Source: a virus
Strand: one strand, 5' to 3'
Virus record (IMG/VR): IMGVR_UViG_3300043424_000108
Location: 1-64,000 of that record
DNA: 64,000 nucleotides
Position 1 is the stretch's first letter. Each line of letters begins with the position of its first letter. Under the pieces are notes generated by a model that saw only the letters and a program-made list of their open reading frames with translations, did no database searches and was not told the DNA's origin. The position numbers were made by a program, and so were the translations under genes. Positions 1 to 64,000 of the stretch are shown one piece after another.

Positions 1-462
1 TGCTTTAGAGCTATTTACCCGTTAATTTTAGCTATGGACTATGAAGCTAAGCCTAAATGGTGCCCCAGATGGTTTCTACGCTTCTTACACCTGTTTGGTT
101 GTGATAACTCTCTAGTAAGAGTAAGAAACAGAAGATTACACAACCTATTTAGAAACTTAACCAAAGGTATTATGTTCTGGGACTATAAGACTAAGTGGAC
201 TAGTTATGACTTACGTATTAGTATTTCAGCACCTAAACACTTACAAGATCTAGCTGATGATATAGAAAGCGGGTTTTACAGTAGGGGTAGACAAGAAGAA
301 CTAGTAGCTCAGATTAAAAGACTAAACCCTAACTCAAACATTATGTGGGGTAGTATTGATCGCTTAGAAAAACAACTAGAAGAACTACAAGCTGAAAAAG
401 AAAAAAGAGATAAGCAATTAGATTCTCTTGTTCAACAAGCTAATGATAAACTTAGAGGATAA
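1..462 (+). CDS. hypothetical phage protein, probably truncated at the window start
   Basis: Frame is open from base 1 through the ATG at 34; coiled-coil C-terminus. Confidence 0.7.
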   Translation, partial: CFRAIYPLILAMDYEAKPKWCPRWFLRFLHLFGCDNSLVRVRNRRLHNLFRNLTKGIMFWDYKTKWTSYDLRISISAPKHLQDLADDIESGFYSRGRQEELVAQIKRLNPNSNIMWGSIDRLEKQLEELQAEKEKRDKQLDSLVQQANDKLRG

Positions 463-466
463 AAAA

Positions 467-793
467 ATGACAAACAATAAAAAACAGACTGGGATAAATG
501 AAGTTGAGTACATTATTAAAGTTAATCAATTTGCAAAAGAAAACAACACGGATAAGCCAAGACAACAGACAGCAGTTGAGTGGTTGCTAAATGCAATAGA
601 AACTAAAAATGGTGAGGAATTTTCTTCTTATTATACAGAATTTATTGAACAAGCCAAAGAAATAGAGAAGGAAAGAACAATTCAATTTTGCATAGATTGG
701 TATTTTAATGGCACTGTAATGATGAAAAAAATTGATGTAAAAACTACCATTGAACAACACTACAACGAAACCTACGAAGGAGGTGAGCAATGA
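467..793 (+). CDS. small early protein, QQTAVEWL...EQAKE family
   Basis: Likely start ATG 467 (MTNNKKQT) after an A-rich leader; ends YEGGEQ with ATGA overlap; paralogous to 2066..2329. Confidence 0.75.
   Translation: MTNNKKQTGINEVEYIIKVNQFAKENNTDKPRQQTAVEWLLNAIETKNGEEFSSYYTEFIEQAKEIEKERTIQFCIDWYFNGTVMMKKIDVKTTIEQHYNETYEGGEQ
769..793 (+). repeat. gene-junction repeat copy (AACCTACGAAGGAGGTGAGCAATGA)
   Basis: 25-nt exact match to 2646..2670; degenerate copies near 1488, 1797, 2052, 2305, 3746, 5226. Confidence 0.9.
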
Positions 794-990
794 TTTGGGA
801 TTTATTATCTGATAAACAGAAAGAAGAAGTAAAAGAGTATGTAAAATCCTTTGGATTAGAAATTGCTCAAATTTATGTTCAAGTAGAAGAAAACACCAAA
901 GAACCTATGGTGCTTGATTCAAAAATGAACTTAGTAGATATCCACGAAGTAATAGAAGGAGTATATTTAAGAGACTTAATTAACAAATAA
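790..990 (+). CDS. hypothetical protein
   Basis: ATGA-coupled ORF preceded by GGAGG. Confidence 0.7.
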   Translation: MIWDLLSDKQKEEVKEYVKSFGLEIAQIYVQVEENTKEPMVLDSKMNLVDIHEVIEGVYLRDLINK

Positions 991-997
991 AAAGCAA

Positions 998-1105
998 ATG
1001 AAAAACAATAAAGACCAGATGACAGTTGGCAAATACCTTTTACTTTTTGTAGGCATTTCATTCATTATTTTTAATACCTTATTACAATTAAACTTAATCC
1101 TATGA
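998..1105 (+). CDS. 35-aa membrane peptide (not in ORF track)
   Basis: MKNNKDQMTVGKYLLLFVGISFIIFNTLLQLNLIL; shares the array N-terminal motif; ATGA overlap with next gene. Confidence 0.6.
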   Translation: MKNNKDQMTVGKYLLLFVGISFIIFNTLLQLNLIL

Positions 1106-1341
1106 AAAACAATAAACAACAAACGGCATTTGACCAGTTATTCACATTAGTAATTAAAAAATATGAAAATGTAGAATGGGTATTTCAATTCAATAATGAT
1201 GAACCGATATTACTTGGACGACCTAAAGATGACACAAAAGAATTGATTTTGACCATTGGTAATAGGTCTGATTCTAATGTTTTATTTAGCGATGGTAAAG
1301 GAAACACATTTAAAATTTTCGCAAGGGAGCAAAAACAATGA
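1102..1341 (+). CDS. hypothetical protein
   Basis: Starts MKNNKQQTA; coupled on both sides. Confidence 0.7.
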   Translation: MKNNKQQTAFDQLFTLVIKKYENVEWVFQFNNDEPILLGRPKDDTKELILTIGNRSDSNVLFSDGKGNTFKIFAREQKQ

Positions 1342-1505
1342 CAAACAATAAACAGCACACAACAGTAAAATTTGAAAGGTTCAAAGAACTCTTTCAGGTA
1401 CTACCGTCAATTTCAATTTATCAAAGGGAAGAAAAGTATGTAATTGGATTTACTTGGTTAGTATTTGGATTGATTATTAACATATTTAAAGGAGATAAGC
1501 AATGA
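1338..1505 (+). CDS. 55-aa hypothetical protein (not in ORF track)
   Basis: MTNNKQHTT...LPSISI...IGFTWLVFGLIINIFKGDKQ; fills the gap exactly with ATGA overlaps at both ends. Confidence 0.7.
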   Translation: MTNNKQHTTVKFERFKELFQVLPSISIYQREEKYVIGFTWLVFGLIINIFKGDKQ

Positions 1506-1795
1506 GCAAAGATAAATTTAAGAACTCGCCAATACACGACAAGAAAGCAATCATTGAAATGATGGATGAGTTAGAACCTAAAGACATGATTGAGGTTGTT
1601 GAATTGCTTAAGAGCAAACAAGAAAAAGTTGTATATGAAGTTGACTTTGGTGAAGAAACATATGGTGAGGTTAGATTGAAGGATGGTGTCTATAGGTGTT
1701 ATGTAACACCGCAATATGGAGGTGAGTTTCATCAAGAAAAAGGCGAATACTATGATTTATCTGAAGCAATTAAGTATATTAAATCAATAACATAA
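1502..1795 (+). CDS. hypothetical protein
   Basis: Coupled ORF in array. Confidence 0.7.
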   Translation: MSKDKFKNSPIHDKKAIIEMMDELEPKDMIEVVELLKSKQEKVVYEVDFGEETYGEVRLKDGVYRCYVTPQYGGEFHQEKGEYYDLSEAIKYIKSIT

Positions 1796-1814
1796 TTCAC
1801 GGAGGAGACGAACA

Positions 1815-2069
1815 ATGAAAAAATACCGTATTATAGAAGAAGGTAAAAAATTTTATGCTCAGGAAAAGAAGACTATCCTATCACCTTGGATGTTTCTAGA
1901 CAATTATTTTGCAAGTAAGACTTGGCTTTTTGACAAATATGAGTGTCAATGTAGTTCAATTGAAAGTGCCATTGAAGTTATTGAGAAGCGTATCACGTTT
2001 AAGGAAAAACCAAAAAAAGTAATTCATAAATATCCATTAACTACAAATATTAAAGGAGGTAATCAATGA
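1815..2069 (+). CDS. hypothetical protein
   Basis: MKKYRII start, GGAGG upstream, ends KGGNQ. Confidence 0.7.
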   Translation: MKKYRIIEEGKKFYAQEKKTILSPWMFLDNYFASKTWLFDKYECQCSSIESAIEVIEKRITFKEKPKKVIHKYPLTTNIKGGNQ

Positions 2070-2329
2070 CAAACAGTAAACAACAGACGGCAGTGGACTA
2101 TTACTCCAAAGAAATCGGCAGATTAACAAGCGATTTGGTAACTGGTAAAATAACAGGAAAACAATTTGTTATGTTGGAAATCCAACTGCTCGAACAAGCC
2201 AAAGTAATGGAAAAGGAGCAAGCAATTAAGTTGTATTATGAATACGAATTATATGCAATGATGAATGAATCAGAGGTAATGACATTTGGGCAGTTTTACA
2301 AACAAACATACGGAGGAGATGAGCAATGA
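2066..2329 (+). CDS. small early protein, QQTAV...EQAK family
   Basis: MTNSKQQTAV...EQAKVMEKEQ...TYGGDEQ; paralog of 467..793. Confidence 0.75.
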   Translation: MTNSKQQTAVDYYSKEIGRLTSDLVTGKITGKQFVMLEIQLLEQAKVMEKEQAIKLYYEYELYAMMNESEVMTFGQFYKQTYGGDEQ

Positions 2330-2670
2330 AAGCAAATGAATTAAGAATTGGGAATTGGGTAATGAACAAAGGTGTTCACGTTCAAATAGAGGAAATTACC
2401 CCGAATACTGTGAGTTATTGTTTTGGAACCTACACCTTGGATTTTGTCGAACCCATCCCATTGAATGAAGAATTTTTGTTGCGATTTGGGATTGAGAAAA
2501 TGCACGATGGTAATTATTGGACTAAAAAACTTTGTATCCGCAAGGATAGAGATGAATTTTATGCACTTTATGAACAAGGCAGAATATACATTCAACACGT
2601 GCACCAACTACAAAACCTATACTTTGCCTTGACGGGTGAGGAATTAACCTACGAAGGAGGTGAGCAATGA
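2326..2670 (+). CDS. Bacteroidota phage protein, ELRIGN...VHQLQNLYFALTGEEL family (YopX-like)
   Basis: Characteristic terminal motifs MKANELRIGNWV, PIPL and HQLQNLYFALTGEEL. Confidence 0.65.
   Translation: MKANELRIGNWVMNKGVHVQIEEITPNTVSYCFGTYTLDFVEPIPLNEEFLLRFGIEKMHDGNYWTKKLCIRKDRDEFYALYEQGRIYIQHVHQLQNLYFALTGEELTYEGGEQ
2646..2670 (+). repeat. gene-junction repeat copy
   Basis: Identical to 769..793 although the upstream genes are unrelated. Confidence 0.9.
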
Positions 2671-2867
2671 ACGACAAGATAAAACAAATAGATTTAGATA
2701 AAGCAAAATTCATCGGAGAAGGTGAATGGGTTAAAGATTCCGCATACCAAGTGTATGAATTGGATGGTAAGTATTATTCTGTTATAGTAATTGGGCATAC
2801 CAATAAAGAAATTATGGATGATTCTATAACTGAAATAAAATTTGAAGACATAAATTTTTATATTTAG
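2667..2867 (+). CDS. hypothetical protein
   Basis: Coupled ORF. Confidence 0.7.
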   Translation: MNDKIKQIDLDKAKFIGEGEWVKDSAYQVYELDGKYYSVIVIGHTNKEIMDDSITEIKFEDINFYI

Positions 2868-2873
2868 AAAGCC

Positions 2874-3269
2874 ATGACAAACATTAAACAACAGACATAT
2901 ACTATTGAACAAATAGCCAAGCAAAACAACATTGCTTTGTATTTGAACGCCAAAGGTGAAGATAACACTGGGTTTTCATCTCGTGAAAATAGTCTATGTA
3001 ATGCGGAGATTTATATAAGTAAGTGTGACAATAACGAAATACAAAAAGCAATTTTTTTTCATGAACTAGGACACTTGTTTCAAGATAAAGAGAATTACTC
3101 ATTTCCACATCAATTTCACTATGAACTTGATGCTTGGTTAGTTGGTTTAAGAATTGGTTACAGCTACGGTTATTTTATAGACTCTAATCTATTTTTTGAA
3201 ATACTTGTACCAAGTCTAAAATCATATCAAATAAAAGGAATTAAATATAAAGAAGATGACAAACAATAA
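2874..3269 (+). CDS. zincin metallopeptidase (ImmA/IrrE-like)
   Basis: FFHELGH (HExxH) plus downstream ELDAW. Confidence 0.65.
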   Translation: MTNIKQQTYTIEQIAKQNNIALYLNAKGEDNTGFSSRENSLCNAEIYISKCDNNEIQKAIFFHELGHLFQDKENYSFPHQFHYELDAWLVGLRIGYSYGYFIDSNLFFEILVPSLKSYQIKGIKYKEDDKQ

Positions 3270-3456
3270 ACAACTCTCAATTATTGACGCACTATGCATC
3301 GTAAAAACAGGAAGTAGAACAGAGCAAGAAAGAGAATTACTAGACCATGCTTACTTGGTAATCAAACAACATTCAGAAATACTACATCTTGAGTATCAAA
3401 GAGAATGCATTGATGAGAAACTTTTTAAGATTAAAGAAAGTGACAAACAACAATAA
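3256..3456 (+). CDS. hypothetical protein
   Basis: Starts MTNNKQ. Confidence 0.7.
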   Translation: MTNNKQLSIIDALCIVKTGSRTEQERELLDHAYLVIKQHSEILHLEYQRECIDEKLFKIKESDKQQ

Positions 3457-3763
3457 ACAGACGGTAGTTGACGCTGCAGAATTAGCTTTTAAACTCTACC
3501 CATTTAGTAGTGATTCGGTAAGAAATGCCTTCATTACTGGGTATAACAAAGCTAAAGAGATGGAGTGCGTGCTACTCTGTGCGAAGGAACAAAGGTCTAT
3601 CGAACTACCAAGTGATGAGGAGATAAAAGAAATGCGTAAAGCCTACCTCGAGGAGGTCAATGACATTGTTCATGCAGATTTAGAAAGGGATGGATATTTG
3701 GATTTAGGATTTCATGTAGGCGCAAAATGGATGCGTGATAAAATACAAGGAGGTATCAAATGA
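3440..3763 (+). CDS. hypothetical protein (LPSDEEI...GAKWMRDKI family)
   Basis: Likely GTG start at 3440 (TNNNKQT motif); C-terminal half paralogous to next gene. Confidence 0.7.
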   Translation: MTNNNKQTVVDAAELAFKLYPFSSDSVRNAFITGYNKAKEMECVLLCAKEQRSIELPSDEEIKEMRKAYLEEVNDIVHADLERDGYLDLGFHVGAKWMRDKIQGGIK

Positions 3764-4005
3764 AACTATACACAGAAGAACAAGTGTTACAAATAATCGG
3801 TAATCTAAACAGAGAGTATTTTGTAACTCCTGAAGAATTATTAGAAGAAATGGAATTAACACCCATCCAATTATCAAGTGATGAGGAGATTAAAAAAATG
3901 ATGGAGTTGGATGGTATGGAGTTTGATGAATTTGACCCTTATGATGTATCTTATTTAGGTGGTGCAACTTGGATGCGTAATAAAATACAAGGAAATAAGG
4001 AATGA
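3760..4005 (+). CDS. hypothetical protein (MKLYTEEQV...SDEEI...GATWMRNKI)
   Basis: Shares DNA blocks with previous gene. Confidence 0.7.
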   Translation: MKLYTEEQVLQIIGNLNREYFVTPEELLEEMELTPIQLSSDEEIKKMMELDGMEFDEFDPYDVSYLGGATWMRNKIQGNKE

Positions 4006-4214
4006 GAATCCCTAGAAGACTAAAGAAGAAAGTCCCTAAGAACACTCCTTACTGCTATGTTCCAGATCATAAGAAGAACGCACAGCAAAAAGAGTTATTT
4101 CCTTACTGGATTAAGTCTTGTCCTTTCTATCAACATCAAGAAGGTATAGAAGGATGGTGTAGACTAGTCAAGAGTGAAGTGATGGACCAATGTAAATCAT
4201 GCAAAATCAAATAA
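4002..4214 (+). CDS. small Cys-rich (Zn-binding?) protein
   Basis: YCY...CPF...WC...DQCKSC. Confidence 0.65.
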   Translation: MRIPRRLKKKVPKNTPYCYVPDHKKNAQQKELFPYWIKSCPFYQHQEGIEGWCRLVKSEVMDQCKSCKIK

Positions 4215-4465
4215 TGTACTTAGTTAGTTATCCCACAGGAAGTTACGACACTTACTATGAGAATCTTGTGTTTGTTACACACGATGAACAACTTGCAATA
4301 GCCTATGTAGAGAAGTTTAATAGAATTAGAAAGAATCTACAAGAATATCATGAGGAGTTTGTAAAAGACAAAATATGGGATGAGAATAGTCAGTATAATT
4401 GGTATAGATGGGATCGTATCATGGATACAGGTGCAGCTAGTTATACCGAAATTGACTGGAGGTAA
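4214..4465 (+). CDS. hypothetical protein
   Basis: Probable start at TAATG overlap 4214. Confidence 0.65.
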   Translation: MYLVSYPTGSYDTYYENLVFVTHDEQLAIAYVEKFNRIRKNLQEYHEEFVKDKIWDENSQYNWYRWDRIMDTGAASYTEIDWR

Positions 4466-4468
4466 GTT

Positions 4469-4747
4469 ATGCTAGAAGATATTATTAACCCAACACCAGC
4501 TAGGCAGCTGATCAATGACTTTTATTATCAGTTGCCTAACAATGGGTCCCATAAAGAAGGACTACTAAGCTGTGAGAAGAGGTACAATGAAGCGATTACT
4601 TGTGCCCTAGTTTGCATAGACCATATGATAAGAATTGCTCCTTGGGGAGGTGTTATTGATAATGAAGTTGAAGATGGGTCTAAGGAATATTACTTGAAAA
4701 TAAAAGAAGAATTAATACAGATTAGAGATGATAAAATGGAAATATAA
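4469..4747 (+). CDS. hypothetical protein
   Basis: ORF preceded by GGAGG. Confidence 0.7.
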   Translation: MLEDIINPTPARQLINDFYYQLPNNGSHKEGLLSCEKRYNEAITCALVCIDHMIRIAPWGGVIDNEVEDGSKEYYLKIKEELIQIRDDKMEI

Positions 4748-5003
4748 ACCCGCAGGTAATTGTCCAGTACAAGCAGAAGGCTGGTTCTTAAAACATTATT
4801 TTTACTTTAGGGCTAGAGGTCAGTGGGCCACTATTGAATTCAGTGAGAGTGAAGATCACCATGATAGAGATGAAGTCTACAAAATGTACATACTAGCTAA
4901 GACAGACGAGTATATGGCTGGTTGGCTACCTAAGTGGATATGCCGATTGCTGATCTACAAAGGATGTCTTAAGTTCTTATTGTTTAAACTAATTAAAAAC
5001 TAA
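4728..5003 (+). CDS. hypothetical protein (CPVQAEG...FYFRAR motif)
   Basis: Motif typical of a small phage protein family. Confidence 0.7.
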   Translation: MIKWKYKPAGNCPVQAEGWFLKHYFYFRARGQWATIEFSESEDHHDRDEVYKMYILAKTDEYMAGWLPKWICRLLIYKGCLKFLLFKLIKN

Positions 5004-5006
5004 ATT

Positions 5007-5243
5007 ATGACACTAAAAGAATGGCTTAAAGATGTTTACTATGACCAATGGGGTCAATACCTATGGAGTAGACAAGATGAAGAAGGAGGCTCTCAGATGG
5101 TAGGCGAGATTAGAGGATGGGGTGCTTTACAAAATGAATTTGAAACAGACATAGAAGCTGGAGTATTTCAGGATGAGGTAGGTAAGTTTATTGCTGCAGC
5201 CATCAATGAGAAAGTACAAAGAGATTTTGGAGGTGAACAATGA
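5007..5243 (+). CDS. hypothetical protein (IRGWG motif)
   Basis: Ends GGEQ with ATGA overlap. Confidence 0.7.
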   Translation: MTLKEWLKDVYYDQWGQYLWSRQDEEGGSQMVGEIRGWGALQNEFETDIEAGVFQDEVGKFIAAAINEKVQRDFGGEQ

Positions 5244-5545
5244 GTAAAATAGAACAAGTTAAAATAGACTTAAATCTAGATGAGATTTTTAGATACAAGT
5301 TAGTCAGAGAAAGAGATGGCTTATCTAACGTAGGTCACAAAGCTGGATGGATTGAATGGAACGAAGATGGCACCTTTAAAGAACTACATGATGAACCTGC
5401 AGTAGGTAGGTCGCTTATTCTAGATCCTCAAAGAATGTCTTATACCTGGCTGACTACTACTGTAACAGAGATTTTGGAACAGAAAGAAAACTATATTAAG
5501 TTTGCAACAACAAACAGTTTATACGAATTATGGCAAAACGATTAA
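5240..5545 (+). CDS. hypothetical protein
   Basis: Coupled ORF. Confidence 0.7.
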   Translation: MSKIEQVKIDLNLDEIFRYKLVRERDGLSNVGHKAGWIEWNEDGTFKELHDEPAVGRSLILDPQRMSYTWLTTTVTEILEQKENYIKFATTNSLYELWQND

Positions 5546-5817
5546 CAAGAGAACAAAAACGTGAAAAAGCAGTGGTTGACATCATCAATCAAATGTTTAT
5601 CATTGCAGGTCATGATGTTACATTTGATGACATCAAAGATCGTAAAGACAACTGGTACACAGAGTGGACTATGACTGTTGAACAAAGTGATGAATGGAGA
5701 GCTTGGGGAGTAAATTATCTAATGAAACTTTTTAAAGTAAACAAGAAGTTTGCTGAGACAGAGATGGCATGGATGAATCTAATGTGGGGACTTAAATACT
5801 CAAATCTTAACCCATGA
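5530..5817 (+). CDS. hypothetical protein
   Basis: WYTEWTMT motif resembles WYEKHTWT in 13877..14200. Confidence 0.7.
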   Translation: MAKRLTREQKREKAVVDIINQMFIIAGHDVTFDDIKDRKDNWYTEWTMTVEQSDEWRAWGVNYLMKLFKVNKKFAETEMAWMNLMWGLKYSNLNP

Positions 5818-6866
5818 ACAGCATAGACACACAATACCAGATCTTACTTCAATCTATCTTAGATTACGGAGTAGAGAAGTCTGATAGAACAGGAACAGGT
5901 ACTAAGTCAATCTTTGGCTACACCATTAGACATCGAATGAGTGATGGATTTCCTCTCTTAACCACTAAGAAGATGCCTTGGAAGACACTAGTAACTGAGT
6001 TGCTGTGGTTTTTAAATGGCGACACTAACATTAAGTACCTTTTAGATAACGGATGTAATATCTGGACAGGAGATGCTTATAAATCTTACCGTGAACCTAG
6101 ACCAAATGATAGAGACGCTTACACTGTAGAAGAGTTTGTAGAAGCGATTAAAACTAATCCTGAGTTTGCTGCTAAATATGGTGAGTTAGGTCCTATCTAT
6201 GGTAAGCAATGGAGAAAATGGAATAGCCCAAAAACTGTTATCGGTGATGATTCACATTCTTGGCAAATACTAAAACCAGTAGATCAAATTGCAAACCTAA
6301 TCAATGACCTTAAAACAAATCCAGACTCAAGACGGTTGATGGTTAGTGCCTGGAATGTAGGCGAATTAGACCAAATGGTACTTCCTCCTTGTCATTATGG
6401 CTTCCAAGTCTACACAAGAGAGTTGACCTACGAAGAAAAAAAGACGTACATGGACAAACACTTTAGTGGTAAAGCACAACTTACCTTAAGCGATTTTGAG
6501 AAGTTTAGTATCCCAAGTAGAGCTATATCTTTGATGTGGAATCAACGCTCAGTAGATACTTTCCTCGGTCTTCCCTTTAACATCGCCTCCTATGCTCTTC
6601 TCTTAACTATCCTTGCTAAAGAGGTTAATATGGTTCCTGATGAATTAATCGGTAACTTAGGTGATACTCACCTTTACTTGAATCATATCAAACAGGCTAA
6701 AGAACAAATAGAAAGAGACTCTTACGAGTTACCTAGTCTTTGGATCAATGATTTAAGGTCTGATACTAACACTATCTTAGGAGATATCACTAAGTGGTCT
6801 GCAGAAGATTTTAAAATTAAAGATTACAAATGTCACCCAACGATCAAAGCACCCCTCTCCAACTAG
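5814..6866 (+). CDS. thyA: thymidylate synthase
   Basis: DRTGTGT, FPLLTTKK, ELLWFL, PDSRR, LPPCH, QRSVD, GLPFNIASY, GDTHLY. Confidence 0.98.
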   Translation: MNSIDTQYQILLQSILDYGVEKSDRTGTGTKSIFGYTIRHRMSDGFPLLTTKKMPWKTLVTELLWFLNGDTNIKYLLDNGCNIWTGDAYKSYREPRPNDRDAYTVEEFVEAIKTNPEFAAKYGELGPIYGKQWRKWNSPKTVIGDDSHSWQILKPVDQIANLINDLKTNPDSRRLMVSAWNVGELDQMVLPPCHYGFQVYTRELTYEEKKTYMDKHFSGKAQLTLSDFEKFSIPSRAISLMWNQRSVDTFLGLPFNIASYALLLTILAKEVNMVPDELIGNLGDTHLYLNHIKQAKEQIERDSYELPSLWINDLRSDTNTILGDITKWSAEDFKIKDYKCHPTIKAPLSN

Positions 6867-7048
6867 ATTTAAAAGGATTCACACCTAAACAATACGCTGC
6901 CCTTATACTTAAGGATGAACTTAAACTAAACGGTAGTAGGTCAGGTATTAAGTTAGGTATAAATCACTACGCTTTTAAAGCTCTTTACAAGAGAGCTAAA
7001 GCAAAAGAAAAACTAAAACAATCTACTTATGATAAACCATGTATGTGA
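6830..7048 (+). CDS. hypothetical basic protein
   Basis: Fills the gap between thyA and the GNAT. Confidence 0.55.
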   Translation: MSPNDQSTPLQLDLKGFTPKQYAALILKDELKLNGSRSGIKLGINHYAFKALYKRAKAKEKLKQSTYDKPCM

Positions 7049-7493
7049 AAAGAGGCCTGAGTACTTTGAGTTTATCTCTAGTCACTTTGGAGTAACTTTC
7101 ACAGAGAAATCATTTAAGGACCCTACATTAAAAGTGCATGCTCTACACGAAGGAACAGAAATAGTAGCAGTACTTTTAATTAAAAAGAAAAAAGATAACC
7201 AGTATAGAATCACTTTTATACGGGTATCTGAGGAGTTTCAAGGTAAGCGTTATGGTCATGCAATACTTAACATAGCCTTGCATGATGCGTATAACGAAAA
7301 TAAGGGCCCTATAAAGGCATTTACAAGGGTTAAAGCACAGAACATCCAATCTCTTAACTTCTTTCAAGCAGAGGGCTTTAAAATAGCTGAATTTGAATGC
7401 CTGCATGATACCGTGTTAGAGAATGGAAACATTGTTACAGAGCTAAAACCCGCTTACATTTTAAACAAAGACTACGATGACAACAGAACCTAG
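7029..7493 (+). CDS. GNAT family N-acetyltransferase
   Basis: Motif A IRVSEEFQGKRYGHAIL; motif B NIQSLNFFQAEGF. Confidence 0.85.
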   Translation: MINHVCEKRPEYFEFISSHFGVTFTEKSFKDPTLKVHALHEGTEIVAVLLIKKKKDNQYRITFIRVSEEFQGKRYGHAILNIALHDAYNENKGPIKAFTRVKAQNIQSLNFFQAEGFKIAEFECLHDTVLENGNIVTELKPAYILNKDYDDNRT

Positions 7494-7878
7494 AATTCTA
7501 TTAAACAGAATTCAAACACCAGATGGTAGTATCTTAACTTCTTACAATAGACATGACTACGTTGAATATAGGGACAGACTAACTAAAGAGGTCCTTATGG
7601 TAGACGGAGGTACAGACTATTTAAGAAGAAATATAGGTACTTACGAAGAGTTAAGCGTCTATGACGATGGAACTCACCTAACTAGAAGATCAGCTATACA
7701 CTGGGGAACCAGAGGTAAAGACGGCAGACAACCTTTAGTCTACAAACCAATCAAAGACTTAGACTCAGATCATATTCAAGCCATCCTAAAAACACAACAT
7801 CAAATCTCTGACTTTTACAGAGAAATTTTTAAGGATGAGTTAAAATATAGATTTGACGAACAGGCAGAAAAACTTTAA
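7477..7878 (+). CDS. conserved phage protein (VDGG.DYLRR / WGTRGKDG)
   Basis: Recognisable motifs of an uncharacterised phage family. Confidence 0.75.
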   Translation: MTTEPRILLNRIQTPDGSILTSYNRHDYVEYRDRLTKEVLMVDGGTDYLRRNIGTYEELSVYDDGTHLTRRSAIHWGTRGKDGRQPLVYKPIKDLDSDHIQAILKTQHQISDFYREIFKDELKYRFDEQAEKL

Positions 7879-7883
7879 CTTTG
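7853..7883 (+). promoter_or_regulatory. Bacteroidota sigma-A-type promoter
   Basis: TTGACG-N17-TAACTTTG, 8 nt before ATG 7892. Confidence 0.6.
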
Positions 7884-7891
7884 TTAGCCTT

Positions 7892-8119
7892 ATGACTCCC
7901 AAACAACAAGCAGAGGCTATGGAACAAGAAATCCTAATGGGATTAGGGTTCCAAATGAACGGTTACGCTTACAAACAGATTGCAAATTACACAATTGACA
8001 AGATTATAGCAGAATACAGAGATATGGACAACTACGTTAAAGACCGTTCTATGAATAATGCTATATTGTTTTGGAAAGACGTTAAGAAGGAAATAAACAA
8101 AGATGAAAGAAGCTTGTAA
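7892..8119 (+). CDS. hypothetical protein (MTPKQQA...FWKDVKKEI)
   Basis: Likely start ATG 7892 directly after the promoter. Confidence 0.7.
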   Translation: MTPKQQAEAMEQEILMGLGFQMNGYAYKQIANYTIDKIIAEYRDMDNYVKDRSMNNAILFWKDVKKEINKDERSL

Positions 8120-8255
8120 GGAAATTGGTAAAAAATTAAAGAACACTAATTGTATGAGTAGTAACGAGTTCTTCGCATACACTCTTCTCTTTGTCTCGTT
8201 CTTCTCTATTATAGTAGCGTTTGTAGCAAATTTAATAGCTACCTTTGTAGAATGA
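8103..8255 (+). CDS. 50-aa membrane protein (not in ORF track)
   Basis: MKEACKEIGKK...FFAYTLLFVSFFSIIVAFVANLIATFVE; ATGA overlap with 8252. Confidence 0.6.
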   Translation: MKEACKEIGKKLKNTNCMSSNEFFAYTLLFVSFFSIIVAFVANLIATFVE

Positions 8256-8455
8256 GTTCTACATATACATTAAGCGAGAATGGTACGGTGATAGAATATC
8301 GCCTGATTGTAAAGACAATGAAAAAGAATGAAGACTACAAGTTCTACTCAGAAAGTGAAAGAGACAAAGCCTTTAAGAAAGCACTAGAAGAGAAAAACTT
8401 ACTGCTAGCTCACCGTTACAAACGAGATAGCGAACAAACACCAGAACAACTTTAA
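8252..8455 (+). CDS. hypothetical protein
   Basis: Last ORF before terminator. Confidence 0.65.
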   Translation: MSSTYTLSENGTVIEYRLIVKTMKKNEDYKFYSESERDKAFKKALEEKNLLLAHRYKRDSEQTPEQL

Positions 8456-8477
8456 CTTAACTTAAATTAAACTAACA

Positions 8478-8501
8478 AAGCACCTCTAGGGGTGCTTTTT
8501 T
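8478..8501 (+). terminator. intrinsic terminator
   Basis: AAGCACCTC-TAG-GGGGTGCTT hairpin followed by a T-run. Confidence 0.8.
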
Positions 8502-8541
8502 CATTTAAAACCATTTAAAACTATTTAAAACCTAAAATAAT

Positions 8542-10569
8542 ATGCCAGAAGAATTAGAATCAGCAGGCCTAATTGCAGGCCAACAACTTCAAATCTTTGA
8601 CGATCCATTCTCTATGGAGTTCATGCAAGAAGCAGAAAGAACTATCGAAGTATCTGCTATCAATGCTCCTAAAGTAAAACGTGCACGTAAAGTCTTAACA
8701 GACAAATTCGTAATGCACAAGGATCTAAAGAAACGTTTACTTAAACTTAAGTCTACTGATGTCCCCCAAATCGTAAAGGACATGGTAGATGACTTATTAT
8801 CCCTCAAAAGAGTCCCAGAAGGCTCTAAGTATTGTAATTATCTTGGTTTATCACAAGCAGACTACAGCAAACTCTCTTATCTAGACGAAGAACGTAAAAA
8901 TAGATTGCAGGGAGAAGAAACAAGAATGCATATGATTAAACCAGGAACTATCATTAAAGTACACACAGCAAGACCACGTATCTGGAAAGGAAATCATGCA
9001 ATCAAGAGTTATAGTCTTACTCTTACAAATCGTCACTTAGGAGGATCTGTTTACCCTATCAGAGAGTTTCAGACTGTTACAGGTACTCATACTGCTACTT
9101 ACTATGATGATGCAGAAGAAACAGTAGATTCTAGTTATGCTTTCTTTTGTCCTGTGTTAGAAGCAGAGTCTAACGACTTCAGACTTAGACACAGTAACAT
9201 GTATGGAGCTCATAACTTTGTACTGACTCCAGATGGTTTAGTCAGTACTGGAAACCATCCTAAAATACTCGGTGTAGAGTTTGAGAAAACTGAAGTAGTA
9301 ATGCCTCAGGTGTGGAACTTTAAGAAGCGTTATCACACTTCTGTAGGTAAACTTATTCGTAGAATCTTCAAAGACAAGTACTCAGATCGAGATATCACTA
9401 GTTTTTCTGAGGCTTATGCTTCTTTGATTACTGTAGCTAATCCTCTTTATGATTTTCAGATTATGGAAGGAGAACAAGTTAAGTGGGCTTATCACGAAGA
9501 TAATTACCATACTTTCACTAATACTTTGGGTAGTTCTTGTATGCGTTATGACAGATGTCAAAGCTACTTTGGTATCTACACTAAAGACCCTTCTAAAGTT
9601 AAGATAGGTGTTCTCTTGAGGAGTGGTAAGGTAGCTGCTCGAGCTATCCTGTGGAACTTAGGCGATTATTGGGCCTATGACAGAATTTATTCTACTAGAA
9701 CTGAGACAGAAAACTTGCTTAAGTCTACCCTAGAAACAGCAGGATACAGAAGAATCTGGCAAACATCAGGTCACTATTCTCTTAAGATAGATTTAAGTGA
9801 CGTATCAAGATTCCCTTACGTAGATACTTTACACTGTTATAATCCTGACTCTCAAATCTTAAGTAACTATGGAGAAGGTCATCACTTTAGCTTTAGATCT
9901 ACTGGAGGTGATTATTACGATAACGGAGCAGATGAAGACAACAATGTAGACTGCGCTTGTTGTGGGGATACAGTAGAATTTGACGATTCTTACTATGTAG
10001 ACAGAGGTAGACACCGAGGAGAAAGATGTTGTTCAAGTTGTCATGTTTATTCAGACGCTATGGATATTACTTTCACAACAGATGACGAGCATGTAAGTAC
10101 TTATGATAATGACTCTGTCATGTTAAGAGATTCTGTTCAGTTATTTGACGGACAATATGCTTATGACTGTGATTCTCAACTTAGGGAATATCATAACGGC
10201 AGATACTTTATCACCAGCATTCATCCTTATGAACTGATCAATGGTTCTTTCTACCATCCAGATGATGAGGATAAGCCAGAAGAAACTACGGAAGATTATA
10301 GTGAGCCTCTTCCTACTATTACTGTGCATCCAACACAACTTACTGGTAATGTTACAACTTCAAGTAATGTTATACTGACACGTAGTACTAGCTCTTCTAG
10401 TCCTTATAGTTTCTATCACCCAAGTCAGGTTTATAATGACAGTCTTATTACAGTTGTAAGTGCATTAGAAGCAGCAATGGAGATTGATGAGACTACTCCA
10501 GCAACAGAAACTACTCCAACTACAGAGACCACAGAAACTACTGAAGGTCCTGATCAATTTTTAATTTAA
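8542..10569 (+). CDS. large uncharacterised phage protein with SCMR/RAILW/DRIY core, CxxC Zn ribbon and T/E-rich tail
   Basis: 675 aa; GSSCMRY, AARAILW, YDRIY, FPYVDT; CACC...CCSSC; low-complexity C-terminus. Confidence 0.8.
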   Translation: MPEELESAGLIAGQQLQIFDDPFSMEFMQEAERTIEVSAINAPKVKRARKVLTDKFVMHKDLKKRLLKLKSTDVPQIVKDMVDDLLSLKRVPEGSKYCNYLGLSQADYSKLSYLDEERKNRLQGEETRMHMIKPGTIIKVHTARPRIWKGNHAIKSYSLTLTNRHLGGSVYPIREFQTVTGTHTATYYDDAEETVDSSYAFFCPVLEAESNDFRLRHSNMYGAHNFVLTPDGLVSTGNHPKILGVEFEKTEVVMPQVWNFKKRYHTSVGKLIRRIFKDKYSDRDITSFSEAYASLITVANPLYDFQIMEGEQVKWAYHEDNYHTFTNTLGSSCMRYDRCQSYFGIYTKDPSKVKIGVLLRSGKVAARAILWNLGDYWAYDRIYSTRTETENLLKSTLETAGYRRIWQTSGHYSLKIDLSDVSRFPYVDTLHCYNPDSQILSNYGEGHHFSFRSTGGDYYDNGADEDNNVDCACCGDTVEFDDSYYVDRGRHRGERCCSSCHVYSDAMDITFTTDDEHVSTYDNDSVMLRDSVQLFDGQYAYDCDSQLREYHNGRYFITSIHPYELINGSFYHPDDEDKPEETTEDYSEPLPTITVHPTQLTGNVTTSSNVILTRSTSSSSPYSFYHPSQVYNDSLITVVSALEAAMEIDETTPATETTPTTETTETTEGPDQFLI

Positions 10570-10574
10570 AAACA

Positions 10575-12002
10575 ATGAAATACACAACAAACAAACTAGA
10601 AGCAATAGACCACACCATTAAGGGTGATTTCCCAGTAGATTTTGATCTACTATTTGATATTATGTATCAACAAAGTCCTACTTATCAACCAGAACTCGAA
10701 GAAATTAAGAAAGATTGGCTTATTGAGCTTATCTCTAAGATCGAGGGAGTTACTGTTTATGAGAGAGGAGGCAATATCTATTGCACAAAAGGATCAGCAG
10801 AATTCTATCCTACTATCGTAGCTCACTATGACACAGCTCAAAGCTATCATGTAGGTATGCAAATCTTCAAGACAAATGAGTGGATTTTTGGCTTCGATAA
10901 TGCAAGAGGTGAACAGTGTGGCTTAGGTCTCGATGATGCTGTAGGTGTATGCTTTGCTATCCAAATGCTTAAGATGATGCCTCATTGTAAGGTATTCTTG
11001 CCTTATGGCGAGGAGCGAGGTTTAGTAGGTACTTATGCTTGTGATATGTCTTTCTTTGACAACTCATTGGTTGTCACTCAGTTAGATCGCAGATCCTATA
11101 CAAACGACTTCATCAAATTTACTAATGGTGTTCAGACTTTCAACCCTGCTCACTATGAATTGATTGAGCCTTTGATGGAGAAGTATAACTATTCTCTTAA
11201 CTCAGGCACAGCTACTGATGTAGGTGGTCTTCGTAAGCAAGGTCTTAAGGTATCTTCTCATAATTTATCTTGTGGTTATTTTAACGAGCATGGAGATAGC
11301 GAGGTAGCAAGTGTAGCACTTCTTACTAATGCTTTCAGTTTTGCTTATGAAATGCTTACAATGTTAGCTGAGAGAAACATTCCTCTTACCTTCCCTGTAC
11401 CTTCTCTTAGGGCAGAACTTCCTTATGGCGGTAGTAAGACTAAATCTACTACTACTTACTTGGGAACAGGTGCTAGACAGATTAATATCTGGGATGAAGA
11501 TGACGAAGACTGGTACTTTGATGTACAGAGAGGAGAGTGGATGCCTCCAAAAAGCGAATTGGCTTCTACTAAAGGTCCAAAGCACTGGTCTAGACCAGAA
11601 GATTCCTTGGACATGTTAGATCCCTTTGGAGATGTTGCTTACGATAAAGATAAAGCAGAACAAACCGCTGCTGAAGAAGAATACCAAATCTACAGTGAAT
11701 GGATAGAGTCATGTTATCCTGAGTATCAAGATCCTCGACTAAGGGATGAATTAGCATCATTTAGCATTAAGTCTAAAGTCTTGTACAAACAAGAAGACTT
11801 AGACGAGATGATTATGGATGGAACATGTCCTAACTGTCTTGGTAATCACATTCATATCACAAACGATCTTTTATTAAGTAGTTATTGTTATGATTGCGAA
11901 AGCATCTTCAACGTACCCAAAGACGAACAAGAATTCATTGGAACTTTGATGGACGATTGTAAAAAGGGAGAAGTAGCTTTCTCAGACATTGTGAAGCTTT
12001 AA
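10575..12002 (+). CDS. M28/M20-like Zn peptidase with C-terminal Zn ribbon
   Basis: AHYDT, GLDDAVGV, GEERG, QLDRR, TDV, GYFNEH; CPNC...CYDC. Confidence 0.85.
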   Translation: MKYTTNKLEAIDHTIKGDFPVDFDLLFDIMYQQSPTYQPELEEIKKDWLIELISKIEGVTVYERGGNIYCTKGSAEFYPTIVAHYDTAQSYHVGMQIFKTNEWIFGFDNARGEQCGLGLDDAVGVCFAIQMLKMMPHCKVFLPYGEERGLVGTYACDMSFFDNSLVVTQLDRRSYTNDFIKFTNGVQTFNPAHYELIEPLMEKYNYSLNSGTATDVGGLRKQGLKVSSHNLSCGYFNEHGDSEVASVALLTNAFSFAYEMLTMLAERNIPLTFPVPSLRAELPYGGSKTKSTTTYLGTGARQINIWDEDDEDWYFDVQRGEWMPPKSELASTKGPKHWSRPEDSLDMLDPFGDVAYDKDKAEQTAAEEEYQIYSEWIESCYPEYQDPRLRDELASFSIKSKVLYKQEDLDEMIMDGTCPNCLGNHIHITNDLLLSSYCYDCESIFNVPKDEQEFIGTLMDDCKKGEVAFSDIVKL

Positions 12003-12005
12003 TCT

Positions 12006-12275
12006 ATGGAAATAGAACATTATGGAGAGAGTCTGGAGTCACATCCAGACTTTCTCTTTATGAAAAAAATGTGGATGGAAGACTTGGAAAAAGTTCATGA
12101 ATCCCTTATCTTTGTAGACCCGATAAAGATTAATTCTCAGGAAATCTTTAAGGGTGTAAACTTTACTTTAATCAAACCAACCAATGAAGAAGACGTTTTA
12201 CGAAGTTCTCTGGGCACTACTGCAGAAAGAGAAGATGATCGACAAGTGGATTTACGAAGAAAAACTTCTACATAA
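12006..12275 (+). CDS. hypothetical protein
   Basis: ORF directly after the peptidase; overlaps next gene. Confidence 0.55.
   Translation: MEIEHYGESLESHPDFLFMKKMWMEDLEKVHESLIFVDPIKINSQEIFKGVNFTLIKPTNEEDVLRSSLGTTAEREDDRQVDLRRKTST
12084..12114 (+). promoter_or_regulatory. Bacteroidota-type promoter upstream of replication genes
   Basis: TTGGAA-N17-TATCTTTG. Confidence 0.6.
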
Positions 12276-12747
12276 CGGAACCACTTATAGTTGGACACCT
12301 AAAGCACTAGAGGATTTAGACTTCTCTAAATCTATTGGAGAGTTGATTGCTCCCAAATCTTCTGTAATTGAGTCACTTGCTAACAAACATGTAAATCAAA
12401 CAGCAAAGAAAGACATTGTTATCTCTGCTACTTGGTTAGGCGAGTTTATAAGTAAGTTCAGTGCTAAGAATCTAGGAGTATCAGGTAAAACAACTGATAA
12501 GTCTAGCGTAGTAAAACGCTTAATCAAGTTTCTAAGTGAGTACGACTATACCCTAGAGGATATAGCACAAGCAACAGATCTCTATATAAGTACACTTAAG
12601 TCTCAAGGAAACATCAGGTATATTAGAGAGTGTGGTTACTTTATTTACAAAAAGATAGATGGCGTAGACCAAAGCGACTTAGCCAAATGGTGTGAGGAGT
12701 TAAAGAATGGTACAGGTCCAGCCTATAATAGTCATCAAATTTTGTAA
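12184..12747 (+). CDS. putative replication initiator / helicase loader
   Basis: Directly upstream of DnaB; YI...YFIYK...SDLA C-terminal domain; function inferred from position. Confidence 0.55.
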   Translation: MKKTFYEVLWALLQKEKMIDKWIYEEKLLHNGTTYSWTPKALEDLDFSKSIGELIAPKSSVIESLANKHVNQTAKKDIVISATWLGEFISKFSAKNLGVSGKTTDKSSVVKRLIKFLSEYDYTLEDIAQATDLYISTLKSQGNIRYIRECGYFIYKKIDGVDQSDLAKWCEELKNGTGPAYNSHQIL

Positions 12748-12757
12748 GTAATTAATT

Positions 12758-13870
12758 ATGGAGTTTGAACAATTAATTGGGCAGATTGAACGTAATAAAC
12801 TAGTGAAGGAAGAGGGGGGATTAACTTCTATCCCTCCTCCATTTCCTAGACTAGGGGAGTATTACGGAGGATTTACTAAAGGTTCTATTACTTGTTTAAC
12901 AGCTGCATCAGGTGTAGGTAAGTCAAAGTTCGCTAAGTACATGACTATCTTAAACATCTACAAGCAAGTACGCTTAAACAAGAGTTCTATACAACCTAAA
13001 ATCTTCTACTTTGCCCTAGAAGAAAGTGCTACAGACTTCTGGTTATCCTTTATCTCAATCTTTATGTATGAGAAGCACAGGATAACTATTAGCGTACAAC
13101 AACTAAAGTCTATTGGTAATTACACTATGACTAACGATCTTATGGCTAAGGTTAAGGATGCTGAAAGATTCATCTATAACCTACAAGAGATCGTAGAAGT
13201 AATTGATTACATTAGAAACCCTACGGGTATGTCTAAATATATTAGAGCCTATTTTGATAACCCTGAAGTCGGAGAGCACACATACAAAGAACTCGAAGAC
13301 GGTAAGAAGTTAATCACAGGCTACAAGTATAAGTCAGATGATACCTGGGTATTTTTTATTTTAGACCACATTAGTCTCTTATCTAATGAGATTGCTCCTG
13401 ACACCAAGATTAAGTTATCGTCTTATCAAACCTTTGACTTTATGGTTAAAGACTACGTATTAGAGGTTTTCTCTAAGCGTTACAAGATGATTAACGTAAT
13501 CGTACATCAGCAGACACCTGCATCAGAAAAACAGACTTACACCTACAAAGGTCAATTGATGGAAGAGAAACTAGAACCATCAATGGAGGAACTCCACATC
13601 AACAAAGGTGTACACCAAGACTACGAAATTGTCATTGGTTTATTTAGCCCTGCTAGATACAACATAGCTACTCATAATGGGTATGACGTAAGTATCTTAG
13701 GTAACAAGTATCGCTCACTTAAATTCCTTAAAGATCGTTACTATGGCTTAGAAAACTCAAGCATAGGACTTTATTTTAATGGAGCTAACGGAGAATTCCA
13801 AGAGCTACCAAGACCACAGGATATGAATAACCCAGTAGGCAATCATTACGAACGATTTTTAAAAATGTAA
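12758..13870 (+). CDS. dnaB: DnaB-like (SF4) replicative helicase
   Basis: Walker A AASGVGKS, FALEE, ILDHISLL, HQQ, LKDRYYG. Confidence 0.9.
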   Translation: MEFEQLIGQIERNKLVKEEGGLTSIPPPFPRLGEYYGGFTKGSITCLTAASGVGKSKFAKYMTILNIYKQVRLNKSSIQPKIFYFALEESATDFWLSFISIFMYEKHRITISVQQLKSIGNYTMTNDLMAKVKDAERFIYNLQEIVEVIDYIRNPTGMSKYIRAYFDNPEVGEHTYKELEDGKKLITGYKYKSDDTWVFFILDHISLLSNEIAPDTKIKLSSYQTFDFMVKDYVLEVFSKRYKMINVIVHQQTPASEKQTYTYKGQLMEEKLEPSMEELHINKGVHQDYEIVIGLFSPARYNIATHNGYDVSILGNKYRSLKFLKDRYYGLENSSIGLYFNGANGEFQELPRPQDMNNPVGNHYERFLKM

Positions 13871-13876
13871 CAAAGA

Positions 13877-14200
13877 ATGGATGAACAACAGAACCCGTAT
13901 TTAATTAGAATAATCAAACAGATGTGTGACGTTATTAACGTAGACTATACCACTATCGACTTCAAAGAAGATGGATGGTATGAGAAGCACACATGGACAA
14001 TAGAACAAGAAGATAACTTCTTGATATGGCTCTCCTCAGAACTTTACAACAATAAAGACATGAGAGAAGAGTTATTGACTGATCCTGAGAAAGATCTTCA
14101 GAACTGCTTCACTGCTGCAATACACTTTGTAGGCAACTTTGGGTGGAACACAGAAGATGATATCATAGACCAAATAGACGAAATCGAAGAAACCAAATAA
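13877..14200 (+). CDS. hypothetical protein
   Basis: Acidic ORF within replication operon. Confidence 0.7.
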   Translation: MDEQQNPYLIRIIKQMCDVINVDYTTIDFKEDGWYEKHTWTIEQEDNFLIWLSSELYNNKDMREELLTDPEKDLQNCFTAAIHFVGNFGWNTEDDIIDQIDEIEETK

Positions 14201-14210
14201 AAATAAATAT

Positions 14211-14915
14211 ATGTCAAGCAAACTAATCGCAATTGTAGGCCCTTCAGGTACAGGTAAATCTACCTCTATCAGAACCCTAGATCCCAAAGAAACCTTTATC
14301 ATCAACGTAGCACGGAAAGAATTGCCTTTCAAAGGAGCAGAGAAACTCTACAACACTGAGTCAAAGAACTACATGGAAGTAGATGAGATCGCTCAAATCA
14401 CAGCTTTGTTACAACAAATCAGCGAGAAAGCACCACACATCAAGAATGTAATTATGGATGATGCTATCTACTCTATGTCTTTCCTTATGATGAAGAAAGC
14501 CAACGAAGTAGGTTTCGGTAAATTTGTAAACTTGGCTAAGGATGTAACCAACATGCTTACCACAGCTCGTAAACTTCGTAATGACCTTAAAGTATTCTAC
14601 ATCACTCACTCAGAGAACATAGAGGATGATGGACATATCGTAGGTCAGAAGATTAAGACTATCGGTAAAGCATTGGACAACCAAATTGTACTCGAAGGAT
14701 TGTTTACTATCGCTCTCTATACTCACGTAGGTGAGGATAAAGACGAGAAAGCAACTTATCATTTTGTAACCAACCGTTTTAGAAACTATCCAGCGAAAAG
14801 CCCTATGGATATGTTTGCTGACACATTGATTCCAAATGATTTGAACCTTGTATGTCAAGCAATTGACACCTATTACGCAGAAGAAGTAAAAGAAGTACCA
14901 ACAAAAACAAAATAA
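14211..14915 (+). CDS. AAA_24 / Sak4-like ATPase (recombinase)
   Basis: GPSGTGKST, IMDD, ITHSE, KIKTIGKALD, LEGLFT, AKSPMDMF. Confidence 0.88.
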   Translation: MSSKLIAIVGPSGTGKSTSIRTLDPKETFIINVARKELPFKGAEKLYNTESKNYMEVDEIAQITALLQQISEKAPHIKNVIMDDAIYSMSFLMMKKANEVGFGKFVNLAKDVTNMLTTARKLRNDLKVFYITHSENIEDDGHIVGQKIKTIGKALDNQIVLEGLFTIALYTHVGEDKDEKATYHFVTNRFRNYPAKSPMDMFADTLIPNDLNLVCQAIDTYYAEEVKEVPTKTK

Positions 14916-14942
14916 AACAAACAAATTTAAAGACAAAAAATT

Positions 14943-15785
14943 ATGAAATTCGAAGAATTAGAAACCAGAGAGCCTTCATCAGGCAAGAAAATGTACACAG
15001 GATTTGCTCCTATCCAAATCGTTGCTGTAAATCCAAATACTGCAGCACTTGCTGCACTTTTGGGAATTGATGCTGATAAGGTTAAAGAACCCAACTACGA
15101 AGGAGAAAACGGAATGCGTCTAGACTTCTGGTATGTAAACCATCCAGACTTCAAAACAGATTTGCGTGGTAAATTCTCTTTGTGGGTTAATAACGATACT
15201 CGTACCTCACAAGCAGGTAAGAAACAATTCATTGACAACTTTACAAGAACCTCTTGGGCTCTTAACTTGGCTGACTTGAGTGACGCACAATCTGCTTTAG
15301 ATCCTTCTCGTAGAATGGACTTGAGAAGTGCACGTGAAGCTAAAGGTGGTGAAGAGTCAGTTTACTCTTTGCTTAAAGCTTACGGTAACATCTCTCCTAA
15401 AGAAAAGCCATTTGTACTTGACTCTTGGAGTTCTATTGCTAAAGGTAAGGGTAACGAGTTGACAGACTTTTTTGCTCACTTTAACAAAGCTAACATGGGT
15501 ATCAAAGTATTGTTGGGTATCAAAGATGGTAAGTACCAAGACGTATGCACTAAGGTGTTTGTTAACGTAGGTGGTAAAATCACTGACTACGTAGCTAAGC
15601 AAATCACTGGTGAGTATGGCTTTAAGAGTTTTTACGGAAACTTTACCTTCAAAGAATACACTGAGAACGATGCTCCTGAAAGCAACGAAGTAGAGAGTCC
15701 TTTCTCTAACGAACCTGCTATGAACTGGGATAGTAGTGATGTAGCAACTGCACCTATTAGCGAAGACGTAGACAGCATATTCTAA
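14943..15785 (+). CDS. single-stranded DNA-binding protein (crAss-like)
   Basis: Follows the Sak4-like ATPase; VAVNP and RLDFW motifs; acidic tail ending DVDSIF. Confidence 0.7.
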   Translation: MKFEELETREPSSGKKMYTGFAPIQIVAVNPNTAALAALLGIDADKVKEPNYEGENGMRLDFWYVNHPDFKTDLRGKFSLWVNNDTRTSQAGKKQFIDNFTRTSWALNLADLSDAQSALDPSRRMDLRSAREAKGGEESVYSLLKAYGNISPKEKPFVLDSWSSIAKGKGNELTDFFAHFNKANMGIKVLLGIKDGKYQDVCTKVFVNVGGKITDYVAKQITGEYGFKSFYGNFTFKEYTENDAPESNEVESPFSNEPAMNWDSSDVATAPISEDVDSIF

Positions 15786-15812
15786 ATCTTTTTGATATTC
15801 TATTCTATTTTT

Positions 15813-15845
15813 AAAAAAGGGGGTTACATTTGTAGCCCCTTTTTT
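15813..15845 (+). terminator. intrinsic terminator
   Basis: AAAAAAGGGGGTTACA-TT-TGTAGCCCCTTTTTT. Confidence 0.75.
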
Positions 15846-15861
15846 ATTAATCAACCTAGTT

Positions 15862-16851
15862 ATGGATTTAACAAGTATTGAAATCAGACCTAACGTACAG
15901 ACACTGTACAAACTTGTAGGACAAGAGACCTTGATGTCTTTTTACTTCGGTGAAAAAATAGACCTAAAAAAGAAATACAAGAATCCTTTTAGATCTGATA
16001 AACATGCTACTTGCTTCTTCAAGTGGAGTCAAGGAGGTAATCTCTACTTTATTGACTACGCTACTGAAAAAATCCACTATAACTGCATAGACATAGCTCA
16101 AATGAGTACAGGGTATGAGTATCCTGATATCCTTTACAAGATTGAGTCAGACTTCCAGCTTAAGAATTTTAGCCTAGAAGATAGGCTTAGACTTAAAATA
16201 GAAGTAGATAGTCTTAAGACAGTCAAACCAGCAGAAGTAAAACCTGCATCCATTAAAGTAAAACTAACTAAGTTCAATCAGAAAGACCTAGAATACTGGT
16301 CTCAGTTTGGAGTAACAGAGAAGATTCTTAAGTTCTATGATGTACGAAGAGTAGAGAAGGCTTGGATAGCAGAGAATATATGGTACATCAACAATGACTT
16401 TGATCCTTGTTATCGGTATAAAGAGAAAGATAAGTTTAAACTGTATCGTCCTTATGCAGATAAGAGAGTAAAATTTAGAACCAACTTCTTCGGAGGTATG
16501 CTGGAGGGATATACTCAGCTACCACATAAAGGAAGTATCTTGATTATTACTAAGGGAACTAAAGATGTGATGACCTTACATTCTATTGGAGTAAATGCAG
16601 TAGCTGTTAGAAGTGAAACAACTCCTATCTCAGAGAATGCTTATGAGCTTCTTAAGGCTAGGTTTGATAACATTTATATTTGGTTTGATGCAGATAGAGC
16701 AGGAATAGAAGGAGCAAAGAAAATATCAGAGATGTACGATATACCAGTATTGTATCATCATGCAAGCTTAGGTAAAGACATTAGTGATATTTATAAAGAA
16801 CACGGAAAAGAAAAATTAATAGAAATATGCCAACAGTTCACGATATTGTAA
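15862..16851 (+). CDS. DNA primase (DnaG-like, TOPRIM)
   Basis: NPFRSDKHATC N-domain, IITKGTKDVM, WFDADRAG, KDISD. Confidence 0.9.
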   Translation: MDLTSIEIRPNVQTLYKLVGQETLMSFYFGEKIDLKKKYKNPFRSDKHATCFFKWSQGGNLYFIDYATEKIHYNCIDIAQMSTGYEYPDILYKIESDFQLKNFSLEDRLRLKIEVDSLKTVKPAEVKPASIKVKLTKFNQKDLEYWSQFGVTEKILKFYDVRRVEKAWIAENIWYINNDFDPCYRYKEKDKFKLYRPYADKRVKFRTNFFGGMLEGYTQLPHKGSILIITKGTKDVMTLHSIGVNAVAVRSETTPISENAYELLKARFDNIYIWFDADRAGIEGAKKISEMYDIPVLYHHASLGKDISDIYKEHGKEKLIEICQQFTIL

Positions 16852-17468
16852 AAGAGGCGTTAGACTTAGCGCTTAAAGATTTAAAAATAGAAGCGCTAGT
16901 ACAGGAAAGTGTTTGGATTAAAATGAAGAGTAAGACTAAATACTCTAATTATTACCAAAGACGAGTAACAATAACTTCACCAGAAGAAGCAGCAGCAAAA
17001 AGGTTGGCTAGGTTTAATGCTTCGCAAAAAACTAAAACTAACTTAAGAAAGTTTACTGAACTAGAACAGTCTGTACTTTCTATTGTATGTAGAGTACACA
17101 AGATTAAAGTAGAAGACTTTCTCAAAGTACGTAGAGGAAGAGAATTAGTAGATGCAAGATTCCAATTTGCAGCTGTCCTCAGACTTCAATTCTACTACAC
17201 TTTTACTAAGATAGCTTTCCTTCTAGGTAAAGATCACTCAAGTATTATTCATTCTATTAAACAACACAAAGACTTCTACGACACTATTAGTTCGTATAAA
17301 GCCTTATACATAAGAGTGCTTAACGAAATAGAAAAAGATTACCCAGGACTCCTCAACACAACACTAAACCCTAATATTATTTTAGTGGAAAGTAGAGCAG
17401 GATATGGTAAGAGAGAAAAAGTAGTTACTAGTACTTCTGAACAACTTAATAATGAAGAAGCTAATTGA
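16827..17468 (+). CDS. DnaA C-terminal (domain IV) HTH-like protein
   Basis: RRGRELVDARF...FTKIAFLLGKDHSSIIHS. Confidence 0.8.
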   Translation: MPTVHDIVKEALDLALKDLKIEALVQESVWIKMKSKTKYSNYYQRRVTITSPEEAAAKRLARFNASQKTKTNLRKFTELEQSVLSIVCRVHKIKVEDFLKVRRGRELVDARFQFAAVLRLQFYYTFTKIAFLLGKDHSSIIHSIKQHKDFYDTISSYKALYIRVLNEIEKDYPGLLNTTLNPNIILVESRAGYGKREKVVTSTSEQLNNEEAN

Positions 17469-18153
17469 TATACCAGATGACTGGTATCAACATTTAAAAG
17501 AAACAATAGAGAGTCCGTATTTTAAGAGCCTTGGGGGCTTCATCGCTAAGGAAAGAGCAAGTAAACAGATCTTTCCTAAAAGGGATGAAGTCTTCAGGGC
17601 TTTTAATTTAACTCCCTTTCAGAAAGTCCGTGTAGTTATACTAGGTATGGACCCTTATCCAAACAGACATAAGGGTGAGCCAGTAGCATGTGGACTTTCT
17701 TTTGCACCTAGAAACCGAGACTACGTACCTCCTTCTCTTAGGATTATGTACGATAGAATTAAAAAAGACATTTATCCAGACGAGTTATCCTTCCCCATAG
17801 ATATGAATATAGAATCATGGGCTAAGCAAGGAATTCTTATGATAAATGCAGCTTTAACTATCGAAGAAGGTAAGTCAGGTTCTCACCTAGAACAATGGAA
17901 ACAATTTACCGAAGAAGTATTTAAGACTCTAAGTAGCAGTACTACAGGTTTAATCTTCTGTTTCTGGGGTAAAGACGCTTTAAAATTTGCTCATCTAGTA
18001 GATGACAAATTCCACCACGTATTAACAGCACCCCATCCTGCTTCTGCCATATATCAAAAAGGAGAATGGGCCTGCGATCATTTCACAAGGATTAACGAAA
18101 TTCTAATGGCTAACAATGGAGAGTCTATTGATTGGCTAGATAACTTAAAATAG
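17452..18153 (+). CDS. ung: uracil-DNA glycosylase (family 1)
   Basis: VVILGMDPYP, GLSF, PPSL, WAKQGIL, SH, HPAS. Confidence 0.95.
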   Translation: MKKLIDIPDDWYQHLKETIESPYFKSLGGFIAKERASKQIFPKRDEVFRAFNLTPFQKVRVVILGMDPYPNRHKGEPVACGLSFAPRNRDYVPPSLRIMYDRIKKDIYPDELSFPIDMNIESWAKQGILMINAALTIEEGKSGSHLEQWKQFTEEVFKTLSSSTTGLIFCFWGKDALKFAHLVDDKFHHVLTAPHPASAIYQKGEWACDHFTRINEILMANNGESIDWLDNLK

Positions 18154-18168
18154 ATTAAATAAAAACAA

Positions 18169-18366
18169 ATGAATTGGCAAGATTACGAGACCTTAGGTCA
18201 TATCGAGTTTAAAGGTAAATTAGTAGAATACCTCAAAGAAAGAACAACAGAAATAAAGAAACTTGAGCAGAACAGTGAGTATGATTACTGTGAGATTCAA
18301 GGAAGAACAAAAGAACTAGAAGAACTAACCAGATTTATCGAAACATTTAAAAGACCAGCACTATGA
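18169..18366 (+). CDS. hypothetical protein
   Basis: A-rich leader; ATGA overlap with next gene. Confidence 0.65.
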   Translation: MNWQDYETLGHIEFKGKLVEYLKERTTEIKKLEQNSEYDYCEIQGRTKELEELTRFIETFKRPAL

Positions 18367-19211
18367 ATAAACTAGATTTATTAAACTCATCAAGAACAAA
18401 TTGGGTAGTAGAAAAGAAAGCCTTGTTTGGTCCTGATGGAGAACCAACACCAGCATTTGGAGTCTTCAGAACAGACAACAACAGATGTTTAGGTATTGTA
18501 GGAGCCAAGTATGTTCCTACACAGAACGAAGAAATCCTAGATATGCTACTTGAGGCAGCAGCCCGAGTGAATATCTCAGGTGAAAGAGGTGGTATGCTCG
18601 GAGAAGGACAGAAAGTCTATTACCAGTTCCCCCTACAAGATGTAAAAATCGGAGGATCTTATAACAAAAGATACTTAACTGCTTTGACTTCTCATGACGG
18701 CAGCTCTCCTATAGGCTTTGGTGCCACTAACGTAACTGTTGTATGTGCTAATACCTTTTACATGGCACTAAGGGACTCTCAGCGTGTAAGACACACTAAG
18801 AACTCACACGGACGATTGGCTATTATTATCTCTCAACTTCAAAGTTCTTTAACTCAAGAAGAACAGTTCATTGAGAAACTAGTAGAGTTGAGTAAGATTA
18901 ATGTTCCTGAAACTGTTTCAGATGAATTTATCTTAAACATTATCGGTGGAGATGTAGCTAACTCTAGAGGTAAGAACAGAGTAAATGACTTTAAACGAGC
19001 TATCACTACCGAGTATGAGACACATGGTAACACTGCTTATGCTTTGTTTAATGCAACTACTCGCTTTACTAACTACATGATGGCACACAAGAGTGTAGAA
19101 GCTAAGCGTGAGTCTTTGATTCATGGTAGTGCTTACAGCATTAACAACAAAGGTTTAGAATTAATTTCTGAAACCTATACACCTTTGTACACACCTGAGT
19201 TATCTTTGTAA
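18363..19211 (+). CDS. DUF932 family protein
   Basis: RTDNN..LGIVG..Y.P.QN, SHDGS, VVCANT, RHTKN. Confidence 0.9.
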   Translation: MNKLDLLNSSRTNWVVEKKALFGPDGEPTPAFGVFRTDNNRCLGIVGAKYVPTQNEEILDMLLEAAARVNISGERGGMLGEGQKVYYQFPLQDVKIGGSYNKRYLTALTSHDGSSPIGFGATNVTVVCANTFYMALRDSQRVRHTKNSHGRLAIIISQLQSSLTQEEQFIEKLVELSKINVPETVSDEFILNIIGGDVANSRGKNRVNDFKRAITTEYETHGNTAYALFNATTRFTNYMMAHKSVEAKRESLIHGSAYSINNKGLELISETYTPLYTPELSL

Positions 19212-19234
19212 TACCTGTTGCATGCCAAAAGATT

Positions 19235-19263
19235 AGGGGGTCATTAGATCCCCTTTTCTTTTT
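19235..19263 (+). terminator. intrinsic terminator
   Basis: AGGGGGTC-ATTA-GATCCCCT followed by T-rich tract. Confidence 0.7.
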
Positions 19264-19276
19264 GTGTGTTCTCAGT

Positions 19277-19284
19277 TATATTTG
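19277..19284 (+). promoter_or_regulatory. -7 element TATATTTG
   Basis: Immediately after the terminator, 6 nt before ATG 19291. Confidence 0.55.
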
Positions 19285-19290
19285 TAGAGT

Positions 19291-19935
19291 ATGTTAAAGA
19301 GAACACCTAAAAAGATTCCCGTAAAGGGATTACCAGAAGAGAGAGATTTGCAGAAGCCTTGCTCTGAGTGTGGTAAGATTAAAGCAATAGCAAACAAGAC
19401 AAAAAGATTGTGTGCTACATGCGTAGTAAAAGAGAAGAAGGCTAAACAAAAAGTCCGCAAAGAGATTAAGAGAAAGATCAAACAAGAAACTATCACTCAA
19501 ACTAAGTTAGACCAAATAACTTCCTGGCTAGTAAGAGGGGCACACATTAACAAATGTCATGCTTGTGAGATTACACTTGACCCTAAAGGACTCCAATGTG
19601 CACACTTCGTAGGAAGAACCAAAGTATCTACACGATACCACTTAACTAATCTTTTGCCCGCTTGTCCTAAATGTAACCTATATACTCCTCACCACGTGTG
19701 GAACTTAGGTAAGTCTTTGAATAGGATATGGGGAGAAGATACTACGGAAGATATGTTGCAACTCTCTAACAAGATTCTTAAGCTAAGCAACCATGATAGA
19801 AAACTCATCTACGATGTGTATAGAACTTGCCTTACAGATATCGAACAAGGCAACTACACTCAAGTTGAGAAGTATCAGAAACTCCGTGAGGCATTACACG
19901 ATTACAATAAAATAGTAGGACCATTATTAAAATGA
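19291..19935 (+). CDS. NinG/Rap-like HNH nuclease
   Basis: CHAC, LQCAHFVGR, TRYHLTNL..ACPKCN; N-terminal CSEC...CATC. Confidence 0.8.
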   Translation: MLKRTPKKIPVKGLPEERDLQKPCSECGKIKAIANKTKRLCATCVVKEKKAKQKVRKEIKRKIKQETITQTKLDQITSWLVRGAHINKCHACEITLDPKGLQCAHFVGRTKVSTRYHLTNLLPACPKCNLYTPHHVWNLGKSLNRIWGEDTTEDMLQLSNKILKLSNHDRKLIYDVYRTCLTDIEQGNYTQVEKYQKLREALHDYNKIVGPLLK

Positions 19936-19941
19936 TTTAAA

Positions 19942-21912
19942 GTGATATATCTAGTAACAAAACAAGATATCTCCCTACCTGATGTAACTCTCTGCTCCGT
20001 ACAAGATTCCCTAGATTACTTAAATAAGTTAGACTCTATTGGTGTCGATACCGAGACTAGTGGTTTTGATCCATATACTTGCAAGTTTTATACCTTGCAA
20101 TTAGGAGACCAAGACGTACAGTATGTTGTAGACCTATCTACGATAGACATTCAAGAGTATAAGAATTTACTAGAGACTAAGGAACTCATAGGTCATAACT
20201 TTAAGTTTGACTTACGATTCTTGTATCATCAGAGAATTGTACCCACTAGGGTATATGATACGTTTTTAGGAGAGAAAACATCCCGTTTGGGTATAGAAAG
20301 TCATAGATGTTCTTTAGCTGCTTGTGTAGATCGCCATTGCGGAATAACACTTAGCAAAGAAGAACGAGCAAACATTACAGGTAGACTAACCGAAGGGTTT
20401 GTTAAGTATTCTGCCTATGACGTAAAATATCTCCACGAGATTAAGAGTAAGCAAAACTTTAATCAATTTACAGAAGGTACAGATGTGTCCATTCAATTGG
20501 ACAATCGCTTTGTTCTAGTGCTAGCATATATCGAATACTGTGGTATGAAGCTAGACGTAGAACAATGGACCAAGAAGATTGAAAAAGTACAGATACAAGC
20601 TGATGAGGCAGTAGAAGAACTTAATAAGTTTATCCTAGAGAACAGAATGTCTAAATTTATAGACACTCAGTTAGACATGTTCTCTACAGGTAATAAGATT
20701 AACGTGAATTGGAACTCACCCTTACAGGTTGTAGAATTCTTTGAAGCTATAGGTGTAAACACAACCGTAGTCGAGAAAGGAGTGAAGAAACAAACTATAG
20801 AAGCAAACCATCTAATTAAGTTTGTAGACAAGTACCCGATTATTAAAACCTATCTTTCATTCAAAGAAGCACAGAAAGACATAGGAACTTATGGTTACAA
20901 CTGGATAGAACAAATCAATCCAGTAAGCGGAAGAATCCACACACAGTTTAAGCAGTTGATGAACACAGGACGCTTATCTAGTGGTGGTAAATCTGGTAAC
21001 GTAAAGAACTTTAACTTTCAAAACATTCCATCAGACCAAGAGACTCGTAGTTGCTTTGTAGCAGCAGAAGGGAATACTCTAGTAGGTTGTGACTATACAG
21101 GACAAGAACAGATTGTACTAGTCAACAAGTGCTTAGATAAAAACTTACTTGAGTTTTATGATAATGACTTAGGTGATATGCACTCGTTTATAGCGAGTAA
21201 GATGTATCCTGAGTTGGATGGTATGGACTTAGATGAAATCAAAAAGAAACATAAGGATAAGCGACAATCAGCTAAGGTTGCTGGCTTCGCTATTAACTAT
21301 GGTGGCTCAGGTATTGGTATAGCAGACCAACTAGGATTAAATGTAGAGCAAGGTCAAAAGATCTATGACGCATACTTTGCAGCCTTTCCTGGACTTAAAG
21401 CCTACTTTGATGAAACTAAGAAGTTTGGAATAGAGAATGGTTATGTGTTAATCTCTCCCGTAACAGGTAAGAGATCTTACGTAGATTATTACCAAGAGTT
21501 CGCAGAGATCAAAGGCGAATTAACAAAAGACTTCTGGGATAGATACAAATCCCTAAAGAACAGTGACACTCCTACTGCTAGGCAAATGAAGGAGAAGGTC
21601 AGCAGGTTCTTTAGAAAACGAGGTGACATTGAAAGAATGTCATTGAATTATCCTATCCAAGGTGAATCTGCGGAGATTACTAAATTAGCTTGTGTATATT
21701 TTTGGAATAAGTATTTAGTACCTAATAATTTATTGTTTAAAGTATTGATAGTCAATATAATACACGATGAAATATTGGTAGAAACTCCTCTAAGAATTGC
21801 AGAAGAGACAGCAAAACAATTAGAAAAATCAATGGTAGATGCAGGTGCTAAGTTTTGCAAAAGAGTAAAGCTAAAAGCAGATCCTTGTATTGCGCCTTAC
21901 TGGAAGAAGTAA
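19942..21912 (+). CDS. polA: family A DNA polymerase with 3'-5' exonuclease
   Basis: VDTET, HNFKFD, YSAYD, TGRLSS, DYTGQE, AKVAGFAINYG, IHDEI. Confidence 0.96.
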   Translation: MIYLVTKQDISLPDVTLCSVQDSLDYLNKLDSIGVDTETSGFDPYTCKFYTLQLGDQDVQYVVDLSTIDIQEYKNLLETKELIGHNFKFDLRFLYHQRIVPTRVYDTFLGEKTSRLGIESHRCSLAACVDRHCGITLSKEERANITGRLTEGFVKYSAYDVKYLHEIKSKQNFNQFTEGTDVSIQLDNRFVLVLAYIEYCGMKLDVEQWTKKIEKVQIQADEAVEELNKFILENRMSKFIDTQLDMFSTGNKINVNWNSPLQVVEFFEAIGVNTTVVEKGVKKQTIEANHLIKFVDKYPIIKTYLSFKEAQKDIGTYGYNWIEQINPVSGRIHTQFKQLMNTGRLSSGGKSGNVKNFNFQNIPSDQETRSCFVAAEGNTLVGCDYTGQEQIVLVNKCLDKNLLEFYDNDLGDMHSFIASKMYPELDGMDLDEIKKKHKDKRQSAKVAGFAINYGGSGIGIADQLGLNVEQGQKIYDAYFAAFPGLKAYFDETKKFGIENGYVLISPVTGKRSYVDYYQEFAEIKGELTKDFWDRYKSLKNSDTPTARQMKEKVSRFFRKRGDIERMSLNYPIQGESAEITKLACVYFWNKYLVPNNLLFKVLIVNIIHDEILVETPLRIAEETAKQLEKSMVDAGAKFCKRVKLKADPCIAPYWKK

Positions 21913-22172
21913 TGAAAGAAGAAGAGATTAAGGAAGTTAGGAGAACATATCTCCTAGCTAGAGCAGTTAACACACAGTATCAATTTATTCGTGAGTTTGT
22001 TAATCCAGACTTAAGGAAAGCAATTAACGAAGCTAAGGCAAAGAATGCTTACTTCATCAAGTTATTAGACGGTTACTTAGAGAAAAGAAACGTAAGTAGC
22101 CAGATAGACGAAGATGAAGAGTTAGCATTCTTGCTATTAGAAGAAATAGAAAAAAGAACAGATGATAAATAG
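21912..22172 (+). CDS. hypothetical protein
   Basis: Probable start at TAATG overlap with the polA stop. Confidence 0.7.
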   Translation: MKEEEIKEVRRTYLLARAVNTQYQFIREFVNPDLRKAINEAKAKNAYFIKLLDGYLEKRNVSSQIDEDEELAFLLLEEIEKRTDDK

Positions 22173-22599
22173 AGTTTACATTCCTGCATCTTTATCTCTT
22201 AATATAGATGGCACTGTACATCTTAAAGGAGATAGAGAACTAATGCAGTCTTATTTTAGAGAACTTATGAAACAGGACCCCAAAGTAGATGTAGAGATTT
22301 GTATTACACGAATCGACTCAAAGAAAACAAACCCTCAATTGGCTTATTTTTACAGTACCCTAGTACCTATCATCCGAGGAGGATTTGAGTCGCTTACGGG
22401 GGAAGTATACACCAAAGAAGACGTAGTTGCTTTCCTTAAGGACAAGTATTTCTACGAGGAGATTATGTTTCAGGGACAATTTATCAAAACTCCTCTTTCA
22501 CTTTCTAAGGGAAAGAAGGAAGAAGTCCATAAGTTTATCCAAGATGTTATTACCTTTGCAAGAGAAATCCTGGGAGTGGAAGTACCAGAACTAAGTTAG
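22162..22599 (+). CDS. NinB/Orf-like recombination protein
   Basis: KTNPQLAYFY...FLKDKY...SLS...FIQDV...LGVEVP. Confidence 0.65.
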   Translation: MINRVYIPASLSLNIDGTVHLKGDRELMQSYFRELMKQDPKVDVEICITRIDSKKTNPQLAYFYSTLVPIIRGGFESLTGEVYTKEDVVAFLKDKYFYEEIMFQGQFIKTPLSLSKGKKEEVHKFIQDVITFAREILGVEVPELS

Positions 22600-22604
22600 A
22601 AATT

Positions 22605-22877
22605 ATGTTATACATTATAGAACCAAGAACAGAAACAAACAAAGTGGAAGCCGTGGGCTTTCCTGGAATTAGCCACTACTATGGTGAGAATTCAGTTACT
22701 TACAAAGACGAAAAAGGAGACAAAGGAGAAATTACAGTCTCTATAGGGTCTATCGTTAATTGTAATGGAACTCCTGGAGTAGTCACAGAAGTTGTTACTA
22801 TGAAGTTTGGAAGAGTTATCCTAACAGTTAAGTTAGATCATACTCCTAAAACTACTACAGGAGCTTTAATGCGTTGA
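22605..22877 (+). CDS. hypothetical protein
   Basis: Operon ORF. Confidence 0.65.
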   Translation: MLYIIEPRTETNKVEAVGFPGISHYYGENSVTYKDEKGDKGEITVSIGSIVNCNGTPGVVTEVVTMKFGRVILTVKLDHTPKTTTGALMR

Positions 22878-22879
22878 TT

Positions 22880-23860
22880 ATGGCAAATGATTTCCCCGCT
22901 ATGGAAGATTACAACGAGGGCACACAAGCACTTCGTTTTAACAAAGGCAAAGCACATTGGTCTCTAGTAGATTTTAAGTCTCTAGAGCCAATGGTGGAAG
23001 TCTTAGAGTTTGGAGCAAAGAAATATTCCTTGACAAATAAATTGGATATACTATCTTTGTTACAGTTATGCCTAAAATCGGAATTTGTAACAACTGTGAA
23101 GATAGTAGACCAATTATCTCACGAGGACTTTGTAGTACCTGTTACAGAAAAGCTACGGAAAATTATGGTACCTGCACAAGGTGTTCGGAACATAGACCTG
23201 TTAATAAAAAATCTATGTGTAGAGCCTGTGCTGAGTACGTCAGAGTGCACAGCTCTAATGAGTATACTACCAAAGTCAGAGAATACCAAGCAAACTACAG
23301 AAAAAGAGAAGACTTCCGAGAGCAAGAACGAGTTAGATCGGCTAACAGAAGAAGTAATCCAGAGTATTTACTTAGGAAAAAAAGATCAGACTTCTTACGA
23401 AGACTTTCCAACTATGGAATTACTGAGGAGTTTTATCTCTCTGAGTGCAAAAAAGGCTGTCAAATTTGCGGAAATAAAGAAAGATTACACATTGACCATG
23501 ATCATACAACAAGAAAATACAGAGGTATTTTGTGTGGTAAATGCAACAACGCCCTTGGCTTGTTTGACGACAATGTTAAAATTATTGCAAAAGCAATCTC
23601 TTATTTGCAAAAAAATAACAGTCAGTAACGGTGTATATACCGAATCTGGAAAAAACAATTGGAAAAAAGGAATGCCAGTAAGCGAAGTAGTTGAAAGCAT
23701 GCTTAGACATACATTCAGTTTGTTGTCAGGTGAGTCTCACGATAAGGAGTCTTTGATTCACCATATAGGACACATACAATGTAACGCTATGTTTATTGCT
23801 TACATCCTCAGAGAGAAGCCTGAATTTAATGACTTAACAGATGAAGGTAAAGTTCAGTAA
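22880..23860 (+). CDS. dATP/dGTP diphosphohydrolase (DUF5664) interrupted by a 207-codon in-frame insertion
   Basis: N-part RFNKGK..WSLVD...VLEFGAKKY; C-part GKNNWKKG...SMLRH...DKESLIHHIGHIQCNAMF; removing 23027..23647 gives a ~119-aa canonical domain. Confidence 0.88.
   Translation: MANDFPAMEDYNEGTQALRFNKGKAHWSLVDFKSLEPMVEVLEFGAKKYSLTNKLDILSLLQLCLKSEFVTTVKIVDQLSHEDFVVPVTEKLRKIMVPAQGVRNIDLLIKNLCVEPVLSTSECTALMSILPKSENTKQTTEKEKTSESKNELDRLTEEVIQSIYLGKKDQTSYEDFPTMELLRSFISLSAKKAVKFAEIKKDYTLTMIIQQENTEVFCVVNATTPLACLTTMLKLLQKQSLICKKITVSNGVYTESGKNNWKKGMPVSEVVESMLRHTFSLLSGESHDKESLIHHIGHIQCNAMFIAYILREKPEFNDLTDEGKVQ
23030..23059 (+). promoter_or_regulatory. internal promoter of the inserted element
   Basis: TTGACA-N16-TATCTTTG, 8 nt upstream of ATG 23068. 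Confidence 0.75.
23068..23628 (+). CDS. endonuclease VII-family (Endonuclease_7) homing endonuclease nested in an alternative frame
   Basis: CQICG...LHIDHDH...RGILCGKCNNALGLFDDN...AISYL; two N-terminal CxxC-CxxC repeats. Confidence 0.92.
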   Translation: MPKIGICNNCEDSRPIISRGLCSTCYRKATENYGTCTRCSEHRPVNKKSMCRACAEYVRVHSSNEYTTKVREYQANYRKREDFREQERVRSANRRSNPEYLLRKKRSDFLRRLSNYGITEEFYLSECKKGCQICGNKERLHIDHDHTTRKYRGILCGKCNNALGLFDDNVKIIAKAISYLQKNNSQ

Positions 23861-24014
23861 CTTCTTTAGAGGAAAACAAGGACAACGAGATTATCCTTAT
23901 TGGTTTTTTTACACAATCCCTACACTAACCTTTAGCAGAACACACTCTAAACAAAAGTTCAGTGTTCACTTAGGGTTTTTGTGGTTTAATTTAACTTTAA
24001 CAATAAACAAATGA
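23841..24014 (+). CDS. 57-aa hypothetical protein (not in ORF track)
   Basis: MKVKFSNFF...IPTLTF...LGFLWFNLTLTINK; ATGA overlap with next gene. Confidence 0.65.
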   Translation: MKVKFSNFFRGKQGQRDYPYWFFYTIPTLTFSRTHSKQKFSVHLGFLWFNLTLTINK

Positions 24015-24979
24015 TTTTAGATCAAGGATACTTAGACAGTACAGCACAGAGTCAGAGCAGACTTAAAAAGCTATTGCAACACCCAAACCTTTATTATAAT
24101 TATGACCCTAGCTCCGATACAGATGAGCCAGCAGAAGTAACTCTAATAGGTGATGGAGTTGATTTAATCTTAACTCAAGGAGAAGAAGTATTCAGATCAG
24201 AGTTCCACATCAGTAGTGTAGAAAGACCTACAGGACAAATGGGAGACTTTGTATGGCATCTTTATACTAACCGAAATGATAGTATGGCTGAGACTATTGC
24301 GTATGAAGCAGCAAAGTTTAAGCGAGATACTCTCCCTAAGGTAAGAGAAAGATTCGCAATAGAAGGTAAGACCTATTACGAAGATTTGATTGCAGCAGAA
24401 GGAAAGAAAGTAATCTCTTTTGCCCAAGAAGCTCTGATCATTAATATCGCAGAAGGACTCAAGTCACATGCCTTCACTTCTAAGTTTGTAAAAGGTAACT
24501 CACAGTACAAAGTATTTACCCAACAAGCTTTAAGCTTTGAGTATTTAGGAGTACAGTGTAAAGGTTTACTAGATCTAGTAGTTGTTGATGTAGTAAACAA
24601 CATTCTTTATCCTATCGACTTGAAGACTACTACTACTTCCTTAAATTTTTGGACAGATACTCTTATGAAGTATCGCTATGACTTTCAAGGAGCATTCTAC
24701 ACAGAAGCTTTGAAGCAAACAGACCTCAGTATCTATGGAGAAAATCTAACAGTTAACAACTTTAGATTCATTGTAGAAAGCCAGAAGTTCCCAGGTAGTC
24801 CTTTAATCTATGAGCTGTCAGATGAAGCCATGGCTATAGGTAAGATGGGTGGAACTTTCCAAGGTAAGACCTACGAGGGTTTTCACCAAGCTATTGAGAG
24901 ACTTATGTGGCACTCAGAAAACGATTTGTGGGCATACACTAAAGAAGACTACGAGAATGACGGCATCAGAGTTATCTAA
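24011..24979 (+). CDS. PD-(D/E)XK exonuclease (RecE/ExoVIII-like)
   Basis: SQSRLK, CKGLLD, IDLKTT, YRYDFQGAFY, FRFIV. Confidence 0.88.
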   Translation: MILDQGYLDSTAQSQSRLKKLLQHPNLYYNYDPSSDTDEPAEVTLIGDGVDLILTQGEEVFRSEFHISSVERPTGQMGDFVWHLYTNRNDSMAETIAYEAAKFKRDTLPKVRERFAIEGKTYYEDLIAAEGKKVISFAQEALIINIAEGLKSHAFTSKFVKGNSQYKVFTQQALSFEYLGVQCKGLLDLVVVDVVNNILYPIDLKTTTTSLNFWTDTLMKYRYDFQGAFYTEALKQTDLSIYGENLTVNNFRFIVESQKFPGSPLIYELSDEAMAIGKMGGTFQGKTYEGFHQAIERLMWHSENDLWAYTKEDYENDGIRVI

Positions 24980-25424
24980 TTACATAGGCGTGAACGAAGA
25001 CACTAATAATACAACTAAGTTTATGAGTCCCCTGATATTTACTTCAGGGGCTCAAGCTGCTAGACTATTGTATAACTTTGGTTTAGTTAACGTTTACTTA
25101 GACGATTACGGGTTTAGAGCTAAGCATTCTAACTGTTTGTTCTTTTTATTCGAACCTGTAGACACTAGTGCTTTCAAAGCTTTTGAAGAAAAGATTACTA
25201 GTTTTGACTCTTTCTTTGACTACTACGAGGTAGATGAAAGGATCATGTATGTGTTCAAGCCTAACAAAGTTTATCACAGAGACATAGAGTTATTTAAGCA
25301 AGGTAGGTTTGATGAATTTTCTGAAGACTATAAACTACTACTACATAAAGATATAAAGTTTGATGGAGTGGTAGTGGATATTACAAAAGAAATTTATAGA
25401 TTTGAAGAAAGTTTAAAACCGTAG
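24957..25424 (+). CDS. conserved crAss-like hypothetical protein
   Basis: Likely start ATG 24957; NVYL..., F.QGRFDEFSEDYK. Confidence 0.7.
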   Translation: MTASELSNYIGVNEDTNNTTKFMSPLIFTSGAQAARLLYNFGLVNVYLDDYGFRAKHSNCLFFLFEPVDTSAFKAFEEKITSFDSFFDYYEVDERIMYVFKPNKVYHRDIELFKQGRFDEFSEDYKLLLHKDIKFDGVVVDITKEIYRFEESLKP

Positions 25425-25425
25425 T

Positions 25426-25866
25426 ATGCATAAAATACCAATCGTTTACAACGCAGTAGTAGGAGGTAAAGCTAGCCTTTACTTAGATTTAACTAAAAGG
25501 ATAGCTTTAGAATCTTACTGTAAGAGACTACAGGTAGGATGTCTTATAGTAAAGAATGGAAACATTATTTCCTTTGGCTATAACGGAACTCCTTCTGGCT
25601 TTCCCAATGTATGTGAGTGTGACGATACCACTTTTGACTATGTACTACACGCAGAGTCTAATGCAATCACTAAGGCATGCAAGAGTCCTATCAGTACAGA
25701 AGACGCAACTATGTACTGTACTCATGCATGCTGTGTGCATTGCGCTAAGTTGGTAATTCAGAGTGGAATTACTACATTTGTATACCTAGAAGACTACAGA
25801 GATAGATCAGGAATAGAACTCTTAATCACTGCAGGTCTAGATGTCGTTAAAGCAAAAACAATTTAA
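25426..25866 (+). CDS. dCMP deaminase
   Basis: QVGCLIV, GYNGTPSG, HAESNA, CCVHCAK. Confidence 0.95.
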   Translation: MHKIPIVYNAVVGGKASLYLDLTKRIALESYCKRLQVGCLIVKNGNIISFGYNGTPSGFPNVCECDDTTFDYVLHAESNAITKACKSPISTEDATMYCTHACCVHCAKLVIQSGITTFVYLEDYRDRSGIELLITAGLDVVKAKTI

Positions 25867-25871
25867 AAAAT

Positions 25872-26153
25872 ATGAGCATCACGTTAAAAGGACACAGAGT
25901 ATTACTCAATCGTCCCGTAAGAGAAGAAAGACTTATCAAACTAACTCCAGAGATGGAAGAAGCGATGGAGTTTGAAGAGTTGAAGAAGTTGAAGAACTTG
26001 GAAGTATTCGCCATCGGAGAAGAAGTACAAGGTATCAACGTTGGAGACAAGGTCTATGTACAGTTAATGGCATTGCAATCTGCAGAACTTGTAGAAGTAG
26101 AAGGCAATGAAAAAATTATGGTAAGATCTAGCGACATCGCTATCATCTGGTAA
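25872..26153 (+). CDS. GroES-like co-chaperonin
   Basis: LKGHRVLL...VFAIGEEV...VGDKVY...DIAIIW. Confidence 0.75.
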   Translation: MSITLKGHRVLLNRPVREERLIKLTPEMEEAMEFEELKKLKNLEVFAIGEEVQGINVGDKVYVQLMALQSAELVEVEGNEKIMVRSSDIAIIW

Positions 26154-26164
26154 TAAAAAGCTAT

Positions 26165-26443
26165 ATGGAAGATACAAGCGCACCACAAAGAGAGTTGACA
26201 CTTGGAGAAAAGAGATGTCACATCAACTTCAACCCATCAAGCGATGACAAGATTGGAACATTCAAACGTATGATGGCGGATGCTATTGACTTTTGCGAAA
26301 GAGAAGTAATGCTATCAAGAAGTTTAAATACATTAACTTCTGATGAATACATGGAGCAAGTAAGATGCTTTAAAATTGCCCAAGAGCACTTGGAAACAGC
26401 ACAAATGTATGCAGTAAAAGGAATCGCCAAAGGATTAAAATAA
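26165..26443 (+). CDS. Acb2/Tad1-like helical-hairpin protein (putative nucleotide-signal sponge)
   Basis: TLGEKR..INFNPS...K...ID...RCFKIAQEHLETAQMYAVK. Confidence 0.6.
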   Translation: MEDTSAPQRELTLGEKRCHINFNPSSDDKIGTFKRMMADAIDFCEREVMLSRSLNTLTSDEYMEQVRCFKIAQEHLETAQMYAVKGIAKGLK

Positions 26444-26450
26444 AAAAGAT

Positions 26451-26774
26451 ATGTTATTCTACTATACAGAAAAAGAAAAGATCGAGAATGGTGAAGAGAT
26501 GGAACTCATCGTTAAGAAAGGTTTCTCTTTTGACCTCAACAAGGTGTTGATGACCTATCCTACAGAGAATGGATTGGCTATTGTTCTTGAGGGAGCAGCA
26601 GACAAACTTAACCCTGTAGACTATCAATACAAAATTGATCCTGCAACTAAGCAAAAAGTTCCAGTAAAAATCACTAAATTTGAAATCACAAGTGAGCCTA
26701 TCGTAGTTGAGTTAAAGGTAAAGGAAGAGATTCTTGCTTTCTTTAGCTTGACAGGAGGACCACAAGCGATCTAA
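26451..26774 (+). CDS. hypothetical protein
   Basis: Last gene of the + strand block. Confidence 0.75.
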   Translation: MLFYYTEKEKIENGEEMELIVKKGFSFDLNKVLMTYPTENGLAIVLEGAADKLNPVDYQYKIDPATKQKVPVKITKFEITSEPIVVELKVKEEILAFFSLTGGPQAI

Positions 26775-26824
26775 TAGTTTTAGTTTATTTAGTTTTAGTT
26801 TTTAGTTATTTTACCAACCAAATG

Positions 26825-26853
26825 AAAAGGGGCTCTTAATAGGGCCCCTTTTT
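26825..26853. terminator. bidirectional intrinsic terminator
   Basis: AAAAGGGGCTCT-TAAT-AGGGCCCCTTTTT between convergent gene blocks. Confidence 0.85.
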
Positions 26854-26866
26854 ATTTAAAGTCTTA

Positions 26867-27097
26867 TTAAAGTCTTATCACTCTCGGATACTCTAGTCCT
26901 ACTGCTAGTATGACATCTAATCCGTATATACTTTCTATTGTGACATCGTCCTCTTCCTCTACTCCCATCTCTATGAGCAAGTCTTCGAACTGCTCTTCGG
27001 TAAGTAGGACTGCATTAGGCCTCATTGCCTGACCATCCTTCTCTGAGTCTAGATAGAACTGATTTATTAATTTGTCTATATCTGCTAGGGTAATCAT
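26867..27097 (-). CDS. hypothetical acidic protein
   Basis: Last gene of the - strand block. Confidence 0.7.
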   Translation of the reverse strand: MITLADIDKLINQFYLDSEKDGQAMRPNAVLLTEEQFEDLLIEMGVEEEDDVTIESIYGLDVILAVGLEYPRVIRL

Positions 27098-27104
27098 CTT
27101 ATTT

Positions 27105-28427
27105 TTATTTAAAGCGAATATAAAACGAATAAATCGAATCCGTATCTTTTTCTACTAAATCAAAGGAAACTCCTGGGTATCCAGGGCCAAAGTTGTTCAT
27201 AATCCACTTAGAAGAGCCATACATAGACAATACATTACGGTATCTAAACTTATATGCTTGTTGCATACTCTCAGTATGTAGGTCTCCTTTTACTATAGAG
27301 ATATTTTTATTCTCTCCTAAGTTATGGTGGTCGATGTACTTATTAAGGAAGTTTTCTGCTTTCTCGTTTAAGAAAAGGGGAAGACCATGCTTAAGATCTT
27401 CCGAATCTTTTCCATGAGTAAAGATAAACGTATGTTTGCCATAGTCAAAATGTTCTAAGAACTTCTCCATTATCGTTACCTTGATGAATGGATAAGCTGT
27501 GTTTAAGTATAAGTTTAACGCTTGATTAGTAATGTAACCAAAAGAACCTGCATGGTTATCGTTAGTTTGCATTACTGCGTGGATGTTATTTGCTAAGTTT
27601 TTCTCTACTAAAGTGTCGAAGAATCTCTTATGAGCATAAAGGTAAGTCATAAAAGCTTCTTTACTGTCCATATTCTGAGGTAACTGGTGACCACCTCTAG
27701 TAGTGTAGCCATTCCAACCATCTAAAGAATCTCCTAAGTCACAAATAAACAAGTCTTGTAGTCTTCCATAAGTCCTAACTTGCTTCTCTATCTCTTCTAG
27801 AGTTCTATTCATCCTTTCTTCGAAGACATTCTCATTGTATTCGTTACCATAAAGAGCAGTAGGATGTGTAAGTGCACCTACATGTTTGTCACTCATGTAT
27901 ACAAATAAGCCTCTATTAGTGCTTACAAGGGCTTTCTTAGGTGTTGGATATACATTGATGCCAGACTCTAAGAAAACTTCTCTTAGAATGCTTTCTATGT
28001 CGTCATTAAAAGTATCCTCAGGCTTTATATGAGCAAATAAGGCTGACACTAGCCAGCCTGAACTCTTTTCTTTACTCCAATATTGAACTAACTTCCACTT
28101 AGTAGTGTCTATCTTGTGTATCTTAACTATCTCTTCAGGAGATCTAGGTTGTTCGGATACTAGTTTAGATACTTCTAACGTACCTTTTTCTAGGTTTTCA
28201 TTATAGGTACTTACAGAATCGGAATTAGATTGAGAATTATCTGGATAAGCATCCTCTCTTATAAGTTTAGCTACGGCTGTTCTTTTTAAGTCACGAACTT
28301 TTTTGCCTCTTAACTCGTTACTTAGTTCTGGGCAGAAGTTAAAACGGATAGCAACTTCAACAGCTGTCTCAGTTGTGTTTGGATTATCCATATAGTGACG
28401 GATAATCTGTTTAGAGATTGGCATCAT
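27105..28427 (-). CDS. calcineurin-like metallophosphoesterase with N-terminal extension
   Basis: SDKHVG, LGDSLDG, NDNH, THG, GDLH. Confidence 0.88.
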   Translation of the reverse strand: MMPISKQIIRHYMDNPNTTETAVEVAIRFNFCPELSNELRGKKVRDLKRTAVAKLIREDAYPDNSQSNSDSVSTYNENLEKGTLEVSKLVSEQPRSPEEIVKIHKIDTTKWKLVQYWSKEKSSGWLVSALFAHIKPEDTFNDDIESILREVFLESGINVYPTPKKALVSTNRGLFVYMSDKHVGALTHPTALYGNEYNENVFEERMNRTLEEIEKQVRTYGRLQDLFICDLGDSLDGWNGYTTRGGHQLPQNMDSKEAFMTYLYAHKRFFDTLVEKNLANNIHAVMQTNDNHAGSFGYITNQALNLYLNTAYPFIKVTIMEKFLEHFDYGKHTFIFTHGKDSEDLKHGLPLFLNEKAENFLNKYIDHHNLGENKNISIVKGDLHTESMQQAYKFRYRNVLSMYGSSKWIMNNFGPGYPGVSFDLVEKDTDSIYSFYIRFK

Positions 28428-28438
28428 AGGCTTGGTGG

Positions 28439-28798
28439 TTAAAATATTAACCCTATGGTTAACAAAGCTATAGCAATTAATCCGCCTTTCAAAACATTCT
28501 TCAATGTTTTTATAGTTTCTGCTTGAGATTTAACCTTAGTATCCAAGCGAACTATCTCTACCTTAGCTGTATCTAGGGCCTTTTGGTAGTTGGGAACTAT
28601 AGAATCTTTATAATAATGTAGTTGGAGACTGTCTGCTTTGACAATCTTCTTTAGACTAACTACTCTTTCACGTGCTTGAATTCCTTTTATGAACTCATTA
28701 TTCAACTCCTTTAGCGGTAAGCTGTCTAGAGATTGTGAGTAGATACTTTGTGCCGTCAATGTCAGGCATAGTGTCAATAGCAATCTGAATTGTGTCAT
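28439..28798 (-). CDS. spanin-like lysis protein
   Basis: N-terminal signal-like segment, coiled coil, C-terminal TM; downstream of holin. Confidence 0.55.
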   Translation of the reverse strand: MTQFRLLLTLCLTLTAQSIYSQSLDSLPLKELNNEFIKGIQARERVVSLKKIVKADSLQLHYYKDSIVPNYQKALDTAKVEIVRLDTKVKSQAETIKTLKNVLKGGLIAIALLTIGLIF

Positions 28799-29015
28799 AC
28801 TTTAAGGTGATTTTTTCATAGTTGTGATACTCTTCGTGCTTGATATGCTCCAGAGAGTCTATCTTTTCAAAGTAAGTATCGTTGGCTTTATCTATAGAAT
28901 CTATAAAAGATATTACTTGGTTAGTGTCTTGCTCTTGTACATATTCGTACCTATAAAGCAAGTATACAATAACAAAGAAGAAGATAAAGTTAAGTTTAAT
29001 CGAGAGGTTTTTCAT
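28698..29015 (-). CDS. i-spanin-like membrane protein
   Basis: N-terminal TM then helical periplasmic part; between holin and 28439..28798. Confidence 0.55.
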   Translation of the reverse strand: MKNLSIKLNFIFFFVIVYLLYRYEYVQEQDTNQVISFIDSIDKANDTYFEKIDSLEHIKHEEYHNYEKITLKYDTIQIAIDTMPDIDGTKYLLTISRQLTAKGVE

Positions 29016-29418
29016 CGTGGTTGAATTTATGTCTGTCTATCTTTTCTAAAACTTGAGATAGTACACTGTTATCTATAATTCCTACTGTGTGTGCATTTTT
29101 AAGTGCACTAATCAATTGGAAAATAATAAAAGGAGCACAAATAGTCTCACTTAGCCAAAATGTACCATCAAATCCTTTCTCCACTAAGAGAACTACAGAT
29201 AGTATTACTACCCAACCAACCAAAGTTTTAATAACTTTTAGTGCCTTACGGGTTTGAAAACCCTCTTTCTTAGTTCCTGCCCATACACCAAAGAAACCAT
29301 CCAAGCTAACAACAGACACTATAGCTAAGAACTGCTCGAAGTTATCAGCAGTCAACTTTAAAAAATATGTGCCTAAGAAGGCACATATTGTAGTGAAAGC
29401 TATTAGAAGGGTTTTCAT
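28996..29418 (-). CDS. phage holin (holin_4_1-like)
   Basis: Multiple TM segments, D..FGV, QLISALKNA. Confidence 0.8.
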   Translation of the reverse strand: MKTLLIAFTTICAFLGTYFLKLTADNFEQFLAIVSVVSLDGFFGVWAGTKKEGFQTRKALKVIKTLVGWVVILSVVLLVEKGFDGTFWLSETICAPFIIFQLISALKNAHTVGIIDNSVLSQVLEKIDRHKFNHDEKPLD

Positions 29419-29756
29419 TAAGCGTTATAAGCGATTACAGAACCTGAAGAAAGTGTGATAGAGGAGATAGTTGTACCTTTAGCTACGCTAACCTTCATTG
29501 TTGGAGCCAAAGTAATCCCAGACAAACCTAGTGTAGTCATAAGACTATTACCATCTTGATCTAAGATTGCTGTAACTACAGCAGATGCGTTTACTACAAA
29601 GTACTGAAAGCTTCCTGTAACAGGAGAAGTACCTGAGATAACCTTGCTACCGTTCATACCTGCCTCGGCAGTTACGCTAGCGTTGATGCAACAAAGTTGC
29701 CCTTCGATGTGGCGAAGTTTCTTTGATTGTTCTCTGAGAATGTCATGTGTTTCCAT
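29418..29756 (-). CDS. hypothetical virion-associated protein
   Basis: S/T/G-rich, ends ITLSSGSVIAY. Confidence 0.7.
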   Translation of the reverse strand: METHDILREQSKKLRHIEGQLCCINASVTAEAGMNGSKVISGTSPVTGSFQYFVVNASAVVTAILDQDGNSLMTTLGLSGITLAPTMKVSVAKGTTISSITLSSGSVIAYNA

Positions 29757-29802
29757 AATAATTATCTTTTACGACTTTAAGTCCGACCTAAGTCCGTTTA
29801 CA

Positions 29803-29832
29803 CAAAAATACTTTTATTTAAAATAAAGTCAA
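29803..29832 (-). promoter_or_regulatory. Bacteroidota-type promoter for the lysis operon
   Basis: Minus strand TTGACT-N16-TATTTTTG. Confidence 0.7.
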
Positions 29833-29833
29833 G

Positions 29834-32800
29834 TTATTCTTCTTCAGGTTCAGGAGTAACATCTAATCCCCTCCTATCTCCTAATAGATTCATAAATGGA
29901 TAAGCAATAGGACTTGATTCATCTATTTTACCTGCCTTGATTCCTTCTATTCTTTTCTTATAATTATCTCTTAAGGTCTTAAGTTTGTTGTTTACACTTT
30001 CTGGTACTCTTTCTCCTCTAGAAACATACTTAGCAGTTTCTTCTTGAATCTCTTTAAGTTGTTTCTTAAACAACTTTTTTTCTTGAGCTAAGCGAGTTCT
30101 AGTAGGCATAATCTCTAATCCTTCGTAATCTTTCTTATACCTAGTCCTTAGTTCTTTAGTATAAGTCTTAGGAGCGTAGTCATTGAATGCTCTGTTTTGA
30201 AATTCTACTGATTTAGGTCCAATAAAAGCTCCTTTAAGCCCTAAGAATTCCATACCCAATACAGCCAATCCCATCTCACCTGCTTGCATAGGGTGTGTTC
30301 TATCCCAGTCTACTTTATTAGAGTTAGGGCGATACTTGTAATACGGATCTGTAGAGTAGAGATCACCGTCTGTAACAAACTTTCTCCAAACACTGAAGGG
30401 TCCCATAGCAGCCCAACCTATCTTCTCAAAGATAGATACACCGTTTGCTTGCTCGGCTACATAAGTAAACATCATTTCATTTATTCCCCACCCAGTAAAT
30501 ACTCCTTCAGCTTCGTTAGCTGTTCTTTTTGCACCTAAACACACATAGTCTTTCCAATCTGATTCAGCATCCTCTTCGCAATTCAAAGCCAATGACATCT
30601 GTACAATTAAATTTGCTAATACTGTATAGGTAGCTAACTGAACGGCAAACTGCTTTAAGCCTGCTTTTTGTGTGTCAGAACTATACTTCCAGGTATTATA
30701 CATTCTACCTTTGTCAAAGTAAACTGTATCCATTAAGAAGTTTAAAGCAGCCCTATGAGAACCAATAGTTTTAATACCTGCTCCATAGTGAATAGTCTCA
30801 GAACCCCAAGTAGACTTAAGATCTGGAATAACCCATTTCTTCAAGAACATAATAGATCTAAACCAAGCATGTTTAGCCATAGTAGGCTGTGCCTCTAACG
30901 AGTAGATACCTTGTGCTCTTTCATTAGCTAATTGTATTTCTTTTCTAACTCTCTGTACAAACTCAAAGCTTACATCTACACTAGGCTTAGGCTGAATAAC
31001 TCCATCTCTAAGTTCGAAAGCATCTTTCAACCTAATTGTTTCTGTGCTACCTTTTACAGGAACTCTATACTTATTTAAGAAAGCATAAGTAGTTACTGCA
31101 GCAATATCAAATTCAGTAAAGTCCCTGAGAGTAGAGACAGCTTTCCAAGCTTTACCGTACTTAGCAAGACCTTTGTTGTTAATCTCACTTGCCTGGTTAG
31201 CTAACGCCTGAGTACCAGTAAAATAATCTACTAGAGATACACGGTAACTTTTAGCTCCAAACTGATTATAAGTTAAGTAAAACTCTTTGCTAATACCCGA
31301 GGTATCTCCGTGAGCCCTTACCAAGTCTTTAGCAGTAATGTGGTAAAATCCTAATTGAGAAAGAATTTTAAGGTGACCACTAATCCAGTTTTGTGGGAGA
31401 CTCATTAAGTTAAATCCTAATGTCTTGAATCCTGCAACATTACTTACTCCTGAGAATAGGCTATTACCTACTCTTAAAGCAACAGAGTTGTTTTTATCTT
31501 CTAATACTTTGCCATAAAGTTCTCTATCAATCAAATCTGCAATTACTTTAGAAGCACCTGATTCTTCTTTACCTGCTGACATTACTTCTTCCATAGTAAG
31601 AACTGTTGACTGGTACTTACGCATTACTTTAAATCTCTCAGAAGAGGTAGCGTAAGAAGCCATAGCAGTCATAATATCGTAAGACTGTTCTTCAATGGGA
31701 AGAGTACGTGCATAACGATTAAATAGTCTACGGGATTCCCTTGTTACGGGATCTCCAAAGGCATCTGTTTGATAAGCGTCTCCGTAGATATCGTCCTCGT
31801 CTGAAAAAGAATCTCTGTCTCCCTTAAAGTAACTTAAGATATTCTTAAAGAATTGCTTAACTATATTGGCTTTAAGTTTTATTAGATCTACAAACTCACC
31901 CTTTGTTTTACGCATTCCAGGAATCAAATCTCCTAGTTTGTCTTTTTGATAAAGGTTCTCTTGGCTACGATAATGAAGGACTCTCATACGTTCTAACAGT
32001 TGTTTCTGTGTAGAAGTAAGATTGTCATAGTTACTATTATAGTACTCGCCTCCTGTAACCTCTTTAAATGTAATTTCTTTTGGTTTGTATTTAGGATTCT
32101 TAAACTCTGGCCTAATTACAGATTTATACCAAAGACTTGAGGGTGCATCCTTTTCTATGTAGTTAGGATTGTTAGGTCTAGTTACCCTCCACATAAATAA
32201 AGGTTCAACTACCTCCTGAACTACTCTAGTCTCAGGATTAAATCTAAACTTAGTTATGTGGTTGTTTTGATACCATACAGAATTCTTGTATCTGGCCTCT
32301 ACTATTTTTTCTATAGACTGTGTATCTAAGTCTGGATTCTCTGTAGTTACTTGAGTACGAATAGAGTCTTTTTGGTTTCTTACAGCACTCTCATAATACT
32401 CAGAATTAACGTTACTCTGTAGATCTTGTAGCTTTTCGATAAGAGCACCTAGTTTACTTTTAGTATCTTTATCTAGAGGGCTATCTTGCTTAAGCAAAGA
32501 TTTGATTTCCTCAATCTGTAACTCTAGTTCTTTTGCCTTAACTACTTGTTTATCAGTAACTTGTACAGGATCGTAAACACCATTTCTATCCTTAGTTCCT
32601 AACAAAAGATTAAATAGACCAGAGTAAAGATCTTGCATAGAACCCCTATTACTTAGTAGACGTTGGATATCATCTAAGATAATTTGTCTAGTGTCGTAGA
32701 ACTCTTGTGTATAAGTAGTACGTGTGTGTACTGAAGCCCACTTATTGTAAGCATCTTGTGTGATTAAGCCTTTTGCTAAGTCTGCTTTCTTGCTAGCGAG

Positions 32801-35800
32801 CATCTTCTCGAATACAGCCCTACTATCATCAGTGAGAACAAAGTTCATGACTTCAGCATTTCTCTTTGTTTCTTTCCACTTTTGAATAGCAATAGCATCT
32901 TCGTATGCTTTACCTGTTTTCAGTTCTCCAGCCTCATCGTAGATTCTTTCTAGCTCGTAGATTTCTTTCTCTTTCTCTTTAAGTCTCTCGATTGTATGTT
33001 CGTCTATCTCTCCAGTACCAAACTCTTCTCTGATAGCACCAATTTCTTGATAGATTCTGTTTCTTTTTTCTTTTACGTCATCTGGTAACAGCTTTTGAAT
33101 AGCATAATACTCATCTGTAAAAGGACGCTCTGTATACTCTTCGTAAAACTTCTTAAGATCCTCTTCTGCTTTATTTCTTATCTCCTCTGTCTCACCATAC
33201 TCTACAAGATAATTAAGTTCAGTAGCCCTGTTTCTAAGTTCGATTGTCTTAATCTTTGTATTAAGGGATATAACTTTCTTGTCTTTTACAAGTTTGCCAT
33301 CTATTACTTCATACAGTACAGTCTCTCGAATAAAAGGCTTATAGAAGTTTTTAGTATCCATAGCAGAACCAAAGAAACTTCCTTCTGATGCCGCAATGTC
33401 ATCCATAAGATCTTGCCAATCTCTTGCAATAGGCTTTAAGTTCTCTTGAAACTCGTTATTAATACCTCTAATATAGTTAGCAATAATCTGTACGCTAGGA
33501 GTCTTTGTAGACATTGCTGACTCCCAAGCAAGATACCAAGGAGAGTTAGGATCAGCTAAGAACTTTTTAATATTCTCGGGAGTAGGAATACTCTCTGCCT
33601 TTTCTTTTTCTAACTCCGCAATTCTTTTTGCAATAGCAGGAGTTTGTGTACGAGACTTAAGTTTAGCAATATCAGAATCAAACTGAGCTGCAATATCTAC
33701 TGCTTGTTGAGATAGACTATCTGCTAATTCATTAAATACAGGAGCCTGTATATTAGTTGCATGATCTTCTTTAATAGTGTTGATAGCAGTTTTAATCCAA
33801 GAAAGATTCTTTAAGAAAGCGTCTTTCTGAACTTCTGCCCTATACATTTTCTTAAGGACACTAGTGTCAAATAAAGATTCAATCTTTTTAACATGCTTCT
33901 CGATAGCTAAAGCTTGCTTATAGGTTCTATGAAGATCCCCTAACTTCTTACCTGAAGGTATATTAGGATCATTCAAAATGTTATCTAAGTGACGAATCAG
34001 TCCCTGTAGATAAATAGAATTGTATTCAAGATAATCAGCCAACTCTAGAACAGATGCAGCTACATCTTCTTTTGTTAGTATGTTCTTTACCTGCTTAATA
34101 GCATCTAGAGATCTTTGTAGGGACTCATTTCCTAAGCCAAGAAATCTATTGGTATCTAAGATCTTTTTAAACTCAGAGTCACTAATAGCTGAAGCAATTT
34201 TTTGAATCTTCTCTGCATAGGTTTGGAATTCAAACTGTCCACCAGGAGTAGTTACTACATACTGAGTCAAAGCATCTACTTGATCTTGAGGAACTATACG
34301 TTGGAACATATAGTCTTCGATTGCAGAGTTTGTAGGAATCACCTCAAACAAGTTAGAGGGATTAACAAGAGACTCCACTAAATTAGACATATTACTAATA
34401 GGAGTAACTCCTACTTTAAATGATCTAAGCAAAGACTTAAACCAATCAAAGACTTTATCAAACAAACTTCTATTAGCTTTAGTAACCGCTTGTCTACCTA
34501 ACTCAGTTACAATAACCTCTTCCCAGAAAGATTCGCTTCCTACATAATCAGGATAAGCGTCTTCTACAAAAGAGTAAGCAGATGATGTGGGGGATTCTTC
34601 GTGTAATCTTTTTACCTCAGCCTTAAGCTGTTCAAATAACTCAGGATTAGATTCTCTAATACCTCTAACTACAAAGTGTCCAAATTCATGCCAAGGGGTA
34701 TCTTCCTGAATAAGTTCAGGATTAAGTTCAATCTCTCCTGTAGATAAGTTAACTCTAGCGGCCTCTGCAATTTCGTTGTTCCACTTCCAAGTTACTCCAG
34801 GGAATCTAGAAGCAAGTTTATCTAACACCTGTCCATAAGCTTTTATCTTAGGATCTTTAAGTGCTTGTTTTAAACTAAAGTTCTTTTGGAACATTAATCC
34901 ATTCAAAGGAAGTACTTCTCCATCAATCAAAAGTTCATTTGCTGATTGGAGTTTTTCCATAATAGCTGCTTTTTCTTTTCCTAGATTCTCTTGGATCTCA
35001 AACAACTCCATTTCAGTTCTCATAGACTCTTCTTCTAGAGTCTCAACTGCTTGTAGGAAAGGAATAGTATAACTACCATTCAAGTCAAATTCAATTAAAG
35101 TCTGTCCATCAGACAACTCTCTTACGTATGCAGGAGGATTAGAGTATGCTAAAGGAAACATTGCATTGATGTTTTCTTTTAATCTAACTGCGTAGTTATA
35201 AAGTGCACCAGGAGATTTAACTCTCTTTGTCTCAGAAAGATAAATTTTGTTTCCTTCTACTCGAACAGAGTCAAGACCTTGAATAGCTGGAAGTATTTCT
35301 TGGAAGTGTTTAGAAGCTACGTAACGCTTCTTCTCTTCCATTGACATGTTCCAGTACTCTGGACTAGTTTGAATGCCTCTAACAAAGTCGTATTGTCTTT
35401 CTAAACGAATAAATCTATCAGATACAAACTTTGCATCCTTCCTACTAAACATAGTAGTAGGCATTACATTACTAGCTACAAACTTTTTAAATCCTGCTAT
35501 GTCTTGTTTGTTTCCTAGTATGTGAACTTGTTCATCTTGATTTACAATGTAAATAGTTTTTTCACCAGCATCATTATTTGTTAAGACAGTATCAAACTCT
35601 TGAGTATTAGTTAAATAGTTATTAAGTTCTTTTAGTTTACTTTCTTTTATATGCTCTGTTAATGGTTCCCAACCAGAATTGCGTTCAGAAAATTCAGTGG
35701 CTTCTGCTAAAGTAGGAAATACTTCTATTTCTACCACTTCGCCTATAAATTCTAACGCAAACTTTGAATTTTTAATTGCATCAATCTCTGCTTGAATCTC

Positions 35801-36274
35801 CGCTTTACTTTGTGGTCTATTACCAAAAAAAGCATCTCTTTGGAATTGTACATTTTTTGCATTAATTAATAAAGATACTATACTACCTTCTTTTTTAGCG
35901 TACCCTTTAGCCTCCCTTTTATCAGTACTTACATAGAAAACGTTACCTCCAAAAATGTTTTTTGAAAAATCTACTTCATCAAACTTTTTCCCTTTAGTAC
36001 CATGATAAACAATATCTTTTACTTTACTATCTGGAAAGATAGTATCTAAGTATGCGGAGTATTGTTCTTGTGTGCCTACAGAAGCTAACTCAGGATTGGT
36101 CACAAACAACTCCTCTACTCCCTCCTTAATGGTTGACTTAGGCAAGTTGTAATATTTAGCAGGTACTTCTCCCTGATACTTATCCCAGAGATAGTAAGCA
36201 TACTCTGGGACTATAGATTGAAGTTTCTCAAATTGAGCCTTTATAGTTGGGTCTGATAGGTTAGGACAAAACAT
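29834..36274 (-). CDS. giant ejected (cargo) polyvalent protein with ART-like and zincin domains
   Basis: 2146 aa adjacent to vRNAP; VYHGT...FYVS...AKGYA; DTPWHEFGH...EEVI. Confidence 0.8.
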   Translation of the reverse strand: MFCPNLSDPTIKAQFEKLQSIVPEYAYYLWDKYQGEVPAKYYNLPKSTIKEGVEELFVTNPELASVGTQEQYSAYLDTIFPDSKVKDIVYHGTKGKKFDEVDFSKNIFGGNVFYVSTDKREAKGYAKKEGSIVSLLINAKNVQFQRDAFFGNRPQSKAEIQAEIDAIKNSKFALEFIGEVVEIEVFPTLAEATEFSERNSGWEPLTEHIKESKLKELNNYLTNTQEFDTVLTNNDAGEKTIYIVNQDEQVHILGNKQDIAGFKKFVASNVMPTTMFSRKDAKFVSDRFIRLERQYDFVRGIQTSPEYWNMSMEEKKRYVASKHFQEILPAIQGLDSVRVEGNKIYLSETKRVKSPGALYNYAVRLKENINAMFPLAYSNPPAYVRELSDGQTLIEFDLNGSYTIPFLQAVETLEEESMRTEMELFEIQENLGKEKAAIMEKLQSANELLIDGEVLPLNGLMFQKNFSLKQALKDPKIKAYGQVLDKLASRFPGVTWKWNNEIAEAARVNLSTGEIELNPELIQEDTPWHEFGHFVVRGIRESNPELFEQLKAEVKRLHEESPTSSAYSFVEDAYPDYVGSESFWEEVIVTELGRQAVTKANRSLFDKVFDWFKSLLRSFKVGVTPISNMSNLVESLVNPSNLFEVIPTNSAIEDYMFQRIVPQDQVDALTQYVVTTPGGQFEFQTYAEKIQKIASAISDSEFKKILDTNRFLGLGNESLQRSLDAIKQVKNILTKEDVAASVLELADYLEYNSIYLQGLIRHLDNILNDPNIPSGKKLGDLHRTYKQALAIEKHVKKIESLFDTSVLKKMYRAEVQKDAFLKNLSWIKTAINTIKEDHATNIQAPVFNELADSLSQQAVDIAAQFDSDIAKLKSRTQTPAIAKRIAELEKEKAESIPTPENIKKFLADPNSPWYLAWESAMSTKTPSVQIIANYIRGINNEFQENLKPIARDWQDLMDDIAASEGSFFGSAMDTKNFYKPFIRETVLYEVIDGKLVKDKKVISLNTKIKTIELRNRATELNYLVEYGETEEIRNKAEEDLKKFYEEYTERPFTDEYYAIQKLLPDDVKEKRNRIYQEIGAIREEFGTGEIDEHTIERLKEKEKEIYELERIYDEAGELKTGKAYEDAIAIQKWKETKRNAEVMNFVLTDDSRAVFEKMLASKKADLAKGLITQDAYNKWASVHTRTTYTQEFYDTRQIILDDIQRLLSNRGSMQDLYSGLFNLLLGTKDRNGVYDPVQVTDKQVVKAKELELQIEEIKSLLKQDSPLDKDTKSKLGALIEKLQDLQSNVNSEYYESAVRNQKDSIRTQVTTENPDLDTQSIEKIVEARYKNSVWYQNNHITKFRFNPETRVVQEVVEPLFMWRVTRPNNPNYIEKDAPSSLWYKSVIRPEFKNPKYKPKEITFKEVTGGEYYNSNYDNLTSTQKQLLERMRVLHYRSQENLYQKDKLGDLIPGMRKTKGEFVDLIKLKANIVKQFFKNILSYFKGDRDSFSDEDDIYGDAYQTDAFGDPVTRESRRLFNRYARTLPIEEQSYDIMTAMASYATSSERFKVMRKYQSTVLTMEEVMSAGKEESGASKVIADLIDRELYGKVLEDKNNSVALRVGNSLFSGVSNVAGFKTLGFNLMSLPQNWISGHLKILSQLGFYHITAKDLVRAHGDTSGISKEFYLTYNQFGAKSYRVSLVDYFTGTQALANQASEINNKGLAKYGKAWKAVSTLRDFTEFDIAAVTTYAFLNKYRVPVKGSTETIRLKDAFELRDGVIQPKPSVDVSFEFVQRVRKEIQLANERAQGIYSLEAQPTMAKHAWFRSIMFLKKWVIPDLKSTWGSETIHYGAGIKTIGSHRAALNFLMDTVYFDKGRMYNTWKYSSDTQKAGLKQFAVQLATYTVLANLIVQMSLALNCEEDAESDWKDYVCLGAKRTANEAEGVFTGWGINEMMFTYVAEQANGVSIFEKIGWAAMGPFSVWRKFVTDGDLYSTDPYYKYRPNSNKVDWDRTHPMQAGEMGLAVLGMEFLGLKGAFIGPKSVEFQNRAFNDYAPKTYTKELRTRYKKDYEGLEIMPTRTRLAQEKKLFKKQLKEIQEETAKYVSRGERVPESVNNKLKTLRDNYKKRIEGIKAGKIDESSPIAYPFMNLLGDRRGLDVTPEPEEE

Positions 36275-36282
36275 GGTTAATA

Positions 36283-36290
36283 CAAATATA
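36283..36290 (-). promoter_or_regulatory. -7 element TATATTTG
   Basis: 8 nt upstream of ATG 36274; no clear -33. Confidence 0.5.
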
Positions 36291-36296
36291 ACTTAA

Positions 36297-39200
36297 TTAG
36301 CAATTTTTACTTAGATTATTATTTAGTTCACGAAGCTTACTGAAAGATTCTTGTAGAAGTTTTCCAGACTCTAGGTCAGAGAACTGAGTAACATCAAAGG
36401 TACTAAGTTCGGGAGTAGCCTGAATTCGAGTAGCCTTATTATAAGAGTCTACGAGGAATCTAGCGTCAGCTGGAGTCATCTCTGTTCCTACTAAGCTTTT
36501 TCCTGCCTTCTGAAGGTCTCTCAGTGTTTCCAAAAACTTCTCCTTGAATTGGTTAAGACCTTTAGGATTCTCTGAGATAAAGTCTACAATATCCTGTACT
36601 TCAATCTCTTGACCACTTTGAGCAGATAAAGATAAAGCAACTTGGTCAATATTCTCATAAGGCTCTCCGCTCTTGCTTGTACGACCTACATAGTCTTTTA
36701 TTCCAGGAGTATTAGATACATTAAAGAGTCTATTGTCGTAAGCCTGTCTAACACTCTCAGAATTAATCTTTCCTCCTAAAAAGAAGTCGTATATAACTCC
36801 GACTTTAGTCCCCCCAACAATACTTTCAAAGTTAAAGTTTTTATCAAAGAACACTATTTGTTGAGCAATCTCGTAAGGGTTATTGCTTTTTTGGATTACC
36901 AAATCTACAGTCTCTTCTTCTGTAACAGGTTCAACAAATACTCCTGTATTAAAGATAGTAGGATTAATACTAATCTGACTTCGTAAAGACTTTGATCTGG
37001 TCTCTGGAGACTTGTGTTTAGCAACTATTCCAGCCGAAGTCTTGAGGTAAATGCTAGCAACTTCAGTAGCAGAAATTTCTTCTTTCTCTTCCAGCTGCAA
37101 TTCAGACTGTTTTACTACTGACATGTCTACTGTATTAGGTCTAGAAAGAACATAATCTTTATAGTAGTTTAGTGCAGGTGGTACATCAAGTCTTCTAAAC
37201 TCAGGATGATTCTCATTAAACCTAGCTATAAACTGAGTAATGTAAGGAGTAGTACCTTCCTCAGGAGTTACATCAAGCTCTTCAACAAAATTATTAATTA
37301 TGTCTGTCATAGGAAGAGTATAGATAGACTCAGGAATTAATGGTAGGTAAGAGTCAAACTTTTTATTCAACTGAGTACCTATGATTCCTGCATAAACAAA
37401 AGCTCTAAAGAATCCTTGCATATCCCCAATCAAATCGCTATCTGAAGGATTGTTAGGATCTAATGCAGGGTGAGACCAATTTAATCCTTTTTCAAACTCT
37501 TCTTTAAGAATATCTACTGAGTAGTTTAAATCTGTCTGAGTAATACCTGTACGTACATAATCGGAGTCTACTTCTGAGTTGATTGATACCATATTAAAGA
37601 CATCGTTCTCAGCTGTAATACCTCTTGAAGCCAATCTAGATTTTAAGTTAAGATACATTGATCCTATGTTACCAGGATTTTTCTTATCTAGGTAAGTCTC
37701 AAATTCTCTTACTTCTGGTACATTGTTAATGAACAGGCTATACAACAAGTCATTCTTAAACGTACGAGACAGTTTGTCGTAGTCTAGTTTGCGGTTAGCA
37801 GTCTTAAGTCTAGCATACTCTACTAGGATTTTGTTAGTAATCTTAGAGTTAGCAGATATTGGGAATACTTCTACAAACTTGTCTAACACATCTTGTTGAA
37901 TCTGATAAGGAGATACTACACTATTATAGATAATGTCATTAAGTCCTTCTTGGTTAAATATCTTATACTCTTTAGTACCTGGCTTTACATACTTAGCCAA
38001 CTCTACTACACTTGATCTGAAAGACTCAAAGTTTTGTGGAGAAAATGTATCGTAGTCAACCGAAAGAGATATAGTAGCAAGATCTCTAGTTTGATCCTCC
38101 AACTCCAAAAACAAACCTAACCTAGCCAAATCATGATAAGCATCTTCTACCTCTAACAAATTTTGTTTAGCAGTCTCAGGAGTGAGATTAGATCTAAACT
38201 TATTGTTAACGTTTCTCTTAAGTGCTGAACGACTTATTACGCCATACTTAGTAGTAGACTTTGCAATCAATTCCCTAACTACGTGCCCCTCAGGTACTCT
38301 TGATAGTATGTCTTTTGTAATAGAATCTAAAGATTCTCCCTTTGAATACCTTAAGATAGAAGATCTTATTTTCCTACCTTCTTCATCTAATCCTGCTGAC
38401 CTATTGATTATATTTACAATATCATTGAAGCGAGTTCCTGCCATAGTAACATAGTTTACTACAGGAGTAATAACGTTGTTCAATCCAATACGTGCAATAC
38501 CATCATTCTTTTCAATGTCCACGTGTGCGTTAATCATTTCACCAGTCAACAAAGAAATAGGTTCTCCATCTACATTATAAACTCTACTGAAGTCAATATA
38601 TCCTTCTTCTGTACGATTAGCATCTAGTATGTATTCATAGATAGCAGCTTTATCTTGTCTGTAGAATTTAGTCTTCTGAAGTAAAGAATGGAATACGTTA
38701 TTCTTAGCGTCAGTACCTAGAGAGTTTTTATAAGTATTCAAAGAGAACACATACAGCTGATAGATAGGATTGATAATATTAGTTAAGTCTGCAGTTGCAG
38801 CAGGAGATACGTTACCAAATTCTTTTACTGCTGCATCAATCCTCTTGATTTCGTTAGGCGTAATTAATGCTTGGAATACTTCTGGCTGACTCATTCTTTC
38901 AGCCATATTAAGCAACAATGCATTTGTGTACTGACCTCTAATACTCTTTAACTGTTTAGTAAGACTAGTATTCTCCTCAATAATATCTGCAATAGTGTCA
39001 TTAATATACCCAATCTCTTGAGAAAGTTCTCTGTCGCTTGCTGTAGACAAAACAAAACGAATTGCTTTAATTCTGGATTTAACTTCGTCACTAACCTTAG
39101 ACTTAGTCTCAGAAATTCCACTAGTGAATTTTTCTTGTAGTCTAAGTAAGTCTGCTGCTGTAACTCCTGCTTCAACCAACTCTTCCTCTTCTACACCTTT

Positions 39201-42200
39201 CAAAGACTGTAATTCTAGATAAAGTTCTTTTAACTTAGTGTCAGGATTAAATCCTTTTTCAGTCAATAGATCACGTAACTCATTGACTAATAGATTCTTG
39301 TCTGCAACGAAAGTTCTAATAGTTTCTTTGTTCTCGTGGATCTTATCAAGAATAGCATTCTTAGTTGCAAGTGCTTCTTCAGGAGACTGAAACTCACGAG
39401 TAGAAATCATAGTACCATCTTGTTCTAGGTGAGGATCATAACAGAACAATTTATCAATATCGTAATCCGAACCAGACTTAACAACCATCTCATCTGGAAC
39501 CAAGATGATCTCTCCACTTTCCTCAGGTAGGAACTCAACTACTTCAAAGCTTTCAATAGTGTTGTAACCTGAACCTGGAATACGGATAGCCATCATAGCC
39601 AATTGAGAAGCATTATCCATCCTAAACTTAGGATTCTGTATTGCTTCGTTTAATCTAGTTAAAGCAGTATGTGGATTAAATGGTTTTCCATTAGCATCCA
39701 ATTCGCCAATAGGCTCTCCGTCTACAGGAGAGATAAGATTAAGCAAAGGATAGTAACCTTTAGAGAAAGATACTATTACTTCTGCTTTAGTTACCTTTCC
39801 TCCCTGTACATCATAATAAGCAAGTTTTCTGCTTGGACGAATCAAAGAAACAGGATACTGTACTCTCTGTGCTCCAGGAACTTTCTGGCGTATTACTTGG
39901 TTTCGTACACTAGACACAATAGCACTCTCCATAATAGTACGATCAATCATACTATCTAGGGTGTGCATCAGAGTTCCGTCTGCTTTAAGTTGAAGAAGAT
40001 CTTTAGTAGACTCGGAAGCGTTCTTCTTAGAAATTTCTCTAATCAAGAACTCTACAAGTTTCTGCTTATCTGCTAACTGCTCTAGGAAATTAATCTTATC
40101 AAAGTTTGTAAGACTTTCAATAATATTTTTGTACTCTCCGTAAAGTTCTTCCTCTTTCTCACTAACCAAGTCTTTGTAAATAAGTTTACGCAACTGGGTA
40201 CTGAAGATATTGTTAAAGTCTTCTTTGTTTTCTACTAGTACCTGTTCTTTCAAGTACTTCATATCAATAACTCCAGTAGGACTAGCCTGTGGATCTACTT
40301 TATTCTTATCGTCGAACAAACTTACTGATTCTACTGTTTCGGCTATCTTAGTACCTGATTCAAATACAGCATAGTCTGCAGAAGAAGCGTGCAACTTTTG
40401 AAGAATTCCTTCTAGTTCAGCATCATTCACCATCTCCGAAGGAAGAATAGGCTTCATAGAGTACTTGTGGAATACAGGTACCGATTCTCCACTTTCTATC
40501 TTATTGTGTCCAGAGTACTGTAACTTCTTAATAGTAAACTTATAGAAGGGACCTTGGTTTAATAAATCTAACAATTCTTTCCTAAGTGCCTCTTGTTCAT
40601 ATTCTGGAGCAGTTTTGATCTCTAAATGTTTCTTGTAGATAGCATCCTGTCTCTTAAACTCATCTACCATCTCAGGAGTAAGACCTGACTTAGTCAAAGC
40701 ATAGAATTTACGGAAAAAGTCTAGGGTACAAAAAGCTGCAGCATCTTGTTTAGCTGCTTTTTTGTTATTAGTATATGCTTCTTTACTTTTACCGTATACT
40801 TTGCTTTTAGATGCAGTAACAGACTTAACTAGTTGGTCTTCTAAAACTAAGTAAGAGATCTGATCAGCATTAGCTCTATTAGGATTAACCTTGATTCCTG
40901 TTTTGTTAGCATAGGCCTGGAAAGCGTCCCTACCAGAATACATAGTCAAACCAGACTTATTAGAAGTCAAGTACTCTAGATTCTGCAAATCTAAGGTAGC
41001 ATAACTACCAAAGGCATTCCAAGCACTTAAACGCTTTTCAATGTCTTTAGGGTTCTTGTAATAGTAAGGATGATTAAAGAATATCTTATGTTGTTCAATA
41101 CGAGACACAGCAGAAAAGAAGTGATACTTCATCAATTCTGGAGTTGTAAGTGCGTAGTCATTCCCTAAGATTGCCTTAGACTTATTTGCCTGTGCCCTTA
41201 TGTAGAAGTTAAACCTAGTTAAAATGTCTTTGTACTCAGGCATTCCTTCAAAGATGTCTTTTAGACTCTTTCCAGGTTCTGGAGATTTGAAAGCATTAAG
41301 TAAAGCTGTTCTTTGTCCAGCATTAAATATTTTATGGAAGTAAGCCAACTTAGGACTAGAGTCCTCATCATAAGCAGCAATCCTGTACTTAGAAGAGTTT
41401 TTAAGGGTAACATCTACCTCTGACTTAATTAATGGAAGTATGATACTATTAAACAAATCAGTAGGAACTCCGTTATACACAGAGAAAGCGTCAGCTTCAT
41501 TATTTCCCACCTGTAATCCAATATGTTCACGTAACTTTCTTTCTAGTACTAAGGCTCTTGTAGTAGACTTACCACTTAAGCGGTTAATTTCTTCTATACC
41601 ATAGCGAGTCAATCCAATAATATCTACATAGTGCTTCTTAGATTCATTTGCATCAATAGTCTTCTCACCTTCGTAGCTAGTCTTAATACCTAACAAGTTT
41701 CCTAACTCTACCTTACGAGGAACAAGTTGATTCCCGATTTTATCTACAATACGATTACCTCCATTATTGAATAAGTAAGTTAATACGAAAGATCCTTGTA
41801 CACCTGGGTTATTCTTAGGGTTAAGGTGAGGCAACTCCTCGTACACACTATCTATAGTAGGGTAAAGGACTGAGTCGTTAAGTACACCAAGTACCTTACT
41901 CATGAAAGTGTGTTGGTTAACAGACCATATTTGTTTTTGGTCTGCATTGTAACGCATGTCATCTACATACTCAGGATTTGCTTGTACCTCATACTGAATG
42001 ATTGCAGAAATGTTTCTATTCTCCCCATCTACTTTCTTTTTGCCCTTAGGTGTTGATATCTCGTGCTCAATAGACAAGTCTGCTAAGGGAGACATTATGT
42101 ACTTCTTTACCTGAGAAAGTGAAGATAGCTTTTCGTAAATAAGTCTAACTCTGCTTTCTTGGATAGTCGCATCTTCGTTCAAGAACAACTCTACTGCTGC

Positions 42201-45200
42201 AGGACTAAGATTAAATCCTAGAGGAGTCAACATGTTATACAACGCTTGGTTGTAGTCTCTGTAGTCTTCTTGATCCTTAGGAGCAGGAGGCACACCAGGG
42301 AAATTACCAAAGTACTTTTGTGTATTTAAGTAGAAAGTTCCTGTCTCTTCGTTCCTTGCTGTATAGGGAGTACTAGTAAGAGAGAAGTCTAGGTCATACT
42401 TTTTACGGATGTTTAGAGAATCCAAAGAGTTCGCTTGGAATACTCGTACCTCAGAAATGTTACCTTCTTCATCTCTTTTGATGTTTGCAGTATAACCCTC
42501 AATGTAAGGCATGCTGAACAAGCTAAAGAATTCATTCTTAAAGTTCATACTGCTTGTTCTAGCAATAGAACTGTCTGGTGCTGGAAGATACTGCAGAAAT
42601 TGATTGAATTGAGGATACTCTTCTGCAATCTCTTCTACACGACTATATAAGTCTGCATAAGAGTTTGTTCCAGATAACCTACGCTGAAGAATGTTCCAGT
42701 TAGTATTAAAGTCGCTTAGTATTGTTGTTCCATATATAGGATGGAATACCATACGTCCGTTTTCATACTTAGGCAGCGTTCTAAGAGCATTAACCAATAC
42801 TTGTGAGGCTAACTGCTTATTCGACATTTCATTTACGCTAGCCTCATATGATGCAAATTCAGAGTTTACTTTTTCAAACTCTTCGATACGCTCATTCAAT
42901 ATCTGTTTTTTGATATTATCTTCAAAGATGCTAGAGTTGAGTTTATGAAACTGTGCTGCAGACTGAAAGTTGTCTAGTAAGTCTACAAGTTGGTTTATCT
43001 TAGGAATTAAAGATTGATTGTTTGTTTTCTCGTATTCTTTTGTAAGTGCTTCATAGTCGTTAAACAAAGACTTCTCCATGTAGGAATAAACTATGTTAGC
43101 ATTCTTGCCACTAGATACAATGTTTACAAAGTTTATGCCCTTGTCTTTAAATTGATTGTTTGCAATACTTACGTAGATACTATCTAAGTCATCTAACAGA
43201 GCTTTTGAGTCCTTGAATGATAAAGTATGACTTACTCCTTCAGAATCTTGATAACTATACTTACCAGAATACAGTTTAGTAAAGTACTGATTAGACTCGT
43301 TACGTTTGAACTGAGTCAAGTTACCTTTGTGCAAACGAGAGAAGTAATGATCTATTGTCTTCTTATCAGAGAATAGATTAGAGATAAAGTCCCAGATTTG
43401 TTTAAAGATAGATTTAGATTCCTTTGCTTTCTTCAAAGCTTCAGGCATAGTAACTCCACCACTTAAAGCATAAGCTCTAAAGTCTTCTGCTAGTCTTTCC
43501 TCTAGTTCTACAAAAGACAAATCTCCATAGATGCTTCTTGCTTCTGCATACAAAGCTGATTTCTGCTCAGGAGTTAAATAAAGCTGAGAGAATTCATGCC
43601 ATGCTTCATGGTAAGCCTCTGCGTAATTAGCTCCCTCAAACAAGAAGATACCTGCCTTAGACCACACAGCATAAGCTTCAGGATGACTGATAGTGTTATT
43701 AAAGATGAAAGGAGTATTCTTAAATATAGGGTGATTACTTACCCAGGCTTTTGCTTGTTGATTTTGTTTTTCAGTAATTTGATTGTCTAATAATCTTTCC
43801 CTAAAGAACTCTGACTCACTCGGACTGATATTATCAGGAAGCAAAGTAGGTCTAGTTCTTACTTTTCTAGGCTGTTGTCCAGTAGGTTGAGTGGGTTGAT
43901 CAGCAGGTTGCTCTACAGGAAGGACAACAACAGGTTCAGGAATAACGTTAATGTTATCGTTTACTACGTCTACTGTAGAGTTATCAGATACTTTGTAGTC
44001 AGAACTGAATGAAAGACTTCTATTTTCCTCTCTTAAGAAGGTTGCACCAAACTCAGGACTTTTAATAAAGTCTGTATAAGTATCAAAGTTCTTGGTACTT
44101 ATTTCATTGTTTTTATTTACAACTAATGCTTGGTAAGGTTTATTTTGTTTTACTAAAGACTCTCTTACTAGCTTGTAAGAAGTCTCACCCATCTTAAGCA
44201 AATCTTCTTGTTGGTTTTGAGAGTTTCTGTAGTAGTTCTTACCGTCTTGCCCAACTTCTACATACTTTACTATAAGTTTTTGTGAAGCAGTTGCACACAA
44301 GTACAGATTTGATTTTTTAAAGAATCTAATTCCTGTGGTTTGCTTTCCTTCTTTAATGCCCTTAATATAAACAGAGTTTATCTGCTGGCTTAAATACTCT
44401 AAGAAAGCAGCAGCATTAGTTCTAATAGACTCATCTATGGTAGTAGGCAAAGTACCTTCGTTAAAGGCATTAACTAGTACCTGCAACGTATTACCATTAG
44501 TAGGAATATTAACACCTGTATAAGGGTTACGTACATTTTCTTTTTCAAGATGAACACTACCAGGCTTAAGTAAATAGTCCTTTTGTGCACCTCGACGTGG
44601 GATTACAAGTCCATTAGGAGTAGTAATTACCTTAATAGACTCTCCTACCGCTTGACTCAATGGTCTAACCTTGCTAAAACCAGGTACAATTCCTTCAATA
44701 CGTGAGGTAACTATTTTTCCTTTTGCTACGGTAGCCCTAATTTCTTTTAGCTTAGGACTTGCAGTTGAGTCAGGAAGTAAAGCAACAAATACATTTCCAG
44801 TAGTGCTAGAAGTAGGTCTTCCTTGAGGGTTGAATCTAATAAGGTCTCCCTTAGAGTCTACAAACACACTTCCTACACCTGACCCCAACAACTTAGGATT
44901 ATTCAATACAGCTCCCACAAAACTCTTATCGTGTAAAGGAATCTGTTGTCTGTTGAAGACTTCAACTAATCTAGCTTTCTCTTCTTCGTTTAATGACTTT
45001 TTCTGTCTAAGTTCTTCGATTGTTGCGTAGTCTTGGTCACTCAATATAAACTTATAGATTCCCATCATAGATTGAATCCGTATGCTCATATCTCTATAGG
45101 TACCAGAACGTGTATCTTCTGAGTAAGAAGTAATAATATCTGAACCTAAGTTAATAGTAGAATCATCATAAGAGTTGTCAGTCACAGAATCTACGGTAGG

Positions 45201-48200
45201 CATAGAAAGATACAAGCCATCTATCGCTCTTAACTTTACTTCTTTGATCTCTGAATTTACATTATCTTGGTTAATCTCAAAGTTATCACTAAACACAACC
45301 TCAGGATCTTCTTCTTCTAGTATTCCTGATTCTTCTAGTACCTCATTACTTATAGTATCAGGGGTATTAGTTACTTCAGATTCATTAGCTACATTAGTAG
45401 GGTTATCTGATAAGTTCTGAATACTAGATAAGCGAGTTAATAACTGTTCTAGAAGATCTCTTCTTCCAGGACTTATAAAATCTAAAGAACTCACATCTAC
45501 TACACCCGCTTTAATAGAATCAAAGACAATCTCTACCTCTGCTTCGTGATTAGAGAACAAAGCCAATAATGCGCTTCTTACCTTACTAACACTTCCTAGA
45601 TTAGAAACGTTGTTATAGATTGCAGTATTTCTTTGGGAGATAAAGATCTTTCTATCTTCGTCATCCATCTCGTTATCACTTAGTACTTCATTTAAGTCTT
45701 CTAAGTCTTGGATAAACGCATTGTAGACATCTTGATCTACATCATCTCTTCTTCCTGGGATATTAACTACTGGACTAGGAGTTACTACTGGTGCAGAAGG
45801 AGTAGCGGAGAAGTTGTTGACTACGGAAACATTAGGCGCTACTTCCATAGCAATCTTATTCATCTCAATAATCTTTGCTCTAGAGTTTTCACGAGATAAT
45901 CCCCTAGTAGAGATACTGTAAAGGTTGTTTTGGATAGCGTCTACATCATTTTGCAGATCAGTAATAGTATTTGGGTTCTGTTCTTTTTGGACTCTATGTT
46001 CTTCTAATTCAGCAGCAAGAACAAATCTCTGAAAATCGTTTAAATGATCGTGAGCACCTTCTTCTAATTCTCCAGTTGCCAACTCGTCCTCAGACAATTC
46101 AGCAATTGCAAGTTGTCTCTCTTGTATGTTTTTAGTTTCAGGGTTTCTTAAGTTCTTAGGTACTTCACTTTGGAACTCATCTCCTGTTAGCTGCATTCTT
46201 GTCTCTAATTCCTCTTGAATAGATCTAATAAGCTGAGGAACAGATTCATCATAGGTTTTAGGTCCCTGAACTTGTTCAGCAACTAATGGAGCGTTCTGCA
46301 ATTCAAACTTAGCATCAATACCTTGAATTCTATCAAGAGCAGGCATAAAGGTATCTCTTGCTAATGTTAACTCCAAAGAAGTAAGTTGTTCTGGATTAGT
46401 CTCTAGAGTATTTCTGAAAGTGTTTACTCTTTCTACAATATTTGCATCGACTGTAGATTGAAACTTCTTATATTGTTCACTTACAAACTCGTATCTCTCG
46501 TCCCCTACAGGTACACTCAATAAAGATTGTCTTGTTTGTTCTGCTATACCCAACAAAGAGGTAAGTCTGGTTTCAGGACTTATTGCTGCTTTTGCTTGAC
46601 TATCAAACAACTTAGAGATAATTGCTTTTTTATCTGCTTCCTCTAAGCCAGCATATTTGTCAGCGAGTTTCTTTGTGGTAAGAATCTCTTTGCTAGTCTT
46701 AGCCAAAGAGTCTTCGTATTCTTTTAATTGTTCTGGGGATAGTTGAGTGGGGTCTACATTCAACAAATCTTCTTGAAACAACTGATTATTAAAATAGCTA
46801 AACTGAAGTTCTTTGTCATCTAACAGGTTTGTTAGATTCTTAATATTCTTCATTTCAGGAATAGAATCCAGTCTTCTAGATAGATTATCTACTGCGGCTG
46901 TTTGCTTTAATCCTTCTTCTTTAGTTAACTTATTTAATTGTACTTTGTTAGCAATAAGCTGTTTGTACTTTTCAGGGTTGTTTGCAATATTCCATCTTGC
47001 TTGGTCAAGTCGTTCCTTTTTTATAGCACTCTTAGAAAATGCAGTTGTAGCTCCTGAGACAAACAAAGAAGGAATAAACCCTTCTACAAATGTATCTAAG
47101 AAAGCATCTCCAGTAATTTGATTAGTTTCTTCTACTTCAAAGTTCTGAGAAGAAGCATACTTGTCTACAAAGTAATTTCCTACAAGTGAACCAAGTTCTT
47201 CTATAGACTCCTGAGATGCTCCTGACAAAGTTCTGCGTATTGCAGCAGGGGCCATCAACATAGCCGCCTTAGATGGACTCAATGCTCCCTTAGGTAACAA
47301 TCCTAAAAGTAGATCTCTTTGAGTAGTTAAGCGACTTAAGTTAGCAGGGTCTAGTTTACCTAACTTAGCAAAAGCAGGATCTAATGCACCAAAGGCTACC
47401 TTGCCACTAAACATGTTAACATCAGGAACAATAGTTTCAGTAAGACCTTCTACTCCTGCCCTCATCAATGCTACTTTAAATGCAGCATCTCCATTTTTAA
47501 AATTAGAACGTTCTTCTGCGTAGAATCTAGGGAAAGTAGTAGATGTTACTACACCCATGGTTGAGATTCTTGGTGCCCAGTTCTTTACAAAGCTAGCTGT
47601 ACCTGCTTCACTTAATCCAGCAGCAGCTCCAATTCTTCCATAAGTTAGTCCAGCACCTCTACCGATAGCACCAACTCCTTTAGACAAAAGAATAGTTGTA
47701 GCTACATCTGTAGCAATAGGCAATACCTGTTCTGCAGCAGACCAAAGATTCCAAGTTTTGTTACCGTTTTTATCTGTCCAACTAACTTGGCTCATAGTTA
47801 CCCTGTTACCGTGAATGTCACGAGTAATCTCAGAGTCATCAATTTTGTTGTTTTTGTTTAAGTCTTTTCCTACAAAATATGTTGGAGGAGCAGCATACTC
47901 TGCATCTGACTTAATTTTGTATCCTAGTTCTTCTGCTCCAGCAAGGTAAGCTAGTCCTGATACCTGCTTAAGGAAGTTAGATTTAATTTGTTGACCTGAT
48001 CTGTAGAGAGTTTCTCCTATAGAACCTTGATCACCTTCAGCCAACATTTCATTTCTATAGACTTCTTGTTTCTCTCTTTCCTTCTTACGAGTATACTGTT
48101 CGGGATAAAACTGCTTTAAGTAGTTGTCCTCTATAGTATACGGCTTCAGTTTGTTACTTAAGTTTTTAGAGTAGTTAAGTTCTTTACTTACGTTTGCTTT

Positions 48201-49085
48201 TTGTAAAGCTAAAGCGTTCTTTTCCTGTTGGTTTACAGACTGTTTAATTTGTGCATCGAGATCAGAAATCTGTTTTTGGTAATTAGCAACTTTTTCATCT
48301 ACAGCATTTTTCATTGCGTAGTTGTATTGCATCTCCATACCAGAGTATAGATCATCATCTGTCTTTAAACGAGTCGACTTAAAAGTAGATAAGTCCTCTT
48401 CATTGTATATTCTTGATCCTACTCTATGAGACTCAAAGTCAGCCAATCCATCTAATATAGATTTATCGGTAGTCTGATTTGATTTAATGTTTAGAGAAAG
48501 CCTTTGATTAGGGTTAGAGGTATTTAACATCTTTTCTCTATCCTCCAAAGAATTCTCAGCAAAGAAAGCATCAGCCTGAGACTTAGCTAGTTTAGAAGTG
48601 TTGATCTGATTTACTCTATCTACTAGTTCTGTATAGGACTTTCTCAAAAGCTCTTTGTTCTTACCGTTAAGACTAGAGTTAGATATACGGTTGTACTTAT
48701 CCCTCAACTCACTTAAAGCCTTTTGACTCTCCTCTATAGTTCCTTCCCTAAGTATTCTATTAAATACATTAGCAGATTCCTTTAACTCATTCTTAGTAGC
48801 TAAGTCAAGTTCTAGGTTAGGTATAGCGTAGGCACCAAAATCTCCTGTAATGTTTCTATAGGAAGCATTTATGTCTGCTGCACTAGCTTTTATATCCCCT
48901 TCTAAAATACTTTCTACCTCTTTACCGATAGTCAACTGTGCCTCAAATGGTTGGACAGCAGCACCACTTACTTGAGCAGCCCTAGTTAAGTTGGTAGCAC
49001 TTTCTAATCCTGAAAGTTGTTTAGATTTTGTAAAAGGATCTAATCCTTGACTTTGTAATAATGCAATTATAGGATCTTGTGGCAT
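36297..49085 (-). CDS. virion-packaged DNA-dependent RNA polymerase polyprotein (crAss-like)
   Basis: 4262 aa; catalytic loop SGSDYDIDKL (39453..39467), RIP motif upstream, zincin HEAWHEF...EERLAEDF. Confidence 0.9.
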   Translation of the reverse strand: MPQDPIIALLQSQGLDPFTKSKQLSGLESATNLTRAAQVSGAAVQPFEAQLTIGKEVESILEGDIKASAADINASYRNITGDFGAYAIPNLELDLATKNELKESANVFNRILREGTIEESQKALSELRDKYNRISNSSLNGKNKELLRKSYTELVDRVNQINTSKLAKSQADAFFAENSLEDREKMLNTSNPNQRLSLNIKSNQTTDKSILDGLADFESHRVGSRIYNEEDLSTFKSTRLKTDDDLYSGMEMQYNYAMKNAVDEKVANYQKQISDLDAQIKQSVNQQEKNALALQKANVSKELNYSKNLSNKLKPYTIEDNYLKQFYPEQYTRKKEREKQEVYRNEMLAEGDQGSIGETLYRSGQQIKSNFLKQVSGLAYLAGAEELGYKIKSDAEYAAPPTYFVGKDLNKNNKIDDSEITRDIHGNRVTMSQVSWTDKNGNKTWNLWSAAEQVLPIATDVATTILLSKGVGAIGRGAGLTYGRIGAAAGLSEAGTASFVKNWAPRISTMGVVTSTTFPRFYAEERSNFKNGDAAFKVALMRAGVEGLTETIVPDVNMFSGKVAFGALDPAFAKLGKLDPANLSRLTTQRDLLLGLLPKGALSPSKAAMLMAPAAIRRTLSGASQESIEELGSLVGNYFVDKYASSQNFEVEETNQITGDAFLDTFVEGFIPSLFVSGATTAFSKSAIKKERLDQARWNIANNPEKYKQLIANKVQLNKLTKEEGLKQTAAVDNLSRRLDSIPEMKNIKNLTNLLDDKELQFSYFNNQLFQEDLLNVDPTQLSPEQLKEYEDSLAKTSKEILTTKKLADKYAGLEEADKKAIISKLFDSQAKAAISPETRLTSLLGIAEQTRQSLLSVPVGDERYEFVSEQYKKFQSTVDANIVERVNTFRNTLETNPEQLTSLELTLARDTFMPALDRIQGIDAKFELQNAPLVAEQVQGPKTYDESVPQLIRSIQEELETRMQLTGDEFQSEVPKNLRNPETKNIQERQLAIAELSEDELATGELEEGAHDHLNDFQRFVLAAELEEHRVQKEQNPNTITDLQNDVDAIQNNLYSISTRGLSRENSRAKIIEMNKIAMEVAPNVSVVNNFSATPSAPVVTPSPVVNIPGRRDDVDQDVYNAFIQDLEDLNEVLSDNEMDDEDRKIFISQRNTAIYNNVSNLGSVSKVRSALLALFSNHEAEVEIVFDSIKAGVVDVSSLDFISPGRRDLLEQLLTRLSSIQNLSDNPTNVANESEVTNTPDTISNEVLEESGILEEEDPEVVFSDNFEINQDNVNSEIKEVKLRAIDGLYLSMPTVDSVTDNSYDDSTINLGSDIITSYSEDTRSGTYRDMSIRIQSMMGIYKFILSDQDYATIEELRQKKSLNEEEKARLVEVFNRQQIPLHDKSFVGAVLNNPKLLGSGVGSVFVDSKGDLIRFNPQGRPTSSTTGNVFVALLPDSTASPKLKEIRATVAKGKIVTSRIEGIVPGFSKVRPLSQAVGESIKVITTPNGLVIPRRGAQKDYLLKPGSVHLEKENVRNPYTGVNIPTNGNTLQVLVNAFNEGTLPTTIDESIRTNAAAFLEYLSQQINSVYIKGIKEGKQTTGIRFFKKSNLYLCATASQKLIVKYVEVGQDGKNYYRNSQNQQEDLLKMGETSYKLVRESLVKQNKPYQALVVNKNNEISTKNFDTYTDFIKSPEFGATFLREENRSLSFSSDYKVSDNSTVDVVNDNINVIPEPVVVLPVEQPADQPTQPTGQQPRKVRTRPTLLPDNISPSESEFFRERLLDNQITEKQNQQAKAWVSNHPIFKNTPFIFNNTISHPEAYAVWSKAGIFLFEGANYAEAYHEAWHEFSQLYLTPEQKSALYAEARSIYGDLSFVELEERLAEDFRAYALSGGVTMPEALKKAKESKSIFKQIWDFISNLFSDKKTIDHYFSRLHKGNLTQFKRNESNQYFTKLYSGKYSYQDSEGVSHTLSFKDSKALLDDLDSIYVSIANNQFKDKGINFVNIVSSGKNANIVYSYMEKSLFNDYEALTKEYEKTNNQSLIPKINQLVDLLDNFQSAAQFHKLNSSIFEDNIKKQILNERIEEFEKVNSEFASYEASVNEMSNKQLASQVLVNALRTLPKYENGRMVFHPIYGTTILSDFNTNWNILQRRLSGTNSYADLYSRVEEIAEEYPQFNQFLQYLPAPDSSIARTSSMNFKNEFFSLFSMPYIEGYTANIKRDEEGNISEVRVFQANSLDSLNIRKKYDLDFSLTSTPYTARNEETGTFYLNTQKYFGNFPGVPPAPKDQEDYRDYNQALYNMLTPLGFNLSPAAVELFLNEDATIQESRVRLIYEKLSSLSQVKKYIMSPLADLSIEHEISTPKGKKKVDGENRNISAIIQYEVQANPEYVDDMRYNADQKQIWSVNQHTFMSKVLGVLNDSVLYPTIDSVYEELPHLNPKNNPGVQGSFVLTYLFNNGGNRIVDKIGNQLVPRKVELGNLLGIKTSYEGEKTIDANESKKHYVDIIGLTRYGIEEINRLSGKSTTRALVLERKLREHIGLQVGNNEADAFSVYNGVPTDLFNSIILPLIKSEVDVTLKNSSKYRIAAYDEDSSPKLAYFHKIFNAGQRTALLNAFKSPEPGKSLKDIFEGMPEYKDILTRFNFYIRAQANKSKAILGNDYALTTPELMKYHFFSAVSRIEQHKIFFNHPYYYKNPKDIEKRLSAWNAFGSYATLDLQNLEYLTSNKSGLTMYSGRDAFQAYANKTGIKVNPNRANADQISYLVLEDQLVKSVTASKSKVYGKSKEAYTNNKKAAKQDAAAFCTLDFFRKFYALTKSGLTPEMVDEFKRQDAIYKKHLEIKTAPEYEQEALRKELLDLLNQGPFYKFTIKKLQYSGHNKIESGESVPVFHKYSMKPILPSEMVNDAELEGILQKLHASSADYAVFESGTKIAETVESVSLFDDKNKVDPQASPTGVIDMKYLKEQVLVENKEDFNNIFSTQLRKLIYKDLVSEKEEELYGEYKNIIESLTNFDKINFLEQLADKQKLVEFLIREISKKNASESTKDLLQLKADGTLMHTLDSMIDRTIMESAIVSSVRNQVIRQKVPGAQRVQYPVSLIRPSRKLAYYDVQGGKVTKAEVIVSFSKGYYPLLNLISPVDGEPIGELDANGKPFNPHTALTRLNEAIQNPKFRMDNASQLAMMAIRIPGSGYNTIESFEVVEFLPEESGEIILVPDEMVVKSGSDYDIDKLFCYDPHLEQDGTMISTREFQSPEEALATKNAILDKIHENKETIRTFVADKNLLVNELRDLLTEKGFNPDTKLKELYLELQSLKGVEEEELVEAGVTAADLLRLQEKFTSGISETKSKVSDEVKSRIKAIRFVLSTASDRELSQEIGYINDTIADIIEENTSLTKQLKSIRGQYTNALLLNMAERMSQPEVFQALITPNEIKRIDAAVKEFGNVSPAATADLTNIINPIYQLYVFSLNTYKNSLGTDAKNNVFHSLLQKTKFYRQDKAAIYEYILDANRTEEGYIDFSRVYNVDGEPISLLTGEMINAHVDIEKNDGIARIGLNNVITPVVNYVTMAGTRFNDIVNIINRSAGLDEEGRKIRSSILRYSKGESLDSITKDILSRVPEGHVVRELIAKSTTKYGVISRSALKRNVNNKFRSNLTPETAKQNLLEVEDAYHDLARLGLFLELEDQTRDLATISLSVDYDTFSPQNFESFRSSVVELAKYVKPGTKEYKIFNQEGLNDIIYNSVVSPYQIQQDVLDKFVEVFPISANSKITNKILVEYARLKTANRKLDYDKLSRTFKNDLLYSLFINNVPEVREFETYLDKKNPGNIGSMYLNLKSRLASRGITAENDVFNMVSINSEVDSDYVRTGITQTDLNYSVDILKEEFEKGLNWSHPALDPNNPSDSDLIGDMQGFFRAFVYAGIIGTQLNKKFDSYLPLIPESIYTLPMTDIINNFVEELDVTPEEGTTPYITQFIARFNENHPEFRRLDVPPALNYYKDYVLSRPNTVDMSVVKQSELQLEEKEEISATEVASIYLKTSAGIVAKHKSPETRSKSLRSQISINPTIFNTGVFVEPVTEEETVDLVIQKSNNPYEIAQQIVFFDKNFNFESIVGGTKVGVIYDFFLGGKINSESVRQAYDNRLFNVSNTPGIKDYVGRTSKSGEPYENIDQVALSLSAQSGQEIEVQDIVDFISENPKGLNQFKEKFLETLRDLQKAGKSLVGTEMTPADARFLVDSYNKATRIQATPELSTFDVTQFSDLESGKLLQESFSKLRELNNNLSKNC

Positions 49086-49120
49086 GTATTAAATATTAAA
49101 ATGAAAGCTAAGATTATAAA

Positions 49121-49128
49121 CAAATATA
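49121..49128 (-). promoter_or_regulatory. -7 element TATATTTG upstream of vRNAP
   Basis: In the intergenic gap 49086..49146. Confidence 0.5.
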
Positions 49129-49146
49129 AGTAATTATAAGTGATTA

Positions 49147-50868
49147 TTACTTCTTGTCTATATCCCCACTATACTTGGTTGTAGTACTTGTTTTTATAAT
49201 TCCAGTACCGTCATCAGAAGTAGTAATACTAGTATCAGGAACTCCAATGTAGAAATTGCCTAAGTTAGCAGAGTTCCTCAAGAAGTCAAAGGATTGTATA
49301 CCTCCCACTGTTTCACTGAATGCTCCTGTAACATTTACAGGAAGACTTGCATTAGCTCCAGATATATTTTGACTTATACCTGTTCTGATCTTTCCTAGGT
49401 CTTCTCTAAGTTTTCTGTTAGTGGTCTCATAATCTAATCCTTCCATACCTGTAAGTAAGGAAGTAATAGCTTGTTGGTATTTAGCATTGATTCCTCTTTT
49501 AGGAAGTTTAGCTAAAGCTTGTTCAATATAAAACAACTGTCTTTCTCCTGTAGCCTTCTGTGCCCTTCTTAGGTTATTTACAGCTTCGTTTAGGTTAGAG
49601 GTTGCTCCTGAGTTTCCGTCTTTACTTGCTTGATCAGCAATAATAGATAATCCTGCTGCAATCTTATCAAAGTTTTGGAATACAGGTTTAATAGCTGAAG
49701 TATCTACTTGATAACCTACCTTTTGAGTTAAGTTAGCTAAGTCAATTGCAGTTTTTCTATCTGCGTTAATCTTACGCATTTGTCTAGCATCCTCGTTAGC
49801 TTGCTTCCAATACTCGTTAGTAATAAGATCTCTACTTACTTTTTGACTAGCGTACATGTTACCCATGTTGGTAGCAAACTTATCTTGGTAGATTTCCATG
49901 TACTCTCCTAAGTCAAAATCCTCTAGAGTAGTAGAAGCTTTTTGTTCGGCAAGTAATCTAGATTGTTCGTAGTAAGTTGCTTTTTGTTTAGCCTGCTCTA
50001 ACTGAGATTTAACTGTAGCTGATCCAGTAGTGTTATATGCTCTTTCTAATCTAGCTGCCTCCTCCTTAAACATCCTAGCATTTTCTCCTGCTGTAGCTGC
50101 CTTAGTCTGCATATCTTCTACATAACCTTGATAAGCATTATCTTTTCCTACTTGCTCTAAACTGTAACCTGCATCCATCTGAAACTGACGCAATTTATTT
50201 GGATCAGTAGCAATAAATGCCTTAAACTTATTAGCTAGGTCAGTTGTATTATATCCTTCTACTGTTACCTTTTCAATGTAAGCAGGTCCCATAGCAGAAC
50301 GCATATTAAACGACTCATCTTGATTAGGTTTTTGAGTCTTCATAAACTCCATCCAATCTTTAGAAAGATCTACATAAGGAGTATACTCTTTACCATAACC
50401 AATCTTCTGTCCCAACTTACCACTTTGCATGTAGTCATTAACGTCCTTCATATAGTAGAAGTCGTTAACTACACTACGTTCTCCTGGCTTCATCTTAGAC
50501 AATTGTTCTTGTCTACGAGCTACTTCTTTACCGTTAGAGATAGCAGTAGTTATATATTGATCTCTTTCTAAAGGCTTACCTATGTTAAGTACTGATTGTA
50601 CGTTTGCTTTATTTGAAAAGTCTAGTCCAGCACTATTGCTGATAGCTTTAACTAGGTTACCCATAGACTTATCAAAGTACTCCTTCTCTACATCTGTAAG
50701 AATGGAACTTCTTAGACTGTGATAAGAGTCAATATTCTGTTGCACCTTAGCAACTCCCTCATCATACATCTCTTGCTTTTTAGAAGCAAACTTGATTAAC
50801 TCGTCTGCTGGTAGAGGAGAGATATAGTCTGGGTATTCAAACTTAGTATGTTGTGCTGAAATTGGCAT
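49147..50868 (-). CDS. ejected/cargo protein (helical)
   Basis: YISPLP...KQEMYD N-terminus; position upstream of vRNAP as in crAss-like phages. Confidence 0.7.
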   Translation of the reverse strand: MPISAQHTKFEYPDYISPLPADELIKFASKKQEMYDEGVAKVQQNIDSYHSLRSSILTDVEKEYFDKSMGNLVKAISNSAGLDFSNKANVQSVLNIGKPLERDQYITTAISNGKEVARRQEQLSKMKPGERSVVNDFYYMKDVNDYMQSGKLGQKIGYGKEYTPYVDLSKDWMEFMKTQKPNQDESFNMRSAMGPAYIEKVTVEGYNTTDLANKFKAFIATDPNKLRQFQMDAGYSLEQVGKDNAYQGYVEDMQTKAATAGENARMFKEEAARLERAYNTTGSATVKSQLEQAKQKATYYEQSRLLAEQKASTTLEDFDLGEYMEIYQDKFATNMGNMYASQKVSRDLITNEYWKQANEDARQMRKINADRKTAIDLANLTQKVGYQVDTSAIKPVFQNFDKIAAGLSIIADQASKDGNSGATSNLNEAVNNLRRAQKATGERQLFYIEQALAKLPKRGINAKYQQAITSLLTGMEGLDYETTNRKLREDLGKIRTGISQNISGANASLPVNVTGAFSETVGGIQSFDFLRNSANLGNFYIGVPDTSITTSDDGTGIIKTSTTTKYSGDIDKK

Positions 50869-50871
50869 GGT

Positions 50872-53064
50872 TTAGGATTTAGATTTTTTATACATTCCCT
50901 TTTTAGCTGTGGTCTTCGACTGGTTCTCTTGTGCCTTCATGTAATTATAATAATCAAAAGCGGCTTTCATATTTTCAGGAAGAGTTATTTGACCCTCTGA
51001 AGTAACATCGAATCCAGGCGCAACAATAGGGATACCCATAGCTTTAAGGTTTTCGTCTTGTTCAAATTTAGCTCTTTTATCTACTAAACTTGCAACTGCT
51101 GATTGTTTTTCTGCAGACTGAGCATCTCTTGCTTGTCCTACTAAGTTATTATATACACGATCAAAAGCCTGAGCATTGAACTGATCTGCACTCATAGACA
51201 TTTGTGCATTAGCCATATCTGCCTGAGAACGTGATTGGGCATCATAGTTTTGTTTAGACTGAAAAGCCTTTTGCTTAGCATCTAGTCCTGCAATATAAGC
51301 CATATTAGGATCAGCTCCACTTCTAATAGCTGCTGTACCCATGTTATCAATATCCTGTAGTTCGCTTTGAATGTTCAAAGTCTGAGGACGAACATAAGGA
51401 GCATCTATCTCTGGAATAGCATAAGAGTAAATTTCTTGTGCTTGAGCAAGTCCCATAGCTTCAGGAATAGCTTGATACAAAGGAAAGTTACCTGGAGTAT
51501 ATTTACCTGTCTTAGCAGCTTGTGCATCAGAAACTTTTGTTCCTGAAGTATCTTGTGCAGCTTCAGTAGGAGTGGTAGCAGGGGTTTTAGGTTCAAAGTT
51601 AGGCAACTGTCTTGATGCAGTATACAAACCTAACTTAGAATCAATAGAACGTTGACTACCTTCTTCTGGAACAAAGCCCATCTCAGAAGCAAACTTATCT
51701 GCTTCTTCAGGAGTATAGCCAGCTTTTAATGCTCTGTTTCTAACTTCCTCAGTGTATGCAACCTGTGCTCTACGCATTTGATCCTTATTCTTAGGATCAA
51801 AGATTTCTCCTTGTGCTTCTACGTCCTTTATAAACCAATCATAATTCTTTTTAAATAAATCTAAGTTAGACTCCTGACCATATACTCCTGAAGGAAGTGT
51901 AGATTGAAGTCCAGGAACTTCTGCCACCAACAAAGAAGTCTTGGGGTCCATCTTAGCAACCTTAGCACGAGTACCAGGTTGGTAAGTGGGGATAGGCTCT
52001 TTTACGTCTGATCCATCTAACATTACTAAAGGTGTTGTTTCTTTTTTAGTAACTCCTCCATATTTCATTTCTGCAAGTATTTTTTCTTGCACATTTTTGG
52101 GAAGTGCTTTGAAACCAGGATTATCTATGCCTGCACCATTCTTTGCCTGAAGTTCTCCATTAGAGTCACCATTAAGAATTTGTTGGTCTCTAAAAAGATC
52201 ATCAAGTATTTTTTGATTACGCTGCATCATTAAGCCTGCAGTGTCCTTATCTACTTGTTTAGCAAAAGGATTCTCTAAAGTCTTCTTATATGGAGTAATA
52301 TCGTAGTTCTTAGCAATCTGAGCAAAGGTCTTTTTAGATCCTTCTGGCTTTAGATTATTAGAATAGACACGAGTTTGATCAGGTAGATTTGTAGGAATAC
52401 CTCCATTACTATGAGAAGGGCCTGAAGCCATTTCTGTTTCTAGGTTTGGAAGCTGGATGTATTCTCCACCTTCAATTTCTACATCGTTCATGCCTTCGCT
52501 AGCATAACGTTTGTTTATTTTTGCACCCATTTCTGCTTTAATTGTAGGTTGATACTCTGTACCTCCACTTGTTGTACGACCATACATATAGTTGTAGTCG
52601 TAGATGGGTTTAGAGTTTCTTTGTTGTATTGATTCGTTAAGTTTACGTTGATTCTCTAGATCTTGATTATAGGTAAGACCTGCATCTATTCCTAATAATC
52701 CTAGACTAACTAAATCTTTTTCTTGGCCTTTAAACTGGTCAAAGAAGTTTTTATCTAAAGAACCTGAGTCTGTCTTCTTTGTTAACTCGTCTGACTTAGA
52801 GAATCTTTGGTCTTCTGTTGGTACTTGATTATCACTTAATTTAACAAAAGAATTTGCATCCAGAGATAGGTCTATCTTTGGATTAACCTTAGTTTGCCAA
52901 TCCCACGTTTCTTGAGGACTGGGAATAAACCCAGGAATATTCAACAATTCTCCTGGATTATTCTCACTATCTGTAAGTTGTGGATCGGATAGATTAGTAG
53001 GCTTTGGATTTAAGTCATTGCCTCCACCATTACCAAATCTTCTGAATAAGCGATTTCTTAACAT
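50872..53064 (-). CDS. cargo/internal virion protein
   Basis: VEIEGGE...GPSHSNGGI...VYSN motif; A/Q-rich C-terminus. Confidence 0.7.
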   Translation of the reverse strand: MLRNRLFRRFGNGGGNDLNPKPTNLSDPQLTDSENNPGELLNIPGFIPSPQETWDWQTKVNPKIDLSLDANSFVKLSDNQVPTEDQRFSKSDELTKKTDSGSLDKNFFDQFKGQEKDLVSLGLLGIDAGLTYNQDLENQRKLNESIQQRNSKPIYDYNYMYGRTTSGGTEYQPTIKAEMGAKINKRYASEGMNDVEIEGGEYIQLPNLETEMASGPSHSNGGIPTNLPDQTRVYSNNLKPEGSKKTFAQIAKNYDITPYKKTLENPFAKQVDKDTAGLMMQRNQKILDDLFRDQQILNGDSNGELQAKNGAGIDNPGFKALPKNVQEKILAEMKYGGVTKKETTPLVMLDGSDVKEPIPTYQPGTRAKVAKMDPKTSLLVAEVPGLQSTLPSGVYGQESNLDLFKKNYDWFIKDVEAQGEIFDPKNKDQMRRAQVAYTEEVRNRALKAGYTPEEADKFASEMGFVPEEGSQRSIDSKLGLYTASRQLPNFEPKTPATTPTEAAQDTSGTKVSDAQAAKTGKYTPGNFPLYQAIPEAMGLAQAQEIYSYAIPEIDAPYVRPQTLNIQSELQDIDNMGTAAIRSGADPNMAYIAGLDAKQKAFQSKQNYDAQSRSQADMANAQMSMSADQFNAQAFDRVYNNLVGQARDAQSAEKQSAVASLVDKRAKFEQDENLKAMGIPIVAPGFDVTSEGQITLPENMKAAFDYYNYMKAQENQSKTTAKKGMYKKSKS

Positions 53065-53127
53065 GTTTTAATTATTTATGTTATTAACATAGAGAGTTAA
53101 TAACTGCTTGAGAATAAGCTAGTTATA

Positions 53128-53157
53128 CAAATATACAAGATTAATAAAAAAAAGCAA
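53128..53157 (-). promoter_or_regulatory. Bacteroidota-type promoter overlapping terminator tail
   Basis: Minus strand TTGCTT-N16-TATATTTG. Confidence 0.7.
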
Positions 53158-53176
53158 GGGAGAATTAACTCCCTTG
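53146..53176 (-). terminator. intrinsic terminator
   Basis: CAAGGGAG-TTAATT-CTCCCTTG then C and a T-run on the minus strand. Confidence 0.8.
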
Positions 53177-53323
53177 TCCTCTGCTTTTCTTAAGATAGTT
53201 TTTGCTAGACTTTAACTTTGAAGCTTTAGTCTTTGCTACAACTCCTTTCCTCCTGATCTTTGGTTTAACTTTAAACTTAGAAGCTGTAGAGGTTGATTTT
53301 GATTTAGATGCTTTAGGTGCCAT
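53165..53323 (-). CDS. 52-aa highly basic protein (not in ORF track)
   Basis: MAPKASKSKS...KSSKNYLKKSRGQGS; AACTAAA-repeat leader. Confidence 0.75.
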   Translation of the reverse strand: MAPKASKSKSTSTASKFKVKPKIRRKGVVAKTKASKLKSSKNYLKKSRGQGS

Positions 53324-53350
53324 ATATTTAGTTTTAGTTTTAGTTTAGTT

Positions 53351-53800
53351 TTAACACTTCCAACGCCTACGTGCTTGTCTGATTCTGCTATTAGGATCAT
53401 TCTGTGTAGCCTGTGAAGATCTACGCAACTGACCTAATGAACGAGCACAGTAGGACTTTCTACGATTAGCTGCTTTGCTACCTGGCTTTACCTTACCTGT
53501 AACAGCAGTACTTAATTTGGAACCTGGGTTAGCCCTTCTATAAGCCATGACTCCTTTCTTAGTCATACCAGCTCCTTGTTTAGTGGGGCGATAGTTAGCT
53601 CCTGGTCCCTTAGTTGTATGGGAGATAGTTCCTCCCTTAGCCATGTATGCCTTCTTTAAGCGACTTTCTTTCTTGATCTTAGTCTCTTGTTTAAGCATCT
53701 CTTTAGTAGGCTTTTTTCCAGAACCTTTATTAGCACGGATGTTATCCCACAATCCTCTTTGGGAGTATGATCCGTCTTTACGTTTTATCATCTTTTTCAT
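53351..53800 (-). CDS. basic protein, DUF6321-like
   Basis: GLWDNIRA; GMTKKG...ANPGSKL...RRKSYCARS...NSRIRQARRRWKC. Confidence 0.75.
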   Translation of the reverse strand: MKKMIKRKDGSYSQRGLWDNIRANKGSGKKPTKEMLKQETKIKKESRLKKAYMAKGGTISHTTKGPGANYRPTKQGAGMTKKGVMAYRRANPGSKLSTAVTGKVKPGSKAANRRKSYCARSLGQLRRSSQATQNDPNSRIRQARRRWKC

Positions 53801-54486
53801 TTCTTTACATTTGATTTCTTTAAGAATGATTTTAAATCATAATTTACTTTTTCTCTATTAAATTGTTTAGCAAGTTTATTTGCTAACTGCAATCTATTAG
53901 TCTTACTCTTAACTCCTCTTAGGATACTTGCTACTCCATCTACCATTTCTTTATCATCATCCTCTACTTCTCCGCCTTCTTCCATCCTACGTAAATTAGG
54001 ATTAGGCCTAAATTGTACTTGAGTATTATCTCTTTGAGGAACTCTCATAGTAGAATTGTAAGGAGAAGATGTAAATTGATTAACAGTACCTGCAGCTCTA
54101 GTAACAGGTGCAACTTTTTTAGCCACTTTATTGACTGTTCTGCTTGCTTGTGCTGCATTTACAGCTAAGTTGCTATAAGGTCTAATAGCATTTGCAGCTC
54201 TAGCTACTCCCATTAATCCTTTAGCTGTGCCAAATGTTGCCATATTTAAAGCATCTAATCCTGCTCCTACATAGTCTCCTTGATAAAGATTGGCTAGTGC
54301 ACTAGCACCTGAAGCATAGGTACCCACAGGACCAGGAACATAGGTAGCTGCTTCTAAAGCCATGCCCAGTCCAGTACTTCCTCCATTAGGCATCTTACGC
54401 TTTCTAGAATTCTTATATGCACCCTTAAGTCTTGAACCTGAGGGTGCATTAGGAATTACAGAACCATTTACTCCTGGAACAAACAT
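53797..54486 (-). CDS. putative internal virion protein
   Basis: Central A/G-rich VPGPVG...GDYVGAGLDA segment; MxxGG motifs. Confidence 0.7.
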   Translation of the reverse strand: MFVPGVNGSVIPNAPSGSRLKGAYKNSRKRKMPNGGSTGLGMALEAATYVPGPVGTYASGASALANLYQGDYVGAGLDALNMATFGTAKGLMGVARAANAIRPYSNLAVNAAQASRTVNKVAKKVAPVTRAAGTVNQFTSSPYNSTMRVPQRDNTQVQFRPNPNLRRMEEGGEVEDDDKEMVDGVASILRGVKSKTNRLQLANKLAKQFNREKVNYDLKSFLKKSNVKK

Positions 54487-54488
54487 AG

Positions 54489-55310
54489 TTAATTTCTGTA
54501 GATAGGCTTACCTGATTGCATGTTAGATACTCTTCTACGTACAAGTGCTTCATTAGCACTCATCTTACTATTAGACTTAGCTGCAGGAACTGCTTTTTTG
54601 TATTTGCTTACGTTACTCATAGCCTGAGTAACTTTAACTGGTTCCGCAGTTCTGAGAACTTCTTTAGTAGTTATAGGGGTTTTCTTCAGGTTGTTAGCTG
54701 TAGACATTACACTATTAGCAACTGGCCTTGCTTTATTTTCTGCCATAGACTTATCCCATTGTGCAGGAGTGTAGTTCCAACTTTGAGAAGAAGAAGTGCT
54801 AGTAGTCTTAGCGGCTGCCTTAGGAGCAGATGACATTGTCTTAGACTTGATGTAAGACTCGTAAGCCTTCTGTGTTTCAGCACCCCAAGCACCATCAGCT
54901 ACAATATTATATCCCTTACTACGAAGCATTTCTTGGTAAGCTTTTACTTTAGGAGATGCACCTTTAACAGTAGTAGACTCTAGATTATTCAAAGTAGTCT
55001 TAGCTGCTAAGTTAAGTGGATCTATAGCTTTTACTCTTGGAAGAGTGTCCATCTCCATACCATTTTCCCCCTTACGCATCTTAGAGAGTGTCTTAGCCAA
55101 GTTAGCTCTTTTTACTGTAGTAGAAGAGTAAGCGCCTTTATTGCTTAGTACTTTGTCACGGAAAGCAGGTACAGACATTCCAGCTCTTTTAGCTTGTGCT
55201 GTAAAAGAACCTGGCTTCTTAATAGCAGACTGAATCCATTTACCTCCTGATTTCATTTTCTTACCACCGCAACTCATGCAAGTTGAGTAAGAATTCTTTA
55301 AGCGATTCAT
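54489..55310 (-). CDS. basic protein with peptidoglycan-binding (PG_binding_1-like) domain
   Basis: KWIQSAIKKPG...RANLAKTL; VKAYQEML...ADGAWGAETQKA. Confidence 0.75.
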   Translation of the reverse strand: MNRLKNSYSTCMSCGGKKMKSGGKWIQSAIKKPGSFTAQAKRAGMSVPAFRDKVLSNKGAYSSTTVKRANLAKTLSKMRKGENGMEMDTLPRVKAIDPLNLAAKTTLNNLESTTVKGASPKVKAYQEMLRSKGYNIVADGAWGAETQKAYESYIKSKTMSSAPKAAAKTTSTSSSQSWNYTPAQWDKSMAENKARPVANSVMSTANNLKKTPITTKEVLRTAEPVKVTQAMSNVSKYKKAVPAAKSNSKMSANEALVRRRVSNMQSGKPIYRN

Positions 55311-55325
55311 ATAGTTTTATTTAGT

Positions 55326-55706
55326 TTAAGTTAGTGTAAGTTGATACAAAGTGCTAGTAATCAAACTAATTACTTCGTCAATAGAGTTTTGTAAGTGAGT
55401 ATTCTCCATACCGAATACTCCACGATGCTTCATCATGTAGTCTTTCATGTAGATCAAGTGAGTTTTTGCATTCATATACTCGGATGCAGGAATCTTAAAG
55501 TTAAGTCTTTTACCTATTGTACCGAAGTAAGACTCTACGATATCATCAGTTAAGCCAATGATTTCAGTGTAGTAGCCGTCTAATGCTTTGTGCTCACTAA
55601 AAGAAGTAGTCTGCAAGTGTGCAATGTGAATGATGTCACGAGATTGGAACAACTGTCCAATTACTATCTCGGGTTTGACTGTGGTGAAAAGTTCTTTTTC
55701 TTTCAT
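55326..55706 (-). CDS. ferritin/Dps-like protein (DUF5856)
   Basis: HIAHLQT.SFSEHKALDGYY...DDIVESYFG...LQNSIDE...TLYQL. Confidence 0.8.
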   Translation of the reverse strand: MKEKELFTTVKPEIVIGQLFQSRDIIHIAHLQTTSFSEHKALDGYYTEIIGLTDDIVESYFGTIGKRLNFKIPASEYMNAKTHLIYMKDYMMKHRGVFGMENTHLQNSIDEVISLITSTLYQLTLT

Positions 55707-55710
55707 GGTA

Positions 55711-58700
55711 TTATGGGTTGGTTTGAGTTATTTGGATTGTATTTATAAACTTGAATCTAGAGTACTGATCTTGAATCAATCTTAGTTTAGCAAAGTCTGA
55801 CTTAATCTTAGACTTCTGGTAAGATACAGATACAGGTCTTACACTCTTAGTGTTTGGTACTTTATCTATAGGATACTGACTTACTAAGTCACTCCACTGA
55901 GTAGACCAAAGTGGTTGGCCATTTCCTTGCGCTGCAACGTTCCAAAATCCGTTAAAGGTATACAAGTGTTCTCTACGAGAGATAAGCGCTTCTATGCCCG
56001 TTGCTGTCATTCTAGGGTAGGTAATCTTCTGTCTAGTGTTACCGAACTCTTCAGGAATCAACTTAATGATACCAGAAGACTGTTCTTTGTTATAGATAAT
56101 CGCCTTAGTAAAGTTTGCTAAGTTCTTTTTATTTGCAGTAGACAAAGAATAATATTCGTAGTCAGAATAGTATTCTTGGATGTCTTGCATCAAAGTAACA
56201 GAGTTAACTGTAGATACTTGAGGGAATGAGTTTACATTATACTCTAGAATGTAAGGATAAAGTCTATTGTAGTAAGTTTGGTAAGTATAAATAGACAAGT
56301 TATGATTCCAAGTAGATGCTCCTGTAGAAGTATTAATTAAAGTTTGGAAATGACCAAGTAAAGGAACAAAGAAGTTTGGAAGGAAAGAATAGAAAGAGAT
56401 AAAGTTCTTTAACTTAGGTGAGTAAGCAACTGTCCAAGACTTATTCTCAAAGTAAGTAGGATCTCCAAAAGTAATAGTTACTTGAGTGTTACCTGACTCT
56501 AGTACGTACTTACGGTAATTACTATCCGAAGTATCTGTAATATATTTAATTACAGAAGAACTTCCTTCACGATACTGAGGCTTAACTCTGTAATCTAGTT
56601 TGGTAATAAATACCCTCTCGTATCTTTCATCCCAACCCATTACAATACCTAATCCAATAGCAGGATTGTCTATGTCTGCATTAGGGATATCTTTAAGAAT
56701 CTGGAAAGGTAAGTTTTGTTTAAACCAGTTGTAGTTGTTTTCTGTTTTAATCTCGTTAAACCCGTCTCCTGTAATCTGATAGATGTGACCACGTTTAGCG
56801 TCTACCCAGAATGTTCCATACTCACACTTAACGTAAGCTTTGTGTTGAGTTCCAATATAACCTAGATCACTCTTAGCAAGATCAACAGGCTTCTGCTTAA
56901 ACATTTCTGCATTACCAATCTCCAACTGATAAGGAGAAGTAGTGCTAAGAGTAATACGAGAGTTGTATACTTTAGTAGTATTCTCGAATCTAGCATATAC
57001 TCTTTCGTTTTCTCCTGCATTCAAATCAACTAGACGACCACCTTGCTTAGGGAAATCATAGAAGTTTCCTGGACGGAATACTCTCCAAGCATCTGAAAGA
57101 TAGTTAGAAGAGTTAGCAGGATCGGAATAGATTACACGGTTATGGTGAATAGAAAGACACTCTAAAGAAGGATACTTTAATCTGTAGGGAAGATTAGGAC
57201 TTAAGTTCTGTGCAGAATAAGTAGCGTTATAATGGTAGAAGTTGTCAAACTTGATAGGTACGTTAACTTCATGCAACCACTCATCTGGAATACCATCTCC
57301 TACATTAGGATAGAAGTTTTCTTCTAAGTCGTTTCTTCCATGACGTAGATCTACGTTGATATCAGACTCTACATAGAATACTGGAATACCGTAAGAAGCT
57401 GTATAGAAATAACCATTTCTAAGCAAAGAGTTCTCAATATTACTATCGTCTAAGTTTACTTTTGCTACATAGTCATTTAAAATACTAGCAAGTGATGTCG
57501 CAAAAGCGGTTGTAGCTGCTACAGAAAGAAGTTGTGTAGAAAAAGGAGGAGGTAAGGGAGGAAAGGGAGGAGGCGGAGGAGTAGGAGACAATGCAAGGGC
57601 AGTAAGTCCTACACCTGTTCCAAATGCCAAAATTGTTCCCGCAATGTCTCCTGCAGTAATAGACTCCGAAGAGTTACCTGCATAGTACGTAGGATACCCT
57701 AAGTTAGGATACAACCAATAGTCAAAAGGAACATTGTCTACCTTAGCTGGTAAGTTAGCAAGGTTACGAGTGAAGAAAGAGTGTTTACGCTTAAGTGCAA
57801 ACTGGTTGATATAAGTATCTCCTCCAAAAGCAGGATAGAAGGTTCTCTCTACTTTTAAGTATCCAGAATCGTCTACACTTACATCAGCACTGTATCCAGT
57901 AGAAACATATTTAATATTTTCTATAGGACCATACTGATTTGGGAAGTTTCTCTTAATAGAAGAATAGTAAGCTCTAGTATTTGATTCTACAATCTTTGAA
58001 GGATTATCTTCTAATCCTGCTTGAGAGATTGTAAATCTTGTTGTATCTCTAATTAAAGGGAAGTTGTTTGCTAGAGGCTCGTTTGTTTTTAGATAAACAG
58101 AAGTTTCTCTAAGTCTATTGTGTAGAGGAAAATCATCGTTTAACTCAACTATTTTATCATTAGCATAAAGTCCAATCTCTAATACACGTCTTTTGTCTCC
58201 TGTATTAGGAATAGACTCATACTTAGTATAGTTACCTACAGAGTTATATTGCCAGGCCAACTCTTTGTAGGGGAGAGCCTTTTCAATAAGTTCTTTTATA
58301 AGAGTAGTATTATTTAACAAGTCTACTATCTTTGTTTCATATCTTGTTTTAAGAGAGGAAGTAGTTCCGACTTGCGCTTCGCCATCTACAACATAAGATA
58401 AAACTGCTCCTATTGCTACAGAAAGGTTATTAGTGCCTTTACCGATAATTTTGTATTTAGGATGATCTAATACAGGAACAAAGTGACCCTTTACAATTCC
58501 ATATTCTAAGGTTTCTAATTTAAGCTCTGTGCCAATCTTAGGATATTGGAAGTGAGTATCAGGTGAATGGAAAGTAAATCTTTCTGTTCCATATAAAACG
58601 GAATTTACAAATCCAGTGTGAGTAGGGAAGTCAAACTCTCCCCTATCTCCTTTGTCGTAAAACTTAGAGTCTGTTTTGATAAAAGCATCAGGACCTCTAT

Positions 58701-60807
58701 CATTGTAGGGATAGTTAGGATAGTAGTAGTTCTTACCAGTGTCTTCGTCATGGAAGGTTCCTACGTCATACACAAGTCCCTTAGCAATAACTGATTTATT
58801 ATTTACACGATTACCTCTTACTAGTTCATAGCCACAGATAAGCTCACTAACAGGAATCTGATGATTACCATAAGTATTTAATGGATCGTATACAGTAGTG
58901 TTATTTACTATATTTTCAAATATTGTTTCTTGCACACGTACACCTATAGGATAGATGATTGCTTCAGCGTTCTTATGGATGTGTGTAATAGCACTATCAG
59001 GAAACTTGTGATGACGAATAGGTTGACCAGCTAAGTCCCCCCACACTTCCTCATAACAAGGATAAGTTTCAGTAGATTCCCAATAAGCAAATTGTCCTGC
59101 CTCTCCTGGTATAATAGCACACGAGTATTGTTCTTCTTGCTTGTTTGGAGGATTCTCAGAGTACATTAAACCTTTAGACCCTGTGTTGTATACTTGCCAT
59201 CTCTGAAATTCCCCTGTCTTAATACAATCATCCTCTACAGAAAAAACATCTTTGTTGTCTGGAGATTCTTTAGCTTTGTCGTTGTCGTTTTTAAGTCTTC
59301 CAGGAATATGGAATACGTCTGTATACTTACCGTTCTTTAGTTTAAACTTAATACCGAAAGGATAAACCTCGTCCCTTTGATAGGTACGGAAGAAGTAAGC
59401 GACTTCTGGATTAGAGTAATCAAACTTTTTATCTACTGGCATTTGTACAGTTTCCCACCTAAGTTGAATCTGATTTGCAATAGGTTGAAAGTTGTACTTA
59501 GGAGTCTCTACCAAATCAGCTAACATCAAGATGTCATTCTGTTTCTCAATAATCTCAGCATGTTCATAGTGAGGACTACGAATCAAAGGAACTATCGAGG
59601 AGAAAGTAGAAGAGTAATCTCCTGTATAAACTAAAGAGTCTGTTAAGCTAGATTGATTTACTCTGTAAGTACCTACCAGATGGTATGTAGTTACTTCGTT
59701 GATGTTCTCAGCAACAGTTAAATTAAAGTAATCGAAGATTGCAGTCTTATGATTAACAGAAACTCTGATAGACTTAGAAGTCTCGTACTCAGTTTGTTCA
59801 GTAATAGCTCTTTCAAAAATTGGAATAGGATTACAGAAATCAATATAATCTGTAAGTTCTTTACCATTTTCATCTGCATATGCTACTGAGAAAGAATACA
59901 CACCACCTTTAAGTCTTCCTCCTGAATCTACAGAAGTAGGATATACTTCAGGCTGACAGAAGTCTGGGAATAATTTTAAGCGCCCACAAGCGTCTGTAAG
60001 TTGATTTATAGGATCACCACATTGATCACGACCTAAAGGTTCCTCTATTGAGAAGTAACGAGGTGGAATATTACGTGCTACAAAATAAACTCTAGTCTCA
60101 CAGTTGTCTATACGATACTCTGCAAATACTGGAAAGTCTACTGATAACTTAAGGCAACAATACTCTGAGTCACAGACTGGATCTTCTGAGATTAAAGTCT
60201 TAGATAAAAGTTCTATGTCAGAAGTATAATTAGCACTTCTACCATCAAATCCGTAATAACCATTGGCCAAAATCCCAACAGTTTTGGGGTCCCCATTACA
60301 GTCTACGTAATTAATATCTTGATATTGACCATTGTTTCTTACTGCAAATCTATAGCAACCTACGTTATTAACACAACAATTATCTACAATCAACGGAGTA
60401 AATGTGCAGCAGGTGTCTGCACTAACTCCTATCTCAGAACCTACTGTACTAGTAACTACTGTACCAGATGCACAACCACAGTCTGTTTCAGATTCTGTTA
60501 AGGTTGTACAATCCTTAGTTAGATTAGTAATCTCTCCAATAAGAGACTTACCATTTGGGTGAGCTAAAAATACAACTAACTTAGATTGTTCTACAATATG
60601 TAAAGTTCCTACAATTTTGTATCCAGGATACTGAGTAGTAAAATCGTAACAGATCTGATTAGAAGGCTCATTAGTATATGTGGTAGAGTTACCATCATGA
60701 GACTGTACGTTTGCATTCAAGGCATACGTAATCATGTTCTCCTTGATCTGGTAATTAACCGAATCAAGGTTTAAACCTGCTATGTTCTGATTGATTTTAT
60801 TTTCCAT
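55711..60807 (-). CDS. tail stabilisation / muzzle protein (crAss-like)
   Basis: 1698 aa; GLNLD...YALNA, YQRDEVYPFGI, IRHHKFP, FHSPD, GGDTYI, SWTVAYS...FISFYSFLP. Confidence 0.85.
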   Translation of the reverse strand: MENKINQNIAGLNLDSVNYQIKENMITYALNANVQSHDGNSTTYTNEPSNQICYDFTTQYPGYKIVGTLHIVEQSKLVVFLAHPNGKSLIGEITNLTKDCTTLTESETDCGCASGTVVTSTVGSEIGVSADTCCTFTPLIVDNCCVNNVGCYRFAVRNNGQYQDINYVDCNGDPKTVGILANGYYGFDGRSANYTSDIELLSKTLISEDPVCDSEYCCLKLSVDFPVFAEYRIDNCETRVYFVARNIPPRYFSIEEPLGRDQCGDPINQLTDACGRLKLFPDFCQPEVYPTSVDSGGRLKGGVYSFSVAYADENGKELTDYIDFCNPIPIFERAITEQTEYETSKSIRVSVNHKTAIFDYFNLTVAENINEVTTYHLVGTYRVNQSSLTDSLVYTGDYSSTFSSIVPLIRSPHYEHAEIIEKQNDILMLADLVETPKYNFQPIANQIQLRWETVQMPVDKKFDYSNPEVAYFFRTYQRDEVYPFGIKFKLKNGKYTDVFHIPGRLKNDNDKAKESPDNKDVFSVEDDCIKTGEFQRWQVYNTGSKGLMYSENPPNKQEEQYSCAIIPGEAGQFAYWESTETYPCYEEVWGDLAGQPIRHHKFPDSAITHIHKNAEAIIYPIGVRVQETIFENIVNNTTVYDPLNTYGNHQIPVSELICGYELVRGNRVNNKSVIAKGLVYDVGTFHDEDTGKNYYYPNYPYNDRGPDAFIKTDSKFYDKGDRGEFDFPTHTGFVNSVLYGTERFTFHSPDTHFQYPKIGTELKLETLEYGIVKGHFVPVLDHPKYKIIGKGTNNLSVAIGAVLSYVVDGEAQVGTTSSLKTRYETKIVDLLNNTTLIKELIEKALPYKELAWQYNSVGNYTKYESIPNTGDKRRVLEIGLYANDKIVELNDDFPLHNRLRETSVYLKTNEPLANNFPLIRDTTRFTISQAGLEDNPSKIVESNTRAYYSSIKRNFPNQYGPIENIKYVSTGYSADVSVDDSGYLKVERTFYPAFGGDTYINQFALKRKHSFFTRNLANLPAKVDNVPFDYWLYPNLGYPTYYAGNSSESITAGDIAGTILAFGTGVGLTALALSPTPPPPPFPPLPPPFSTQLLSVAATTAFATSLASILNDYVAKVNLDDSNIENSLLRNGYFYTASYGIPVFYVESDINVDLRHGRNDLEENFYPNVGDGIPDEWLHEVNVPIKFDNFYHYNATYSAQNLSPNLPYRLKYPSLECLSIHHNRVIYSDPANSSNYLSDAWRVFRPGNFYDFPKQGGRLVDLNAGENERVYARFENTTKVYNSRITLSTTSPYQLEIGNAEMFKQKPVDLAKSDLGYIGTQHKAYVKCEYGTFWVDAKRGHIYQITGDGFNEIKTENNYNWFKQNLPFQILKDIPNADIDNPAIGLGIVMGWDERYERVFITKLDYRVKPQYREGSSSVIKYITDTSDSNYRKYVLESGNTQVTITFGDPTYFENKSWTVAYSPKLKNFISFYSFLPNFFVPLLGHFQTLINTSTGASTWNHNLSIYTYQTYYNRLYPYILEYNVNSFPQVSTVNSVTLMQDIQEYYSDYEYYSLSTANKKNLANFTKAIIYNKEQSSGIIKLIPEEFGNTRQKITYPRMTATGIEALISRREHLYTFNGFWNVAAQGNGQPLWSTQWSDLVSQYPIDKVPNTKSVRPVSVSYQKSKIKSDFAKLRLIQDQYSRFKFINTIQITQTNP

Positions 60808-60812
60808 TAAAC

Positions 60813-61655
60813 TTAGGAGATATAGAACTTATTAAAGCGAGTTCTGGTTCTAGCTACGTTATCTGCCATTTGTTGCTTAGTATAAGTCAACAAAAAGCCG
60901 TTAGCAGCTTGTAGTTTATTTAGTTGATCTTGTCTGTAGTACTGAAACTTGGATTCTACTTGACGCTGACTCTCGTCAACTACTGAATGCCAAAGTTGCT
61001 CAAAAAATTTAAACTTAAGATAAGACTTGATATACTCTTCAACCTCAAGAATTTCTGGCACCATAGGTAAGTTATCATCGTCCATTGGACGTGAGTAATA
61101 TCTAAGGTACACACAACCTGTTTCAAACGTAGCAGTAATGCTTTTATTGGGATAAATTTGTAAAACATCAGGAGAGGAAACACTCAAGTTCTCACATCCT
61201 TCTGTACAAAGGGCTTTAGAGCCATGGTACACACGAAGCATCTTAGGATGCTTCATAGTAAGTTTAAATCCAGGAGTAGGTACACTGATAGTCTCGTAGT
61301 AGTTTTCTTGCTTAGCGCAATCTCCTGCATCACAACCTCCTGTGCATTCGAGGTTTTGCCACCAGTACCCCTTCATGGAATTAACTCCTGCATACCACTC
61401 TACATCTGCATCATACAACAAGGCATGATCAAGTAGAGCAAAGTCACAAGGTAGTTCAGATTTATATCCAGAGAATGTAAGTACAGCTTCTTCAGGCTTA
61501 AGCACCATAACTCTAAGTTTACGGAGTGCCTGGTCTATAAAGGTGGGGATCAAAACCTCACTGATAGCACCAGCTTCAAAGTACGACTTAAGCTCCTGCT
61601 TAACTTCAGCAATTAGAGGTTCAGAAGAGATAAAGTTAGTGTTATCGTATTTCAT
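60813..61655 (-). CDS. tail ring protein
   Basis: ELPCDF, YLRYYS.P.DDDNLPMVP; upstream of muzzle. Confidence 0.75.
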   Translation of the reverse strand: MKYDNTNFISSEPLIAEVKQELKSYFEAGAISEVLIPTFIDQALRKLRVMVLKPEEAVLTFSGYKSELPCDFALLDHALLYDADVEWYAGVNSMKGYWWQNLECTGGCDAGDCAKQENYYETISVPTPGFKLTMKHPKMLRVYHGSKALCTEGCENLSVSSPDVLQIYPNKSITATFETGCVYLRYYSRPMDDDNLPMVPEILEVEEYIKSYLKFKFFEQLWHSVVDESQRQVESKFQYYRQDQLNKLQAANGFLLTYTKQQMADNVARTRTRFNKFYIS

Positions 61656-61659
61656 TGTT

Positions 61660-62163
61660 TTAGTATTGGGGAGGTGGTGAAATGTTTATTTTGTTATTAT
61701 TAATTGCGTCTGACAATGCCTTCTTATGTTTGTTAGACATTCTTAGATCGTAGAAACCAAATTGTACTACTCGTTTAGAATATGGATACAAGTGAAACTT
61801 ATAGATGGCACCATCGGTATGTGAGTTTCTATAAGGCACTTTGATACCCGTCTCTTTATAGTACTTCCAATTAATAATTGTATGTTTACCTTCTTTAAGT
61901 GCATTTTCAGTTTTTACAATTTTAATTGATCCAAAGTTTGGGAACCTCAGAGAGTATCTTCCTCGTAACAACCTCTCTATAAGTTTTAAGTGAATCTTCT
62001 TTGGAACACCACAAAACTGCTTATAGGTAATGTCTTTACGTTTAGTTTCTTTTAAGAACATGTGATAGGCTTTGAGACTGAGAAAGTTAGTATCTGAACT
62101 AGTGTCTCTTTCTTTCTGCCTAACGTGGGTTTGTTTGTTTGGTTTTATAAAGTCTTTCGACAT
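61660..62163 (-). CDS. IHF/HU-like protein of the crAss tail module
   Basis: LRFPNFGSIKIVK...INWK..KETG...NSHTDG. Confidence 0.7.
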   Translation of the reverse strand: MSKDFIKPNKQTHVRQKERDTSSDTNFLSLKAYHMFLKETKRKDITYKQFCGVPKKIHLKLIERLLRGRYSLRFPNFGSIKIVKTENALKEGKHTIINWKYYKETGIKVPYRNSHTDGAIYKFHLYPYSKRVVQFGFYDLRMSNKHKKALSDAINNNKINISPPPQY

Positions 62164-62165
62164 AA

Positions 62166-62807
62166 TTAGTTGGGTTCGTCTCTGTTGTTATCCTCTGTCT
62201 CATAAGGTAACTTATGATAGTTGATAAGCGACTGATTGCACATCTCGATCAATGTATCAGTCAAGTATCCAGGAAACTTAAACTGTTTGTCGTACATGCT
62301 CATACACTGACTACCGTCTAAGTCTTCGATAGACTCTGTAAAGTAAGCGTACATATTCACACACTCTACATCAGGATCCAACACATAAAGGTATCCATTG
62401 CGGATAGTATAGTATTTTTTTGGAACCTTAAAGCGTAAAGAATTGTGATTAATAAAATCTCTAATAGTAGTAGGAAAAAGTTCCTGCGAGTTAGAAGTGT
62501 TGAACACACCTTGGATAAAATAAGAATACAAGCCCTCATCAATGTTTGGTAGTTTGTTTTTAGTTCTACGTACAGGGCAATTCAAATCACACTCTGAACC
62601 AGGAGCTTCAATTAAGTGTACACACTCGTAGGCTTGGTAAACATTATCTGAAGTAAGCAACCTTCTTAGGTTGATTTCTCTTCTTAGTAATGTAGAAGCC
62701 TTAGTCTTAAGTAACCCGTATATATAACGGTCGCTAATCATGTCATCATCACTAACAAACTTGTTAGCACTTTTGACTCTAGCAATTAAATCCGAATTCG
62801 TGTACAT
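62166..62807 (-). CDS. tail ring/adaptor protein
   Basis: ISDRYIY...RTKNKLP...YYTIRNGYLYV; tail module position. Confidence 0.7.
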   Translation of the reverse strand: MYTNSDLIARVKSANKFVSDDDMISDRYIYGLLKTKASTLLRREINLRRLLTSDNVYQAYECVHLIEAPGSECDLNCPVRRTKNKLPNIDEGLYSYFIQGVFNTSNSQELFPTTIRDFINHNSLRFKVPKKYYTIRNGYLYVLDPDVECVNMYAYFTESIEDLDGSQCMSMYDKQFKFPGYLTDTLIEMCNQSLINYHKLPYETEDNNRDEPN

Positions 62808-62843
62808 GTCAGAATATAGTTTGGGTTAATTTAAGGTCTATTA

Positions 62844-62874
62844 CAAATATAATTTAATTTTAAAGTTAAGTCAA
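62844..62874 (-). promoter_or_regulatory. Bacteroidota-type promoter for the tail operon
   Basis: Minus strand TTGACT-N17-TATATTTG. Confidence 0.75.
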
Positions 62875-62888
62875 GAGTTTATTTAAGA

Positions 62889-62922
62889 ACTAGAAGAGCC
62901 CACTTTCGCAGGCTCCTACTAG
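62889..62922 (-). terminator. hairpin (terminator or structured RNA) with GAAA tetraloop
   Basis: CTAG-TAG-GAGCCTGC-GAAA-GTGGGCTC-TT-CTAG on the minus strand; weak U-tail. Confidence 0.55.
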
Positions 62923-62968
62923 CAAGATGACAGGAAAACCAACCAAAAAAACCCTGCCAAGATTTTTA

Positions 62969-64000
62969 TTATACTTTATAGGTGTTGCCGCCTAGTACAA
63001 TTTCTAAAGAGTCACCTGCTGAGAAACTCAAAGTTCCTGCAGGATTAACTAAGTAAATCAAAACACTGCCTCCAGACAAAGCTGCAAGACCTTGAGCAAC
63101 TGCTGTAGGAATTGAAGGAGAAGCTGCAGTGTAAGTATAGATTGCTACATGGAAGTACTCAGGATTAGTGTTTACATAACCAGCAGGAATATCCAAGAAA
63201 TCAATCAACTGATGGTGTGCCCAGCTAGTAGATCCAGTAATTTGTACTGCAAATGTTCCAGAGATAGTCACCATACCATTTACTCTGTGCAACTTAGGTA
63301 AGCTTCCAATTGAGTATCTAGTAGAAGGAACAACACTCATATTAGAAACAGTCCTAGGAGTAGTTATTCCTGTAGTGATACTTGAACCTGCTACTTCTAA
63401 GTTTACAGTAATGTCAGAAGCATTGTTTGCACGTGTGATTGCTACAGTACCTGCTGAAGAAGTAAAGATAAGTTCTTTGTTTACATACTCAGATCCATTC
63501 CAGAACAAACTGTGGTATGCTGCAGGAGAAGTAGAAGTTACATCAGCCAAAGAGCTAATAGAACAACTATTCAACTGAGAGCAAGTAAAGCGAACTCCTG
63601 AAGCCAAAGACACATTCAAACCATCAGAATCACTTGATGCTGTAAAGTCAGAAGCATTCAACTTCATCTTAAGTCTTCCCAATGTAGCAACAATCTTAGT
63701 TAACTGGTTAGAAAGAGTATCAGAAGTGTTAGTGTAGTTGAATGTATAACCGTAGTAAGGAGTAGTTCCAAAGTTAGTAGCCCAAGTTAAAGTGTAGTTT
63801 GTAGCTGGAATAGAAGCCAATGCTGTATTGATAGAACAGATTTGACTAGTAAACAAGATAGCTGCTGCACTCAAAGTACTTGTAGCAGAACCTCCTGTGA
63901 TACAAGAAGTATCAATAGAAGCAGGTACTGCACTACCACCTGAGATATAAGTCTTAAGATTATTAGCGTTTGTAGTTACTGCAGTTACGTTTGCATCTGT
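62969..64000 (-). CDS. structural / fibre-like protein, truncated at the window end
   Basis: Frame is open to base 64000; S/T/A-rich with LADV...L.WNG.EYVN repeat unit and beta-rich C-terminus. Confidence 0.75.
   Translation of the reverse strand, partial: TDANVTAVTTNANNLKTYISGGSAVPASIDTSCITGGSATSTLSAAAILFTSQICSINTALASIPATNYTLTWATNFGTTPYYGYTFNYTNTSDTLSNQLTKIVATLGRLKMKLNASDFTASSDSDGLNVSLASGVRFTCSQLNSCSISSLADVTSTSPAAYHSLFWNGSEYVNKELIFTSSAGTVAITRANNASDITVNLEVAGSSITTGITTPRTVSNMSVVPSTRYSIGSLPKLHRVNGMVTISGTFAVQITGSTSWAHHQLIDFLDIPAGYVNTNPEYFHVAIYTYTAASPSIPTAVAQGLAALSGGSVLIYLVNPAGTLSFSAGDSLEIVLGGNTYKV

Follow-up and report, generated by a model that had tools for sequence, protein, structure and literature searches.

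We identified a homing endonuclease gene that is overprinted, in another reading frame, within a phage DUF5664 gene whose own frame stays open across the whole insert. The locus lies in a 64,000-nt stretch of DNA (IMGVR_UViG_3300043424_000108, positions 1 to 64,000), which is referred to here as the window and from which all coordinates are counted. It is probably a 'hidden' homing endonuclease element of the ShiLan type, in which the host frame is read through the nuclease gene. Homing endonucleases are usually said to persist inside genes only via a self-splicing intron or an intein.

Anatomy of the locus

The features of the locus, all on the plus strand, are as follows:

22874..23860, + strand: long host ORF of 328 aa, unbroken, opening at TTG 22874
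22880..23026, + strand: DUF5664 (dGTP_diPhyd_N) host gene, 5' part, up to ...FGAKKY; PF18909 positions 3-40 at 22925-23038
23027..23647, + strand: mobile insert of 621 nt, or 207 host-frame codons without a host-frame stop; missing from near-identical alleles
23030..23059, + strand: putative promoter-like element TTGACA-N16-TATCTTTG, upstream of the nuclease ORF within the insert; a consensus match
23068..23628, + strand: Endonuclease VII-type HNH homing endonuclease gene, 186 aa; PF02945, phrog_2914
23648..23860, + strand: DUF5664 host gene, 3' part, from GKNNWKKG... to the stop TAA; PF18909 positions 37-98 at 23648-23833

ATG 22880 is likely to be the true start of the host gene, and was preferred because close homologues begin with MAND. 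The insert was placed at 23027..23647 because insert-free alleles (L002-L005 and others) could be aligned across the junction: these read FGAKKY-AP-NNWKKG, versus FGAKKY-(207 aa)-GK-NNWKKG in the window, and the insertion point on the insert-free allele falls between ...AAGAAGTAT and GCACCAAAC.... An earlier reading made from the sequence alone had described a 621-nt insert splitting DUF5664 between FGAKKY and GKNNW and holding an intact endonuclease VII ORF in another frame, and both the boundaries and the ORF were confirmed by the alignments and by profile matches. The nuclease ORF begins at host codon position 3, each host codon being composed of nuclease positions 2 and 3 plus the next position 1, and the same offset is found in L001, L033 and L064. 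Outside this ORF the insert comprises only 60 nt, 41 at the 5' end and 19 at the 3' end (13 and 6 host codons), and its G+C content equals that of the window (36.2% and 36.3%).

The long ORF matched PF18909 (dGTP_diPhyd_N) with an E value of 5.8e-21 in two stretches, the best of which spans residues 259-320 (profile positions 37-98), and the profile is covered on both sides of the insert (positions 3-40, then 37-98). The same family was matched by 28 of 28 members, comprising the window protein and 27 representatives at 50% identity in which the read-through peptide is present, and insert-bearing proteins show little or no variation at residues G47, K50, Y51, N262, W263, R278 and H279. These matches identify the host gene, at the level of sequence, as a DUF5664 / dGTP_diPhyd_N dNTP pyrophosphohydrolase, an activity known for the DUF5664 family (PMC12884076). 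The 81-kb record (69% complete) contains no second DUF5664 copy. Neighbouring genes on the same strand are closely spaced and include PolA (19942-21912), a PDDEXK protein (24011-24979) and a dCMP deaminase (25426-25866).

Most of the 69 loci listed have 3 aa between KY and NW; the spacing rises to 9 aa in L078, to about 30 aa in L047 and L051, and to 145 aa in L065, where no second ORF is present. The KY...NW segment thus appears to be a permissive, length-variable loop of the DUF5664 protein. L065 was considered as a decayed nuclease copy and rejected, the best match to a profile of 10 nested nucleases, searched in six frames with filters off and stops read as X, having an E value of 1.6. The same run revealed no nuclease remnants in the L047, L051 and L073 regions, with nothing better than E 0.48.

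The inner nuclease gene

The inner ORF matched PF02945 (Endonuclease_7; E 8.4e-16, profile positions 5-82 of 82) and phrog_2914 (endonuclease VII; 3.5e-24). It contains the Zn-binding Cys pairs and the H-D-H...N catalytic core of Endonuclease VII / HNH (beta-beta-alpha-Me) nucleases, and C131, C134, H141, D143, H144, H146, C156, C159 and N160 are invariant in the nuclease alignment (A3). A tblastn search with the nuclease matched 1060 named phage records, all below 60% identity and mostly annotated as endonuclease VII, while blastn with a distant setting found no close DNA relatives of 22600-24100 in named phage records.

The promoter-like TTGACA-N16-TATCTTTG, which is spelled in host-frame codons (..LT..), ends 8 nt upstream of the nuclease ATG and is the best sigma-70-like match in 22500-24100 (10/12). 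The exact pattern was matched once versus 0.06 expected, and seven times versus 1.34 expected with up to two mismatches; promoter-like sites across the region were not in excess (6 found versus 4.5 expected). The TTGACA and TATCTT boxes are retained in L081 and L083 and absent from more distant lineages. The nuclease is possibly transcribed from this promoter inside the insert.

Mobility of the insert

Insert-free alleles (L002-L005 and others) carry near-identical exons, with 100% identity in the best tblastn segment. Evidence from sequencing runs, in the form of contigs, revealed both alleles in run X5: a 699-nt contig extends across the whole insert at a depth of 24.5, and another, at a depth of 48.2, links 23026 to 23653 through the insert-free sequence. 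X6 and X10 likewise yielded insert-bearing contigs, of 721 nt and 1326 nt. These three runs come from three different studies, and both junctions are bridged by contigs from each of these independent sources, which refutes the assembly chimera that the sequence-only reading had listed as a way to be wrong. The insert is mobile, and not an assembly artefact, since near-identical insert-free alleles exist and both alleles share one independent metagenome.

Exon and insert histories disagree. In the pair P0002/P0003 the exons are 65% identical and the insert 96%, and in P0003/P0012 the exons are 88% identical and the insert 32%. The sole RNA-library contig found (X19; 326 nt, depth 2.3) carries the insert-free letters between 23026 and 23653; it therefore derives from an insert-free phage and has no bearing on splicing of the insert-bearing allele.

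Avoidance of host-frame stops in the window

The host frame contains no stop within the nuclease ORF, and it stays open over all 207 codons of the insert, as had been claimed from the sequence alone; the third frame has 26 stops and the reverse frames 5, 9 and 15. In the same relative frame of 39 other window ORFs (17,850 codons), stops occur at 8.07% of codons and the longest open run is 83 codons, versus 207 at the insert. A host-frame stop would arise in this register only from nuclease codons NTA before A or G, or NTG before A. Because only these contexts create stops, every one of them is avoidable by a synonymous NTT or NTC that leaves the nuclease unchanged. Leu, Ile and Val codons of the nuclease that precede a purine are NTT or NTC in 13 of 13 cases, and its three TTA codons all precede C, in agreement with the hand count of the sequence-only reading. 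GTA accounts for 562 of the 928 genomic Val codons but for none of the 6 in the nuclease ORF, and ATA for 214 of the 976 genomic Ile codons but for none of the 11 in the ORF.

Redrawing synonymous codons according to genome codon usage gave on average 6.14 host-frame stops (sd 1.85), with zero stops in a fraction of 1e-4 of 20,000 draws. The selection on codon choice suspected earlier is thereby upheld by synonymous shuffling, with about six stops expected, none seen and a P of about 1e-4. Permuting the ORF's own synonymous codons gave a mean of 2.30 stops and zero in 2.9% of draws (P = 0.029), and the corresponding P reached 0.30 at another locus (L087). This permutation is much less significant because codon choice itself already holds the avoidance.

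Comparison across lineages

Two nuclease-seeded scans, one viral and one metagenomic, were used for comparison; the choice of seed does not favour an open host frame, but the scans need a recognisable nuclease, and decayed inserts with broken host frames would escape them. All DUF5664-nested loci had no host-frame stops (8/8 in the viral scan and 2/2 table-11 loci in the metagenome scan), with 18-34 stops in the third frame. De-duplication yielded eight lineages, or nine with L223, at 44-83% nucleotide identity. The host frame is open in 9/9 distinct insert lineages with DNA, each under its own genetic code, and the host-frame stops in homologous inserts that would have refuted the sequence-only reading were not found among them. 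Per-locus resampling with the codon usage of neighbouring genes predicted 2.7-8.0 stops, with P(0) ranging from under 2e-4 to 0.044. G+C-richer loci are individually weak because few stops are expected there, and L086 (P(0) = 0.044) is individually weak. The read-through peptide was also found in 27 protein clusters at 50% identity, although protein-database matches are biased to open frames and P0003-P0024 and P0046-P0067 show the host frame only, as protein.

Relatives of the nuclease outside DUF5664 had at least one stop in that frame at 142 of 149 loci, which were not de-duplicated (range, 1-24 stops). Five of the seven stop-free exceptions are nested in helicase(-methylase) ORFs (L107, L108, L125, L127 and L182), and L182 carries Helicase_C and N6_N4_Mtase. 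These five have the same layout and no separate statistical support: P(0) is 0.06-0.09, few stops being expected at their G+C, and the figure for L108 is void, its resampling having had no neighbour codon table. The other two (L167 and L240; 141 and 187 aa, G+C 0.47 and 0.60) have no longer ORF around them and were rejected as nested cases, their lack of stops being taken as chance.

Pairwise differences between inserts were highest at nuclease codon position 3 in 21 of 21 comparisons (position 3 > position 1 > position 2), and the nuclease frame is therefore under purifying selection. Host-frame identity was always below nuclease-frame identity, from 0.47 versus 0.65 down to 0.17 versus 0.32. 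Sequence constraint acts on the nuclease frame only, with the host-frame peptide conserved no further than the nuclease frame imposes.

A natural control from an altered genetic code

L223 reads TGA as Gly. Its nuclease frame contains nine TGA codons, mostly on Gly columns of which three are invariant, and its exons contain three, on the conserved Gly of YNEGK, MDGEE and ESGxxH. The host frame of its 168-codon insert has six TGA and no TAA or TAG, whereas the eight table-11 lineages have no TGA in the host frame. For the L223 nuclease ORF, 4.8 TAA/TAG would be expected in the host frame (P(0) = 0.003). Stop avoidance, as read from these codon patterns, depends on the genetic code in use. Only codons that truly terminate are avoided, which argues that selection acts against termination and that ribosomes read through.

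Intron and intein searches

No intron or intein is detectable at the insert, in line with what the sequence-only reading had held on both counts. A cmscan of 22500-24200 with E up to 10 revealed no intron family in Rfam, its seven matches being at chance level and belonging to snoRNA and lncRNA families (E 0.35-6.9). With no intron covariance match and only 60 nt outside the ORF, a group I/II intron was rejected.

An intein of the HINT type was rejected for want of a Hint family and of conserved splice residues, the structural part of the test being weak. Hint and intein Pfam families were absent at E <= 1 in the window and at E <= 0.01 in 25 members of alignment A1, and Pfam searches of these 25 and of 28 A4 members returned PF18909 alone. 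A PDB profile search yielded nothing beyond two TRIM25 rows at chance level (E 0.57 and 0.87). The AF2 model assigns the exons a pLDDT of about 90 and insert residues 68-204 values under 50; Foldseek found no match in the PDB at E <= 1e-3, a weak test given the passenger pLDDT below 50. Inserts begin with S, T, G or F, mostly Ser or Thr, and Ser, Thr or Ala also follows KY in insert-free proteins. They end in E, I, F, L or K, and no Asn or His-Asn is conserved at the C-terminus.

Proposed mechanism and alternative explanations

We propose that an Endo VII/HNH homing endonuclease gene was inserted into the KY...NW loop of a phage DUF5664 gene. The nuclease would be read from its own ATG within the insert, perhaps from the insert promoter, and selection on the phage, hence on persistence of the element, would purge host-frame stops. 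Ribosomes on the host gene would cross the insert and reach the 3' part, and the enzyme would most likely be made with a passenger loop of about 207 aa that is weakly conserved and for the most part disordered. We infer that the full-length, insert-bearing protein is made, is active and keeps its passenger; the route of nuclease expression is likewise inferred. The sequence-only reading had likewise allowed for a passenger kept in the enzyme, but its other option, removal by an unknown event, lacks support here.

Removal or cutting of the translated passenger, by cryptic self-excision without HINT or by protease clipping, is unlikely. It would also explain the open frame, and a mostly disordered passenger would be exposed to proteases, with the clipped halves staying associated; most homologues have Ser or Thr at the start of the insert, and relatives of this nuclease type occur out of frame in true inteins (10.1101/2025.01.02.630785). 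However, neither the 25 A1 nor the 28 A4 members contain an intein or Hint domain, Foldseek found no match, some members begin with Gly or Phe and lack of a conserved C-terminal Asn or His-Asn is general, and the 13 + 6 host codons outside the nuclease ORF are few and the host-frame peptide shows no extra conservation. An unknown HINT-less excision at the protein level, with translatability as the only conserved property of the peptide, would be a third type of self-removing carrier beside introns and inteins, and is a decidedly slim prospect. It is quite unlikely that the frame is kept open to hold ribosomes on the mRNA, sparing the downstream replication genes from polarity or decay, or that it is kept open for nuclease expression while the split enzyme itself is dead. 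The gene does sit among closely spaced, same-strand neighbours, and stop avoidance alone cannot separate the two reasons for an open frame; but catalytic-core residues of both exons vary little or not at all across insert-bearing lineages diverged to 25-60% identity, and the record holds no further DUF5664 copy, although repeated re-invasion of fresh alleles could mimic such exon conservation.

Loss of the insert from RNA through an unrecognised self-splicing intron, or its skipping by ribosomal bypassing, is highly improbable. Phage homing endonucleases often sit in group I introns and Rfam covers described families only, yet neither splicing nor bypassing needs an open frame, and nine lineages keep theirs open in accordance with the code in use; there is also no Rfam intron up to E 10, no take-off stop codon and only 41 + 19 nt outside the ORF. 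Chance or an assembly chimera is hardly conceivable: with many windows scanned, a 1e-4 event could appear once, but the same state recurs in nine diverged lineages and 27 protein clusters, and the contigs come from three studies.

Relation to known systems and significance

Free-standing homing endonuclease genes may divide their host gene into two genes that are translated separately, or travel with the T4 gene 60 bypass element. Like the window locus, these are intron-less and intein-less nucleases inside a phage DNA-metabolism coding region but, unlike the window, where one frame is continuous, the host frame is broken into two parts or 50 nt are bypassed. Phage HNH genes encoded in group I introns are also mobile genes inside a host gene, with intron-free alleles in the population. 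Such introns have a ribozyme core, whereas the window has none detectable and no room for one, and its open frame is selected, which an intron would not need.

The layout itself has been described for the ShiLan domain and Pacc40 gp60, hidden out-of-frame HNH genes in mycobacteriophage DNA methylase genes (Arsenault, Gosselin and Gogarten, Genes 2025, PMC11855218); that paper covers a few actinobacteriophage methylases, reports no experiment and proposes read-through as a third way. There, as in the window, close relatives differ in whether they carry the insert, the host frame is stop-free, a complete HNH ORF occupies 'the third frame' a few bases from the insert ends (starting 18 bp inside the insert in the ShiLan type versus 41 nt in the window), neither an intein nor an intron can be detected, and predictions make the host-frame peptide loop-like or disordered. 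In both cases free-standing homologues lie beside the target gene in relatives (Sashimi/Tiff81 for ShiLan; L100, L111 and L113 here), and L182, where a relative of the window's nuclease is nested in a helicase-methylase ORF, fits the architecture of Pacc40 gp60 as PMC11855218 describes it. In contrast, the window host gene is a DUF5664 dNTP pyrophosphohydrolase rather than a methylase, the phages are AT-rich freshwater phages rather than actinobacteriophages, and the nuclease is an Endonuclease_7 with an ATG start rather than GTG, the nucleases being likened by layout and not by sequence. The terms 'DUF5664', 'MazG', 'pyrophosph', 'endonuclease VII' and 'genetic code' are all absent from the main text of PMC11855218, and its sections 3 and 4 contain no resampling statistics and no genetic-code control. 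A DUF5664 host version was not found in print, although the survey of 'several other phages and prokaryotes' in PMC11855218 might include it.

The same nuclease type has been found out of frame inside true inteins (10.1101/2025.01.02.630785). As described there, these nucleases share with the window the relative frame, a carrier frame that must stay open and a proposed origin by invasion of a free-standing homing endonuclease. They differ in that a real intein is present, with splicing domains flanking the nuclease, whereas in the window searches for an intein family, motif or fold detected none, and only 13 + 6 codons flank the nuclease ORF.

Together, these comparisons make the window locus a well-supported new example of a layout that entered the literature in 2025 with phage methylases, rather than a new principle. 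The dual-coding parasite of the sequence-only reading survives as a tolerated, overprinted Endo VII gene in a frame kept open by selection, but not as a different strategy, which was already published. The locus extends the layout to a different enzyme family and to unrelated freshwater phages, in which it has persisted through deep divergence (nine lineages at the DNA level and 27 clusters of proteins at 50% identity), and adds statistical evidence of stop avoidance and a natural TGA=Gly control. This cross-family spread, the divergence, the statistics and the TGA control make 'ribosomes read through the parasite' the best-supported reading. Since the host gene encodes a small, easily expressed enzyme of a family with a published assay (pyrophosphatase/malachite green, used for Wayne DUF5664; PMC12884076), the claim is testable. 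Gene callers annotate such loci as one long 'hypothetical protein', in which the nuclease is overlooked. Beyond the element itself, read-through 'shadow' peptides could be a source of new protein segments, and the 145-aa insert of L065 could be a fossil of one.

Anatomy, boundaries and mobility of the insert

The insert-bearing gene sits in a same-strand block of replication and nucleotide-metabolism genes, within a parent IMG/VR record of 81,369 nt that is ~69% complete.

Features of the insert-bearing locus, all on the strand of the host gene
Toprim primase-like ORF, in the same-strand block
19942-21912, DNA polymerase A
22874..23860, DUF5664 host ORF (328 aa; likely start ATG 22880), PF18909 dGTP_diPhyd_N
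23068..23628, nuclease ORF (186 aa), Endonuclease_7/HNH (PF02945, 8.4e-16; phrog_2914, 3.5e-24)
24011-24979, PDDEXK protein
25426-25866, dCMP deaminase

DUF5664 proteins are described as dNTP pyrophosphohydrolases, with the Arthrobacter phage Wayne protein active on dATP, dGTP and dUTP (PMC12884076). In the host ORF, the PF18909 match falls into two pieces, one on each side of a 207-codon stretch in which only 41 and 19 nt flank the nuclease ORF; each host codon comprises nuclease codon positions 2 and 3 plus the next position 1. The window also carries three very large minus-strand ORFs (29834-36274, 2146 aa; 36297-49085, 4262 aa; 55711-60807, 1698 aa).

A scan of viral contigs for the host exons recovered numerous alleles lacking the insert, four of which (L002-L005) match the window at 100% identity across their best tblastn segment. 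Insert-free alleles read ...AAGAAGTAT GCACCA AACAATTGG... (KKY-AP-NNW) and the window reads KKY-[621 nt]-GGAAAA-AACAATTGG, and this DNA alignment therefore bears out the insert coordinates (23027..23647) proposed by the sequence-only reading. Insert-bearing sequence was present in metagenome runs from 12 studies, in assembled contigs throughout, and both junctions were bridged by contigs of three independent studies (X5, 699 nt; X6, 721 nt; X10, 1326 nt). A second contig from run X5 represents the insert-free junction at a depth of 48.2, about twice that of the insert-bearing contig (24.5). Together, these contigs rule out the assembly chimera that had been raised as a possible artifact, and show that the population is polymorphic for the insert. 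Comparisons between database proteins show that the insert moves between alleles, with discordant exon and insert histories: P0002 and P0003 share 65% identity in their exons and 96% in the insert, whereas for P0003 and P0012 the exon and insert figures are 88% and only 32%. Insert-bearing contigs from other samples vary beside the insert (23023 A>G, 23665 A>G), at positions where insert-free alleles also differ from the window, which could represent co-conversion tracts or target-site variation.

Splicing devices and predicted structure

A spliced intron or an intein would each spare the host gene, but the searches gave no sign of either, as the sequence-only reading had expected. No Rfam intron family matched the region around the insert at E up to 10 (Infernal), and no Hint or intein family matched any of 25 + 28 proteins. 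Junction residues likewise argue against an intein: among the homologues, inserts begin with S, T, G or F and lack a terminal Asn, consistent with the lack of a terminal His-Asn noted for the host-frame peptide. Profile searches found no PDB relative. An AF2 model from a 25-row alignment had pLDDT ~90 in the exon helices and <50 for residues 68-204, with a hairpin and helix at residues 205-257 predicted at modest confidence; Foldseek returned no match at E <= 1e-3 for this model, in which residues 68-204 are at pLDDT <50.

The KY to NW loop that receives the insert is naturally variable, spanning 3 aa in the majority of loci but 9 in L078, ~30 in L047 and L051, and 145 in L065. In the DUF5664 gene of L065 (2983-3759), neither alternative frame of the same strand contains an ORF of >=50 aa within this in-frame insert, and a nuclease remnant is not detectable in any frame.

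The host frame is open beyond chance

The host frame contains no stops across the nuclease ORF, against 26 in the third frame. By comparison, stops account for 8.07% of 17,850 codons in the same relative frame of 39 other window ORFs, where the longest stop-free stretch spans 83 codons. The synonymous-codon shuffle proposed earlier also favors stop avoidance: redrawing codons from genome usage gave 6.14 +/- 1.85 stops, with none in 1e-4 of 20,000 draws, while permuting the ORF's own synonymous codons gave P = 0.029 for zero host-frame stops. An earlier manual codon count proved accurate, with NTT or NTC used for 13/13 Leu, Ile and Val codons before a purine and all three TTA codons preceding C. 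GTA and ATA are missing from the ORF, although genome-wide they represent 61% of Val and 22% of Ile codons, respectively.

Searching protein databases with the full 328-aa sequence returned insert-free proteins together with ~20 clusters of 270-396 aa (>84% coverage, identity down to 32%) in which, judged by sequence, the DUF5664 frame is read through an insert homologous to this one. The passenger peptide alone matched 27 clusters at E <= 1e-3 among 1.84 billion representatives, and all 28 scanned members (these clusters and the window protein) matched PF18909. Because sets of called proteins favor open frames, contigs were also scanned with the nuclease alignment A3, a seed that decayed elements would escape. 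The nuclease lay between DUF5664 exons in 8 of 80 viral loci; contrary to what would have counted against dual coding, all eight lacked host-frame stops, with 18-34 in the third frame. Among the other 72 loci, 68 have 1-17 stops in the same frame. Three of 80 metagenome loci were DUF5664-nested, two with zero stops by table 11, and 74 of the other 77 have at least one stop in the same frame. After duplicate removal, the nested loci and the window represent nine lineages (44-83% nucleotide identity), for which P(0) in per-locus resampling ranged between <2e-4 and 0.044.

Across 21 pairs of seven nested nucleases, differences were always highest at nuclease position 3 (0.24-0.67); positions 1 and 2 were lower and, in the pairs that have diverged furthest, similar to each other, with position 2 lowest in 15/21. 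The nuclease retains its Zn-binding cysteines and H-D-H...N core in A3, and invariant exon residues are kept across insert-bearing proteins. Host-frame peptide identity was below nuclease identity in every pair, and the passenger seems free to vary so long as it is stop-free.

Avoidance follows the genetic code

Metagenome contig Ga0075464_10045612 (L223) provides a natural control. Its DUF5664 gene (364-1176) with a nested Endo VII gene appears broken in both frames by the standard reading, and all 18 apparent stops are TGA. Under table 25, both the host ORF (364..1176, 270 aa) and the nuclease ORF (510..959, 149 aa) are whole. The three exon TGA sites fall on the conserved Gly of YNEGK, MDGEE and ESGxxH, three of nine nuclease TGA sites fall in invariant Gly columns and most others in Gly-majority columns, a placement from which this phage evidently reads TGA as Gly; further ORFs in the locus likewise need TGA as a sense codon.

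TAA and TAG are absent from the host frame of the 168-codon insert, where TGA occurs six times. Over the nuclease ORF, host-frame TAA or TAG were expected 4.8 times (P(0) = 0.003), while TGA was seen five times against 2.9 expected; the eight table-11 lineages have no host-frame TGA. This pattern shows that the codons avoided are whichever terminate translation in the organism concerned. Of the evidence presented, it speaks most strongly for host-frame translation passing right through the insert.

Related systems and a proposed mechanism

The general layout is already known, matching point for point the ShiLan domain and Pacc40 gp60 insert as described (PMC11855218). Free-standing relatives beside the target gene, reported for ShiLan-type phages (PMC11855218), also occur here: in L111, L113 (1074-1776) and L100 (1147-2061), an uninterrupted DUF5664 gene is followed immediately by an Endo VII gene whose +1 frame contains 11-13 stops, an arrangement from which invasion of the gene could plausibly begin. 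Other nuclease relatives (29-44% identity) lie inside 650-740-aa SNF2/DEAD-like helicase ORFs (viral L107, L108, L125 and L127; metagenome L182), in the same relative frame and with no host-frame stops; the L182 ORF runs on into an N6_N4_Mtase domain, and this helicase or helicase-methylase architecture is that described for Pacc40 gp60 (PMC11855218). The same nuclease type and frame recur in inteins that carry out-of-frame Endo VII-like nucleases, but those inteins are reported to have real splicing domains (10.1101/2025.01.02.630785; 10.64898/2026.09.14.751524), whereas none was detected in the DUF5664 insert. Relative to the published accounts compared, the new points are the gene family that hosts the insert, its occurrence in environmental phages other than actinophages, and the controls by resampling and by genetic code.

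The nuclease would be made from its own ATG. An endo-frame TAA (23038-23040) 28 nt upstream excludes simple fusion to exon 1, and a TTGACA-N16-TATCTTTG element at 23030-23059, a promoter consensus match with modest support and with conservation limited to the closest lineages, could yield a near-leaderless mRNA. Six similar sites occur in the window (5576-5605, 12085-12114, 58676-58705 and, on the minus strand, 27419-27448, 28463-28492 and 29803-29832), making seven with <=2 mismatches versus 1.34 expected (0/100 shuffles reach seven). Intergenic gaps immediately preceding ORFs contain at least two of them (12085, 29803), and the sites may form a phage promoter family.

Judging from the nuclease family and allele polymorphism, insert-free alleles are presumably cleaved by the nuclease near KKY|AP, with the element then copied in during repair. 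In the register used, host stops can arise only from nuclease codons with T at position 2, so the element could become 'transparent' to host ribosomes by synonymous choices alone. The other register would collide with many AA-, AG- and GA-initial codons of this basic protein (26 stops), a burden that may explain the relative frame common to ShiLan, the intein cases and the present element. Phages with a closed host frame would lose the enzyme, and element lineages that keep the frame open would persist.
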